From the NCBI GenBank assembly GCA_002633005.1, contig NMRA01000300.1:160022-224021 (forward strand): 64,000 nt of DNA, written 5' to 3'. This document shows, piece by piece, positions 1 to 64,000 of this stretch. The translations under genes and the position numbers were made by a program. Origin of the DNA: Phoronis australis. Lineage: Eukaryota; Animalia; Phoronida. The notes beneath the pieces were generated by a model. The model saw only the letters and a list, made by a program, of their open reading frames with translations, was not told the origin of the DNA and did no database searches. How positions within the stretch are numbered: the first letter of the stretch is position 1; each line of letters begins with the position of its first letter.

Positions 1-690
1 AGTGTTTGAGATGGACCGGGCTGCTGGTAATTTTTTCAATACACATATTGTTTGAAATGGACCTTTCTGCTGGTCCCTTCCTCAATACACATAATCTTTG
101 AGATGGAGGGGGCTGCTGGTCCATTGTTTGAGATGGACCGGGCTGATGGTCCATTGTTTGAGATGGACCGGGCTGCTGGTCCTTTTCTCAATACACATAC
201 TGTTTGAGATGGACCGGGCTGCTGGTCCTTTTCTCAATACACATACTGTTTGAGACGGACCGGGCTGCGGGTCCCTTTCTCAATACACATACTGTTTGAG
301 ATGGACCGGGCTGCTGGTCCTTTTCTCAATACACATACTGCTTGAGACGGACCGGGCTGCGGGTCCCTTTCTCAATACACATACTGTTTGAGATGGACCG
401 GGCTGCTGGTCCTTTTCTCAATACACATACTATTTGAGACGGACCAGGCTGCGGGTCCCTTTCTCAATACACATACTGTTTGAGATGGACCGGGCTGCTG
501 GTCTTTTTCTCAATACACATACTGTTTGAGATGGACCGGGCTGCGGGTCCCTTTCTCAATACACATACTGTTTGAGATGGACCGGGCTGCTGGTCCTTTT
601 CTCAATACACATACTGTTTGAGACGGACCGGGCTGCGGGTCCCTTTCTCAATACACATACTGTTTGGGATTGAACGGGCTGTTGGTCTTA
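1..690. repeat. 46-bp tandem satellite with alternating A/B variants (92-bp higher-order period)
   Basis: The unit AATACACATACTGTTTGAGATGGACCGGGCTGCTGGTCCTTTTCTC recurs every 46 nt (TTCTCAATAC at 185 and 231). It alternates with the variant ...GAGACGGACCGGGCTGCGGGTCCCTTTCTC. Both ends are degenerate. Confidence 0.95.
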
Positions 691-1066
691 TTCTCATCAC
701 TGTGAACCAATCACTAGGGTGACGAGTTGTTATGCTCGTGCGCCTGGCGAAGGAGAATAACGGACTATTCACACCGTTCGGACTTTCACTGCACGTGACC
801 TCATGCCTTCCAAAGCTGGACGGTTAGCGGGTTTCTACAATCGTAAACTTGTAACATAGCTCGCAGCACACTTAGGTCGATTTTGGTCATAGAGATGAAA
901 TGTTTAGGTTTTCATTTAAAAATAAATAACAACTTTATAAACACCACCGAGCACTACTTTGGAATACCTCCCTTCAAACTCGTATATAATAACTAGGCTT
1001 TTTCAACCAGTAAAATTATATGCTTTCTGAAACAATGAAGTTCAGGTTTTATATTTATGCACCATC

Positions 1067-1080
1067 ATTATTATTATTAA

Positions 1081-1120
<40 letters not shown>
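1067..1120. repeat. (ATT)n microsatellite
   Basis: Direct reading of the sequence. Confidence 0.95.
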
Positions 1121-1307
1121 ACGTTAACCCATCTTTTAATTTAATTTTTTATTTTTAAGAAAGGTACATTCATGTCAGCACTCCTGGCCAGTTACTTGTG
1201 ACATTGCTGCTCAGTGGAACTCATGTTTCAGCCCGAACTTTGTTGAACCTTTGCTACGGTTTTTCTGTTTTGCAGAGCTATAGTATGGAAATGATACCAT
1301 ACTTAGG

Positions 1308-4020
1308 ATGAGTACCATTAAATTCCTTTCTGTTAACTGCAAGGGGCTTCAGAACTACCAAAAGAGAAAAGATGTTTTTAAGTTCCCCAGGGACAAAAAT
1401 GCTTCAATATAATGTTTGCAAGACACTAATTTCTCTGCAAAGGATGTCAACATTGTTCGCTCGCAGTGGAGTTTCCAGTTTGTGCACAGTCCTGGAACAA
1501 ATAATTCTAGAGGTACTGCAATTCTCTTTAACAAATAACTTTGAGTACAAACTAAAAAGCATTTTATTGATCATAAAGGGAACCTTATAGTTAGTGAAAT
1601 ATTTTCAATGAACCGTTTCAAGGTTGTACTTGTAAAGTTATATAGACCAAACGCTGACAGTCCGAACTTCTTTGAAAAGGTCCAACAATTGATAGTTGAT
1701 ATGGATTTGGATTTTGGTATTCTATGTGGTGATTGGAATCTCGTGCAGAATTTTGATATAGATTGTGTCAATTATAAAAATATTAATAACCCCAATGCCA
1801 AAAACGCAGTTGAAGTCATGAAAAAGGTTTTAAGTTTAACAGATCCCTGTTTGTAACCCAAACGCTACTGGCTACACATGGCGTAAATTGAACCCTGTCA
1901 AAAAGTCAAGATGAGAATTTTTTCTCGTTTCGGATGAACTTTTGTCACTTATAAACAGAACGGAGATAATACCTGGCTATAGAACTGACCATTCAATGGA
2001 TACAACTACCATACAACTTAATAATTTCTCATCTGGTAAAGGGTTTTGGAAATTTAATTCATCAGTCCTCCAAGTCATAGAATATATACAGAAAGTTAAA
2101 GAGATTTTTTACGAAGTGAGAAAAGAATATGCAGCACTGGTTTACAATTTTGACAACATAAATCAGATACCGGATGGTGAACTATATCTTACTATTGAGG
2201 ACAGTTTATTTCTTGACTTCCTTTTGATGAAAGTGAAGGAATTTACTATTTGCAATTGTTCCAGAAAGAAAAAAAAACAGATATCTGTTAAGAAAGCCCT
2301 TTTGGCAGTCCAAATTCAATTATTGCATGATTTTTTAATCATCACCATGATGATTTTTTGAGTAATATTTTCAATGATCTTCAATCTCAGCAACAGGAAC
2401 TCCAAGCACACGAACTTAAAGGCTCTTTCTTAAGATCACGTGCTTACTGGATTGAACATGGCGAGAATCAAAAAAATATTTTCGTGGACTTCAGAAAAGA
2501 AATTTTGTTCAGAAGAACATTAACAGTTTGATTGATACAAACGGTCAAACATTATGTGATCAGAATGATATACTGAAGTCAATACGGACCTTCTATTTTG
2601 ACCTTTGCAAATGTAAAGATACAGAACTTGACAATATTAATCTTCATGATTATTTGGACACATTTATTTCCCCAGACTGTAGCATACTGAGAGTACCTTA
2701 CTTGACCAAGATGTGACTATGGAGGAGGTTGAAGGCATACTTAAGAAAATGAAAAATAAGTCACCCGGTTCAGACTTTGAGATTGATAGGGTCGCTAGAA
2801 GAGTTATTATACAAAATTATGAAAATGGCGGCCTTAAAATGGCGGCCTTAAAATGGCGGCCTTAAAATGGCGGCCTTAAAATGCCTCTCGTCACATCCTT
2901 TATTAAAAACTTAAAATTTACCTGGATAAGAAAAAGTTTTGAAAATAGGGATAACGCCAATGCGTGGATCCGGTTGTTGGATTATTTGCCAGATAATTCT
3001 TTGGAATTGTTAAAATTTGGTGATTATTACTTTAAATGTCTTTTGTTGAAAATTAAAAACCCATTTTGGAAAGACGTTTTTCAATCGTTCTATGATTTAC
3101 AGCTACATGTAATAATAAATAATGGTAAACCATTATCTTTGCAGCCATTGTGGTATAACAATAATGTAATGATTGGTGGAAAAACGGTATTCTATAAGAG
3201 GTGGTTTAAGAAAGGTTTTCATAGTGTGACTGACTTGATTCATCCCTAAGGGCGACTTATTAATTATACTGAATTTTGTAAAAAGGCTGGCTTTGTCCCC
3301 TTTTAATGAATTTTCGGCATTCACCAGACCATTCAAAAGACAGAACACAGTTTTGATTACAAACAAAATGTTGTGTTATTACCATTATGGTCCAAAGTGT
3401 ATGAAAATATAACTAGATCTCCAAAAAGCATTAATTACTTTTATGATTTATTTGTTAAATATCAGTACTGTAAACCTTCTTCAGAAGTAAAATGGAATTT
3501 AAGCTTAAGAATGACCAATGAAAGTATGGATTGGGATTTCATAAATAGTGCTAGTGGCAAGTATACTGATACAACAATGAGGTGATTTAATTATAGAATT
3601 GTACATGTACATAACATTCTTCCAACAAAATGTTTTCTCAAAAATTGGTATTATAAACTCAAATCTATGTTCTTTCTGCAGTCTCAGAATCAATTATACA
3701 TTTGTTCTGGGAGTGTACATGTGTTAAAATTTTGTGGCAGAAATTACTAATTTGGCTCAAGCAGATTTTTCACATCAATATGAATATTTCCGCAAAAGAG
3801 GTTTTGTTAGGTTTTTGCAATAAAAGTTTGTTTGTACATGATCTCATGTTTTGCTTAAAGAATATATTATTATAGGTGAAAATTTAAGGAAGCTGTACCT
3901 ATTTTTGATAATTTACGGGTTTATATCATAGATTTTTGTAAAGTTGTACCTGATTTGTAAACAAAATTTTGAGTTGGAGCGACATTTAAATACGTGGAAA
4001 GATCTTGCATATTTGATTTA
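1308..4020 (+). pseudogene. LINE ORF2 pseudogene (APE endonuclease, RT core deleted, C-terminal CCHC-type zinc finger)
   Basis: APE and linker motifs: MSTIKFLSVNCKGL, ILCGDWN, GYTW, GYRTDHS, GKGFWKFNSS. Pre-RT KSPGSD is fused to post-RT DRVARRVIIQNYENGGLKM. Later motifs: PLWYN, LCSFC...HLFWEC. Multiple frameshifts and stops. Confidence 0.9.
2822..2883 (+). repeat. 14-bp tandem repeat (AAAATGGCGGCCTT x4) inside the LINE
   Basis: Perfect copies start at 2822, 2836, 2850 and 2864. Confidence 0.95.
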
Positions 4021-5046
4021 GACTCTCTTCCTATCATACTTGGTATTTAGTGTTGTTATTTGTGACTCAGTGTGCACACTTGCTATGTATATATGTTTGT
4101 AATATGTTTTTCTGCAAAAATAAAAATAGAAATAAAAATAAAAAAAATAAAAAGGTACATTCATAGCAAAACAACCCCTTGGGTCGATATTAATAAAACA
4201 TTTTTTAAATGAAAACTTTGCCATTTGCCTCATAACCGCTGTTAAGAATTTTCGATTAGTTTTTTTCCGTTTCATGGTTTCTATGACAAATCAACTCGCT
4301 AAACGTAAGCTATTTTTGTAAAAAATTGCAGTCGTATTCGTCTTTGTTACACAACGCAAAAACTAGGTATTTATATCGAAAATCCTAAGTGTTTTGAGAT
4401 TGATGAATAAATATCAAGTTTTGAAAGGTTCAGCGAAATCCACCGAGCCGTTTTCGAGAACTCGCTTTCCTAATTTAAAATTATGTCAGTTTGCCGAAGC
4501 CGAGAAAAAAACAATTAAGTAGTGAGAGGTGAAAGCCTTCGGTTAGTAATTACTCGGTGAAAACTTGTTTTCGACCAGTATAACCTAAATATGATTGAAC
4601 ATGTTCGCTTTTTCATAATTCACGCGCAATGTCAACTGAATTTGCAATGAGTAATTAACTTAATTATCACAAAAACGTTTAATAATCCAAGTCGATTTCC
4701 AATGCATCGAGTCAAACTAGGTCATGTAGGTGGAACCTACGTATTACGTGGGTCATGGTGGTGCATTGTGGTCCATATTAAGGTAGGTCAACAGTTCCCT
4801 GTTATACACACCACGCGCCGACAGACTGATATGAAATGGATAGCAGAAATCGAGTCGGTGGTTAAAGCGCGTCGTGAAAATGAGATCGAGACAGCGAAAT
4901 GTCAAACTACATATAAAATTAAGGAATTTGGGTGAGGATTTATCTCTTTTTCACAGACTTTCTGTGTTTGTGAACACAAAATCACAGTGTTGTGAGGCGA
5001 CTCGTAGCATTCGCTCTCTGCACCTAAAATAAGTAAGGATACCTAC

Positions 5047-5190
5047 GCGAGTCATGCACTCGACGAATGAAACATTTTCCACTTCTGCAACCAGGCGTCG
5101 CCACTTGTTGGATTAGATTCTTGTTGCTAAAACTGCACGCTTGAAATGAGCCCGCCAAACCGACCTCATAAGTACAGTCGTAACATCTGT
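5047..5190 (-). CDS. Probable exon of a Ly6/uPAR (three-finger, quiver/sleepless-like) Cys-rich protein, possibly pseudogenised
   Basis: Strong acceptor ttttccttttcacag, then RCYDCTYEVGLAGSFQACSFSNKNLIQQVATPGCRSGKCFIRR (CYxC start and Cys spacing of LU domains). Candidate donor c|gtaggt gives a 144-nt phase 1-1 exon. Confidence 0.5.
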
Positions 5191-5781
5191 CTGTGAAAAG
5201 GAAAACTGATGTAGTGTGCAATTAACAACTGGTACTCAGCAGTGACCACTTTCAACCATTGTACACTTTGAAATAACCAGTGAACCCTGAGCTGTATTGA
5301 AGCTTAAAAAATAGTTTCCATGGGAACTTCGACCTTGCAATTTTTTTTTGACCTTTTTCACCTCATTCACACGCGTGTAATGGAGTTTGGCGAAAAATGA
5401 CTAAATTTTGAAAATTACAGACATAAACATTGCGCCAACATTAATGCTTTCTGACAATAATTCAAACTCACGTTGAAACACAAAAAGGCGACCGAAGAAG
5501 GAAAACTAACAGTAAAATTAAACGTTTTAATCACACTTCCACTGACAGAATATAAACTACATTTAATCACAAAAATGTCTGGACTTATTTGTACATTAAT
5601 GCTGTGGTGAATTGAAGTTTTGAAGCTGTTTGTATACGAAACAAAGGACTGTGTTATTTTGTTAACAAAAAGTTTGTGAAGTAAAAATTGTGAGACAAAT
5701 AGTCCGAAAGGGGTAGGAAAAAGCCGACATGAAATCAAGATTTGTTTTTGACGACTTTTGTCAGAGATGCCCCCCACGTCA

Positions 5782-6013
5782 CATGCGCGCACCCGGGGGC
5801 ACCAGGAGCTCGAAAGAGCCCCCCCCCCCTATTTGGCGAAGTGGGCAAAAGGGTCCGCCTCAGAGAAACAAAAATTCTGAAAAAGTAGAAAAGGAGGCTT
5901 ATGTCCACTAAAAAGGCAGAAATTAGGCGATTGCACGTAACCCCTTCTTAGTAAAAGGTCAACATTCTCAAAAAAATTGAGCCCCCCTACTTTGTAGGGT
6001 GGGTGCACGCATG
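5782..6013 (+). mobile_element. MITE family 1 (termini CATGCGCGCACCC...GGGTGCACGCATG)
   Basis: 13-bp near-perfect TIR. Related copies at about 34668-34865, 38495-38725 and, inverted, 57276-57540 share the GGTCCGCCTCAG / AAAAAGTAGAAAA core. Confidence 0.75.
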
Positions 6014-6369
6014 CGTTGCAACCAGTACACGTTACAGGGCCATACTATAAGCACCAATTAACAGACAAATTCAAGTTCGTCTGTGNCCCCCCCCCCCCCC
6101 CAATTCCTACACGACTGACTTTAATTCCCTGACTTCCTGTGATGTTCATATTAAAGTAGTAAGTCCTTTAATACATTCAATTCTAACACTGTTGAAATAA
6201 TTTGGGAGAGCCCCGTGAAAATATAGAGCACAAATTTGCGATATCCTGAGTTTGTAAGACATGTAACAGGCATTATATGGACATTTATCAACATTTACCA
6301 AGTTTTAGTTTGAATCCTCTAAATTGTTTTTTATATTGCAATTGCAAGAGCATTGGACTGGTGTAATAC

Positions 6370-6462
6370 TCACACACAAACACACACGCACACACGCAAA
6401 CACACACACACACACACCGCGCGCGCACGCGCGCGCACGCACGCACACACATATTCACACAT
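6370..6462. repeat. (CA)n/(CG)n compound microsatellite
   Basis: Direct reading of the sequence. Confidence 0.9.
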
Positions 6463-7051
6463 GTAAATTACCAAGTATATTGTGTGCTCAATGATCGGAA
6501 TTGTTGCGGAACACGTATGTTAAATATCTTGCACCCAAATCTCCTATCTAGTCTGTCCGTTCACTCAGTACTTTATGTCATTGAGATGTTAATCATAAAA
6601 GTTGACTGACAATTCAGACCAAAGTCAATGATCATGAAGTTAAGACCACAATGTTCGCACACGAGTCAAACACTGTACTCTTTCGGCGTCTTTTGAAAGT
6701 TGCACAAAATGAATTTGAAAGCAAATCAGCTGTATTAAAACACATCCGCAAAATAGAACCTCCCAACACGATTCTTTTAAAGATAAAAAGAACTTAATAT
6801 TCACATTTTTGTAATTCTACTTACAATTCGCCCATTGAAGCATTAGCAATTGGATTTATCAGGGTCCTGGAACACTCCGAACAACACTCTAGTGGATATT
6901 TTGCATGCACACACAATTTTATTGTCTTCCTTCTCATGGTCATGTGTAGCTATAGTTTTGTTTTGAAGCTACTTTAAAACAGACTAGCAATGGGGACCTG
7001 ACTCTGGTATCCGCTGTAGATATAAAAATTAAACCGCGGACACCAGCTACC

Positions 7052-7197
7052 CGTTCAGTAACGCTAGGACCTCGCCAAAAAGCCAGACTTCGCGAGATTA
7101 CGTGAGATGTTGCCGTGTGTTTTAAATGAGAACACGTGACTTTGACTAGGTTTTAGCTAGCCAAGGTCCTAGCGTAGGTCCTAGCGTCTACTGAACG
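7052..7197. mobile_element. Small inverted-repeat element (MITE-like)
   Basis: CGTTCAGTA-ACGCTAGGACCT at the left is mirrored by AGGTCCTAGCGTCTACTGAACG at the right. Confidence 0.6.
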
Positions 7198-7386
7198 CAC
7201 GCCAGAAATAGGATTCTAAGTCCTTGGTAATGATGTTATTTGCAGCGCCCTCTCCTGTTGAATGTATTCTGTTCTTTTTTTAGAAAATATGCAACCTAAA
7301 ACATGAAAACTAGTTAAATTATGAATTACATGTATGGCATTTAGTCATATAAGAAAAAAAGAAAATATTCAGATGGAAGTACTCAC

Positions 7387-7438
7387 GAAATGCTACAGCT
7401 GAGGACACACTGATTAGAAAGGTAATTTGAACTTCCGT
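7387..7438 (-). pseudogene. Candidate signal-peptide exon (ACG in place of ATG) for the Ly6-like exon at 5047-5190
   Basis: Reads (T/M)EVQITFLISVSSAVAF and ends in a phase-1 consensus donor C|gtgagt, compatible with the phase-1 acceptor at 5190. Confidence 0.35.
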
Positions 7439-9527
7439 TCAATTGTGAAAGTTTGTGCGAGCAATAATTACTTCTGTGCTACTGTTGTTCACGAAATTGT
7501 TTTAGAAACGCAAAGACTCACCTGTTCGTGTTGTTTTTGTAACATTACACCGACGTGCAATATAGAGCAAGACGTGGCTTCACCACTGAACCTTCAGCTA
7601 TTTTTACAACACCATAAATTTAACAGCAAATGGTGATGTTATGCGAGTGTATTTTTCAATTTTGTAATGGCAAATTTAGAATTGCACCTACTCGCGTCAT
7701 CTAGGAAGCATTTAAGTGCCGCGGCTGCTCCCAGCAGAAAATAGGTTTGACCGTTTACTGCCATTGCTTAGGTTATCCTATAGATGGCGATAGCGCAGCT
7801 AAATCATTCTTGTTAATGTGCCAAGTTAACAGCAGGCGTCACAGGTGTTAATTTTCGTTAGTTACATTATAAATTAGACACTTGGTTTAACCATTCTCTC
7901 TCCACCCACACGCAATCACACATCATAGCTATGCCACCTATTGAATTAAAGACGTACTAATTCTGACAAAGGCTTCAAGAGATATCGTTTTGTTTCCCAG
8001 GAAAAACAATGAGCGCGTTTTATAGACTATTAGAAAAAAACCGCTTCGACACACTATTTTGGACAATCGCCAGCAAAGCGTATTACTATTTTTATTGTAA
8101 TGATCACTCTGTGAAAAGTCGGTCAATGTCGTTGGGATGTCGTGGGTCACCTGAAAATCCAGATGTATTTCCGCTACGGGTATAGGGAGCGACCTAACAG
8201 TAACTCGGTTAATCAATAAAATGGTTCCTTACCTATCTTCTGTTATAAAAGCAATTACGAATCTGCTTTGCTCATTCCATATATGTGATTTATTCCAAGT
8301 CGGTCAGTGGTTCGTTGGAGGTATAGCTAAAAACCAATTTCATTTAAGTTCGAAATTAAATGTAGTCAAACAAATTATGTTGAATGCTTTAATACGCTGT
8401 TTTCCATTAAACTCTTACCGTAGAAATCTTTTCAGAAAGTTAGTCTGAACAATAAATCTCTTATAATTTACTAAAGACAAATAGGAAGCCCGCAGAATTT
8501 AATTTTGGACAGCGTATCACTTTTCCATTGAGCTCATTTTACCATATCCTTTTGCAGTGATGGATCTACGATACTGAACGCCAGAGGGGGCGGTGCAATT
8601 GTAATTTTCGCCGGAACCCAAAAAAAATACGGCATGCCAATTTGTTTTTTTGGGTCGTGTCTGTAGGTGTTGACCATCTGACCCATACATTTTAGTTGAA
8701 TTTTGCAAAAATTACACGCTCATAACATAACAACAATATCATTTACATTTCCAAATTCCTTTAGATATAAATAAACAAAAAGAATGTCCACGACATTAAC
8801 ACATTTTCTAAGTCATCACTTCGATTCTCGGGAATTTTGTGCAAGTTTTGAGCAATTTATAAAAACACTAAACATCCCAATGTTTGAACAAAACAACTAA
8901 AGTTTTTCCTTAGTTGCGGGATGCAGCAAAAATAGTGCTTTAGTTCGGTGTAGTATAGTGTTAGTTCCGAATGGAAAACGTAAAACATAGATGACGGTAC
9001 AAAATTGTGATATACGGGAAACCATAAAATGTTGACGTTTTTAACATCTCCGAACCAATGAGTTTAAGGGTAAACAGACGTGACTGTTGTGCTGGTACTG
9101 TCGCGAGTTAACTATGCGTGACCTGTAGTGTTTTGTCAACGGGTAAAATGTCACAATATCACAACAAAACCTTTTCAGACCTATTGTCAAAATTATAGTT
9201 TGTTGAAAGTCAACAGATATGTTACGTTTCAAAATCTCTACAACACGGCGACTGTTCCCGTGCTCTCGCTAACATCTCTTTTGGAGAGAGCCAAACTTCA
9301 ACTTACTTCGCATTCCCAGTCCTTCTCAAGACCAGATACTGTTTCTAAACTGACCATTACAACAGAACGAACACAACTAGGTCTAAACTCTTTAGTTTTT
9401 CTCTCACATCGCGTCTTTGAGGGTATTGACAACCACATGCCATTAAAGATTGCTTTAAACATTGATTATAAAACACGGTTTGTGATACCATTAACTTTGA
9501 CGTTCTGACGATGACACACGTACTCAC

Positions 9528-9830
9528 TTTTCGGTGACGTAACAGGACTGCACTCATGCACCTTCAGTGGTGTGTTGCGCACGCACAGTTGCGCATTTTC
9601 GCCACATATCCCCTTATGCCTGCCTCGGACGTACCAGTAAACCCACTCGACGAACGGTGAGCTTGGGCCAATGGCGTGTTCTAGGTACACAGCCGTCCCT
9701 ATCGGGCAAATTTTCTTTTGTGGTTTCAGAATGTAGTTGCCGTAGACGTCGCGTTCACCCGTGTAGACACATCGCCAGTAGATGCAACGGTCGATAGCGT
9801 CGGGGATGAAGTCCCCTACACTAATGCAAC
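9528..9830 (-). CDS. Symmetric phase 1-1 exon encoding a chitin-binding type-2 (CBM14/peritrophin-A)-like Cys-rich domain
   Basis: Acceptor acactag| and donor a|gtgagt bound 303 nt of open frame: CISVGDFIPDAIDRCIYWRCV...KKICPIGTAV...GICGENAQLC...HEC. The C..(aromatic)xxC...CPxGT pattern resembles CBM14. Confidence 0.55.
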
Positions 9831-10139
9831 CTAGTGTGTAAACATTCAACAATTACTAATTTCCACATATGCAGGAGCCTTATTAAGAAAGTTTTCCATC
9901 TATCAAACGTTATTAAAAATACAAATGTGATTAGTTTTGTTTGTTCCCTTTTCAAAATCATGACTAGCATCAATAAAAGTACATGGGACCGAATTTCGTA
10001 CTTACACCAATACGGTTTGTGATTTACATGAACAATAAAAGGATGCTAAACCCAGTTTTTGCCTATTATCAAAGTACAACTTTGTTACATTTACAACTGG
10101 ACCACTGAACTTTGGTCTGTAAGAGAGATGAAAGGGAAA

Positions 10140-10223
10140 TGGAAAGAGAGGGAGGGATGGGTGGAAGGGAGAGGGAGGGNNNNNNNNNNNNNNNNNNNNN
10201 NNNNNNNNNNNNNNNNNNNNNNN

Positions 10224-10265
<42 letters not shown>
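10140..10265. repeat. Purine-rich/(GA)n microsatellite spanning an assembly gap (N 10181-10222)
   Basis: Direct reading of the sequence. Confidence 0.9.
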
Positions 10266-10267
<2 letters not shown>

Positions 10268-11611
10268 AATCTAGTGTACAATACAACTTAATATAAAATA
10301 TAAGATGACAATGATTACACGCTATTCATACATTGGACTTACGTTGAAAGACTGACTTATGATATCAATACCATAAATACTTAAACATATAAACTTGGCA
10401 CCTTAGTAACAATAGGGTGTAACATATCAACACTCCACAGAATGCAATGCGTTAATGGTCTCAGTAAGTGGTAATTACGTGTTCGTGTATGTTTGTGAGT
10501 GCATGTGTTCGTGTATGTGCGTTTTGACTGTTTATAGTAAGTTTAGGTATCAATTGTTGAGTTATTTCTCTGAGAGAACTGAGTTATCATGTGTTGCTAG
10601 TTTTGGTGACATTTAACAACCGTTCGTTGATTGAAAACCATGCAAGTGTGTGTTGTTGATTTCAGTTTCGTTGTTTGTTGGTTTTGTACACGAAGGTGTA
10701 TTTATAAGAAGAATAAATGCTGGACTCTAGTTGTGCCTTACAATGAGTGTGGGTCTAGCATTTACCATCTATTGTGTCAAATGCTTTTGAAAGATCTAAA
10801 ATATGACTTTGGGGTTTATCCCGGTGTTCAGATGTCCGTTAATTCTGTCAGTTACTTCGAATGTTGCAGGTTTTGTTTATCTTAATTTCTGAAAACCATA
10901 GCGATGCTCATACAAGGGATTGTACACTGTACTGAGTCATAGAACTCTGAGATGCCAAGTCTCGTACGTGACTTATGTATTCTATAATCAGGGCTTGCGA
11001 CCCCGAGACGAGCCGCTAGAGTTTGTATGCTCAACTGAGTTTTGACCAAGAGCTGTAGTTATCAAATCAAGTCGAATTCCATTACTTCATTTTCCTTTTT
11101 TGGCATTTTGTTCATCAAGCGAAACTCTTGATGTACGATTCCAGACAACCAGCAATTTCCCGACAAAATTAATCAACAAACCCGACAATTACATACTTCA
11201 TTCTTTGTATGCACCGACCTTTGGCCCAGGCGGCTTCAAACCGGGAATTACCTACCTACAAGTGGCGAAAGCGTAGTTTGAATGCTCACTTACGTCAAAA
11301 ACTATGTTAAATTCTGCCCAAGTTAAGACTGAAATCCAAAACCGACTTTGTGTTTATGAAACGGTATCTTCTGAAGTTTCGTCCTCGGTAAAAACTTAGC
11401 CCGAATTTCGGTTATCACATGGACAATTTCTTTAGTCTTAGGTCAATTTCGATGAAACGGGCCAGCGTGTGTCATTTACAGCCGTTTTTAAACAAATAAC
11501 TTATCCTGCCGAAAACGCGGAATTTCGTAATAATATTTTGGTCTAACTTGATGGTATTATTTTGCATCTGATTTCTACGGTTTCCCAAAGATAGCATCGC
11601 GCGTTTCTTTT

Positions 11612-11785
11612 TTAATTATCTCAGGATATCCACATCCCGAATTAATTATCTCAGGATCTTGAGATCCCGATTTAATTATTTTGGGATCTCAGGATCTCGA
11701 GATCCTGGCTTATTTATCTCAGAATCTCGAGATCCTGAAGTTCCGGATCTCGAGATCCTGAAGTTCCGGATCACGAGATCCTGAC
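11612..11785. repeat. Degenerate short tandem repeats built on the GATCTCGAGATCC palindrome
   Basis: Repeated TCTCAGGATCTCGAGATCCTG / GAAGTTCCGGATC units. Confidence 0.7.
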
Positions 11786-14183
11786 TTTAGGTGCCTAACC
11801 TTAGCATATATACAGTTTCTTTTTGGGACAGTCCTAAGTTAAAAAAGATCTGTAACAGCAGAAAGCAAGGCCTATAACTTGACACCGATTTTATAACAGT
11901 AAGAGGATTAAAGTCTATTTTTGTTATTTTTTTCAGCCACAAAACTAGTAGTACTGCAGTTTTAAGCGGAAAAAGTATCTTTAAAATCATCCAGTTAACA
12001 TCAGACGCGTAAATCTGTTGTGGCGTGATCAATCTAAGCTCTGTCCTTTCCTCAGATCATGTTATCTGGACTGTGGACAAGGAAGTTATGTTGCTATGAT
12101 GCGTCCTGATAGCTCTACTGTACACTATGCGTGGGTCAAGATTGTACATGGCCTTGATCATTTATGCCCATAAAAGAACACTAGAGTAACACGCTAGTGC
12201 AGGCTTGCGTACTAAATGTGACCTTGGTTACATGTAGCTGTGCTGGTGATGATGTTTGAGACATCGAAACATGTTGAGTTTGAAAAATCTCCTTACTTTT
12301 ATTAGCGTTATACCCTGTTTCACGCCGTTAAGGATCGCATGTGCTTTACAAACGTTGAAAATTGAGTCATTAATTTTCTAGTGCGTCTGCCATTTGAATT
12401 ATTTGATAGTGTGATGTGCTTGCTAATCACAGTGTCATGGCTCAGAAATATGAGCTTTTAAGGGGTGCGATTGAAAGAGTGCATTTGCCCGGGGCCAGTG
12501 GATTTGCCGCCGGGCCAGCAAAATTTCACCTATAAGCCCTATGTGGATGTGGTCTCATATTCAATAACTCGCCCGGCGGGCCAGCACATTTATTTGCTGA
12601 ATCTCGAACACTGGTTGTGGGCCCTCCTGTCCACCCTCTCTCTACGCCGCTGACCATATGCATATTCATACATGGTATGATTTTGTAGAGAATTACCAAC
12701 ATTTTACAACCCGAGAAGTGCTATTCTATAAAAATGATTTCTGAAAGGAGCTATCCCTTTCTATTTTTATCAGTCGAACAGAAGGTGAAGTGTATTTTTT
12801 CGTTGAAAATCCTTTTAAAATCAATATCCACTCATTTCAAATTTTTATTTCGTAAAATGCGCTCATTTTGAAATTAATTTCCGTATATACGTGTGATAAC
12901 ATTTCAATCAAAACTGCAAAGAAAAATTTTGCCCTGTTGTATAGCGCACATTGGCGTCTTGTTCAGCACTCACCACTGTATGTCGCGAGTAAAGCTGACT
13001 ACAACGCCGTTTTATTCGGCCAGCTGTGGAGGGTCGTTACATGTATGCATATGTCACTTACATGGAAATAACCCCTGAAGATTGCAGAAAGATTTCTCCT
13101 GACAAAGGTTGTACTCTGTTATACTAACATAACGGCAGGCAGTTCTCCAGGGTTGTTAAGAAAACCTTTAAAATGCAAGAACATGTTTAAAGTTTAGAAG
13201 TATTGAGAGAAGATACTCTAAGGTGGACCAGAACAGGTAGGTCAGGCGCTACATGCCGGGTGTGCTTATGCATAACCTAATTGGCTTGTCTATAGCTAAC
13301 AGTCTTGCTAAAGAAATGTGTAAGAAAAGAGAAAACGTTTTACTCACAAGACACAGGTAAATACTTGGTCCCACCTGGTGTAAATAAGAACAGCAATATA
13401 ATGATACTCGTTTGTCGAAGGCCCATAATCGTCTGCAGTGTGCCACAGATGTTGACCTTATAGTTCAGACCGTCATGTGTATTGTAACCTCGATTGAGTA
13501 TATTTCCACCATTACGGATTGCATAAATCAATTTGATATAAAAGTGACAAAGCAAACGAGATGCGTGGCCGTTGGGTCGTTATTACCGTCAGTTGTTGTA
13601 GAAAACCATAGACAAACATTACTATGCCTCAGCAGTGTTCAGCGTAAAAAAGTGGAAGACTAAATCTAATGGCTTACGTCACTCGGTAAAATCCGTGTGT
13701 TTCCTTTCCTGTTTACGATAACTCGCGGTAAGATTCGCACATTTATTTTGGCAGCCGTACATAATAAGGCGGGCAGCTAAGTAGGCTCACAGAATCTCAA
13801 ATCGTTCAATGCCAAAATCTGTTCGAGAGGCGAATTCTTTCCCAACTAACAACTGAAAAATAAGTCACGGATCTTCAATAAACTGTGCCCACATGGAGTA
13901 GCATTCGGCGAAATCGGCACGCCACGGACTTTCTTTTGAAAATCACTGAGGATTCAACGGCTTGACGTAATTTTCGACCTGTCGACACGCGCAGGCAAGA
14001 CACATTTAGTTAAATTTAGGTAATGAGATGAAAATAATCGACTACCAAACAAGGATCTGCGACGTTTAGAAATATTATTTAAAGGTAGTATCAGCACTAT
14101 CTACCACGGTTTATTTCACTGTTTATTTCACTTCCACCACGTTCAGTTAATCGTTTGCCGGAGGATGAGACATGCGCTCTCGA

Positions 14184-14462
14184 AATATACATTGTAGCTA
14201 CTGTAATATAAATTGTAGCTACTGTAATATAAATTGTAGCTACTGTAATATAAATTGTAGCTACTGTAATATAAATTGTAGCTACTGTAATATAAATTGA
14301 AGCTACTGTAATATACATTGTAGCTACTGTAATATAAATTGAAGCTACTGTAATATACATTGTAGCTACTGTAATATAAATTGAAGCTACTGTAATATAC
14401 ATTGTAGCTACTGTAATATAAATTGAAGCTACTGTAATATACAGTGTAGCTACTGTAATATA
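14184..14462. repeat. 21-bp minisatellite (AATATAAATTGTAGCTACTGT, about 13 copies)
   Basis: Direct reading; produces the spurious YITVATI-repeat ORF. Confidence 0.95.
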
Positions 14463-17400
14463 GCTACTTGTTTGTTTGAAGTGTCTGGGCAATTTGATTT
14501 ACATCACACCGGAGACCGGAAATTATACAGAGATTATGAACGAGAGTAACACAAAATACAGTCGTGTTTTTCATCGAATTAGTAACTGTCATAACACAAC
14601 GACTGTTTTACGATTTTTGACAAATTGTGTCGAACCCCCTTAATCACCTCTAATCTGGGTCAGGAAGAAGTTCAGACATGTTTTATAACCAGAAGTCGTC
14701 CTTAACAAAATGTTCTTCTTTGATGGAAAGCGTGATTTTAGGAGTTTCAAGTTTTTGAAAAATGACGAATTGAAGGATTGGATAATACGTCATATTCACA
14801 AGTCATTGTGGGACATGAGCCATCCAAAGCGGAAGCGCCAGTAGACATACGGATGAACGACCTGTAGAGGTCACGTCCTTATACTATCATTTCCTTTAAC
14901 TAGTAGCTGTTCAGTTTATCTAGAAGCGAGTGAACAAGTAAACTCCATTATGAGGTACCATGTTCCCAAACAGACGATTCCCTGTAGCCCAGATTAAACG
15001 ACATATACATTTATGCCCCGAGATGAGCACACAGTGGCTGATCTAGAATATCACAAGGGGGGGCAACATTTTGTCTGTAAACATTTGCTCAAAGCACGAT
15101 TGTAGATGCGCCCAGGAAATCAAGCATTTTCCTTGATTCCCGAAGTATTATCCAAGAAAAAAAGGCAACAAAAAAGAAGAAGGTGTCAATCAGGAAAAAC
15201 TGCAAGTACCACAGACTCACGACCTAGAGGATAGAGCGCACGTGCTTTCCCACTGCACCACCACGATTTAAATTCCTCACTTGATACTAAGAGATCTACT
15301 TGTTTATGGTCCACAGCGTTTGCGCGCGAACCTCCTTCTTTCTGTAATGCTTATTACATGTTGTAGGCCTATATTTTGTGCAATCAGTTTGTAATAAATT
15401 TGTTGCATTTAAAATAGTCTTCAATTGCCCAAAAGACCAAATCTGTTTTTTGTGTTGGCAGTAATGACGCGATTGCTTTGGAAATCGTCTTAAGTTAAGG
15501 TTTGACAAAGCGAGAATTATGAGTTTCTGAGTGATTCACTAAGGCTTCGTTAAAAATTCACATCTTACCAGCAGCTTCAGTTTTTTCACCATCACTCAGA
15601 TTCCATTTTCTTTAAAAAATGAAATAATTTTCTTCATTGCACAGTGAAGCAGACGACAGAAACGGAGTCGTAGTGCCCAGCGCCACTGCCGGTCGCCTGA
15701 GATATTGAGGGAGAGCCTATACTTAGCCATAGTTCCGCTACGATTGCGCCGTGTTCCGACATTCGACTTAATGTACCCCGTCACCTGTTTTGTTAATGAA
15801 AAGACTCTCTCGAACCCAATGTGTATCGTTCGCGTTATCATGTGAAAAAAACACCCACGTTATCTTGTGGTTATGATTCTCGCTTCAGATTGGTGAATCT
15901 GTGTCCAGCTATGTCACCATCGGTTTACCAACTCTGAAATTCTTCGTCACGAGACTTTTACTAACGTGACAGGGCGATATATTCCATTTTCTTGGTGTGT
16001 AATTTGAAGGAAAGAGAAAAAAATCCAACAATTCATAGCATATAACTCCAAAATTTCTGTGTTTGCCCTGATATCTCGCGTCTACATTTTATTGTACACC
16101 AACCCCCCCCCCCCACCCCGGCTTCGACAATTAACTTTGAGAAAGGTTAATGGGAAGAAAATGGGTAGAGTTTATAACTCGATGGAGTTAAATTAGGAAG
16201 TGTGACGTATATGTCGTTTATTTTGTGATGACCTTATCGTCTGCCCTGCTAATCATATGTTCTTGGGCCAAGTAGTGTTGAGACAATCCAGATTGTCGGT
16301 GTTTCTAGTGACATCTGCCGGGGCATTAATGGTTGTGTACATGATCATCAAATCTAAAAATACGAACGAAGCCTGCACAGGTGGTGACAACTGTTTATAG
16401 TTACATGCAATCATTGCTATTCCAAGAATCTAGTCATGTGAAAGACGTCAATACGTAATTTTGTACAAATGTACAAATAAATGTCTGAATTTTCTGGCAG
16501 GGAATTCTCTCTTCGGTATGATAAATTGTCAGTTATTGTTGCTTACATTTAATTTTTAAACTTAGTACCAACAAAGCTTCGGTTTGGCTTGCTACTACTA
16601 CAGTAACTGTAGGCGATGTACACGTGACTAGATACCAGCAAATGGACTGGGTCTGTTTGGAACCAGCGTGCGTTGATCAACTTCAGAAATTAAACTATGA
16701 CCTGCCAGTGGTTTGCGCATACATCTTTTCTGGGTATGCGTACCGAAAATAAAAGCTAATTGTGTGAGTACCCTTAAACTGGGTGATTCAATACTTTAAA
16801 AATTTAAAATAAAAACCATGTCTTTCCTCTTACAGAAAAATAGTCACGCATAATCCTTAAACATCACACAATTGTCACTTCAGCTTGTTTGCCCTCAGTC
16901 TAATTAGAGCATTAACATTCATTCCACTCAGAACCCTAGCGGCATATTTATTAACCAATTGTATTCGCTTCCTGTTAACAATTATAGAATGTCCGGCACA
17001 AGCCGCAAAACTCCCGAAGATTACACGATCGGCCAGTTGTTAGAGCATCAACATTCGAATTGGTGAATACCAGTACCCCAAATGTGACGTCATGAACAAA
17101 ATCGCTCCTGACTCACACCAATCATCCATGCATTCATCACCTTGTGAACAGAAATGCTACTCAGTTGAAGTTTCGTATTTGTAAAATATATGAACAAGAC
17201 AATCAAAAACCTATCCTAAATGTTTTTTGTTTGTTTTGGGTAGGCTAACAACACGTGCCATGCCTTAATCAAAGATGAATACCAAAACAAGATTGGCCTC
17301 CCTAAATGGTGAGAGGACGCTGAACATGTCACTATGAGAAAAATGTTAATTGCGGGTGAATTTTTGTCATTTCGATTCTGGCAATACCTAGTTACAACGC

Positions 17401-17874
17401 TATAAAGCTATGTTATTAAACGGCAGGAGGACAGGCTAGATTTTGTCAGTATCACGGTTTGTTAGCCATGTACACTTGGCCCGATTGCTTACAAAAGTCG
17501 CGCATCGTCATCTTGCATAGACCATAACAGTCTCACAATCAACACCGGTTTTGTGGTGGGCCTCTCATGGGAGTTCGTTGGCAATGAATTTGTCCAATCG
17601 GAATCGAGAACATCTTATCAATTTTGATTGACCAAACATAATTTAAGATATTATTCCTGATCTCATACAAACACTGACACAGCGTGCTGCTTCATATTAC
17701 CGAAATATGTTCACGCGACTCACCCAAAATATTACTAACAAAACCGAATGACTGCTTGTAAATGACTCTTTTCCAACGGCAGAGCGAACAGTCACAGTTG
17801 ACCTGCAGACATGTACAAATCAAAAAAATCAATAACTATTGGGAGGATTCTCATCAACAGTTAGACAAACTTAG

Positions 17875-17985
17875 CCTGGACCAAGTGCCTCTAGACCATG
17901 TGCCTTTGGATCACGTGCCTCTGGGGAATTTTTTCTGTGGACCACGTGTCTCTGGACCATGTTTCCTCTGGACCACGTGCCTCTA
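17875..17985. repeat. 15-bp degenerate tandem repeat (CTGGACCACGTGCCT)
   Basis: About 7 imperfect copies. Confidence 0.75.
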
Positions 17986-20399
17986 TCGCCATGTACACGG
18001 ATACTCATCCAGCCACTTCTCTTATACTGACTTACTGTCGTGTAAGAAGTTGGACAGCGTAGATACATGCAGTGGTCGTTTTCCGTTCACGATTATTGCG
18101 CATGAGTACGGCAATCGGATACGAAAAGCACACTGTGTCGACAGCGCGAGACAATATATATATACACAAAGGATTGTGGGATAGCGGTCAACCAAATGAG
18201 AACCGCTCCTGCACGTAGATATATAAATGATTCGTAGAAATCGTTCCATCGCAGTGGTGTTTCAAGTGGTCAGAAGTTCAGATGATCTCAGATGTCAAAG
18301 GTAGCACATGCCCAAAACCAATTACCAGGTTACCGAGCAGACGACCGACCGGTGCGCGACACTTTATGTATTCTACAGTGCGTGACTCTTGCATCTCCCA
18401 AATAAACGCTATGCCATGCGCACGTGTCAATTTTTGCTATCCGTAAAAAACGGGAACACGTCCGGTTTCAACAGGGATCAAATCAACCTACCCATAAGTA
18501 CACATACATACATATGCAGTATTCACATGCATTACATGGACGGAGGATATATAGCTATGGTACGTGTAGCTGTCATGCAACGCCTAAAAAGTTGGTATTT
18601 GTTATCATTGAAATTAAGGGTTCTATTAGAGAAAAACTCATGATCAAGATACGTTAACAGAAAATTATATCACTTCAGAGATGAAATTATGTTTACACGT
18701 ACGCTGAAATTTACGGAACACAACTGAGTCCTTATTCGGGCGTGCAACCGGCTTTATCGCTGTACGTTGTATGTCGCTGCAGTAGGACTGGTGCACAAAG
18801 GCCAGATTTGGAACCCTACTCGTTTTATATTTTGTTATTCAAGGAGTATCGGTTTGTAAACCTAATCACGGTTAATTTTGTCTTTTTAAGAGGACAACTT
18901 TGTTAACATTCAAGCGCTTTCGTGATGAAAATAATAAATTAAGTTTTCTAACTTGTTTTTTTTTTACCCGTGGATACATGCATGTGTTTGATGATACACT
19001 AGAGTAACGAGAACACGACGGTAACTTCCGATTGATCCCGATTCAAATTTGCTGGTCAGAAATTCAACTACATGGTTTGATTAGTTGAAGTTCAATAATT
19101 TATTTTAGGATTTTTGACAACGGCTGGGACCGACATTCTCCCTATTTATCAGCTGCAGCCATTGGCTTGTCGCGCATACATCTTCACAATGGGAAATATA
19201 TGGAACAGCGTGTCCTTTCTCATCAACTGATATTTCAGATGGTTTATCTGTTTTCATAAGACATTCTTACATCCCGGAATTATAAGCCATTAGCAGGACA
19301 ATAAAAACATATAGCTTGCCAAATCGTGTTTGGCATCAACATTTAGACTAGTTAGCAATTTGCGGCGTCAACACAAGGAATCGCCGTTATCCATAATATT
19401 GCATTATCTAATTCATTATTAAAGAGTTCATGTTGCATCCTGGGTCACGTGATGTGCGCTAAACTAAAACAGCGTGTCTAAAATAGCCAATTCGGATGAA
19501 CCATCCAAACAACCCACGTAGATAGCAGATGTTGTGAGATTTTTGATTAATTATTTAAAATGTTAAGTTGTGGCTGCTGCGGTATGATGCATGGGTAAAT
19601 ATTTTTAAAGTGCCTCGATGGAAACTAATTTTCGGAAACAAATACTGTCAGAAAGACTGTTGTGACAAAGTATTTCTTGAGAATAGAAGGGTTGGTGACA
19701 TTGTACGAGAGACCGTGATGTAGTCATAACAATAACACTCGACAAATCGAAAGATCGGCTGGAAAGAGTTCAAAACCTCCAGTTATTAGAACGTAAACTA
19801 TTAATTGACTAAAATAATTTACAAAATTAATAAGCGCATTGTAATACAAAGTGCTATGTTTAAACTATTTACTATTTAGGAAATTATAGAAAGTGATCAT
19901 AAAAAGTGACGGTTGGAAAAAGGATCTCGTAATAAGTGTAAAGAAAATACGAACAGCCAAACTGCACAAAATTACTTGTCTACGGAAATTAACTAATTAA
20001 ACAATAACGACACTGCTGGGACAGATTTGGAAAACTTCTTCAGATTTCATGGGTTTAAAACCAAAAAACCAAACAAATAAAACGTGTTTTAATAACTGTG
20101 GACCGGACAGTGTACAAATGAATCTTAAAGAACGTGTATGTAACGCAGCAAATGAAAAGTGATCAAAGGTCTGTGGTAAAAATATAAGTAAATAATTGTA
20201 AATTAGAATGCTGTCGTAATCAAGCTAAACAAACATCAAGGCGTCGATGAGTGCTGGACAACAACTACGCGGATACAATGGGAATAATAGTTTTAAGAAT
20301 TATTACATCAAACTATTCACGGGAAATACCGATTTCCTCAGCCACATCGAAGGCCAACATTAAAACCACGACAGTTATTGGTAAATGTCCTGATAAGCA

Positions 20400-20700
20400 A
20401 CTGCATGCATTCAACAAAGCGGTGTGCATACTGATAGACGGCACCCCACGAGAGCTCATTAAAAAACGCGAAAGCTCGTCAAAAATATTTTTTTATACAA
20501 TTTCTGACGAAAGTACCACCTCGAAGTCTACTAGAGAGTTATTCAATCTCCCGTGTGAGAGAGTTTCCAGAAAACATCGCAAAATTAACGATTTTTGAAA
20601 TTCGCACTTAGGGAAATCTCTTACTGACCACAGAATTTCTGATCTCCTCCCACTTGTGATAAATGCGCGCATGCGCCCAGTCATTCGACCAACAACTGAC
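20400..20700 (+). mobile_element. Fragment of a DNA-transposon subterminal region, homologous to 42085-42400
   Basis: Collinear blocks shared with 42170-42390: CGCGAAA-CTCGT, ACGAAAGTAC, TTTCCAGAAAA, TTTTTGAAA and TGATAAATGCGCGCATGCGC-CAGTCATTCGAC. Confidence 0.65.
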
Positions 20701-21560
20701 TGACAAGACGGATATTAATGACAGATTATCACGAGTGATGGCACTCCGAATGTAAGGTAGACAGAACAGTATGAGGCAAGCCAGTGAAGCAAGCGATTTC
20801 CAAGAAATAATCCCAAGTGCATTTTAGAGTATATTTGAATACTATGACACCTTTATAATTAATTCTATACGGTTAGGACGTACACGAGTTGCCTCTTAAA
20901 AGGACTGTCTGCTGCTTGAAGTCGCAAATCCACATGTTGCTTATAATTATAGAGTTATATCCTTATCAAACAGTTCAAGTAAGGCTTTCTTCAATATTAT
21001 AAATAAAGAATTGCATCTTAGGCAAATGCATGCCGGCTACATTAAAGGCTAAAGTATTATTACATCTCTCCAGGCTCTCACAAGATGTAGATGTTATGTT
21101 TTATTTGAAGATTTAAAAAAAATCGACAACCTTTGTTTCGCTGTTTAATTTAAAATGATATTCATGGAAATATTTGACCGGTTCTATAGCCATTACCTGA
21201 AAACTTGAATGATGCGTTAGGATGAAGGGTAGGCATACTGACACTTTTCACTGTAATGTTGGTGTACATCAGGGGTTTGTGTTAAACCGGTTTTAATTTA
21301 CTATTTTTCTCAATGACGTAATTGAATCATTGAAAATATCAGACCGTCAGGGTGTTTTGATGACGACCAGTCGCCGGTTACTTTACATCTTCTGTATATA
21401 GACAACACGGCTAATATCTGATATTTAAATACAGTTTGTGTTCATAATTTTCTGTGATAAAGTAATGAAGGTATGACGACAAACATGGCTGTTTTGAGAA
21501 AAGGTGGACGATTAAAAAGTGAAAAAATGGTTTTACATGTCACATGACATTAAAGTGGTT

Positions 21561-21811
21561 GCATGTACGCATGTGCACACACAGTTCCTACTTTTGGAAC
21601 GTCATGTACGCATGTGCATACAGAGTGCCTTCTTTGGGAACGTCATGTACGCATGTGCATACAGAGTGTCTACTTTGGGAACGTCATGTACGCATGCGCA
21701 TACAGAGTGCCTACTTTGGGAACGTCATGTACGCATGTGCATTCACAGTGCCTACTTTGGGAACGTCATGTACGCATGTGCATACACAGTGCCTACTTTG
21801 GGAACGTCATG
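21561..21811. repeat. 41-bp minisatellite (GAACGTCATGTACGCATGTGCATACAGAGTGCCTACTTTGG, about 6 copies)
   Basis: GTCATG at 21601, 21642 and onward, with period 41. Confidence 0.95.
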
Positions 21812-22950
21812 GTTAAAAACGTTGACGAATTCGCATTAAAGGCTAAGAAAGACATGTTGAATGTCATTCGCTTTGAAAAGTACATGTACGTTGATGGACG
21901 TACCTTGTATCAGCTTTACAGATTTTTCATAGTGTCATAGATCCTTATCTCGTGTTATGGTTCACAGATTTGTGATTTTCAGCAAAACAATGCCGTGCAA
22001 AATGTTCAAGAAAAAGTGTGTAAGCTCATTTCAAGAGTAGGTGGTAATGCCACTGATGCCGCTGTATTATGGGAATTAGGACGGCATACCCTCGGCACAC
22101 CTGCACTTGTTATTTTACAAGACGTGTGAATTGATGGCTGTAAGTGCAAGAAATGCCTGACTGCACATGAGTATATGACGCAAATTGTCACATGTTGAAA
22201 AGACTGGACGACGTTGGTAGGTAAGCGTGGCTAAGATGAAAAAGAATTCTATAAATACGGGTCTGGTAATGTTTGGCTGGAGCACGTTGTAGGCTACAAC
22301 GATACTTTATTAAAATACTCACTTAAAGAGTAAGAGACTGTGTCTTTAAGACAGCAGAGAGCAGTGTGTTCAAAATCGACTAATTGGAACTACTTACTGA
22401 CCCCCATAAGAATATAAAAGTGGCCGAATGTTTGAAGGTTTTAAAATGTGTTGGTCTCAGAAAAAAATAACAAGAATCGGTTTTCGAAACTTTTTCACAA
22501 TCCAAAATCCTGTAGTGGATCTACGTTATACTATACTACTTTTCAGAGGTTTATTTTCACAAATTGGTACCGTTTTCAGAACTGTATTTAGTGCAGTGTT
22601 AGCCAGAATCTTTTTGATTAGTATGCGCGCGAAATAAGTGTGAAATGCCTTTACGATCGAGAAGACAATCGATAAAAATCGCTTTGGGAATAATCCATGT
22701 TATGCTTACAATATTTCTCACATGACTTGGAATGTGTTAATACGATTGGATATTACATGGGCGAATCACAAAGTAGTGCAAAGTAGAAATCCATATGAGT
22801 TACATTTAATCGTCAGCAATACTCTAAAATAACCAAACGCGCGCCAACAAACCACGCCGGATTCCCGAAAAGGTGACAAGGTTATGATTGACAAATCGGG
22901 TGTAGCAACTATACGCGTTCCCAGTCGGAAGGATATGCAAACAACTTCTT

Positions 22951-23251
22951 CATAGGCGGATTTAGGGGGGCAGGGGGCCCGCCTCCTCCCCCCTTGGCTG
23001 CCGCAAGTAAATTGAAACAGCAACAGCGTGAAGCGCGAAGAAATATTGAGTTCATTAACTAGATCCGGTAGTGGCAGAATCGTGTTCCCGTTTTTTTTTA
23101 GTCCATCGATACATTTTCTGAACAAAAGGTCCACATCCCTGGCTCCCGCAACCTTCGACTTTCGGGCCGCCCTTGCATATACAATAGCGCTTTACCCAAT
23201 TCCCCGAGGCAACATGTTGGCCCCCCTCATGGTATCCTAGATCCGTCACTG
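22951..23251 (+). mobile_element. MITE family 2 (hAT-like termini CATAGGCGGA.../...GATCCGTCACTG)
   Basis: Related copies at 34102-34340 and, inverted, 51096-51310 share AAACAGCAA-AGCGTGAAGCG-GA. Similar ends occur at 15033, 24889-25036 and about 63081-63243. Confidence 0.7.
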
Positions 23252-23839
23252 AGAAAAACGGACCCATCTTCGGCGGCAATTTCCATATCCACACGTCACT
23301 AAGCTGAAAACTAAAACAACCTGAGTTACACGAACTATCAAGGACAAAATAAAAGACAAGAAAAAAAACATGGAGGAATCTAAATTTCAAAGAGAGACTT
23401 CATAGGTGTACTGTTGACTCCCGGAAGTTGACTACAATGCAATGCGAAATTAACTAAGTGATAAACTTCAACATTTTCCTGACAACAACTACAGCAGTTT
23501 AATGCAAGTAAAATTGAGACTTCGAAACGTTTAACAAAGTTTCACGTAATAACGTTATAACTTCTTCTTTAACACGCAAAACATTTGTTTTATAAATATA
23601 GATGTATACATACATATGCATAAACATATAGGTTATCCCACATACAAAGAAATACTACTGCCATATTCCATCGAGAACTCATTTCATCTGGGAATGTCCC
23701 AACGAGACCGAGCTCAATCAAATTTGGCGTTGCACAAGCGAAGTTACTCTACAAAGAGACTACTCACCAACCATGAAATACGGCTTCTACCGTTGATATA
23801 CGGATTGGCTCTACTTTCCTGTATGTCACAGTTTAGAAA

Positions 23840-24004
23840 GTGACTTATACCACAATAGCAGCCTCGAATAGCCATTACAACCGTGTAATAAACCCAATTA
23901 GTTATCTCACTAGTGAAATAACATTTTGGCGGGAATCGAGGCGAGTTTCGAACCCGGTGCGCAAGTTTCGAGTCGTTGACTTGACCACTGCACCATTCAG
24001 CGGC
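23840..24004 (-). mobile_element. tRNA-derived SINE (Pol III A and B boxes)
   Basis: Minus strand reads GCCGCTGAA-TGGTGCAGTGG (A box)...GGGTTCGAAACTC (B box) with tRNA-like spacing but no full cloverleaf. Weaker similar heads occur at about 15205-15265 (-) and 48395-48450 (+). Confidence 0.55.
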
Positions 24005-25436
24005 TGACGTCATCGAACGTGAAAATAGAATACTTAAATGACCACGCGCAACAATCGCATGTTTAACAAAAGGCATTGTACCGACATTTTTACGCTATGA
24101 AAACTAAGACGCATAATTTCCATAAAAACGACATTTTAATTCAGTGAAATTTAACTCTCACGTTCTCTCACTTGTAAGTCACCGATCTCCAATTTGAATG
24201 CGGGTATCGTGTCGTCGGGATCCTTCGACTTGAGCATTATACTCAGTTACCAGTGGCAACCTACTTTAGCAGACGATATTTTCTCGGTCGAAGTTTAGTG
24301 TGATAAACTGTGTAGTAAGCTATAATAGTTGCTAAGCCTTAATCCATAGATTCACTTTCTTTCCATTTTGTTCAAATTTTCAATTGTTTTAGAGTAAAGG
24401 CATTATTTGAAAAAAATAGCTCGGCTTTTCTAAAAGGTCACGACCTCCGACCCCGGGCCTCTGACACAGAAAGTAGTTACAAAGTCGAGGCGAGTCGAGA
24501 AAGGAAGATCGATTCATTGCAATGTTTCTCGTTCAGTATGTGGTATAAATAGATTTACCATGCGATGCTCGGGTCCTCCAGGTACCTTTGTACCTGCACT
24601 GTTATGTAGTGCAATTTCCCTTGTAGTTAAGGCATAGCCGTGTCTGGTAGGTGGCCGTGGTATGGTGTCAATAGAAGTGCCTGTAATGTACAGCAACCAC
24701 AATATGGAGGCAAATCTGGGAATGGCATCGGTCCATTTCTTATTAGTTGCGACTAGCTTTTTCTCCTTCTTCTCCCACTCCTTTACCAGGGTCACGTCCC
24801 CCACGCGGGTTATGGCGGTGGACAGGATTGTTCATCCATGAACAGCCCTACCCATATGGCCACAACACCACGTTTCTTACAGTGTCTCCAGGGGCGAATC
24901 CAGGATTTTGAGTTAGGGGGGCCAGGGCAGAGTATTAGCCAGGATTTTTCCCCTCAGACATTCGCACCCTCGAACTGCCAAATGGAATCTGGGAGAATTT
25001 TAGGGGGGCCACGGCCCCATTCTAAATCCGCCACTGGTCTGTTTTTATCACTCCGGCAGGTCTGCTCATTCAGCTTGTCTGGATCCTGCTTTGCAGATTG
25101 TTATTGCCCAGTTGGCTGTTTGGTGTACCCACTTGGTACTTTACATGATATTTGCCCATTTTGCAGTTTGTACCCACTCGGTACTTGTTATTGACTTTCC
25201 CGTTTTGCTGGACCCAGTTGGTATTATGTACCCATTTGGTACTATGCTAACCTGTGCCACTTAGTATCCGATACTCAATTACACTTTGGGTATCGGAAAT
25301 GTGTGTGTTATCTCTTGTAATTAAGGAACCCATCTGGTTCCTTCTGTGAAATATTTATTTGTAGAGCTGTGACCCTGAAATTCCCAATACAACTTAAAAT
25401 ATATATTATTCTTTTTGTTTTATTTGTCCCCAATAA

Positions 25437-25583
25437 ATAGATTATTACATGTTCTCAGTCGTTATCTCACGTATCTGGAGAATTATCGCCCTCGCGGTTG
25501 ACGCCCCTCGGGCGATAATTCTCCAAAATCCACTCGGGCTCTAGAATATAGGGGATAACGACTGAGAACATGTAATAATCTAT
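25437..25583. mobile_element. Palindromic MITE about 600 bp upstream of the TGF-beta-family ATG
   Basis: Perfect 30-bp TIR ATAGATTATTACATGTTCTCAGTCGTTATC / GATAACGACTGAGAACATGTAATAATCTAT, plus an inner 15-bp inverted repeat GGAGAATTATCGCCC / GGGCGATAATTCTCC. Confidence 0.85.
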
Positions 25584-26181
25584 ATGTATACAACATCCGT
25601 ATTTTCAAATATATGGGATAAATATACATATACATATACATATATATATAATGGTGAGTACTCCACAGCAGTGCGCTACTTTTCTCGGAAACTTTCGCAC
25701 AAAACTCTGCTGCCCAAAGAATCTGAACTCGTCATTTTAACAACAGATTCTTAAACCTAAGTGCTCTCAGTGGATTGCCGCAGACGACTTTGCAGCTGCA
25801 TGTAATAGAATACAAAAAACAGGAATTACAAATTTCGTGAGAAAAATTTCGTGACTTAAAATTACCGCGATCTCCATGAAAAAACAAAACGAAACGCGGT
25901 CACGTGACTACTAGCGAAAGATCATAATTTTTTAAATATTGCATTTTTGCAATCATTAAGTATTTGAAAAAGATGTAGTTTCACGGTGCACCATCGGCAT
26001 TTAAAAAGAAATAAAAGAAATTTATTAAAAAATTGATACCATGGGTAATAGAGGCACGGAAAATATCTTAAAGTTCAAAAATCGTCGGCAAGGTCAAAGG
26101 CTTTTCTAGACTATTGAAATGTCAAATAAAAGCGACAGTAGATAATTACGATCACATTCTTAAGGCTGATAAGCAACAAAT

Positions 26182-26461
26182 ATGCACGTGCTGACAGCTG
26201 TTATGGTGACGGTCATTGTCCAGCTCCGTACACAAAACACAAACAGTTATTCAGACGATCGACCCGTTTGGAATTTCGATGACGTGCTGGAGGCCAAACG
26301 AATTTTTCAGCGCAGGCATGTTGTCGCCGAGGCTCGAAATAGACTTCATCCTTACCTCTTGTTGACCTACGCTGTCTACACAAAGATTTCTTCCGAGTCA
26401 GAATTGAAAACCTGCCCCAGTTGTCCGTCATCCATTACCGCCAGGAGTCTGAAGGTTTCGG
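26182..26461 (+). CDS. Exon 1 of divergent TGF-beta/BMP-superfamily ligand (signal peptide and N-terminal prodomain)
   Basis: ATG with hydrophobic MHVLTAVMVTVIVQL. HPYLLLTY matches the PxYMLxLY prodomain helix, and ITARSL matches NTVRSF/IIRSL. Ends at consensus donor G|gtgagt in phase 1 (280 nt). Confidence 0.8.
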
Positions 26462-27399
26462 GTGAGTAGGTTGTGGCTAAGATTTCAAAAAATAAGAAAA
26501 CGGAAAATTGTTGTTTTACACTTTTTACTTTGGTCAACAAATGTGTAGTTGAATACGATGGAATTGCCCTAGTTCAATCAGTGGTATCGCCCCCAACTAA
26601 TCCGGGGTCCTCTCATACGAAACTCGAACTTAGAATGCAGCTTTGAATTTTGATGAATGCGGCCGTGTGGAAACTTTTGCCAAAAGCCTGACACGCACGC
26701 AGTCACAATTTGTTTTATAATTAATATGAGAGAATAACGAATGAGTAAAAATGATTTTGTGAAACGTTTTTAAATAGCAAGGTCGCTCATAATATTTGAC
26801 GAGGCATTGCCCACTGAACGTTTGCAAGATTTAATCGGGAAATTCAATTAAATACGAAAGCAGAGTACATCCATGAACAAATATGATGTTATTTTGAATA
26901 TTTTTGCAGTCTTAAATTAAAGACCTATATGGTCATTGAACTAAATAGATTTGGCAACTGCAACAACTTTTTTCATGTGTCGTATATTTTATAACGTTTA
27001 CACTCATTTAGCAATATGATATAATCATAACGAAGGGAGATAATGCTAGTATGTATAGAGTTCATAATTTCAAATGAAATGTTTAATTTAATATTCAGAA
27101 ACCACACAATCTGCTAATTTTCCTAGTCAAATTGATCGTAGTTGGCTACCACAAAGGATTATCATGAATAGTTGCACCAAATAAATCTAAAGAGCCGACT
27201 GTTTCAATGTCCAAATAATTGAACTTTGAGATTTTTTATTGTTTATTTCGAAAATTTCAATGTACAACAATACGAGTTAAGCCCAGAAAGCGCTAGATAA
27301 CGTTGTATCTGGGCATCACTTAATACAGATGAATGTACATATTTACAAATACAGCAATAATTTCGACGATTTATATAAAACTTTCATTATAAATTTAAA

Positions 27400-28250
27400 A
27401 AGGGATAGACATAAAAATTTTGATATACATGTGCGATACTGCTGTAGAATATCTTGCCGATAATGATCAAGAGTCGTTAGAAATGGGGAACATTATTAAT
27501 TAAGAACTAAGCTGCGTCAGTTTAAGCAGCAAATGAATCCGCAAAGAAATGGAAATTTGGCAACGTTTTCTATAAGAGCCACATTGTTAGTGGAATCAAG
27601 TTTTCTATAACTATTAAGTTTATCAGAAACTTACAGAAATTCGGAGTAAGCGTGGTTAATATCAGAGTATTGTTCGAGTATCTTGAAATGCTGTACTCTC
27701 TTATTTCGGTTTGCTGTGCAGCCAAAGAAGATAATTATGAGCAAATGATCGCAAGTTTCCACACCGACACAATGGTGGGGTTTCTCTAAAATTCTGTCAA
27801 AGTGTGTTGCTGTTAAGGAACAATCCGTTTCTTGTACAAGTTAATTTTGTGATCGCCGGTAAGTTGAAATAACGTTAAGCACACTGGCAACTCTGAAGCG
27901 ATTGCACACCGTTTCATGTCATGCTTAGGTATGATAATTGAGGTGATTTCTTTTATTTTAATCGGTAAGGAATTCCAGTTAGCAATAATGCATGTTATTA
28001 TTGTGGATCCAGGCCAACGTAAGGTGGATTAAAATATGAGAAACTGAAGTCCAGGTCTAGTTAGTTGCCGATTGTAAGAGTCAAATAGGATTGAACTCTG
28101 AGATGAGATTCATGGTCTGTATTGAGATAATAATACTAGGATCAAACACAGGAATTACAACCAATCTGAAGTTTCGGAAACAAGACTATGATGGTTTAAT
28201 TATTCATTCTGCCAAAATTTGTATTGTGTCTCTTTAAAAAAGATACAAAT
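27400..28250 (-). mobile_element. Degenerate 3' end of a CR1/L2-type LINE
   Basis: Minus-strand remnants WNSLPIKIKEITS and PPLCRCG...HNYLL are typical of CR1/L2-group ORF2 C-termini. Many stops. Confidence 0.5.
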
Positions 28251-29616
28251 GACTAGGCCACAAAAATTTCGTCTTAATCCATGGTCATTCATTCAACTGA
28301 AACAAACCAACTAAGATAATTCCATGCATCATTGTGTGCAATAAGTAGTAATCATTTTATGTGTTTTATATGTATATCACGTTGCAAAAACCTGTTTCTA
28401 ATTAGTTCACTTTATTGGTATGTCAACACATTTGCACACGGGTCCATTGGAATACCAGTTATTGTTTTAAATTGAATAGTAGTTTACTCAAAGATTAATT
28501 GACTGTGACGTACAAAATTAGCACTCCGTAATTATTAATTCGTTTAAATATCAGTTCTACTGTACAGTCAAAACTCAACTACAGTGTAAAAATACCTGTT
28601 CGTATTAGACCCCTACTTAGGGAGAATACCTGTTCGTTTAAGTTGCTCAGAGCACAAGCTTTATAATGAAACAGGGCGGCACGTTGAGGAGAGAAACTGT
28701 GGAATTAATTGAAAGTGAAATACATGTTATGTGTCATTACCCTGTCCTTGGTGATGTGCGCAAAAACTTGCTGACGAACATTACAGACGATGGCAAAGTA
28801 ATTAGATAATTTAAAAGCCATAATGTTTGTGAACTAAAAAGTCTGGTGCTAAACATATCAAGAGCAACAGTGCTAAGAGGTGACATTGTATCATTGTGAA
28901 TTATAATGTATAAACTGTGTTGTGAGGCCAACGCCTGCATACTATAATCAGTTGTGGTTCTAATTCTGATACTCAGGTAATGTTTTTAGAAATTTAAATT
29001 TAGATAAACAACTCGCAATGTTTAATGAGTACAAGAAATGAGCAGAGAATTTCCTAATACTTACCCACAGTGTGTCGGAAGTTTAATACATCACTTGTGT
29101 AGTCGTCTGATGTAGAGACTAAGTTGATTGTTTATACAGTTGCACCGGGAGATTGCGAGTATTGCGTGAGTGTTGATACAGTATTATAATAACTAAAGTG
29201 TGTAGATGTCCATAACTGAATGGCTCCCATGCTAGCCGGCAGGTGGCAGGAATCTTTCAACAGTGTTGTTTCTGTTCCAACGAACTACCTATTTTTAGCT
29301 GAACCGTATTTTCTCCTACGTCACAATAAGTGCTGCTAAAACGGTCCTTGGTCGATCGCAAGTGACGTTTCACGAACTCCGCACTATTCTCTCAGAATGG
29401 GAGTGTATTCTAAGTGACCGCACTTTCATACATGTATTTGTGTCCAGCTCCGACGATGAACCTGAACCGTTCACTCCGTCTCTTTGATTAGACGGGCTTT
29501 CCTTATGCGAAGTTTAGGAGGACGAACTTGGCGGACCACGATTTCGACGCGACATCGGTACAGTTGCGCTATACCTCGTTCGCGCTTATCTATCATTAGT
29601 CAGATGGTTGAAGGTG

Positions 29617-29830
29617 ACGCACGTAAATTACGTGCGTAAATCAATTCTTGTTAGTGACGTAAATTAATTATTAACGACGTAAATTATTTTTTGCGGCGTA
29701 AAGTAACTTTTAATGGCGTAAAGTAATTATTTGCGTGCGTAATTTACGCGCGTAAATTAAATATTAACGTGCGTGAATTACGCAAATGGATTGATTTTAA
29801 ATTAAGTCGCAAATGATTACTTTACGCAGC
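29617..29830. repeat. Degenerate ~21-22-bp tandem repeat (ACGTAAATTA / GCGTAAA core)
   Basis: Repeated CGTAAATTA/CGTAAAGTA motifs. Confidence 0.7.
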
Positions 29831-31464
29831 AATTTGTTTCGCTGATGCAAACACCAGTATTTAGCGGCACTTCGTGAACGAAACAACTCGTAACCCGACG
29901 TAACCATATGTCAACCATCAACATCGGCGACTATTGTTTTGTTTCACGACGACAAGTCACGAAAATAGCTCGAGTTGAGCAATTTAATTGCGGTCGCGAT
30001 GGATAAGTTCACTCTGCCGTAAGAACTAACAGTCCTATAAGGAAACTCTCGGCTGCTTGAGACTGTAGTCGACTGCGTTCAGGATCCGCCACCAGCCAAC
30101 ACTACGAGTACCTCAACTAATGTGGCCACACCACTGTGCCTTCAAGTCCCAAACATGTTATATAGTTACACGACTGGCAGCTCTCCAGTCACGTGATAAT
30201 ATACAACTCTGGACAAATGACTGATTCGAATACGTTATTTAGTTTCTCATAACCCGTGCATTTTTACATGTTTATGGCGTATATCTCTTGTGTATATTGT
30301 TTGTACTGTATTTTTGCGTGAGGGAGGATGTCGCAGATTGTGTTTGTGTATTTTAGTCACATTTTGATTGTCTTCTTTCTTTCCAAGGGAGTTCGTTGCG
30401 TGATCTACAGTGTACATCATGATGTAGGATCTGCATTACTCTTGATTAAGATTGGTTCACTTTTACCCAGCATGCTTCACATTCTACATGTATCGCTTCC
30501 GCTATTACAATGGAACTAGATAGACTCAACCTCGTTATTTCTATCTGTTCCGACCTACACCTCCTCTATATACACCTACGCCACAACGCTGCCAAATAGT
30601 TTAATAACTCATTTACAAATCTTTCATAGGTACAATTTCAAAGCACTTGGTTTTTCTAAAGAAATCGATAAATTAATGAGATCTCGAGATACAGATTCAC
30701 TAACGAGATCTCGCGATACAGATTCACCATTTTAATTCCAGACCTTTTGTACTTTCTTTATTGAGAACGTTTTAACAAATTACGTTGCGTCGGTCCAAAA
30801 ATTCTGTTACTTTGAAAATTGTGAGCATTTTCAATTTCACAAAATTAAAGTAAACTCTAACATTTAAAGAGAAAATCAGCCTGTTTATCAAAGTCAACCG
30901 GAACTCACACTTGTGGTTTTAACCGGCCAAATCACATCCTCAAATTTTATAATGTTTGGATTCACTACAATGCTGATTTGATTTTGAATTACAGGAAAAC
31001 GCATTTTCTGAAAATGATTGCAGTGCCAACGCTATGTCAAAAAAGGAGTTCGTCCCTAATTCCCCCAGCTTCTTTATTCTCCCATCCAACGGCTCCTCAA
31101 ACGATGATACCAGACTCCGTTCCTTCATCGCCATGTCCCCCCGATTGGGTGTCCCCCCGATAGTGTGTCCCCCCGGACCCGATGTTCCCAAACCTGGTAA
31201 CTCCTCTTCTCGTTTATTTAATTTTTGCGCGACGTCTTGGTATGCAGCAGGTGCTTGAGCCCATGCGCGTAAGAACGACACACCGGGAGTTGAATTGAAC
31301 AAACTTAGGACACTTTTCAGTGAACAGGCATCGGATGATCAATACCAGGGCGCTGAATCTTTGAGACGGAGGAACGTCAGGACAATAGAACATAACGACA
31401 GGGGAACATTGGGCATCGAAAACAACGGTAGCGTACCTGTCATTATTGAGACAAAGAACCATGG

Positions 31465-31580
31465 ATGGGTGAACAGCGGGTGTGGAGATAGAGTGAACAG
31501 TGGGTTTGGAGGTTCGTGAACAGTGGGTATGGAGACGGGTGAACAGTGGGTGTGGAGATGGGTGAACAGTGTGTATGGAG
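31465..31580. repeat. ~23-bp tandem repeat (GGGTGAACAGTGGGTGTGGAGAT)
   Basis: About 5 imperfect copies. Confidence 0.8.
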
Positions 31581-32506
31581 GGCATATAGGACCTGGGAAA
31601 GGTCACTATGAACTAGAAAAAGGGTAACAAAATTTTCTCAATGATACTCAAAAATGACATTAGTTTTGTTCTCAAAACTGAATTAAAAATGTTTTTTCTA
31701 AGTTACTGAAAATATTTTGCAAGTTTGTGTATGTTGTGTTTTACAGGATGTGGTAGAACAGTACTTAACCAATCCACTCAAAAGTTTAAGATAGACGTTT
31801 AAAAAGAATTAAATCTACCCTACTGGACGTGTTGCTGAATGCGACATATTTCAAAAGTTGACAAAAATGTAACATCCTGTAGAATGTATTAAAATATGAT
31901 TGATGATCAAGATGACATTGGCTGCCGGTTCCGCTAGGTCCACCAGCCAACACATCTGATTAGTTCTCGATGACGATTGCCATCCTACGAACCAAACAGA
32001 TGTCTTAGCAGGTTGACCCTGCGTTACCAGCCAAGGTAATCAGTTGTAGCCTTTGTGTGTGCAGAATTAAAAAAACAAACTGTGATATACGTATCATGAC
32101 GTCAAATTAGCAACAATTGAATGAACAACAGAAAGTTAGACTCAAACTATGTACATCACAAACCCACCTTGAAAACAACTTCAAGTAACACACCGGCTTA
32201 AATCCCCTAGCATAAGTATCATTTTTCATCGTTCTGTACGTTAATGAATATGACCATGTGAACCGCCGGAATTTCTGAGCATGTGAATGGCTGACGTGCA
32301 GCATCTAGCGCAATATGTTGTTAAACAATGTTATATTATAAAAATGTGCAAGTTAAAGTCGGGACTTTAAAGCGTTTGCTCTATTTGAAGTTTAAAACGT
32401 GTCTAACAGTTTTGGGAAATAATTGAGGTATTTCGAATTTCAAAGAAAAATTGATGTTTATTTGGTTTCCTGCCTCGTTATGTCATCAGTTGACAGTATA
32501 TATGCA

Positions 32507-32762
32507 ATGGCGTGTAGAGGTTATTTCGTAAGTTAAGAAGACTTTCAAAGTGATCTTGACAAGTCTTATGAAGACAGGTATGGAGATAGGAGTGAATACG
32601 ACACTCAGGCTATAAGTAAAACAGATAATGAGTTAGACCTCGCCATATCGGCAGTCTTTTCGTGCTTGAGGCCGTACGAACTCGACTCTGACGCACCGAC
32701 GTCTTCGGCAAGTGAAGCCGAGTCTACTCAGTCTGTGGACAGTCCTGATTTCAGAGCTGACG
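32507..32762 (+). pseudogene. Acidic first-exon-like remnant, possibly Kolobok accessory protein (KolX)-like
   Basis: MACRGYFVS*EDFQSDLDKSYEDRYGDRSEYD...LRPYELDSDAPTSSASEAES, resembling the PYxFEP start of KolX-type proteins. It lies about 140 bp downstream of a TTAA|AG site and has one in-frame stop. Confidence 0.3.
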
Positions 32763-33203
32763 GTAGTTATAACCCTTTATTGATCACAATTTAATTTTCA
32801 AACCACTTTAGTGTCGAGTCATCTTTGCCGCGAACTCTGAATCTAACCGAAGTTTTTACCCTGACTGCCAAAGCTCAGTCGCGAATAGCGGCCACTGATT
32901 TCTTGTCTTGGCTAATGCCCCGTGCGTTTGTCAGGAACGATCATGTCTAACTGGATTATATTTTCGATAAATGGTACTCGTTTCTGTTACAAAATTATGA
33001 AATTATTACCGTTGTGATTAGTCGATTATTTCGGTCTAGTGCCCAAATTGACCTATCGCCAGGATTATGACGGACGGCTTAATTGACCAATCAGAACGCA
33101 GCATTCTGCGTTTCCAAGCCGCCATTTTACCCGACAAACCACACGTAGTAGAGTAAAACTTACTTTAGTCTATACTAATAGCTCAAGAAATTGTCCACTA
33201 AGA

Positions 33204-33410
33204 ATGGGGAAACGGTGTTGATATGGCGTGTGTAGCAGCGACAGCCGTTATGCTGCATATCCCGTCATTTTTGGCATGTCCTAAGCCGAAAAATGATGTT
33301 GAAAAGCGTAAACTATGGATCAAACTGTACGGCCACACGAGCAGCTGAACTTAGCGATGTTGCTTGATAACTCGAAGGCTATAATAAACACAAATATGTT
33401 AGTTCCAAGA
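33204..33410 (+). pseudogene. THAP zinc-finger pseudo-exon (transposon-derived)
   Basis: MGKRC*YGVCSSDSRY..., then after a frameshift CPKPKNDVEKRKLWIKL...HEQLNL...NKHKYVSSK: the C-x4-C...P...W...VCSxH pattern. Confidence 0.7.
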
Positions 33411-35954
33411 TACGCACTTTTCAGCTTGGTGGCTATGGTGCAGAGCTATCTCAGATTTTGACTCCCGAGTTTCCTACGTCTGGCCGTCTTTCTCTCGGCA
33501 CCTGCTGGATCTCAGCACTCTAGTGGTAGTCCCCGGAAATTGTTGTTTTCAAGGACATTTTTATTTTATGTTTTATTTTATTTATTTCAACCTAATGGAC
33601 ATTATTTTGTTTCGTATCAGAGGTACATTTTTGTTATTCATAAACCGTAGGCTGGCGTTCAACTGAACTTCTCTCCGGTCAAAATTCAGAGATTCGATCG
33701 GCACAGGGGAGGGCACTGGATTACTGCCGGAACTCAAAGCCTTGGTCGAGCTGTTGTCACTAAAAATAAACTGTTGAATTACTTTTTGACGTGTAGGGGC
33801 CTACCTCTAGTATACACTATGTCTGTAGAGTTAGAGAGAGCTCGCTTTGAAGTTGTTCAAACATGATATTTAGATTTATGAAGCTTTAAAAAAGAATTTG
33901 AGTTATTTTTGTAAATACCCTATCTTGCAACTACCACACCAGACTTGTAATCTTTTCTAACCATACCACGACTTAGTGATCATGCTACCTTCAAAATTAA
34001 ATGAAAGCTACCTTTATGGAATGAAACTACAAAAAATACCAAGTTCATAAGAAGGTAGGCCTAATTTAAATGTTTTCATGGACGGTGCAAACGGACAATT
34101 CCATAGGCGGATATAGGGGGGGCAGGGGCCCCAGCCCCCCCCGCCTTAGCTGACGCAAGCAAAATGAAACAGCAAGAGCGTGAAGCGTGAGGAAATATTG
34201 AGTTCTGTAACTAAGACCGGTAGCGGAAAAGGGGGGCTCAGACTGCAGATCGCGGCGGAATCGTGTAACTGTTTTTTTAGTACACCGATAGATTTTCTGA
34301 ACAGAAGGTCCAACGGTCTACATCCATGGCCCCTGCAACTGTTGGTACAATGCAATACACCTGTTTTAATATTAATAATAAATAATAAACTTCTTTACAG
34401 AGGATAAAATACCATACAATTTAAATATGCTTGAGGCAAAGAGTAATATACAGCATGGTCTTCTTAAAGCAATTAATTAAATTAGATTAAATTAAAATAA
34501 ATGGATATTTAGAAATTAAATTTACAAACTGAATTAAAAATAAATCAAAACTTCTATATCTATGATATCTACAGTGAATTCTAGAGAGGAGAAATGACTG
34601 AAACGAAGGGGGGCAGCTATGATGACAACATCCACAAGTAACTGATGAGTCAGTGTCTGAAGTCATCGACTCGAACGAGCCCCCCAATTTGGTAAATTGG
34701 GCAAAAAGGTCCGCCTCAGCGAAACAATAAGTCCGAGTAAGGGAGACAAAACTCCACGGAAGCACAATCCGTAGGTCTGAACCTAGAGGCCCAGTGTTTT
34801 TAGTCGTCGTTGATTTTTTTGAAAACTTCGAGCCCCTCCTATATTTTAGGCTGGGTGCGCGCATGCTAATTAAATATTTCTGGCTACGCCAGAGGGCGTG
34901 CCCACTCCTTCCTCACACGACCAAAGACACTGTTTTGGAAATTACGTGAATACGTTTCCTTCGGAAATTGTTGATTGGTGCCCGCTTGCGACATTGTAAT
35001 CCGCCAGTGCCTCATGACGCTACTGTTTTTTCCGCCGAAATACCACCAGTTTCGCCAGCGTGCTCGCAGCTTAACAACCGGCACTGGTAGACTAGATGAC
35101 TTCCTGCTCTTGGAAGACTTCATAAATGTTTCCAGGTCGCTTCTAAGTGGGAGGCTCTTTCTTAAATTTTCCGCAAATCTGTCCATGGGCTTTTTAGTCT
35201 ATTTCTATTTATGCAAATTACGCTTTTTGAAATTTTATGTTTTGAAGAAGCGCTCAACAAACGAATTTTTTAAAATCCTCAAAGTGTTTATAACGTTCTT
35301 ACCTGTATCGTTTCAAGTCCTCAAATGGCCCACATTTTGCCTTGACTTTACATAAGAGACGACGCAAGCTCCTGTGTTGCAGTTGTACATGTGGGGTATG
35401 TGTTTTAAATTAAACAACTTAGGCGTCAAGGCCTCTGAATTTATTTATGGAACTGTTGCTGTTCTGATTTTTTATTTTTACGTTTAAATACTACACGTTG
35501 TCACTTGACGAACGTAAAAAGAGAAAATACTCCGAATATACAAACGTGTGTACAATAGTTACTAAAAACACTTGCGTTGCTTTAAGCAAAATGCGAAGAC
35601 GGCCAAAAAAACTACGATACCACATCTAGTGCAGTACATTTCCGTTGCCCTACTATGTTGTGACTCTAATATCTTGTGAACTCATCAAGCGACCACAAAC
35701 AAATGGTACATCACCCATTACGCAAGGGGTACATCACCCATTACAGCAACTGGAGTGCTGAAATCTCGACAAAGGTTGACATACTAACAAGGAATGTCAT
35801 TCACGCTCAAGAAAGTTCATCTCACAATAACGCCATTGTGTCTCTTCTCTGGGAATTTTAAGGTATCGTCCCATCCATCAACACGTGGTTATCAAACTAA
35901 AATCTAGCAAGCGTTTTTCTGTCAATAATACGTTTTTATGTTTAACACGTAATC

Positions 35955-37270
35955 AGAGATATAGCCTACTTAGCGACTCGCCCAGTCGCCAATGCGAGTA
36001 AAACTGGTGCTGGGCGAGTAGAAATTGTCTTTCGGTTGCCCAGGTGGCGAGCGAATTTTCAGAGCGCAAAAGCACTCTATCGTTTCCCAGATTAACATAA
36101 ATAAATTTTCTCATCCTCCTTGTGCTGTTTTTGTCATAAAAAACAAAGGTTCAGTTTGGTCAGCGCGTCGATGCTCCGGCAATAAAAAAAACATCGGCGT
36201 CGTGCACTCCTACCGATTCACTCCTCACGCGATTCGTCTAGACAAGAGATCTCCGTGGTTGGTCGTGCACAAAGGAATTTGTGGATTAGCCCAAAACGAA
36301 GGAAAAAGGGGAAAGGTGGAAGACCGTTCCATGTGCTTACAGCAAGTGAAATTGGGAAGCTAAAAACAGGGTCTGGGCGGTTAAAATCGAAATTTTTGAA
36401 AAGTCTTGATTTGTTGCTTACTGCACGGAGGACTGTGCTTACCATCACGGAGCTACACTGACGTCGGACTTCAAGCATATCAGTTAACAGATAGGTTGGG
36501 GGATTGAAGTAACAGACTTCCAACGGCCTGTGGTGCACGATACAGTGGCGTCGTGATCCCGAGCGTGCTTGGGTTTTACGTACGCGGGTGGCTGTTCGAC
36601 ATTTCTTAGAACAAAGGTATTCCTACAGGTAGGCGTGCGTTCAATAGGGCAAGTTTCTTGAGAGAAAAGACAGATTAAGCAACGTTCCGCTAGTTCGCGG
36701 TGCATTTCTAAGGGAAGCACTTGATTTTGTAAAGATTTTATTCCCGCTGGACACCTGGGCAACCAAACACATGCTTATGATTTACAGGTCTTCTTACTGA
36801 GTACTTCGCCGGGAACTTGTAGGTTGGTAGCCAAGCACGTGCTAATGATTGACAGATTTTTTATTGAATACTTTGAACTTACTTTGAACAATGTAATATT
36901 TTAAAAACATTGTATATTTCCCCTTTTTAGTTCAAAGCCAAAACTGCCTTGTTCAAAGCACTTGCTCAACAATCGGACGATAAGTGCTCGGTCGGCTGCC
37001 AACATAATGCAGCAAACTACACTACTTTGCACGTAGCTTTGGGCCAAGGCAACGTCTTGCGTTGCTGGCAATTCATCTACGTCAAAAGTTTCTTAGTGGG
37101 AATTCATTTTCTAAAAACGATACAAGCCCTCATAGATGGTGACACCAACGCTCGAGACGATGATTTTTATTGACATTGGCAGCAAGTGACGGAAACGGCT
37201 GGGCGACTGAACTTCGGGCTGGGCGAGTACATTTTCTGGCTCACTCGCCCAGCTGAGTTTTGAAACCTGT
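35955..37270. mobile_element. hAT-like non-autonomous element with clustered subterminal GGGCGAGT/ACTCGCCC repeats
   Basis: Repeat clusters at 35975-36055 and 37198-37252; the right end reads ...TTTTGAAACCTG. Confidence 0.45.
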
Positions 37271-37397
37271 GTATATCCCTGATAATTGCCTAACATGAGA
37301 ATCAGCTTGAACATACGTCTACCTTTCTTAGTGACGATACACTGTCGTGCCACTCCTGGTGTTCAATGTCATTACAGCGCTGGTTAAAAACGATTAA

Positions 37398-39485
37398 AGT
37401 CCTGGTCTCAAACTGCCCATGTGGTTCCAGTATCCGAAAATACTTACTAAATAAAATATTATTTTCGCCACCCTTTTTATATTCTTCTCCAGTTTATTTC
37501 CAAAAGCGATTTTTAACAGTAAAAATCGAAAAAGTGTCAAAATCGGGGCAAGCAGTATAAAGTTATTGCAATTTTGTGGCGAAATTTGTGTCACTTCGTT
37601 TGAATCGCGTCGGCCATATTGGAGGACAGCGGGATAAGTTACGAGTTTAAAACTTTGTGTAAATTGTTTTCGTTAACAATTTACGGTGAAATTTAGTGAG
37701 ACATATCTTCACTTACTATTCTGCACGATTCAACAGTGCTCACCAAAGTTCAGCCTCTCATTAAGTGATAAATGTGCTCACAATTCCCGTTGGACTTTCT
37801 GGCGGCACCGACAGCATGGCGACTTTTGCTGAACTGAAAGCCATGTTCAACCTGTTACTTTCTAATTTTTAAAGATTTAACGTTGATACATTTTGACAAA
37901 CGTTGCCACAAAAAAGGAACTTTGTTCAATTTTCGTGTTTTTGTGCAAAAATATAAGATATATTCGAATTATTTTACTGTGAATTTCCCATTCAGGTGAT
38001 CTTACATTAAGCTATAAAAAATAGTTGAAATAATTTTGAAATGATTATTTGTTTGAATGTCAACTGCTGTTCAAGGCTTGATTAGGTGTCACAAAATGAC
38101 TCATGTTTTTTCTAAATTTTAAGTCTCAATTGCTTTCAAGTAATGTTTTGTAACTTATTCAAGTTATCAAGTCAAAAATATGAATAATCTTAATTTGAGA
38201 AATAAGCTATGTTGGATTCTGAAGCTCCAAGCCTCCAATTTTTGTTCCTTGGAACTTCATATTTTTTTAAATCATGCTTGTCAAATTCTGGTGGAAGGAA
38301 ACACTATTCGGTCACCATGGTAATAGTTACATGTATGTGCACTTTCATATCATGGAAACTTGTGCTGTTGGATAGTGTTTGTAATGCTTAAGTGTTGTAA
38401 AATACTGTGCATTCTAACTTATTATGGTAAAAGGTTGAATCATTTTGGCTTAATGATAATTATAACATTTTGTATTTGACTTGTCATACTTATGTGCTCG
38501 AAGGAGCCCCCTACTTGGAGAAACGGAAAAAGGTTTGCCTCAGTCAGAGAGGCACGAACTCCGAAAAAGTAGAAAACGAGATAAAAGTCCACTGGAAGAC
38601 AGGAAGTACCAAAATTTAGCGTCTACAATTCATAGCTCTCAATATACCCAGTGAATCTTGTAGTAAAAGGTAGACATTCCCAAAAATTCCAACCCCCCAT
38701 ATTTTATGCTTGGTGCGCTCAATGCAATGTCATGGGCAAACCTGTGTTGAAAGCCAACATTTTTACACACTTCGCCAGAAGCCCACAAGTTCTAAATGAA
38801 CCTCGTTTGAGCGAGCGCTGTGGCCAGGGACCAGGTAGGCCTAAGGGTACCATTGTCATAAAGCTGTATAGGCCTACTAACAAGCTGTATTTTGACAATA
38901 TTCTTCATACTGGTACCAGGCACTGACTGAGGCTAGCTAACCTAAGGGCTGCCGCGGCAGTGTGACACAGGACTAAATAGACCGTTATTTTGTGCAAGTG
39001 TCTAAAACTACCTTTGTATGTATACGGCATTTATAATTTGAACCTTTTACTTCCACAAAAGAGCTTGAAACCGCATGCCTATATCGTTCGCCAGTGTCTG
39101 GTCTCGATCCTCACCGGGTCCGATAGGCTGCGGACCCGAGTCCGGCAAAATAGTTTCTGTCAAAATTTATTCGCCACCTTTCTTCAGCAAATTCGATAAA
39201 ATTGTCCGTATTTTGATTTTATTAAAATTAAGGCGCGCTGTCGATTATTTTATCCCCGTTTGCAGGCTGGTAACAGGCACTGCTCCGGTCGCACTGACGG
39301 CGTTTTCTTAGCCTGGGTTCCTGAATGAATTGTACTTCCGGGTTCGCGGTAAGTTCAAAATGGCGCGTTCATTTAAACTTTTTTCGAGTACGGATCGTGT
39401 ATTAGTTATGGGGTAGGTACTTCTTGGATCCTTATTACATCTTCAAACCATGTAATAAGGGTTAACAACGTGTGAGACCAGGACT
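37398..39485 (+). mobile_element. Kolobok-like non-autonomous DNA transposon, copy 1
   Basis: TTAA|AGTCCTGGTCTCA ... TGAGACCAGGACT|TAA (13-bp TIR, TTAA-type target). About 1.1 kb aligns in reverse to copy 2. Confidence 0.85.
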
Positions 39486-41642
39486 TAAGACAACAGATTC
39501 GCAACTCTGACATTTACTTACATGCTAGCCAAGAGGCCGCTCCTCTCCTAAATTTTCTGGTGCAGTTTCCGGTTAGTGTATTTTGACGAGAAATATTTGC
39601 ATCTACATTGGTGTCCAGTACAACGAAAAAAATATTAATTTTGGCATTGAAACGCTGTTCAAAGTCTTCCAATAGTAGAAGTGTTGGTATCGTGAGTAGG
39701 CCTACTTTTGGCAAATGCTACTGGTAATTAATTACAAAATTCAAACTTCGGTGCCGACTGACTATGTCGTCTGCTTGCCCAATAGCAGCATAGTTAATGG
39801 ACAGTTTGTGATTTACGGTTCACTTATGCCTATTGAGAAAACTACGAAAGCATGTTTGTGCACAAATTCCAAGGAGTACCTGTGAATGCAAAAGATACTT
39901 ATATAACCTTTTTCGTTTAGAAAAATATTAATTTTGTTCGAATTAAAAAATGCGCCTCTGCAGCTATTTGACTAATTTATCCTCTGCATGTTTACAATTC
40001 AACATTCTCAGGTGAGCAGTTCTTCTGGGAAGTGTTGAGTGGCCCTTTAAAGGGCCTTAGGTATAGCGTGAAATGGTTCTTAAAAGAACCGTTGATTAAT
40101 TCCACCCAGCCTTCAATTTGGGAGGCTCGAATTCTTGACGTCGTGGACCTTATCCTAAAAAAACAGCGGGCGGAATAAAAAATGGCCAATCTGTTGATAC
40201 AGTAAATTTCCTTATTTATGCCCATCCTGATTTGACTGCAACTTGAGCTTGTTGGGTTCTATCATATATTTGGATGGCATTGGGACCCACATGGTGCTTT
40301 CTCGAATGGGCTTCAGTTTACCAGCTATAGGTGAAATAAATAAACAAAGTGGGTGATTATCATCACCGGAATTTCATCATTAGTATCTTTTGCTGAGTGC
40401 TCAAATTTTCTGAGACTAGGGATTGTCAGATTTGTAAGGTAGAAGTGCTCGCTGGATTTTCAGTTCTGTGTCGTTATTTATACCGGACAAAAATTAAAAA
40501 ACGAGACCTTTGTTTAAATCAGGAGCTGCATGATACACGCTGTACCGGAGGTGCGCAGGCAGCACATGTGGGCCCATTGCACTGATCACTTGGAACCATT
40601 TTAATGGTTAACTAATATATAGTTAAACCAAGCTGAGCAGCTTGAAACCTGATTCATGGCAATTTTTGGCAGTGGGATTTTCTGAAAAATGCTCGTAGGT
40701 TAACAACAAAGTTTGACAGCAATGCACTGCAGTTTTGTAGAAACTCTGTCATAGGTTACAGATGCGTCACAGAGCGTAAACTTGATGAATTCTAGCTTAC
40801 GATTTCACCTGTTTCGGAGACTGGGTTTCAACCACTTTTGGGCTATAATAAGCGCCCTCCTTCCTGAAGCGGGTTTTTCTAAGCGCCCTGGCCGCTTATT
40901 AGGGCGACTACGGTAATAGTCCAGAAGGGCAATACTTAGTATCCCTTATGCACGCGAACCTTTCGTTACATTAGGCTTGGGATTGGCTCATTGTGTACCC
41001 TACAGGTGGCATAGGGCTTTACAAAACTGGTTGAGGAATTTTTTTTTCGTCATAAACGTCCGTTTGAAAGACTTAAGTTTGGAAATGTTAGGACTTTAGG
41101 CGGAAATTTAAAAACCATTTGTCCGCTAACAAAAATTTAACATTGAAGAACAAAAACAACTTTCAGGCCCCTCTGGTGTTCCTGTCCCATGTTTTCAAAG
41201 AAGTTGGTTGCATTTTCATAGACCGCAGTCGAGAGATTTTGTGCGGCATATATTCGACATGAAATGAGTGTGTAACCTGCTGTTGAATTGCGAGATAGAT
41301 TTTGACTGGTCCAGGTGGTTATTTCTGAAGTATTAATGTAATAATGTAATAAAGGTTTTATCAGCGTTCTGTTTATTTGTACACGGATGTGAATTTGTTG
41401 ACATCGCTGATCCAAATCCTGGCCAAATGTGCGCATTCTGCTGAGACCAACCGTCTGATCATGGCCAGCGAAGAGTAATTTGGTTAATTCGCTCACTAGG
41501 CTATGGCTGAATTTCCTCGTAAGGACAGGAGCTCATGAGTCACTACCTTTGGAAGAAATTTAGTGGACAACATTCGTCAAAAAGTTTACCAGATAGTTTT
41601 CATCAAAACGGAGAAAACAAAAATGGATTTGTGAAGACAGGA

Positions 41643-41864
41643 TTAAGTAGTAGGCCTACCAGAGCCTCTTAAAAAACGTTCATCTTCATAGTGCCATGAA
41701 CAAATATATAAAGTCTTATTGCTGAAACGACTGCCATTCACGTTGACACAAGAAATAAGTTTTTCTTCCCACAGCCGATTATGGGGTCTTCGGATGGTAT
41801 GGAAGCTAATTCCTTTGCATTTCGCCTTTGTGGCCGAACAACCGGTCACACAGCAGCCGACCAT
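41643..41864 (-). pseudogene. THAP domain ORF at the 5' end of a P-element-like transposon remnant
   Basis: MVGCCVTGCS...GISFHTIRRP...LW...LYICSWHYEDERF is a C2CH THAP signature. A CATAG-type terminus lies upstream at 42014. No intact transposase follows. Confidence 0.75.
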
Positions 41865-44800
41865 GATTAGCAGACGACGTACTTGCCGGAAATTGCACCA
41901 GAAAATTTAGCCAGGTGTCGCCAGTGAATAATGACGTAACACCTTGTGCGTAAGCTCACAGATTTCGTCCATTGAAAGTATACGGAGTTGGCGGTCTATG
42001 TACTATTGTCTATGGTGCACCAAACAATCCCAGAACCATGAGAAACAAAACAGAATATTCTAACATGTCCAACTGTCATTACCAAATTCAGTAGTCTGTT
42101 ATTGATGAGAACAGCACACTTTAAAATACCTATTTTCCGAACATTTCAAAAATTTCAAGTGGCATGGACCGCGAAAACTCGTGAAAAATACGTTTTATAA
42201 GATCCCTAACGAAAGTACATTCATTCAAATTATTCACTTCCCCCTGAGAAGGAATTTCCAGAAAAAATGACCCAATTCATGGTTTTTGAAAGAAGTACGA
42301 AGAAAAGTTTATATGGTAACCACCTATACCTGCCAATCTCCCTCTCACTCATGATAAATGCGCGCATGCGCTCAGTCATTCGACAAATGAACAGCTGATT
42401 CAGTGTCAGGAGCGTTGTGGAGTGATTACTTTGCCACCCAATGTGCTTTATACCTCGTGCCGTGTATTTTGTGCCTACCTCTACGATTCTTCATGATTGG
42501 ACCATTACTTGAGATTTGATCATGCTGATCTACAGTGGACTATTATTCATTTACACCATGTGTCTGAGGACGGTGCTGCGCTAATAATCGAGGGCGCGGT
42601 TTGCAAGACGATACGAGACAAGATGTCGGACAGTGGAAAGCTGGGCAAGAAAATGGGACGTTCGTCTAAGCTAACCGACTCAGTTAGAAAGAAAAGAAGG
42701 CAAGACCTGCAGCTGAAAGTTAACAAACGACGCATTTATCTGGGTACAGAGCACTGCCGCTGGGAATCTCTTAGAAGTCAGCTATCCGTCACTAATTCCG
42801 AGCTGGCCAAACGAAAGCTTGATAATGCGTAAGTACTTGTTCGGTCCTGCATACTTTGGTAGTTATCGGGACATTGCCCGGTCCCAGCTTATCAAAATCA
42901 CCTCGATTCAATAAAGTAATGGTCCGAGAACTCACTGAGAAAGTGAAGAGTGTGAAAGTTAAACTCAGACATAAAATTCACCGAGTTGCTTTGTCTGTTG
43001 ACATTTAAGCTAACCTGCTAAGCCTACTTGTGTGGCTAAGCCTATGTCCTACTTATGACATATATTGACGATTTGTTTAGTTGTTTACAGTTGATAATTC
43101 TTGAAACACTAAGAGAAATTACAAAGCATTATTACTTTGAGATAGTACCACCGTCTCAACTGACTGCAGTAGAGATGGCAGTTGTCCAATAGGCCCTCCA
43201 CCAGTTGGAAATTTTTTGGCGAATTGTGCCACATTGATTAAACCATCGAAGTCATGTTGCTGCAGCGAACTTTTGCAGATAGAGGGATACCTTAGGGGAA
43301 TGGTAATGTCTTAAACTCTTCCCAGCTCGGTCGAATACGAACGGGCATTAGGAGTACATTTTCTGTCCTTCGTTAAGGTAACAAAATTATGGACTGACCA
43401 TTTTTGGGAAACTGGCTCAATTCTGTATTGATTGAGTCATTGCTGTAGCGTTTTGAAATCACATTGAGATCGACCTCCATGATGGAGTAAATCATTAAAG
43501 CACTACACTGGTGATCATCGGAGTTTGCTAGTCCTTGAAACTTGGCCGCAAGGGTTGTACCACTCATACCTGTGCAAAATGATATTGTAGATAAACAAAG
43601 AAACGAATCAGAAAGAAATCTTGATTACCAAAGTATTTGTTCAAGTTGGAAGGAATTAAAGACATCGACAGCCTCCTAAGGTGACCATGTCTATGTTTTA
43701 AAGGTACTTAAGGCAGCATGACTTTCATGGTTTAGTGTGTGCGAGGTACGAGTTGCCAAAAGGATTCTTGCTGCCCCTGGAAGACCCCCTGTGGCACCAG
43801 ATATGGCCCAGTTCAGACAGCAATTCTGTTTTAGTGGCAAGCCGTGCATTTTGCTAGATTGAGTACTTGCAAAGTAGGTACAAAGTCATGTCTCATGGAT
43901 TTGTATCCTTGTTATCTTGTTGTACCTTATTTACAGACCTATGTATATTGACATTAAGTGGTATTATAATCTGAGAGATCAAGAGGTCTACCTTCTTCAA
44001 AGATATTATGCGAGATCTGGAAGAAAATCCACTGCTAAAACCTCATTAATCAAAATTTCGCTGCCCTACAAAGATTAACAAAGTAAAAGCACAAACGTTC
44101 GTTGATCAATTTTCATAATTCAAAAACACATTAACAGAGGATAACTTTTGGTTACAAATTCCAATTCGCAACAAAAAATTTAGTAATGAATTGCACTCGC
44201 ATTTTTTGCGATGGATATTCATGTAGTTTGGTTGTTATTATGGCGGCGAATTGTACCACCTGTATGCTTTGACATCTGTACCTGTAGTTAATAACTAGGT
44301 TATTGTAATTTCATTTTTGCACTGTAGGTATGAAGTGGCACAAAGTGAAAGATTTTCAACAATGTCTAGACAAGTGTCCACAGAGTCAGAACCTGAAGCC
44401 CTATCAGCAACACCAGCTGCAACTCCCCAGTTTGTTCAAAGGTATTTTAGAAATTATTTTTTCAGTGAAATTGTGTTGTCTACACCTTCACCTACTAGTA
44501 TTTGTGTCTACGACAATACATGAAATGGAAAATTGCGTTTGTTGAAAACTCCAAGTCATTTTTTGTGAGGGTTACTAATTTAAATCAAATCATTCCAGCT
44601 TGCCATTGTTAGAAATATTACTGAACTTGCATTCATTAAGCCTTAACTGGCTTGGACTATGGACTGATTGGTTGTATTTTCATCAAGATTTTGCTTTCCT
44701 AACTTTGCTCTAGGTTGAACTTGATTTTACTGTACCTTATTAATACTTCAATTATGGTCCAAATGTTGTAACTTGTTTTATTGAACTGACTCTGAACTTA

Positions 44801-45368
44801 CTCTAAAAACATTGTCCTTAAAACACGTTTAAAAGTAATCACATTTTTTGATGTTATCTTTACAGATATGACTGTGCTACTGCTGTTCTGAAGCCTGGGA
44901 CCTCAAAACTGGTGCCATCAACACCAACTGGTTTACATCCATCAACATTACTCAGGTGTGAAACTGTTATTCAAAATGAATATTTGTACTCTACGTTGCT
45001 GAATTTTTTACTGACAGTGGTTTAGGAGCATTGGGATGTCAAGAGTGAAAATGTAAAAGCTGTAGGCTTATTTGACCATGTCTCTGACAATTATGAGCTT
45101 CTAAACTGCACCAATTGAAATATCCCTGTTAAACGAGAAAAAGGCAAACAAACATGCAAACTTCGATTCACATGTACGAACCATAATTCATAATAAAACT
45201 TGAATCGCAGATACAAACCATATCAAATGTATGAACAAAAATTCATGCATGTAAACCAAAGAAACAGATAAAACAAAAAACAGGGGTACGAAGTAATATC
45301 ACTTAATTACGTAAACATTTTCTAGTGATGGTGGTCATAATTTGTTTTCTCAAGGAATCCAGCATTAA

Positions 45369-46866
45369 AGTCCTTCTCTCACGCGTTGTTAACCCTTATT
45401 ACATGGTTAGAGGATGTTATAAGGATCCAAGAAGTACCTACCCCATAACTAATACACGATCCGTACTCGAAAAAAAGTTTAAATGAATGCGCCACTCACG
45501 GTTCGTATCCGAAGACCCATCGCCATTTTGAACTTGCCGCTTACCCGGAACTACAATTCATTCAGGAACCCAGACTAAGAAAACGCCGTCAGTGTGAGTG
45601 CCTGTTACCAGCCTGCAAACGGGGATAAAATAATCGACAGCGCGCCTTAATTTTAATAAAATCAAAATACGGACAATTTTATCGAATTTGCTGAAGAAAT
45701 GTGGCGAATGAATTTTGACAGAAATTATTTTGCCAGACTCGGGACCGCAGCCTATCGGACCCGGTGCCGATCGGGACCAGACACTGGCGAACGGTAAACG
45801 CATGCGGTTGCAAGCTGTTTTGTCAAAGTAAAATGGTCAAATCATAAATGCTGCATATATTCAAGGGTAGTTTCAGACACTTGCATGAAATTACGGGCTG
45901 GTTAGTACATCTTATATTTTTGCACAAAAACACGAAAATGGAACAAAGTTTCTTTTTGTAGCAACGTTTGTCAAAATGTATCAACGTTAAATCTTCACAA
46001 ATTACAAAGAAGCCGACTGAACATGCCTTTCAGTTCAGCAAAAGTCGCCTTGCTGTCGGTGCCGCCAGAAATGAGGCGAAGTTCAACGGGTGTTGTGAGC
46101 ATGAGTAACAACTGCGAGGCTGAAATTTGGTGAATACTGTTAAATCGTGCAGATTAATAAGTAAAGATATGTCTAACTAAATTTCACCGTAATTTGTTAG
46201 CGAAAACAATTTACATACATTTTTGAACTCGTAACTTGTCCCGCTGTCCTCCAATAAGGCGGACGCGATCCAAACAAAGTGACCCAAATTTCGCCACAAA
46301 ACTTGCAATAACTTTACACTGCTTGCCCCGATTTTGATACTTTTTCGATTTTTACTGAGTAGAATGCACTACCTTTCCGATGATAGCAAAGTACTTTTTC
46401 AAAACGAGAAAAAAAATAACACCAAAAAAATTGGTTCGACTCATATTGGTTCCTAGGTTCGACCAGCCTACGTAAGGAACTAAACACCAATGCTATTTTA
46501 ACATACTAAGTACGCGTTACATTCCAAAAAAAGTCAACGACCACTAACTACAAACTATATATACAGTACATATGCAAACGAATCGCGAGATATTACTAAT
46601 AAAACAAGCGATAGCACATTAAGTTACAAGGAAAAAATGGCGGCGTTCAGGACAAGTTCCTGAACTGATGACCGGGAAATGTGGGTACGGAAATAACCGA
46701 TGACAACCGGTAATCATACGCTCAGAGAGAACGGTCAAATACTGTTCAAAAATCGCTTTTGGCAAGAAAGGTGAAAAGAATATAAAGAAAGGGTGTCGAA
46801 AATAAGATTTTATGTAGTAATTATTTTCGGATACTGGAACCACATGGGCAGTTTGAGAGAAGGACT
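45369..46866 (-). mobile_element. Kolobok-like non-autonomous DNA transposon, copy 2 (inverted)
   Basis: TTAA|AGTCCTTCTCTCA ... TGAGAGAAGGACT|TTAA: perfect TTAA TSD and 13-bp TIR. Confidence 0.9.
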
Positions 46867-47243
46867 TTAAGCAAAATGGCAACATAAAATGTATCAGTAG
46901 AAGAACTATGTTCTTACATGTTATTTGTATGTCTGATTAGTTATTTTGTGTGCATGACTGTTTGTTTGTACACATCATGTTGTGGTTCGTATGTATAAAT
47001 GAAGCGTTCTTCCAAATGATGCAGTGTTTTGTGCGTATGACTGCTTGACACCCTCGATTAGTTAATGACAAATATTGAACTCAAGATAACTTTCTTTATC
47101 ACTTAAATGTGATTATGGCAATGGTATATTTTCAGTGGGCTTGAGCTTTCTGGAATCGATGCAAGTGAGTCTGTCTGTGACGACGAAGCCTTGATGTTTG
47201 TATCCACGCCATTCATTACAAAGGTGTGTGAAAGTTCTGACTG

Positions 47244-47457
47244 GAGCCTGTTCAAGAAATTGACAAGATCGTTTTTGACTTGAGTCTAAGATTTGTCTTT
47301 AACTTCCAAACTTTGAAACTTCCAAGTTTGGTAAGTTAAGACAAAACTTATGTCAAACACTTTCTTGAATTGGTTTTGAGACAAATTTAACTTTATTTTA
47401 AAATTTACTAAACGTTGAAAATTGTCTTAGCTAAGTCAGTTCTGTTGGAACAGGCCC
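47244..47457. mobile_element. PIF/Harbinger-type MITE
   Basis: CTG|GAGCCTGTT...AACAGGCCC|CTG: 3-bp CWG TSD, TIR, and internal CTAAG/CTTAG motifs. Confidence 0.6.
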
Positions 47458-50400
47458 CTGATCTTTAAAATTTGAGAGAACTAGTCAGTGCTCATGAATT
47501 ATCTTGACAACAAACTGTTAAGTGTTGTAACTGATGATTGAATTGTGAAATATTTTGTGCATATATTTTGCAAGGTATATTCCATTAAAATGCATTTTTC
47601 TACATGTCTGGTATGGTCAGGAATGGTGTGCACAGGTTTCACTTCTAAGCATGACTGAATTTTGCATACTCTGTTTACATGCATTGTATATATTTGTGAT
47701 TTGCAAAGATGTACCTAAAAGCAAATACATCAAAAAGGAAATGGGCAGCAGTTTTGGTGACCCTTTTGACTAAATACCACCTATTAGGTATGGTTTTATA
47801 GGTCATCCTGCAACTAATCTTGTCATATTTGTATTTTTAATGTGACACATTGGTATTCCTAACTTATTCGAATATAGTGTGGGCAGAGTTGAAGTTGATT
47901 GCTCTATAATTTAAAAGTTTATATTCAAAGGCAACGTTGGGATTTTGAGGAGTTTTTATCAGTAGCATAGACAATCCATGAAATTTGTGGTGGTATTTTA
48001 TTTGACATCAAGTCATAAGTGTGTGTTCTGGATAGAATTTCCTAAGTCTGTTTTTTGAGTTCTAAATATAGAGACCATGCTGTACATGGATTGTTTTTTT
48101 ATCATAACTTAATCATGGTTAGGCGATATGTGGTGAAATCCAATAAATACAGACTGACCAATGCTTTAAAGGAGAAACACTCAAACATTTTTGACTCTCT
48201 ATATTACAGGCTATTGATTGATGTTTCTGAGAACCTAGCATGCGATGACCTGGACGATAACTGTAAGTGCAACATAACCATCGGGTACACATTTAAATTA
48301 TGAGTTATCAAATATTTTATAAAAATACATCATTATTGTTCAGTGCTGACTATATTAATGAATTTAATTGAAATATATCTTCTACTGACGATTGCTTATA
48401 ATAGCTCAGTGCATGGACAGCAATGAATCTCAGGTTGGAAACCCTGACAGGACAGAAATTCTTTCAAAGTACTAACCATTAGGTCCCGCAAAACGACTAA
48501 AGAAGGCATCGTAAGGAGTCATCAAACGCTATATGTCTAAAACATATGAATTCTGAATGAACTATTTAACTGTTCTCCAGTGCACATAATGCGAGCCCTG
48601 TTACTTAGTAGTTCTTCAAGTGCGTTACGGGAGCTAGGTGTTGTGGCGTTTTTGAAATTCTAAAGGGCAAGATCATCATGCTTTCTCTTGTTGCAGTCCA
48701 GAAAGTATCCTTGATGATGTGGATATTAGCGATGTTGGATTTGGAGATGACGAGTTTGGTGGGGAGGAAGTTGCATCAATATGTACCGCTATGGAGACAA
48801 TGATGACACGTTATCCACTGGTTTCGGTGGTGTCCACAGAATTCATGATGCAGCTGGTGCACACTCAGCTGTGAACGCTAGCAAATTTATTGTTTTTAGG
48901 ACACTCTCCTTTCCCTTTCAAATCTCATCAGCGTGTCTTGCAAAGAATGAGTGATGTTCGGATTTCTTCTGTTAAAGGTTTAGCACTCTCTTTTTTTAAC
49001 TCCTCCGAAAGGTGTCGCACTTGCTCATTTGGTCATTGCATTTACTCTTCTCTGAAAATTAGGAGATTTTTCACTAATTACGGAAGGGATATAATTCACT
49101 TAGCTACAGCCTCAGCTCACTACTAGAAAAACATGGAATTTTATTCAAAAACTGATGTCACATCACATGAAAATCTGCGTAAAATGTAATGGCTCCTTTT
49201 TTCTTCAAGATGTAAAGTGACATAGAAGGTTAAATTTTGGATATTCTATATATTTACAAGTCATAAATGTTTCTCTGAACTAGAGTTTTTGGGTTGTTTA
49301 ACTTTTTTCACGTGTTTGTTACTCATGATAAAGTACCTGTACGTCAGCTTGATAAGATGAGCTGGGGTCACTGAAGCTGGACCTGGAGTAGCTGTAGCGA
49401 CCGACTTCCATTTCCTTCCTTTACCTCCTCTTACACTTTCACATCTCCTTATTTTCATGGCTCTCCCACATATTCTATGGAAATAAACAGGCCTTTTAAA
49501 TTTCATATAGTCTCAAAGTTCATCAAAAGCCATGCCTAACATTGTGAGTAATTTCCAAACCAAAGCAAATGCTTCAAACAGGACTGGTAATGTGTGGAAA
49601 AATTCTGTTTCTGAGAGCATTCCATTAGTGAGTTCTTAGCCCCAGTCTGTTAGTCTAAGCTCTTTTCACGTTTTACCCCATGGATAAGTGTCACCGATCT
49701 GTTCTAATATTTTGATGCAATGTTAGACTGTACACTGGTTCGAGTTCATCACTTTATTAATCTTGACTGTATGCTCATATTAAGTCCATTCAAACAAAAC
49801 GTACATGTACAACGTAATATCTGTTCTATGCTCAGCCAGTGCTACAAAGCCTTGACTTTCAGTAATAACATGCTACTTTTGACAATTCTTTGTTTTCTAG
49901 CCACAGCTGAAGTGTTAGACAAGTTCTGTGCAATTGAAACTGTACAACGGCAGTTGTTGTAGCCAATGAATAATGTTATGAACTATGAAAGTACCTAGAT
50001 GTTCTATTATCATGTATTTTCTCGTCTGGGATGATAATTTGATGCTCCATGGACAGTTTAAATAAAATTATTTTCAATTAATGTTGCTGCAATTTCTGAT
50101 GTTTTTAGTGGGACAAATTTGCTGGAAGTGCAATTTATCATTCCATTTGTCCAAAGGTGTGTAGATTGATTGTCTTTTTATTTCTAAACACAGTTATGTT
50201 GCTCAAGTCTTATTTCATGCATTATGTAACTTCGTATCCTTCCATGAGTCCATACATCATTGATGTTTCATTGTAATCAGATGTAACAGTGGAGGTCAGC
50301 TCAATAAAACACTGAGAAGTTGATTGCAAACCACAGATTTGGGCAAATCCCTAAATTGCTAAGTGCTTGCAGTTATAGTCATTGAAAATGTGTAACATAC

Positions 50401-52524
50401 TTTGAAGAAAAACAAAATTATTTAGATCACGATGATGCTCGATAAAATAAAACTTTTTGAATGCTGTTGGGACTGAATGTTCATCATGATGCATAATGCA
50501 AACTATAACTGGGTGAACAATTAGGTTAATGTATTTACCACCAGTCCTTGAAACATATGTTTCTGTGACTTATCATCATCACATCTTTCCATGTAATGAC
50601 AATGTAAACTATCAGATGACTGGAGTTAACAGCTTTTGAGATATTAGGAGATAAACTGTGTTTTAGGTTCAAAAAGATACCAAAATTTAGCATTAGAAAG
50701 TTAATCTTCCCAATTTTAAAGTTTTATTTAAAAATTCGTTGTGAAGCACCTTGTAATTGGTTAGAATTGCTGTAAATAACAGTGTGATTACTATGGCATA
50801 GATTTAATGTAATTACAAAGTTGGTCGAGTCATTGCACTTGGTCAATGTAAACATGGCCATTTGAACCCTAAAATGCATTGACTACATGTACTTTGGGCC
50901 CACTGGGTGCATTTGGCCCCAGAATTCAAGAAAACCTTGGGCCAGAAATTTTGGGGGATTCTTTGATCTGTAAACAAGAAAGTTCAATGAAGGTTTCCAG
51001 AGAAATTCAGATAACATTTTCTTCCACCACTAACAGCTGAGGATTTAGCTAACTGCACTTGCACTACTCCGCCACTTACTAAACGGTGAATATGCCAGTG
51101 GCGGATCTAGGATACCACAAGAGGGGCCCAACATGACGCCTCGGAGACATGGGCAAAGCTCGATTGTATGCACAGGTGGCTCGAATGTTGTGGGGGCAGG
51201 CGATACGTATCTGGTGTTCCGGAATTCTACCATTGGGCTCGATGTTTTCTCACGCTTCACGCTGTTGCTGTTTAATTTTTTTGCTTGCACCAGTCAAGGG
51301 GGGTCCCTTGGCCTGTACGCAATCATCACGTAGTAACAATTAATAATCACCCCGAGATACATTTTCGTTATAAATCTACGTACAGCCACGATGCATTGAA
51401 ACGTTTTTAGCAAAATGTTATTGTTCATGTTTACCATAGATTATACACAACATAGTCTATGATGTTGACCGTACGCCGATCGGCCCGGGGGAGCCAGACT
51501 ATTTTCATTCACTAAACGAGAAGACACGAATCGAACGTTTTCCGTTTGAAATGCACATAAATGAAATCCTAGGCAAAAAGTGTATTAGATCATACTTGGG
51601 AGGGCATAGAAACCAAATAAATCGATAACTTATTTCAGAAATGGGACTTCTTTGAGTCAATCGAGGTGTCGATGTCACGGTGCTTTCGAAACCAGCCATC
51701 ACTGTTTTGCTTTCGTCGACCTTTCACCTCTCTGAGGTCATCAGACCTTTTCCAAATAAAGCACCGCAATGCATTTTGGAACTGTAATGTCGGACTTGAC
51801 GAGCACGAAGGCGTGTCCTTTTGGTCAACTTTCAAACGTAAATAAAAATACTCCAAACTCATCTAAAACTCACAATACTTACGAAACCTACAAAAAACTT
51901 GTACGCCACGATATGATACAGATTTCATGCAAGATGAGTAACATGTACTTTCTTATTTTATACATGTACTATTTTTCACGTTCGAAGCCACTTTAAACTA
52001 ATATTTTATCACTTTTTATAATCTATGAAACTTAAGTACAGTTCTTCCTAAATGCAACACAAATTTACAAAATTTATGATGCATAACGTCAGTAGTGTCA
52101 CTCATGTGATGAATCCATATTTCTGCACCAATAGGTCACGTGATATCTTAGAGTCAAATAATTTGAGCCACATCTCAACTGGTATGTCAACAAATTTTGA
52201 CGTATACGTTTTTCGAATGAGTCTGCTTTAAAATGATTGAGCACATGACTTGTTATTCTCCATAATATTACAAAAATACACAGACGTATTTACATCGCCT
52301 TCATCTACACAACCTCTGATTAGGTCAATTGATTCAAGTCGTTCCGCTGAATTCAAACTATTTTGGTATGCTGTATAGTTTCATTCCAACGCAGTTTGCT
52401 CTCCATCTTTCTCAGCGCGTTACCTTCGTATTCATGATTTAGGTAATGAGTTTCATCAATTTCAAATTGCAGTGGAAAGGAATCATTTGTTCGCCATAGT
52501 TGAAGTAGGAAGGAATCACATAGT

Positions 52525-52780
52525 CAATAACACTGTTACCTATACTAATAAAACTGTTACCTACATTAATAACAATGTCGTCTATACTAATAACACTATT
52601 ACCTATACTAATAACACTATTACCTATACTAATAACACTATTACCTATACTAATAACACTATTACCTATACTAATAACACTATTACCTATACTAATAACA
52701 CTATTACCTATACTAATAACACTTTTACCTATACTAATAACACTGTTACCTATACTAACATCACTGTTCCCTCTACTAAC
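52525..52780. repeat. 21-bp minisatellite (ACCTATACTAATAACACTATT, about 12 copies)
   Basis: Direct reading; gives spurious TYTNNTI/ISIGNSV ORFs. Confidence 0.95.
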
Positions 52781-52899
52781 AAAACATGCAAACCTTTCAA
52801 GGCTTTTGTCATTTCCAATTCTCCCATGCACAATTCGCAACCTCCCTCATTTACATAAATATAATATATCTGTCAAATAATCATTATATTAATTGTCTA

Positions 52900-54450
52900 T
52901 AGAAATGCGCGGTACAGTGTAGATGTGAAAATCATATTCCATATGTTGAAAATCATTATTAAATGTACAAAACTCATTCTTCATAAATCTGGCACGGATC
53001 CAGTCCGTGCATTCAAGTCTCCACATAACAAGATCTAACAGAATGGAAAATTCTCTTTAAATTTTACAATAGCATTCATTAACTGATCAAAAACAGGGTC
53101 GTCAGAAAATACACTTTATCTTTTGACTGATGCGTGAACTACACCGCCATGCAATGGTTCATACTTATCGGTAAAAACAAATCTTAACCACAGAATATTT
53201 GGAGAACATGATTTCGGCCACTATGTAGAGGGGACAATATTTTATTTTACAAAAACGAAATGCCAAATGAACTGCGAACTGCTCTATTATACCTTTTCTT
53301 GCTTTCACAAATGTCATTGAATGAATTGTATCCATCCAAGGGAAAATCCCCAATACTAATTCCTCAGGTCTCCTCCTTGAAAACATTGTTTGATGTGTAA
53401 AAGCTCCAATTTAGGCATACGTCATTACATGTAGGTGACGTGGACAAGTCTAGCGTAGTGACTGTCAGCCTACATTGTAAGTTATCAATATGAAGAGTGT
53501 ATAACTCAACAAGCATGCCATGAGAGTTATTGTCGCTAATTAGGTTTAACTTAGTGAACAACCTGAAAATGTTAGTTGGTGATTGTTGTCAAAGACCATC
53601 CACTCTACCAGAAAATATAAAAATTTCAGCTCTATCAGATACAGATTTTTTAGAGGTTTGTCAAAATTCTGTCCGCGACGCAGTTGGTTTATTGTCATTT
53701 GACCCTATTTTGATCCGTATTTTGACCCGTATTCAAGATGAAATTTCAAAAATGCTACATTTCCCATGTGGTTTAATCGTTTTCATTTTAGAGTCATTTG
53801 ATGAAAATCAAAAAATCCAGTTTTGATACGTCTTGGAACAGTTTAAAACAAATTCCTAACATGTTTTGGTTTGAAGAACATTGCATATAAAGTGAATCCT
53901 CAACGAGTCTCGGGTTTATGACGTGGCAAAATCTCTTGGAAATTAAGTCAAATCCGGAGGCTTGTCGAGGGATTTTGATGAAATATCCAAGAGGTTTTGC
54001 CCATGTCATGAACCCAAGTCGACTGTAGGATTTGTTTCCTCACGTGAACCGTAAAAACGATCTTTTTGCAGAAAAACTTCGACGTGTCTAAAACTTTCAA
54101 CCACATGACGCAACTTTTGTAAAAACACGCTTGCGTTATGTAAAGTAAACCCAGTTACTTTTTTGTTAATAACTTTATTTTAAACTCAATAATTGCAAAT
54201 TGCATTTACCTTTCGTAACAAACGTAGAAGCTAGAATCTAATAAATACTTTTTTGAAATTGTAACATGAAAACAAATGTTTATAAAAATAACAGTGAGCA
54301 CTTCTTCCCGCTCTTGAGCACTGAATTGACCTTGAGACAGCACAGCTAGTTAGTCTCTTCGCGCGGTTTCTTGATTTGGGGTTCATCTCCGTTCGAATGA
54401 ACGATGATATGGAATTCGCCGGCGAAGGACTTTGGATGTCATGTTGAACC
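52900..54450 (-). mobile_element. Degenerate LINE 5' portion (APE endonuclease and upstream region), CR1/RTEX-like
   Basis: Minus strand at about 52985-53035 reads ILLCGDLNARTGSVPD (APE GDxNA motif). The upstream region is coding-like but full of stops. Confidence 0.55.
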
Positions 54451-54599
54451 TTGTTTCCTTCATGGAATTCCGGCATCGTTTGGTAGCTGGTATTAGTGTT
54501 TGGCAGACAATAAAATGTAAGGCGTATAGACCTAACTCACGCCGACAGGAGGAGCGTCCCAAAACAAGGCTCGCTACGATAGCTCTGTTGGCTTATCGG

Positions 54600-54741
54600 C
54601 ATAGTTCAGTGTATTCCGCGTTGCCGACCAGGGACGGCTAGAAAAAATACGGACATTTAACTGCCTGTTTTTACAACCCCTAAGGACGTTGAGATTCGGA
54701 AGCGTTGGGTCGTTGCCATACGCCGCGACGAAGGAAAATAT
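54600..54741 (+). pseudogene. THAP domain fragment
   Basis: QCIPRC...*...TPKDVEIRKRWVVAIRRDEGKY, matching the FPKD..R..W...IRRD THAP core. Confidence 0.65.
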
Positions 54742-55081
54742 GTCTGTGTAAAATTTTTAAATGTTTTCGAACAGTTTCATCATATTTTGTCGCATCTCGG
54801 TTGCCGAGCATAGCAACAACCGGAGAATCTTCAGGCAGCCAGGCTATGTTTTCATGACTACGGGCTGAAACATGATGCATTTTTCTTCCCAAAAAGGGCA
54901 AGGCCCTCAATCCCTCGATTTTGGGGCTTTGTTCCTTCTCAAAAATATTGAAAAATTACACGAAACTCTCCCCACAGCGACTAGGCCTAAAAAATGAAAA
55001 TTTCTCTTCGAAGTCCAAATCACCTAACCACACAGGTGACAATTTGAAAGAGCACTAAATGCTAGTTTAGACAGTATGCCA

Positions 55082-58000
55082 TAGTCCATTCGCCTCTAGG
55101 AAGCCTAGAAAATCACTTCCGTGGCCACTTTTTGGGGGCAAAATCATTTTGGTGTTTTTAAGGTCATTAAGTACCCTACTTTAGGTATCTAAAAAGTTCC
55201 CACGGTTTGATTTGCGAGAAATTTGACCTCAAAAATGTGACTTTTTGCATAATTTGGCACAGAAAACCATTTTTCAAAAACTGACAACACTAGACAAAAA
55301 CTGAATGACAATTTGACTGGGATTTGTTCATTTGAAGTTACTGAACAAGAAAAGTGATATATACTGTATTATGATATTAGGTGGAAAATTGCTCAAAAAG
55401 AGAAAAATAATATTTAAGCAGCACCTCCTGTTGGCCAGAAAACATACTATTATATATCTGCCAAAAAACAAATACTATAAAAAATTTGGACGGAACGTGA
55501 TGAATATTTGATATCACAACCTACATATGAACAATATAGATTCCCAACACTTCTGCAACAACTTCACTGTCATCACTTTCATTAATTGTCACAATTAATT
55601 ATCATTATCCACATTGCTGTTCACTGTCAACAGTCACAGAAAACGACACCCAACAGTCCCCACAGTCACCACCATGATTAAATGTTGTCAATATTTTCCA
55701 TTAGGTTGAAAATTTAAAGCTCTTTAACAACATAGCGTACACTTATTATGTTTCTTCATCCAATCCATCATCATTTATATCATCAAAAGTTGTTTATTGA
55801 CTAAGACACCGTGTTCACAAAGTCTGGAGAGTCACACAACTTAGAACATGGCATGACTGACTTCAAACAAGAGCACATTTTTTCTACAACCACTTCTTTT
55901 ACACTTGCCATTAACTTTTTCACGGCATTTTCTGGGGCTAAAGGCAGAGTCATCCAGTGGCGCTTCCGACTAACCTGCTCCAAAAGCCACCCATTACCAA
56001 CTGGAGATGGTGCACTGACATGCTGCTGCAAGGCTCGTTTTGAATGGCACACTGGTAGTTTGCTCTTTTAGCATGTAACAGCAAACAATCATGACGAGGA
56101 GGCAGATCACAGATTTCAACCTGAATATGTGGTAGCGTGCTTTGTTAACTGTTGATGACTCGCCGTACAGCCCAACTTTAACGGCAAAGAAAAAGTTTTA
56201 AAAATCTGTGCAAGCTTGCATCCTACCCAAAATAAAAAATTGACAACCTGAATACCGTTTCATCTAAACATCTTGTTACAGTAATTCTATTTAACTGAAA
56301 TAGATAACCAAAATGCTCTTCACTTTAGCACACCGTATGGCCAACAACTGAAATTTCATTTTGTCTAAGTGCTCAGCGAAAATAAGCATTAAGAGAAATG
56401 AGCATCATTACTAGCATTGATTGCACTGTGCAGCTGCCTTCAAACAATTTAAAACTTAGAAACATTTTTATCATCCTTAATACAGTAGTTCAGCCTTTGA
56501 AAATAGAGGAATGGTCATGTTGGCAATAGTTTTTGATTGAAATTGAAAAGCGTCTTCTTTGCCATAGAGCCAAAATTTCATTTGACTTCCTGTTTTAAAT
56601 AGCACATAATTGGATGAGTAAACATTTTCCTTCGCTAAAAACTCCAATTCAACAATCTTTTCAAATTGCGAGATACTGAAATCTGTGCAACATTTGAATT
56701 TTCAAGATAAATGAATTACAGAACACAGGCACTATTTCCATTTTTATATGTCTCAAATTCCAAGCACTGCTCATGATTTTACATAAAAGGGTCTCAAAAT
56801 AGGCTTACAAATTCATAAAAAGCAGTGCTGACCACTGACATGTACATGTAGGTAAAAACTACTGCCAGTACATTTGAGATTGAGATGACTATTACTACAA
56901 ATTTATCAAGCAAAACATTTTTTGTAAGTGTGACCTAAACTAAAGATTATTTACCATAAATGACATCTTAAGAATAGGTAGGCCTACTTACATTTGAATG
57001 TTTAGATCTGGGATAGGTTTTCAGCTTTTCTTTTGTTTGTGAAGTTCCCCTGTGATGAAATTTCATTTGTGGCAAATGGTTCATTGTGGTGGCAAGACAT
57101 ACGGTATATTTCACTGTTAAATGTACATGTAATTGACATTCACAATCTCTTTAATTTTCTCGTGGACTCAACATTATTTCCATCATCAGCTTGGTCTCTT
57201 CTTCTTTTTTAAGAGCTCTTTCAATCAATTTTTGTTATATCTGTTAAGTGTCTGTAACACGGCTTGTGATAGAAGCATGCGCTCACCAAGCCCAAAAATG
57301 GAGGGCTCCAGTTTTTAAGAATGTGTACATTTATTAAGATTCACGGGGTACTTCAGAGGTACAAATTGTGCGTTCGCCGAATTTTGGTAGTTCCTGCCTT
57401 TTTAGTGAACTTTTGTCTCGTTTTTTAATGTTTCGGAGTTTTATTGTTTCTGTGAGGCTGACCTTTTTACACACTTTACCAAATGGGGGAGCTAGTTCAA
57501 GCCCCCGAGCCCCCCACCCCCACCCCTTGGTGGGTGCATGACAAGAGCTGTTTTTTCACAAAAATTTAAAAACTTATCAGCAATGATACACTTGCACTCA
57601 ATGGTGATACGTTTGTTTGCAATAGCCCAGGTAATATCTGAAAATTCCAGCTCAGAAATTTGAGCAGAATCTTACACATGAATGCTACAAAGGGCAGACA
57701 TCTTGCCAGTCTATTGTGAACTCGCACACTCGTTCAATAATTCATGGTTTAAGCAGAGTCCTAGCTGTCCCAAAACTGTTCTTTGCGAAACACAAAATGA
57801 TTCATGAAATAAATGTGCCAAGAATTGTTTCATAACGATGACACTCGTGGCCACTTGATTTGGCTTTCCTCAATTCCTAACTGCTGCCTGCTGGTTTTTG
57901 AGCCTTGGTCCTTGATAATTTCCTATTACTTGCACACCCATCCAAGAATTGATACTATCCAATGTAGTCAGTAGTAGTAAACAAGCTAGCCAAGCCTGTA

Positions 58001-58320
58001 GGATAACATCAGCTGACTGTCCTCTGATGAATGTTTTCATGCCAAGCAGACGAATTTTGAAGGGGAAAGGTATGGACACAATATTTTTCTTGCATTTGAT
58101 TGGTTGTTTGGATCATTTTGCACTGACACCTGATGGCAAACACATTAGTTGAGGTTATATTTTTCCAACTTCTAAATTAAAATTCTAACTAAACGTGCAA
58201 GTGTATTCTTGAGAACTTTTTTGAAATTGACTTTTGAACATCTGTAGATGGGTTTAATGCAAAGCTCCCGTTGACCCCAGAAAGTGGCCACGGAGGTGAA
58301 ATATAGGAGAGCTGGGACTA
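55082..58320 (-). mobile_element. Academ (AcademX)-like DNA transposon, internally deleted
   Basis: Termini TAGTCC...GGACTA with the imperfect TIR block TCAC(T/C)TCCGTGGCCACTTT(T/C)TGGGG. C-terminal remnant LPPRHDCLLLH...RALQQH..PSPVGNGW...WMTLPLAPE...CSCLK..MPCSKLC (Cys8 finger, 55801-56110). N-terminal remnant FYHKPCYRHLTDITKID (about 57225-57275). Confidence 0.65.
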
Positions 58321-59628
58321 TGGCCTACAGAGCCTATGAGAGCTTGCAACAGTGCGGGGGTGCTACCTTATGATGATCGGGAGGTAGATTTTCCCCTCTC
58401 TCGTCAAAAAATTCCCCGTCCCCCTCAGAAGGTACAGGCACCTCATTTTCCCCTCGGATGAACGAGGCCCCAGAAGAAACATGATAACTATGCTTGCTCT
58501 GTCCGGTTAACTGAAATTGAGCTCTAAAACGATAATAGGCTTTGGACGAACGAATTAGGTGTTTTAATATGAAAATTCAAATTGGTCCAGATTGATATAA
58601 CCTAACACATGAAATACAGTGTAGATGTAAGAATTACTGAAACCAACTGAAGAAAGCAGAATTGATAGTCAAATAATATTTTCAATTACGAGCCTAGTTA
58701 TTTATTTTGATAAAAATATATTTAATAACATCAATTATTCTTTCAGATCAATAACAAATCAACTGTTAGTCCCGGTAGTCCCTACCTCACCAGGACCTAC
58801 GTGTAGTCTATGCTTGATCAACAAATTTAACCAGATGTGACTAATTGCACATCACAGCAAAATGTGGTGAGCCACCACTGTCGAATATATCTTCAACTCG
58901 TCAACAATACGAGATGACCTGCTTCTTGTAGAAAGTATTATCAACTATTTACAAGAAGAAATGCATCCCTGAATTCACCACAATACCTTATCCGTAATAC
59001 TACGATCGCCGCAATTGGGTCATATTTACTTTTTGTGTTTCAAACCTAGTTTTCCGAAAAAAAACTATACCCTTTCGTCAGACAACTCTTTGGTTCATTG
59101 ACTTGTTCTCTAATATATTTTTCTACGTCTCTGTTGTTAATTATCGACACATTTTTAAGTTTTAATATCCAGGTTGGACTCGAAAGACAGGCCTTTTAAC
59201 TCACGCAATGTCAACTTTCGCTTTGTTTATCGCAGTGAGCCTCGCTTTGGATTTTAATGTCCGCCGCATGAATTAGGTCTAGATGTATTTATTTTTACTC
59301 TGCACTACTTTGTGATTTGCCCATGTAATATCAAAAATTACGTACTCAATATTATTAATCAGTCGTGTCGTAACACATTCCAGGTCATGTGACAAGGCAT
59401 ATAATCTGAAAGTTTCATAAATATCCGGTCAGCCATTTGTGAAATATGGTGTTCCAAAGTTGGTCCAATTTTGACATTTTTCAAGGATCCTACTGAACAA
59501 GTGACTTGCAAGCCTGTTACAGACTGAGTTCGTTGTCTTTTTAAAGTATAACTTTTAATTTCTTATGAACATGTGACTATACTAAATATTTTCTCTCTAC
59601 ATTGAAAATGTGGTTTGCCTAGTTTCAG

Positions 59629-60446
59629 GTGAAGACACACGAGGAGAAATACTTAGCTACCAGGTGGCGCAAGTGCCAAGGTATTTCCATCAAGTTCAGT
59701 TGGTTCTCATGTTTCGACATCATAGTCGACACTGTTTGGGTGAACTGGTTATCAATATGTTCACCTCGACAGAAGAGAACGGGAAGAAATCCAGGTTAGG
59801 GGAGTGTCGCACAAGACCCCCGTTTCGTTCTTGTTTGGTTTGCGACTTTGTAGGCAGCGTCAACCGATTTGTGCACCTCAGTGGAAATGGCGGAAACAGG
59901 TGTCATTTACGCAAGCTTCTGTACACCAGTAACGACGCCATGAAAGGTCCTGCTTTATTCTTCTTCTCAGAATTTAAAGAAGAGGAGTATGAGGTGCTGA
60001 AAGAACTGATAACAAAACGGCTGGAGAATGCCGATCTTCGACGTTTCCGACCGAAAGCTATCAGCACTGGCTCCCGCAAAAGACATTTACGTCAAGATAA
60101 AGACACGGCTGCCATCGGAAAATGCCAACACGTGATCTGGGAGATTGATTTGATGAGTATGGGTTTGGAGACCTATATTCTATATCCAAAGTCCTACAAG
60201 GCCAACTTCTGTTCTGGCGAATGTGCATACCCCATGACCGCTCCACTTTTGAACACGACGAAGCACGCTTTTGTGAAAGGAGTGTACAAGGCGTACCACG
60301 GGCTTCATAAAACCCAGGATATTCCAGCGGCACGGTGTTCGCCGTTGGAATATAAACCGATTACCGTGATAACAAGAGATAACGCTGGTTTTCACTGCTT
60401 GAAAAGGCTCGTGGACATGGTTGTCACGCAGTGCGGTTGTGCTTGA
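59629..60446 (+). CDS. Exon 2 of divergent TGF-beta/BMP-superfamily ligand (prodomain arm, RKRHLR cleavage site, mature cystine knot)
   Basis: Acceptor tttcag|GT in phase 1 (alternative cctag| at 59623, same phase). Mature domain CQHVIWEIDLMSMGLETYILYPKSYKANFCSGECAYPM...NTTKHA...IPAARCSP...DMVVTQCGCA*. Open frame of 818 nt. Confidence 0.93.
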
Positions 60447-61576
60447 TAGCAGATTTGCCGTGTGAATGCAACGGTAAATGGAACAAATTTAAAGGGAGCC
60501 GTGTTTTCTTCTTGTAGGCTCAGTTTCTGGCGTTTTTTCTTTTTTTCTTTATTCTCCCTCAGACATGCTTCAATGTTGGCGAACCGCTTTGTGCAAAGAT
60601 TGAAAACAGAAGGAGAGATGTGTTTGCGGACACAGAATACATTCAGTCCTCTATGAATGACGTCACCTAGAGAAAAAAGTAAATGTAAAATTATTTATCG
60701 TTCATTCCGATACGATTCCAATCAATTTATACTGGAGCAGAAAAGAATCCGTCGTCTTCAATTCAAATTGTGCGATACGTATAGGCCGTGTATATTGTAT
60801 AACTCGCTGTTCGTTACATGTATTACATCTATGTATATTGTATATTGCATGCAAGTCGTCACACCATTGTAAGCAAGGGTGAAATTATACTGACCTTATG
60901 TCAAACGAAGTTTTTATTTTAGAGAATTTGAGTCCAAACATTTTCGACGGTAGCCTGCATGACTGTAAGAGACTAAAAAATTAATGTGTTTCGCAGACTC
61001 AAGACACTTGCCGCGAGAAAACCTAGTGTGATCACATGCCTCGCTTGTAATGCATGGGGCTATCTTGCGCGAGTTGCTTGCGTCTGGGGAACAAAATCCA
61101 GGAAGGTGAGCATCCTGGTTGCATCGTTCTAGTGCAAATGAGGAATTCACTGCTCAAAGACTTCAGTCATCGCCGGACCGTCTAAAGCGAAATCCGGGCT
61201 TCGCCGACACTGTTGTGAGACAAATTCTAAACTTTGCGTGAGATTTTGTGGCAGGTTGTCCATCAATTATAAGTTATAATTGTGTTTAATTGGTGTTGCA
61301 GACTTCTGATGATCTGATACTATTACATCCGTTGCATTGTCTTTCGGCCACAAACACCACCACGTGGAAAGTATTTCCGCATTGTTACACTGACACTTAA
61401 TGTCTCAAATTCAAAATATTGCACATGAAAAGGCAAAGCGTTCGCGCCTGATTGAGGGCTCCGAATCCGAATCGAGCACACTGGATATCAGTTAAAGCAC
61501 GCTTAACATAAATCTCACAGAAATGGCGCACAAATTTCACATTAAGTTATATGTGTCAATGAGTATCAGAAACATA

Positions 61577-62190
61577 CTACCCATGAATTCGCCAGCGTAG
61601 TCTATGTGGAGTTTCTGCCATGGCTTGGAAGGAAATTCCCACCTCGCTTGGCATACGAGCCTGACATCCTTGGCAAGATTTTTCTAAAGTTTCCATCGCG
61701 TGGTCAATGCCCGGACACCAGACATAAGAGCAAACGAGCGATTTCATCTTCGCTACCCCCAAGTGACCAACATGCAACTCAGTCCTCCAACAACTGTTCA
61801 CAAAAAACTGGGGATCAATAACTCGGATTCCCCAAATGAGACATCCTAGCCAGAGCATTTAGAAGGCTATAGATTGGTGCGAGGGCAGAGTCACTGTTTT
61901 TGGACCATTCCCTCGTGACAGCGTCTTACACCAGCTCTTTTCAATTCGTACAGTTTCCTGATGGATCTTCGAGATCCGTATCGGTGACGTTTTTTAAAAC
62001 TTAAAAGTTGTTTCATCATGCACACATGAGCGAAATCGGTTTCGTCGGTAGTTTCCTGTCGTAGTGCTAGGATAAGCTGTCGGCGTTTCCCTGTAGTTTA
62101 CTTTCCGCAGACGTGCTGCTGTCGTAGCTGAAATGCCCCTTTTTAAGATCGAACATTGGCGGTAACTTGGTCGGATCGGTAACCATGTTA
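61577..62190 (-). mobile_element. Gypsy/Ty3 LTR-retrotransposon pol remnant (RNase H end and integrase zinc-binding domain)
   Basis: MVTD...KKGISATTAARL, GNADSLS, ELHVGHLGVAKMKSLVCSYVWCPGID...CQGCQ, PWQRLHIDYAGEFMG, with frameshifts. Confidence 0.85.
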
Positions 62191-64000
62191 TAGTGTCTAC
62201 CGTACAAATAACTCTGGCATTTCTTCACAGTCTAAGCGAGACTTAGATTTTCTTGTCCATTTACGAAGAGTTCTTTTCAGCGGCATTAAGCGAGCGTGGG
62301 GCAAACACTCTCGGCGGATCCGGTCCATCTTTCATGACATGCGAGAGAACAGAACCTATATCTTGCGGATTTCCATCATGCGCTAAACGCAGTGGCAACA
62401 AAGACGCTAACAAGACTATTCACCAAGGCCGCCGCCATTATTGTGTCATGGACCGTGGCGACACCTAGCGAGTGTGTGTGGGCCGACGAAGTACGCAAGG
62501 CATTCACTATGGCCGATCTTAGTTTGTCAAATTCAAAATTGTCAATGAAGTGTTTTTGTTTAAAATATTGAAAACAAAAAACACGAGCATTGTAATGGAA
62601 AAATACACATAGGCAAAATATAGAGTAAACCAAGAAAAAATTTGGGCAGCAAAGGTAATATAAATTACGAGAAATAAATCATAAGCAAGAGGGAGACTCA
62701 GTAATAAGAGCTGAGCAGATGAAAGTAGGTTATTGAAGAATGTGCATGTACCGAACCTGTAGGATTTTGTCCAGGGGGGTCAGGAATGTAATAAACATCA
62801 AATGGATCTGCTGAAGAAGAGATAGGAGCGGGGGGGGTGCCCCTCAACCAATTGAAAGGTTGGGGGCAGAGATAGCTTTCTTCCACCAATATTCCTGGTG
62901 TTAATATCAATTAATTAATAACAATTAATTATGTAAGCTTTTAACACACAAACTTTGTTTTAACATAAAATGGAGAAATTAGTAGATCTTTCTTTCAAAA
63001 ATTCACATCTTAAAGACGTTCTAGATTCAAGCAGTTGTGTCTGTGCCCATTTACATGAAACTGTCCCAAATATCGACCCAACAGGGTCATATCCAGGATT
63101 TTTTAAAGGGGGAGGGGGTCCGATAATGATTTTTTAAGAAATGTGGCCCAAGTCAACAATTTGAAAATTCTAGCATTGATATCACTACAATCAAGGAAAA
63201 TGGGGGGTCCAGACCCCTTTAACCTGCCACCCTGGCTCTGCCTGTACTCAACTGAGTTGGTAAATCTTTTAGGCATTTTTTTGTTCTTTGCTCACAGTTT
63301 TTATATTTTTCCATCATTTTATCTTTATTATATTATGAACTCCTCTTTTGACTTATGATGTTTTATAATAATATAACTAAAAACTGAGCTCTTAATTCAG
63401 TCAAAACACTTAGGGACTTAGTCCTTAAATTAGGTGCATTGCATGAAAAGATCCCTACTTATTTTCAATCATTGAGAATTCAACGTAGAAAACTCCCAAA
63501 AACGTAGTAGTTTTAGGCAACAGTGGAGTCTCTACTTGGATTCACTGGACCACAAGCATCCGTGCCCGATGGTATCTGAAATGGGTAGCACATTGGGGTG
63601 GGTTGTTGTGAATGAAACTGGAGGCAAGAGGGGTACGGGTTCCAAACCTGCAAGAGATGGAATTCCTGCCTGAAGTCCAGTAAACCTGCCTTGTATGCCC
63701 CCATAAAACAGCCAAGATGCCTAATGAATATGCAATCCATTTTGGATATTTTTTACTATGCTTTCCAGCTCTCATAAATCACTCACATTTTTAAATCAAC
63801 TATCAGCAGTTAGTTAAAGGCATATTCAGCCTGCGTTGGCAGGCCAACTTCATAGTAAATAACATAACGACGCCTTATTTCTTGACTTGATGTTTTAAAA
63901 CCCATGTCAAAACAAAAATCTAAACAAACAACATCGTCACTGAAGTGTAACAAGTTTCCAAGGTAATACACATACCACCGAAGTGTCCACAGATGTATGG

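What the first reader, a model, noticed from the sequence alone, without database searches (positions are those of the whole stretch)
60093..60446. TGF-beta-family ligand lacking the dimerising cysteine but carrying a new finger-2 cysteine
Seen in sequence: all six cystine-knot Cys are present (GKC, NFC, GEC, RC, QCGC). The canonical CC is RC; the Arg codon CGG at 60333-60335 is two changes from TGY, so a single base-call error is unlikely. An extra Cys appears in finger 2 (GFHCLKRL, 60396-60398). Established: loss of the interchain Cys is rare and known from GDF3, GDF9, BMP15 and Lefty, which act as non-covalent dimers, heterodimer partners or antagonists. Inference: the unpaired finger-2 Cys could give an alternative dimer geometry or covalently tether the ligand to its prodomain, a receptor or matrix. 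This would be an undescribed invertebrate ligand design.
Basis: partly seen in the sequence, partly recalled or inferred. Interest (0 to 1): 0.85.

Follow-up and report, generated by a model that had tools for sequence, protein, structure and literature searches.

The report
Divergent BMP-like ligand without dimer cysteine
A real, expressed animal growth-factor gene of the TGF-beta/BMP family has lost the cysteine that normally links its two halves, a loss that is common among its relatives, and gained a private cysteine elsewhere; it likely works as a non-covalent dimer that dampens or modifies BMP-type signalling.

Summary
Observation confirmed: six knot cysteines, Arg (CGG) for the dimer Cys, and an extra Cys at 60396-60398. 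RNA reads of another sample show both codons unchanged and link this exon, across a 33.2-kb intron, to a signal-peptide exon at 26182-26461: an intact 365-aa precursor. 'Rare, undescribed in invertebrates' fails. 28 of 145 relatives lack the dimer Cys, 21 of 49 among the divergent, unnamed spiralian/amphioxus ligands it groups with. Papers report the loss in nematode, ctenophore, sea-urchin and amphioxus ligands. The extra Cys is private (0 of 145), replaces a usual Val/Ile, and is not among the listed interface residues of a modelled canonical homodimer (0.69 against best control 0.00; may be from memory). Best reading: a non-covalent dimer that binds type II well and type I poorly (antagonist or heterodimer partner), with an incidental cysteine. 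A covalent prodomain tether is untested (about 12%). The scan noted a like Cys-plus-Trp loss in a Trichoplax ligand before.

The parts
26182..26461 (+). Exon 1: ATG, predicted signal peptide (hydrophobic core residues 3-13), N-terminal prodomain with a CxxC (Cys78, Cys81); ends at a phase-1 GT donor (26462)
   Evidence: 7 X7 reads leave exon 2 with loose letters whose 25-letter consensus lies at 26430-26454, the only match in the window; open frame from ATG 26182; mean hydropathy 2.87 over 11 residues. Likeness to TGF-beta straitjacket motifs is by eye only; not significant.
26462..59628 (+). 33,167-base GT..AG intron; the part examined (44001-59628) is mostly multi-copy repeats
   Evidence: Junction and length; repeat depth over 44001-59628.
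59629..60092 (+). Exon 2, prodomain arm domain (5 Cys: 129, 153, 162, 165, 185) and basic cleavage site ending in RHLR at 60092
   Evidence: beta-sandwich strands in the AlphaFold2 model; whole-length Foldseek matches to pro-TGF-beta1, pro-activin A and pro-myostatin; sense-strand RNA.
60093..60446 (+). Exon 2, mature cystine-knot domain (117 aa) and stop
   Evidence: Pfam PF00019; best solved relatives BMP6, BMP7, BMP2; TM 0.89-0.90 to BMP2 chains.
60333..60335 (+). Arg329 in place of the interchain (dimer) cysteine
   Evidence: inside the modelled two-fold interface (residue 73).
60396..60398 (+). Cys350, extra cysteine on finger-2 strand beta7 (column of BMP2 Val99)
   Evidence: 0 of 145 relatives have Cys in this column; not among the listed dimer-interface residues (residue 94).
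60150..60176 (+). Finger-1 stretch in which the type I pocket residues F23, W28 and W31 (BMP2 numbering) read L, L and Y
   Evidence: Alignment columns; both Trp lost in 8 of 145 relatives.
60447..60920 (+). Transcribed 3' untranslated region (end not defined)
   Evidence: Sense-strand RNA depth 1-6 in X7 to about 60920.

Best explanation
This is an intact, expressed two-exon gene for a BMP-like TGF-beta-family ligand that lacks the interchain cysteine and likely acts as a non-covalent dimer, predicted to hold type II receptors but to fit type I receptors poorly, so likely a dampener or heterodimer partner of BMP-type signalling. Shown: gene structure, expression, both cysteine changes, and the receptor-surface residues. 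Inferred: secretion and furin cleavage; a canonical head-to-tail dimer held by the kept hydrophobic interface, with Arg at the two-fold axis; antagonist or partner action from the kept knuckle (T88, I90, L100) and the altered type I pocket. The finger-2 Cys350 is read as a private substitution of a Val/Ile at a variable strand position, with no special role. My odds for the steps: non-covalent dimer 0.8; Cys350 incidental 0.65; antagonist or heterodimer partner rather than plain agonist 0.5.
For: Intact 365-codon frame over two exons with a read-supported junction. Exon 2 begins at the same place as in the annelid relative (P0002 against full-length P0151, by eye). Dimer Cys absent in 21 of 49 non-canonical against 7 of 96 canonical relatives; at least 15 changes on a 57-row tree built with that column masked. 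Homodimer model: score 0.69, best of 3 controls 0.00, runs agree in at least 95% of contacts, partner pLDDT at least 83. The mark was reached by 21 of 30 solved pairs and 0 of 23 single chains in microbes; in eukaryotes by 17 of 29 pairs (animals 7 of 16), but by only 1 of 7 with no older solved relative, and by 0 of 30 single chains. BMP dimers are solved, so the pass may be from memory. The listed contacts are the canonical ones and include Arg329 but not Cys350. Type I pocket F23/W28/W31/Y103/M106 (PMC11898274, passages) reads L/L/Y/L/M. PMC11239237 (section 17) links divergent WxxW motifs to reduced type I binding in Panda and Maverick. The Cys350 column is variable among non-canonical relatives (V 15, I 5, Y 4, E 3, K 3 of 49), and other non-knot cysteines occur in 4 of 145 mature domains.
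Against: No receptor-binding or signalling data. The residue at BMP2 Ser88 is Thr, the agonist-type residue, not the Pro that makes Panda an antagonist, and the finger-2 loop is not lengthened as in Panda and Lefty. Y103-to-L/M is usual in this assemblage (31 of 49), so part of the altered pocket is old and may fit the animal's own receptors. An unpaired Cys in a secreted protein is normally disfavoured (general knowledge), and the precursor's non-knot Cys count is even (7 + 1). Relatives lacking the dimer Cys carry an extra mature Cys more often (3 of 28 against 1 of 117, p 0.02), though not within the non-canonical set alone (2 of 21 against 1 of 28, p 0.57). A residue not listed in the interface is uncertain by the tool's own caveat.
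Confidence: 0.42

Rival explanations
1. [quoted passage not shown] Cys350 is incidental.
For: Thr at the Ser88 position and kept L100, K101 and M106; homodimer model passes; replaced pocket residues stay hydrophobic; GDF9 and BMP15 form stable dimers without the Cys (PMC11210861, passages).
Against: Both Trp are lost together in only 8 of 145 relatives; F23, W28, W31 and Y103 are all changed.
Confidence: 0.28
2. Cys350 forms a disulfide with a prodomain cysteine (or with a matrix or carrier protein), so the ligand stays covalently tethered and latent after furin cleavage until reduced or clipped.
For: Prodomain has 7 Cys, an odd number, and the mature domain one spare. In pro-TGF-beta1 the arm beta1 strand hydrogen-bonds to growth-factor beta7 (bioRxiv 10.1101/165415, passages), the strand that carries Cys350. 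The exon-1 CxxC lies a few residues before the putative beta1 strand (assigned by eye from the TVRS-type motifs).
Against: Putative beta1 itself has no Cys. Cys350 alternates with K101/Y103 and should face the concave side, where helix alpha1 lies (inferred; BMP2 geometry recalled, alpha1 position from PMC4932183 passages), and the putative alpha1 has no Cys. No relative shows the pairing (0 of 145). Prodomain Cys counts vary from 0 to 10 among relatives, many of them partial sequences. The domain orientation in the exon-2 model is not determined (pTM 0.47).
Confidence: 0.15
3. Cys350 links two mature chains finger to finger, giving a new dimer geometry in place of the lost bond.
For: One cysteine lost and one gained in the same domain.
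Against: The canonical interface residues are kept and the model returns the canonical dimer without residue 94 among its contacts. In that geometry the two finger-2 strands lie at opposite ends (established fold), so a Cys350-Cys350 bond could only chain dimers together.
Confidence: 0.05
4. A decaying duplicate under relaxed selection, or an assembly error; the odd residues are drift.
For: Long end branch (1.0 change per column, best identity 41%); low expression in two of three RNA runs (0.3-0.5 against 4.4 reads per million).
Against: No stop or shift in 365 codons; signal peptide, cleavage site and all six knot Cys kept; correct splicing over 33 kb; no coding difference listed between two samples. 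Relatives in the same assemblage have end branches up to 1.3.
Confidence: 0.07

Closest known systems
BMP2/4 and BMP5-8 ligands (best solved relatives: BMP6, BMP7, BMP2)
   Same: Cystine-knot fold, no extra N-terminal Cys pair, TM 0.89-0.90 to BMP2 chains, kept type II knuckle and dimer interface.
   Different: No interchain Cys, both finger-1 Trp and Tyr103 lost, extra finger-2 Cys, Cys-rich prodomain; falls outside the canonical BMP/Nodal/GDF3 group in both trees.
Unnamed divergent spiralian and amphioxus BMP-like ligands (Ridgeia KAK2178947.1, Lingula XP_013394129.1 'GDF3-like', Pinctada KAK3091725.1, Mytilus XP_071146219.1 'dbl-1-like', Branchiostoma XP_066297780.1 'BMP8A-like')
   Same: Same 40-row side of the tree (93/95); longer heel helix with aromatic residues; dimer Cys missing in 19 of the 39 others; same exon-2 start as Ridgeia (by eye).
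   Different: At most 41% identical; none has the finger-2 Cys; most keep at least one Trp. The place inside the assemblage is unresolved.
C. elegans TIG-2 and TIG-3; vertebrate GDF3, GDF9, BMP15
   Same: No dimer Cys; a basic residue (Lys) takes its place in TIG-2/TIG-3; non-covalent homo- or heterodimers, shown for GDF9/BMP15 and modelled for TIG-2/TIG-3 (PMC11210861, passages).
   Different: GDF3 rows sit in the canonical group; TIG, GDF9 and BMP15 were not in the tree; no finger-2 Cys is mentioned in the passages seen.
Sea-urchin Panda, Drosophila Maverick, Lefty (antagonist-type ligands)
   Same: Degenerate WxxW type I motif (Panda, Maverick; PMC11239237); missing dimer Cys (Lefty; PMC4564238 legend).
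   Different: Lacks the nine-Cys pattern of Panda/Maverick/GDF15, has Thr not Pro at the Ser88 position and a normal-length finger-2 loop; scores far lower to GDF15 (25 bits) than to BMP6 (58 bits).

Membership tests
TGF-beta superfamily ligand | C-terminal cystine knot with six Cys (PF00019 above cut-off) | tested here: met
TGF-beta superfamily ligand | Signal peptide, prodomain and basic cleavage site in one spliced frame | tested here: met
   signal peptide judged by hydropathy only.
TGF-beta superfamily ligand | Signals through or binds type I and type II Ser/Thr kinase receptors | not testable with these tools
   No receptor sequence of this animal is held; no assay.
Canonical BMP group (BMP2/4, BMP5-8, ADMP, GDF1/3, Nodal) | Groups with these ligands in a tree of the mature domain | tested here: not met
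   Outside the 96-row group (SH-aLRT 99) and outside the 17-row side holding all 15 canonical rows (93/95). 105-106 columns only; labels and, for ADMP and BMP9/10, from recalled motifs.
Canonical BMP group (BMP2/4, BMP5-8, ADMP, GDF1/3, Nodal) | Interchain Cys and WxxW type I motif | tested here: not met
   Arg; Leu and Tyr.
Activin/Myostatin/TGF-beta s.s./Panda-Maverick-GDF15 | Nine-Cys pattern with an extra N-terminal pair (PMC4564238) | tested here: not met
   No Cys before the first knot Cys in the mature domain.
Lefty / Panda-type antagonists | Pro at the Ser88 position and a lengthened beta6-beta7 loop (PMC11239237) | tested here: not met
   Thr at that column; loop aligns to BMP6 without a gap.
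GDF9/BMP15 | Orthology by tree | not tested
   No named GDF9 or BMP15 row was among the hits used.
Unnamed spiralian/amphioxus divergent BMP-like assemblage | One side of a branch in the tree | tested here: inconclusive
   40 rows at 93/95, just under the tool's bar; the 27-row group was not recovered (0% of bootstrap trees); long branches may attract.
Molluscan gonadal ligands (oyster ogTGF-beta, scallop 'AMH-like') | Orthology and gonad-specific expression | not tested
   Lead from PMC10763453; its supplement held none of four motifs searched; the tissue of run X7 is unknown.

The most novel reading that the evidence does not exclude
A TGF-beta-family ligand whose mature domain, having lost the interchain bond, is disulfide-locked through a finger-2 cysteine to its own Cys-rich prodomain: a covalently latent, redox- or protease-released ligand that after release binds type II receptors but not type I, within an unnamed spiralian/amphioxus ligand family that keeps losing the dimer cysteine.
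Probability: 0.12. Interest if true: 0.75.

Novelty: new variant of a known kind. Interest (0 to 1): 0.36.

Why it matters
Loss of the dimer cysteine is shown here to be common and repeated in a large, unnamed set of invertebrate BMP-like ligands that databases label 'BMP2', 'BMP8A-like', 'GDF3-like' or 'dbl-1-like'. That set is a better study object than this single gene. If this ligand holds type II receptors without engaging type I, it is a natural antagonist reached by another route than Panda's proline. If Cys350 tethers the mature domain to the prodomain, it would be a new form of latency. Neither function is shown.

Tried and rejected
No whole genome is held, so paralogues elsewhere, receptors and synteny could not be examined; a profile search of the window's six frames found no second copy. 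Word-based protein searches found nothing useful: 0 hits and 1 already known. The ESM Atlas gave only generic TGF_beta clusters. No RNA holder was listed by index; the RNA runs came by species label. Exon 1 had no significant match to relatives' prodomains, and a global alignment misplaced it on the mature domain (discarded). The 27-row group of the quick tree was dropped after the careful tree did not recover it. Five of 150 hits (P0076, P0100, P0119, P0135, P0148) were left out of all counts because they do not end in the CxC motif. The careful tree used 57 of 146 rows. Models come without coordinates, so Cys-Cys distances could not be measured. Searches for a paper on a finger-2 or unpaired mature-domain Cys and for a name for the assemblage (supplements, two scanned files of PMC11239237 unreadable) found none; the library lacks most subscription journals. 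Rejected: base-call error; membership of Panda, Lefty or the activin branch; a nested host gene in the intron (more likely a repeat, see Noticed in passing).

Full report
Observation. The sequence is as described. The + strand frame ending at TGA 60444-60446 holds six knot cysteines, Arg (CGG, 60333-60335) where the interchain Cys belongs, and one extra Cys (TGC, 60396-60398). Pfam TGF_beta matches over the full model, E 2.5e-19. The best solved relatives are BMP6 (58 bits), BMP7 (53) and BMP2 (51), well ahead of activin (34), TGF-beta3 (31), GDF15 (25) and AMH (24). In those alignments the extra Cys falls on the hydrophobic residue just before the conserved LK of finger 2, the column of BMP2 Val99 (numbering recalled).

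The gene is real and expressed. Four DNA runs of one sample hold the stretch, and three RNA runs of other samples carry the same species label. On 59450-61450, run X7 gives sense-strand coverage, with mean depth 10.7 over the Arg codon's bin and 7.1 over the Cys codon's bin; depth dips to 0.4 in part of the prodomain. No other letter is listed anywhere in the coding exon; the one difference is in the 3' untranslated part, at 60602. X5 and X6 have about a tenth as many reads (0.3 and 0.5 against 4.4 per million, reads at least 95% alike); tissues are not known. Seven X7 reads run off the exon's 5' end, and their consensus matches one place in the window, 26430-26454. This defines exon 1 (ATG 26182, GT donor at 26462, phase 1) and a 33,167-base intron ending in AG at 59627-59628. 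The spliced frame has 365 codons and no internal stop, with a hydrophobic N-terminus, a basic cleavage site, 7 prodomain Cys and 7 mature Cys. Exon 1 resembles the straitjacket region only by eye; tests were not significant. The AlphaFold2 model of exon 2 (mean pLDDT 74.6, pTM 0.47) matches BMP2 chains at TM 0.89-0.90 and pro-TGF-beta1, pro-activin A and pro-myostatin along its whole length.

Relatives. Among 1.84 billion representatives, 1269 proteins scored E 0.001 or better and none 1e-30; the best 150 were returned. No orthologue is among them: best identity of the mature domain is 41%. Of the 150, 145 end in the CxC motif and were counted. The dimer Cys is missing in 28 of 145, replaced by T, Y, S, H, K, R, V, L or N; three have Arg. 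In a quick tree of 147 rows the protein lay outside a 96-row group (SH-aLRT 99) holding rows named GDF3, Nodal and BMP5-like. The Cys is missing in 21 of the 49 rows outside that group and 7 of the 96 inside (kin are not independent, so the Fisher p of 8e-7 overstates). A careful tree of 57 rows, with the dimer column masked, put the protein on a 40-row side (93/95) in which 19 of the 39 others lack the Cys, with at least 15 changes of state overall. Against my first reading, the tighter 27-row group was not recovered, and the protein moved next to a mollusc-containing subgroup (94/83) where 7 of 8 keep the Cys, so its loss may be its own. Five of the 39 have named sources: the annelid Ridgeia, the brachiopod Lingula, the bivalves Pinctada and Mytilus, and amphioxus. 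The assemblage has no family name that I could find. Named Lefty, Panda, GDF9/BMP15 and AMH rows were not available for the tree.

Prior knowledge. Loss of the dimer Cys in invertebrates is in print. C. elegans TIG-2 and TIG-3 have Lys there, with modelled homo- and heterodimers (PMC11210861, passages). Ctenophore Tgf4 and Bmp3 lack the fourth Cys (PMC3169577, passages). [quoted passage not shown] An unchecked note of this scan (e1-9544116) reports a Trichoplax ligand that lost this Cys and both Trp; I had noted the Trp loss before seeing it and did not test that note.

The extra cysteine. No relative has Cys in that column (0 of 145) and the column is variable among the divergent rows. Non-knot Cys occur elsewhere in 4 of 145 mature domains. 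Three of those four lack the dimer Cys (3 of 28 against 1 of 117, p 0.02), but two are a Cys two places before the usual site, and the excess disappears within the divergent rows alone (p 0.57). A two-copy model of the mature domain scored 0.69 against a best control of 0.00, runs agreeing in at least 95% of contacts, pLDDT at least 83. The mark was reached by 21 of 30 solved pairs and 0 of 23 single chains in microbes, and in eukaryotes by 17 of 29 pairs (animals 7 of 16; 1 of 7 without an older solved relative) and 0 of 30 single chains. BMP dimers are solved, so this may be memory. The listed contacts are the canonical ones (His306 with Asp356 and Met357); Arg329 is in the interface and Cys350 is not listed. 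That speaks against a new dimer geometry. A tether to the prodomain stays open: non-knot Cys number 7 + 1, growth-factor strand beta7 pairs with prodomain beta1 in pro-TGF-beta1 (bioRxiv 10.1101/165415, passages), and exon 1 has a CxxC just before the putative beta1. But Cys350 should face the concave side, where helix alpha1 sits (inferred; PMC4932183, passages), and the putative alpha1 has no Cys. I could not measure distances. Three searches for a described finger-2 or unpaired mature-domain Cys or its position found nothing relevant.

Receptor surfaces. The type I pocket of BMP2 is F23, W28, W31, Y103, M106 (PMC11898274, passages; converted from precursor numbering; that paper swaps the names wrist and knuckle). 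Here these read L, L, Y, L, M, and both Trp are lost in only 8 of 145 relatives. The type II knuckle is kept: Thr, Ile and Leu at S88, L90 and L100 (S88; L90 and L100 recalled). PMC11239237 links degenerate WxxW motifs to weak type I binding but ties Panda's antagonism to a Pro at the S88 position, which this protein lacks. So the antagonist or heterodimer-partner reading is an inference at even odds against a plain agonist with co-adapted receptors.

Other papers opened. PMC4564238 (passages), PMC7017013 (passages; prodomain Cys patterns), PMC10763453 (passages, section 6 and supplement search; gonadal 'AMH-like' lead), and PMC7535936, PMC13121700, PMC10847725, PMC5979292 (passages; nothing that names this family). 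Unread supplements, among them the Lingula TGF-beta tree of PMC13121700 and two scanned files of PMC11239237, may name the assemblage.

Verdict. A real, expressed, very divergent BMP-like ligand. The lost dimer cysteine is a known and, in this part of the family, frequent variant. The gained cysteine is private and so far without evidence of a role. The lost type I pocket is the better clue to function. New variant of a known kind; interest 0.36.

Noticed in passing
window 44327-50670 (+), inside the 33-kb intron: A spliced, well-covered transcript maps here (GT..AG joints 44441/47136, 47223/48210, 48262/48697 with 56-224 reads per run). DNA depth is 200-370 against about 8-15 in unique parts, and many letters differ in nearly all reads, so it is probably one of some 20-40 copies of an intron-containing repeat or mobile element whose transcripts come from other copies. 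Spliced at those joints, the acidic frame here stops early in the third exon.
   Followed up: partly
window 60261-60263: Lys at the column of BMP2 Asn59 (Asn in 124 of 145 relatives, Lys in 4 canonical rows). Recalled, not checked: Lys here goes with resistance to Noggin in BMP9/10 and in GDF5 N445K, so this ligand may escape Noggin-type antagonists.
   Followed up: no
P0056, P0116, P0144: Three relatives lacking the dimer Cys have another Cys near the dimer interface: two carry it two residues earlier (CxxC for CC), one in the heel helix. These are better candidates for a shifted interchain bond than this protein.
   Followed up: partly
window 26413-26424 and exon 2 59631-60092: The prodomain has 7 Cys including two CxxC motifs (78/81 and 162/165); most relatives have 0-4, many of them partial sequences.
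   Followed up: partly
window 45335-47335 and 58675-59341: Very high-copy repeats (summed contig depth 9,000-20,000).
   Followed up: no
window 14097-14498, 21554-21940, 52379-52880: Short-period tandem repeats that give repetitive open frames; not genes as far as seen.
   Followed up: no
window 1915-3249 (+): Two open frames that read like a decayed LINE-type retroelement (likeness recalled, not searched).
   Followed up: no
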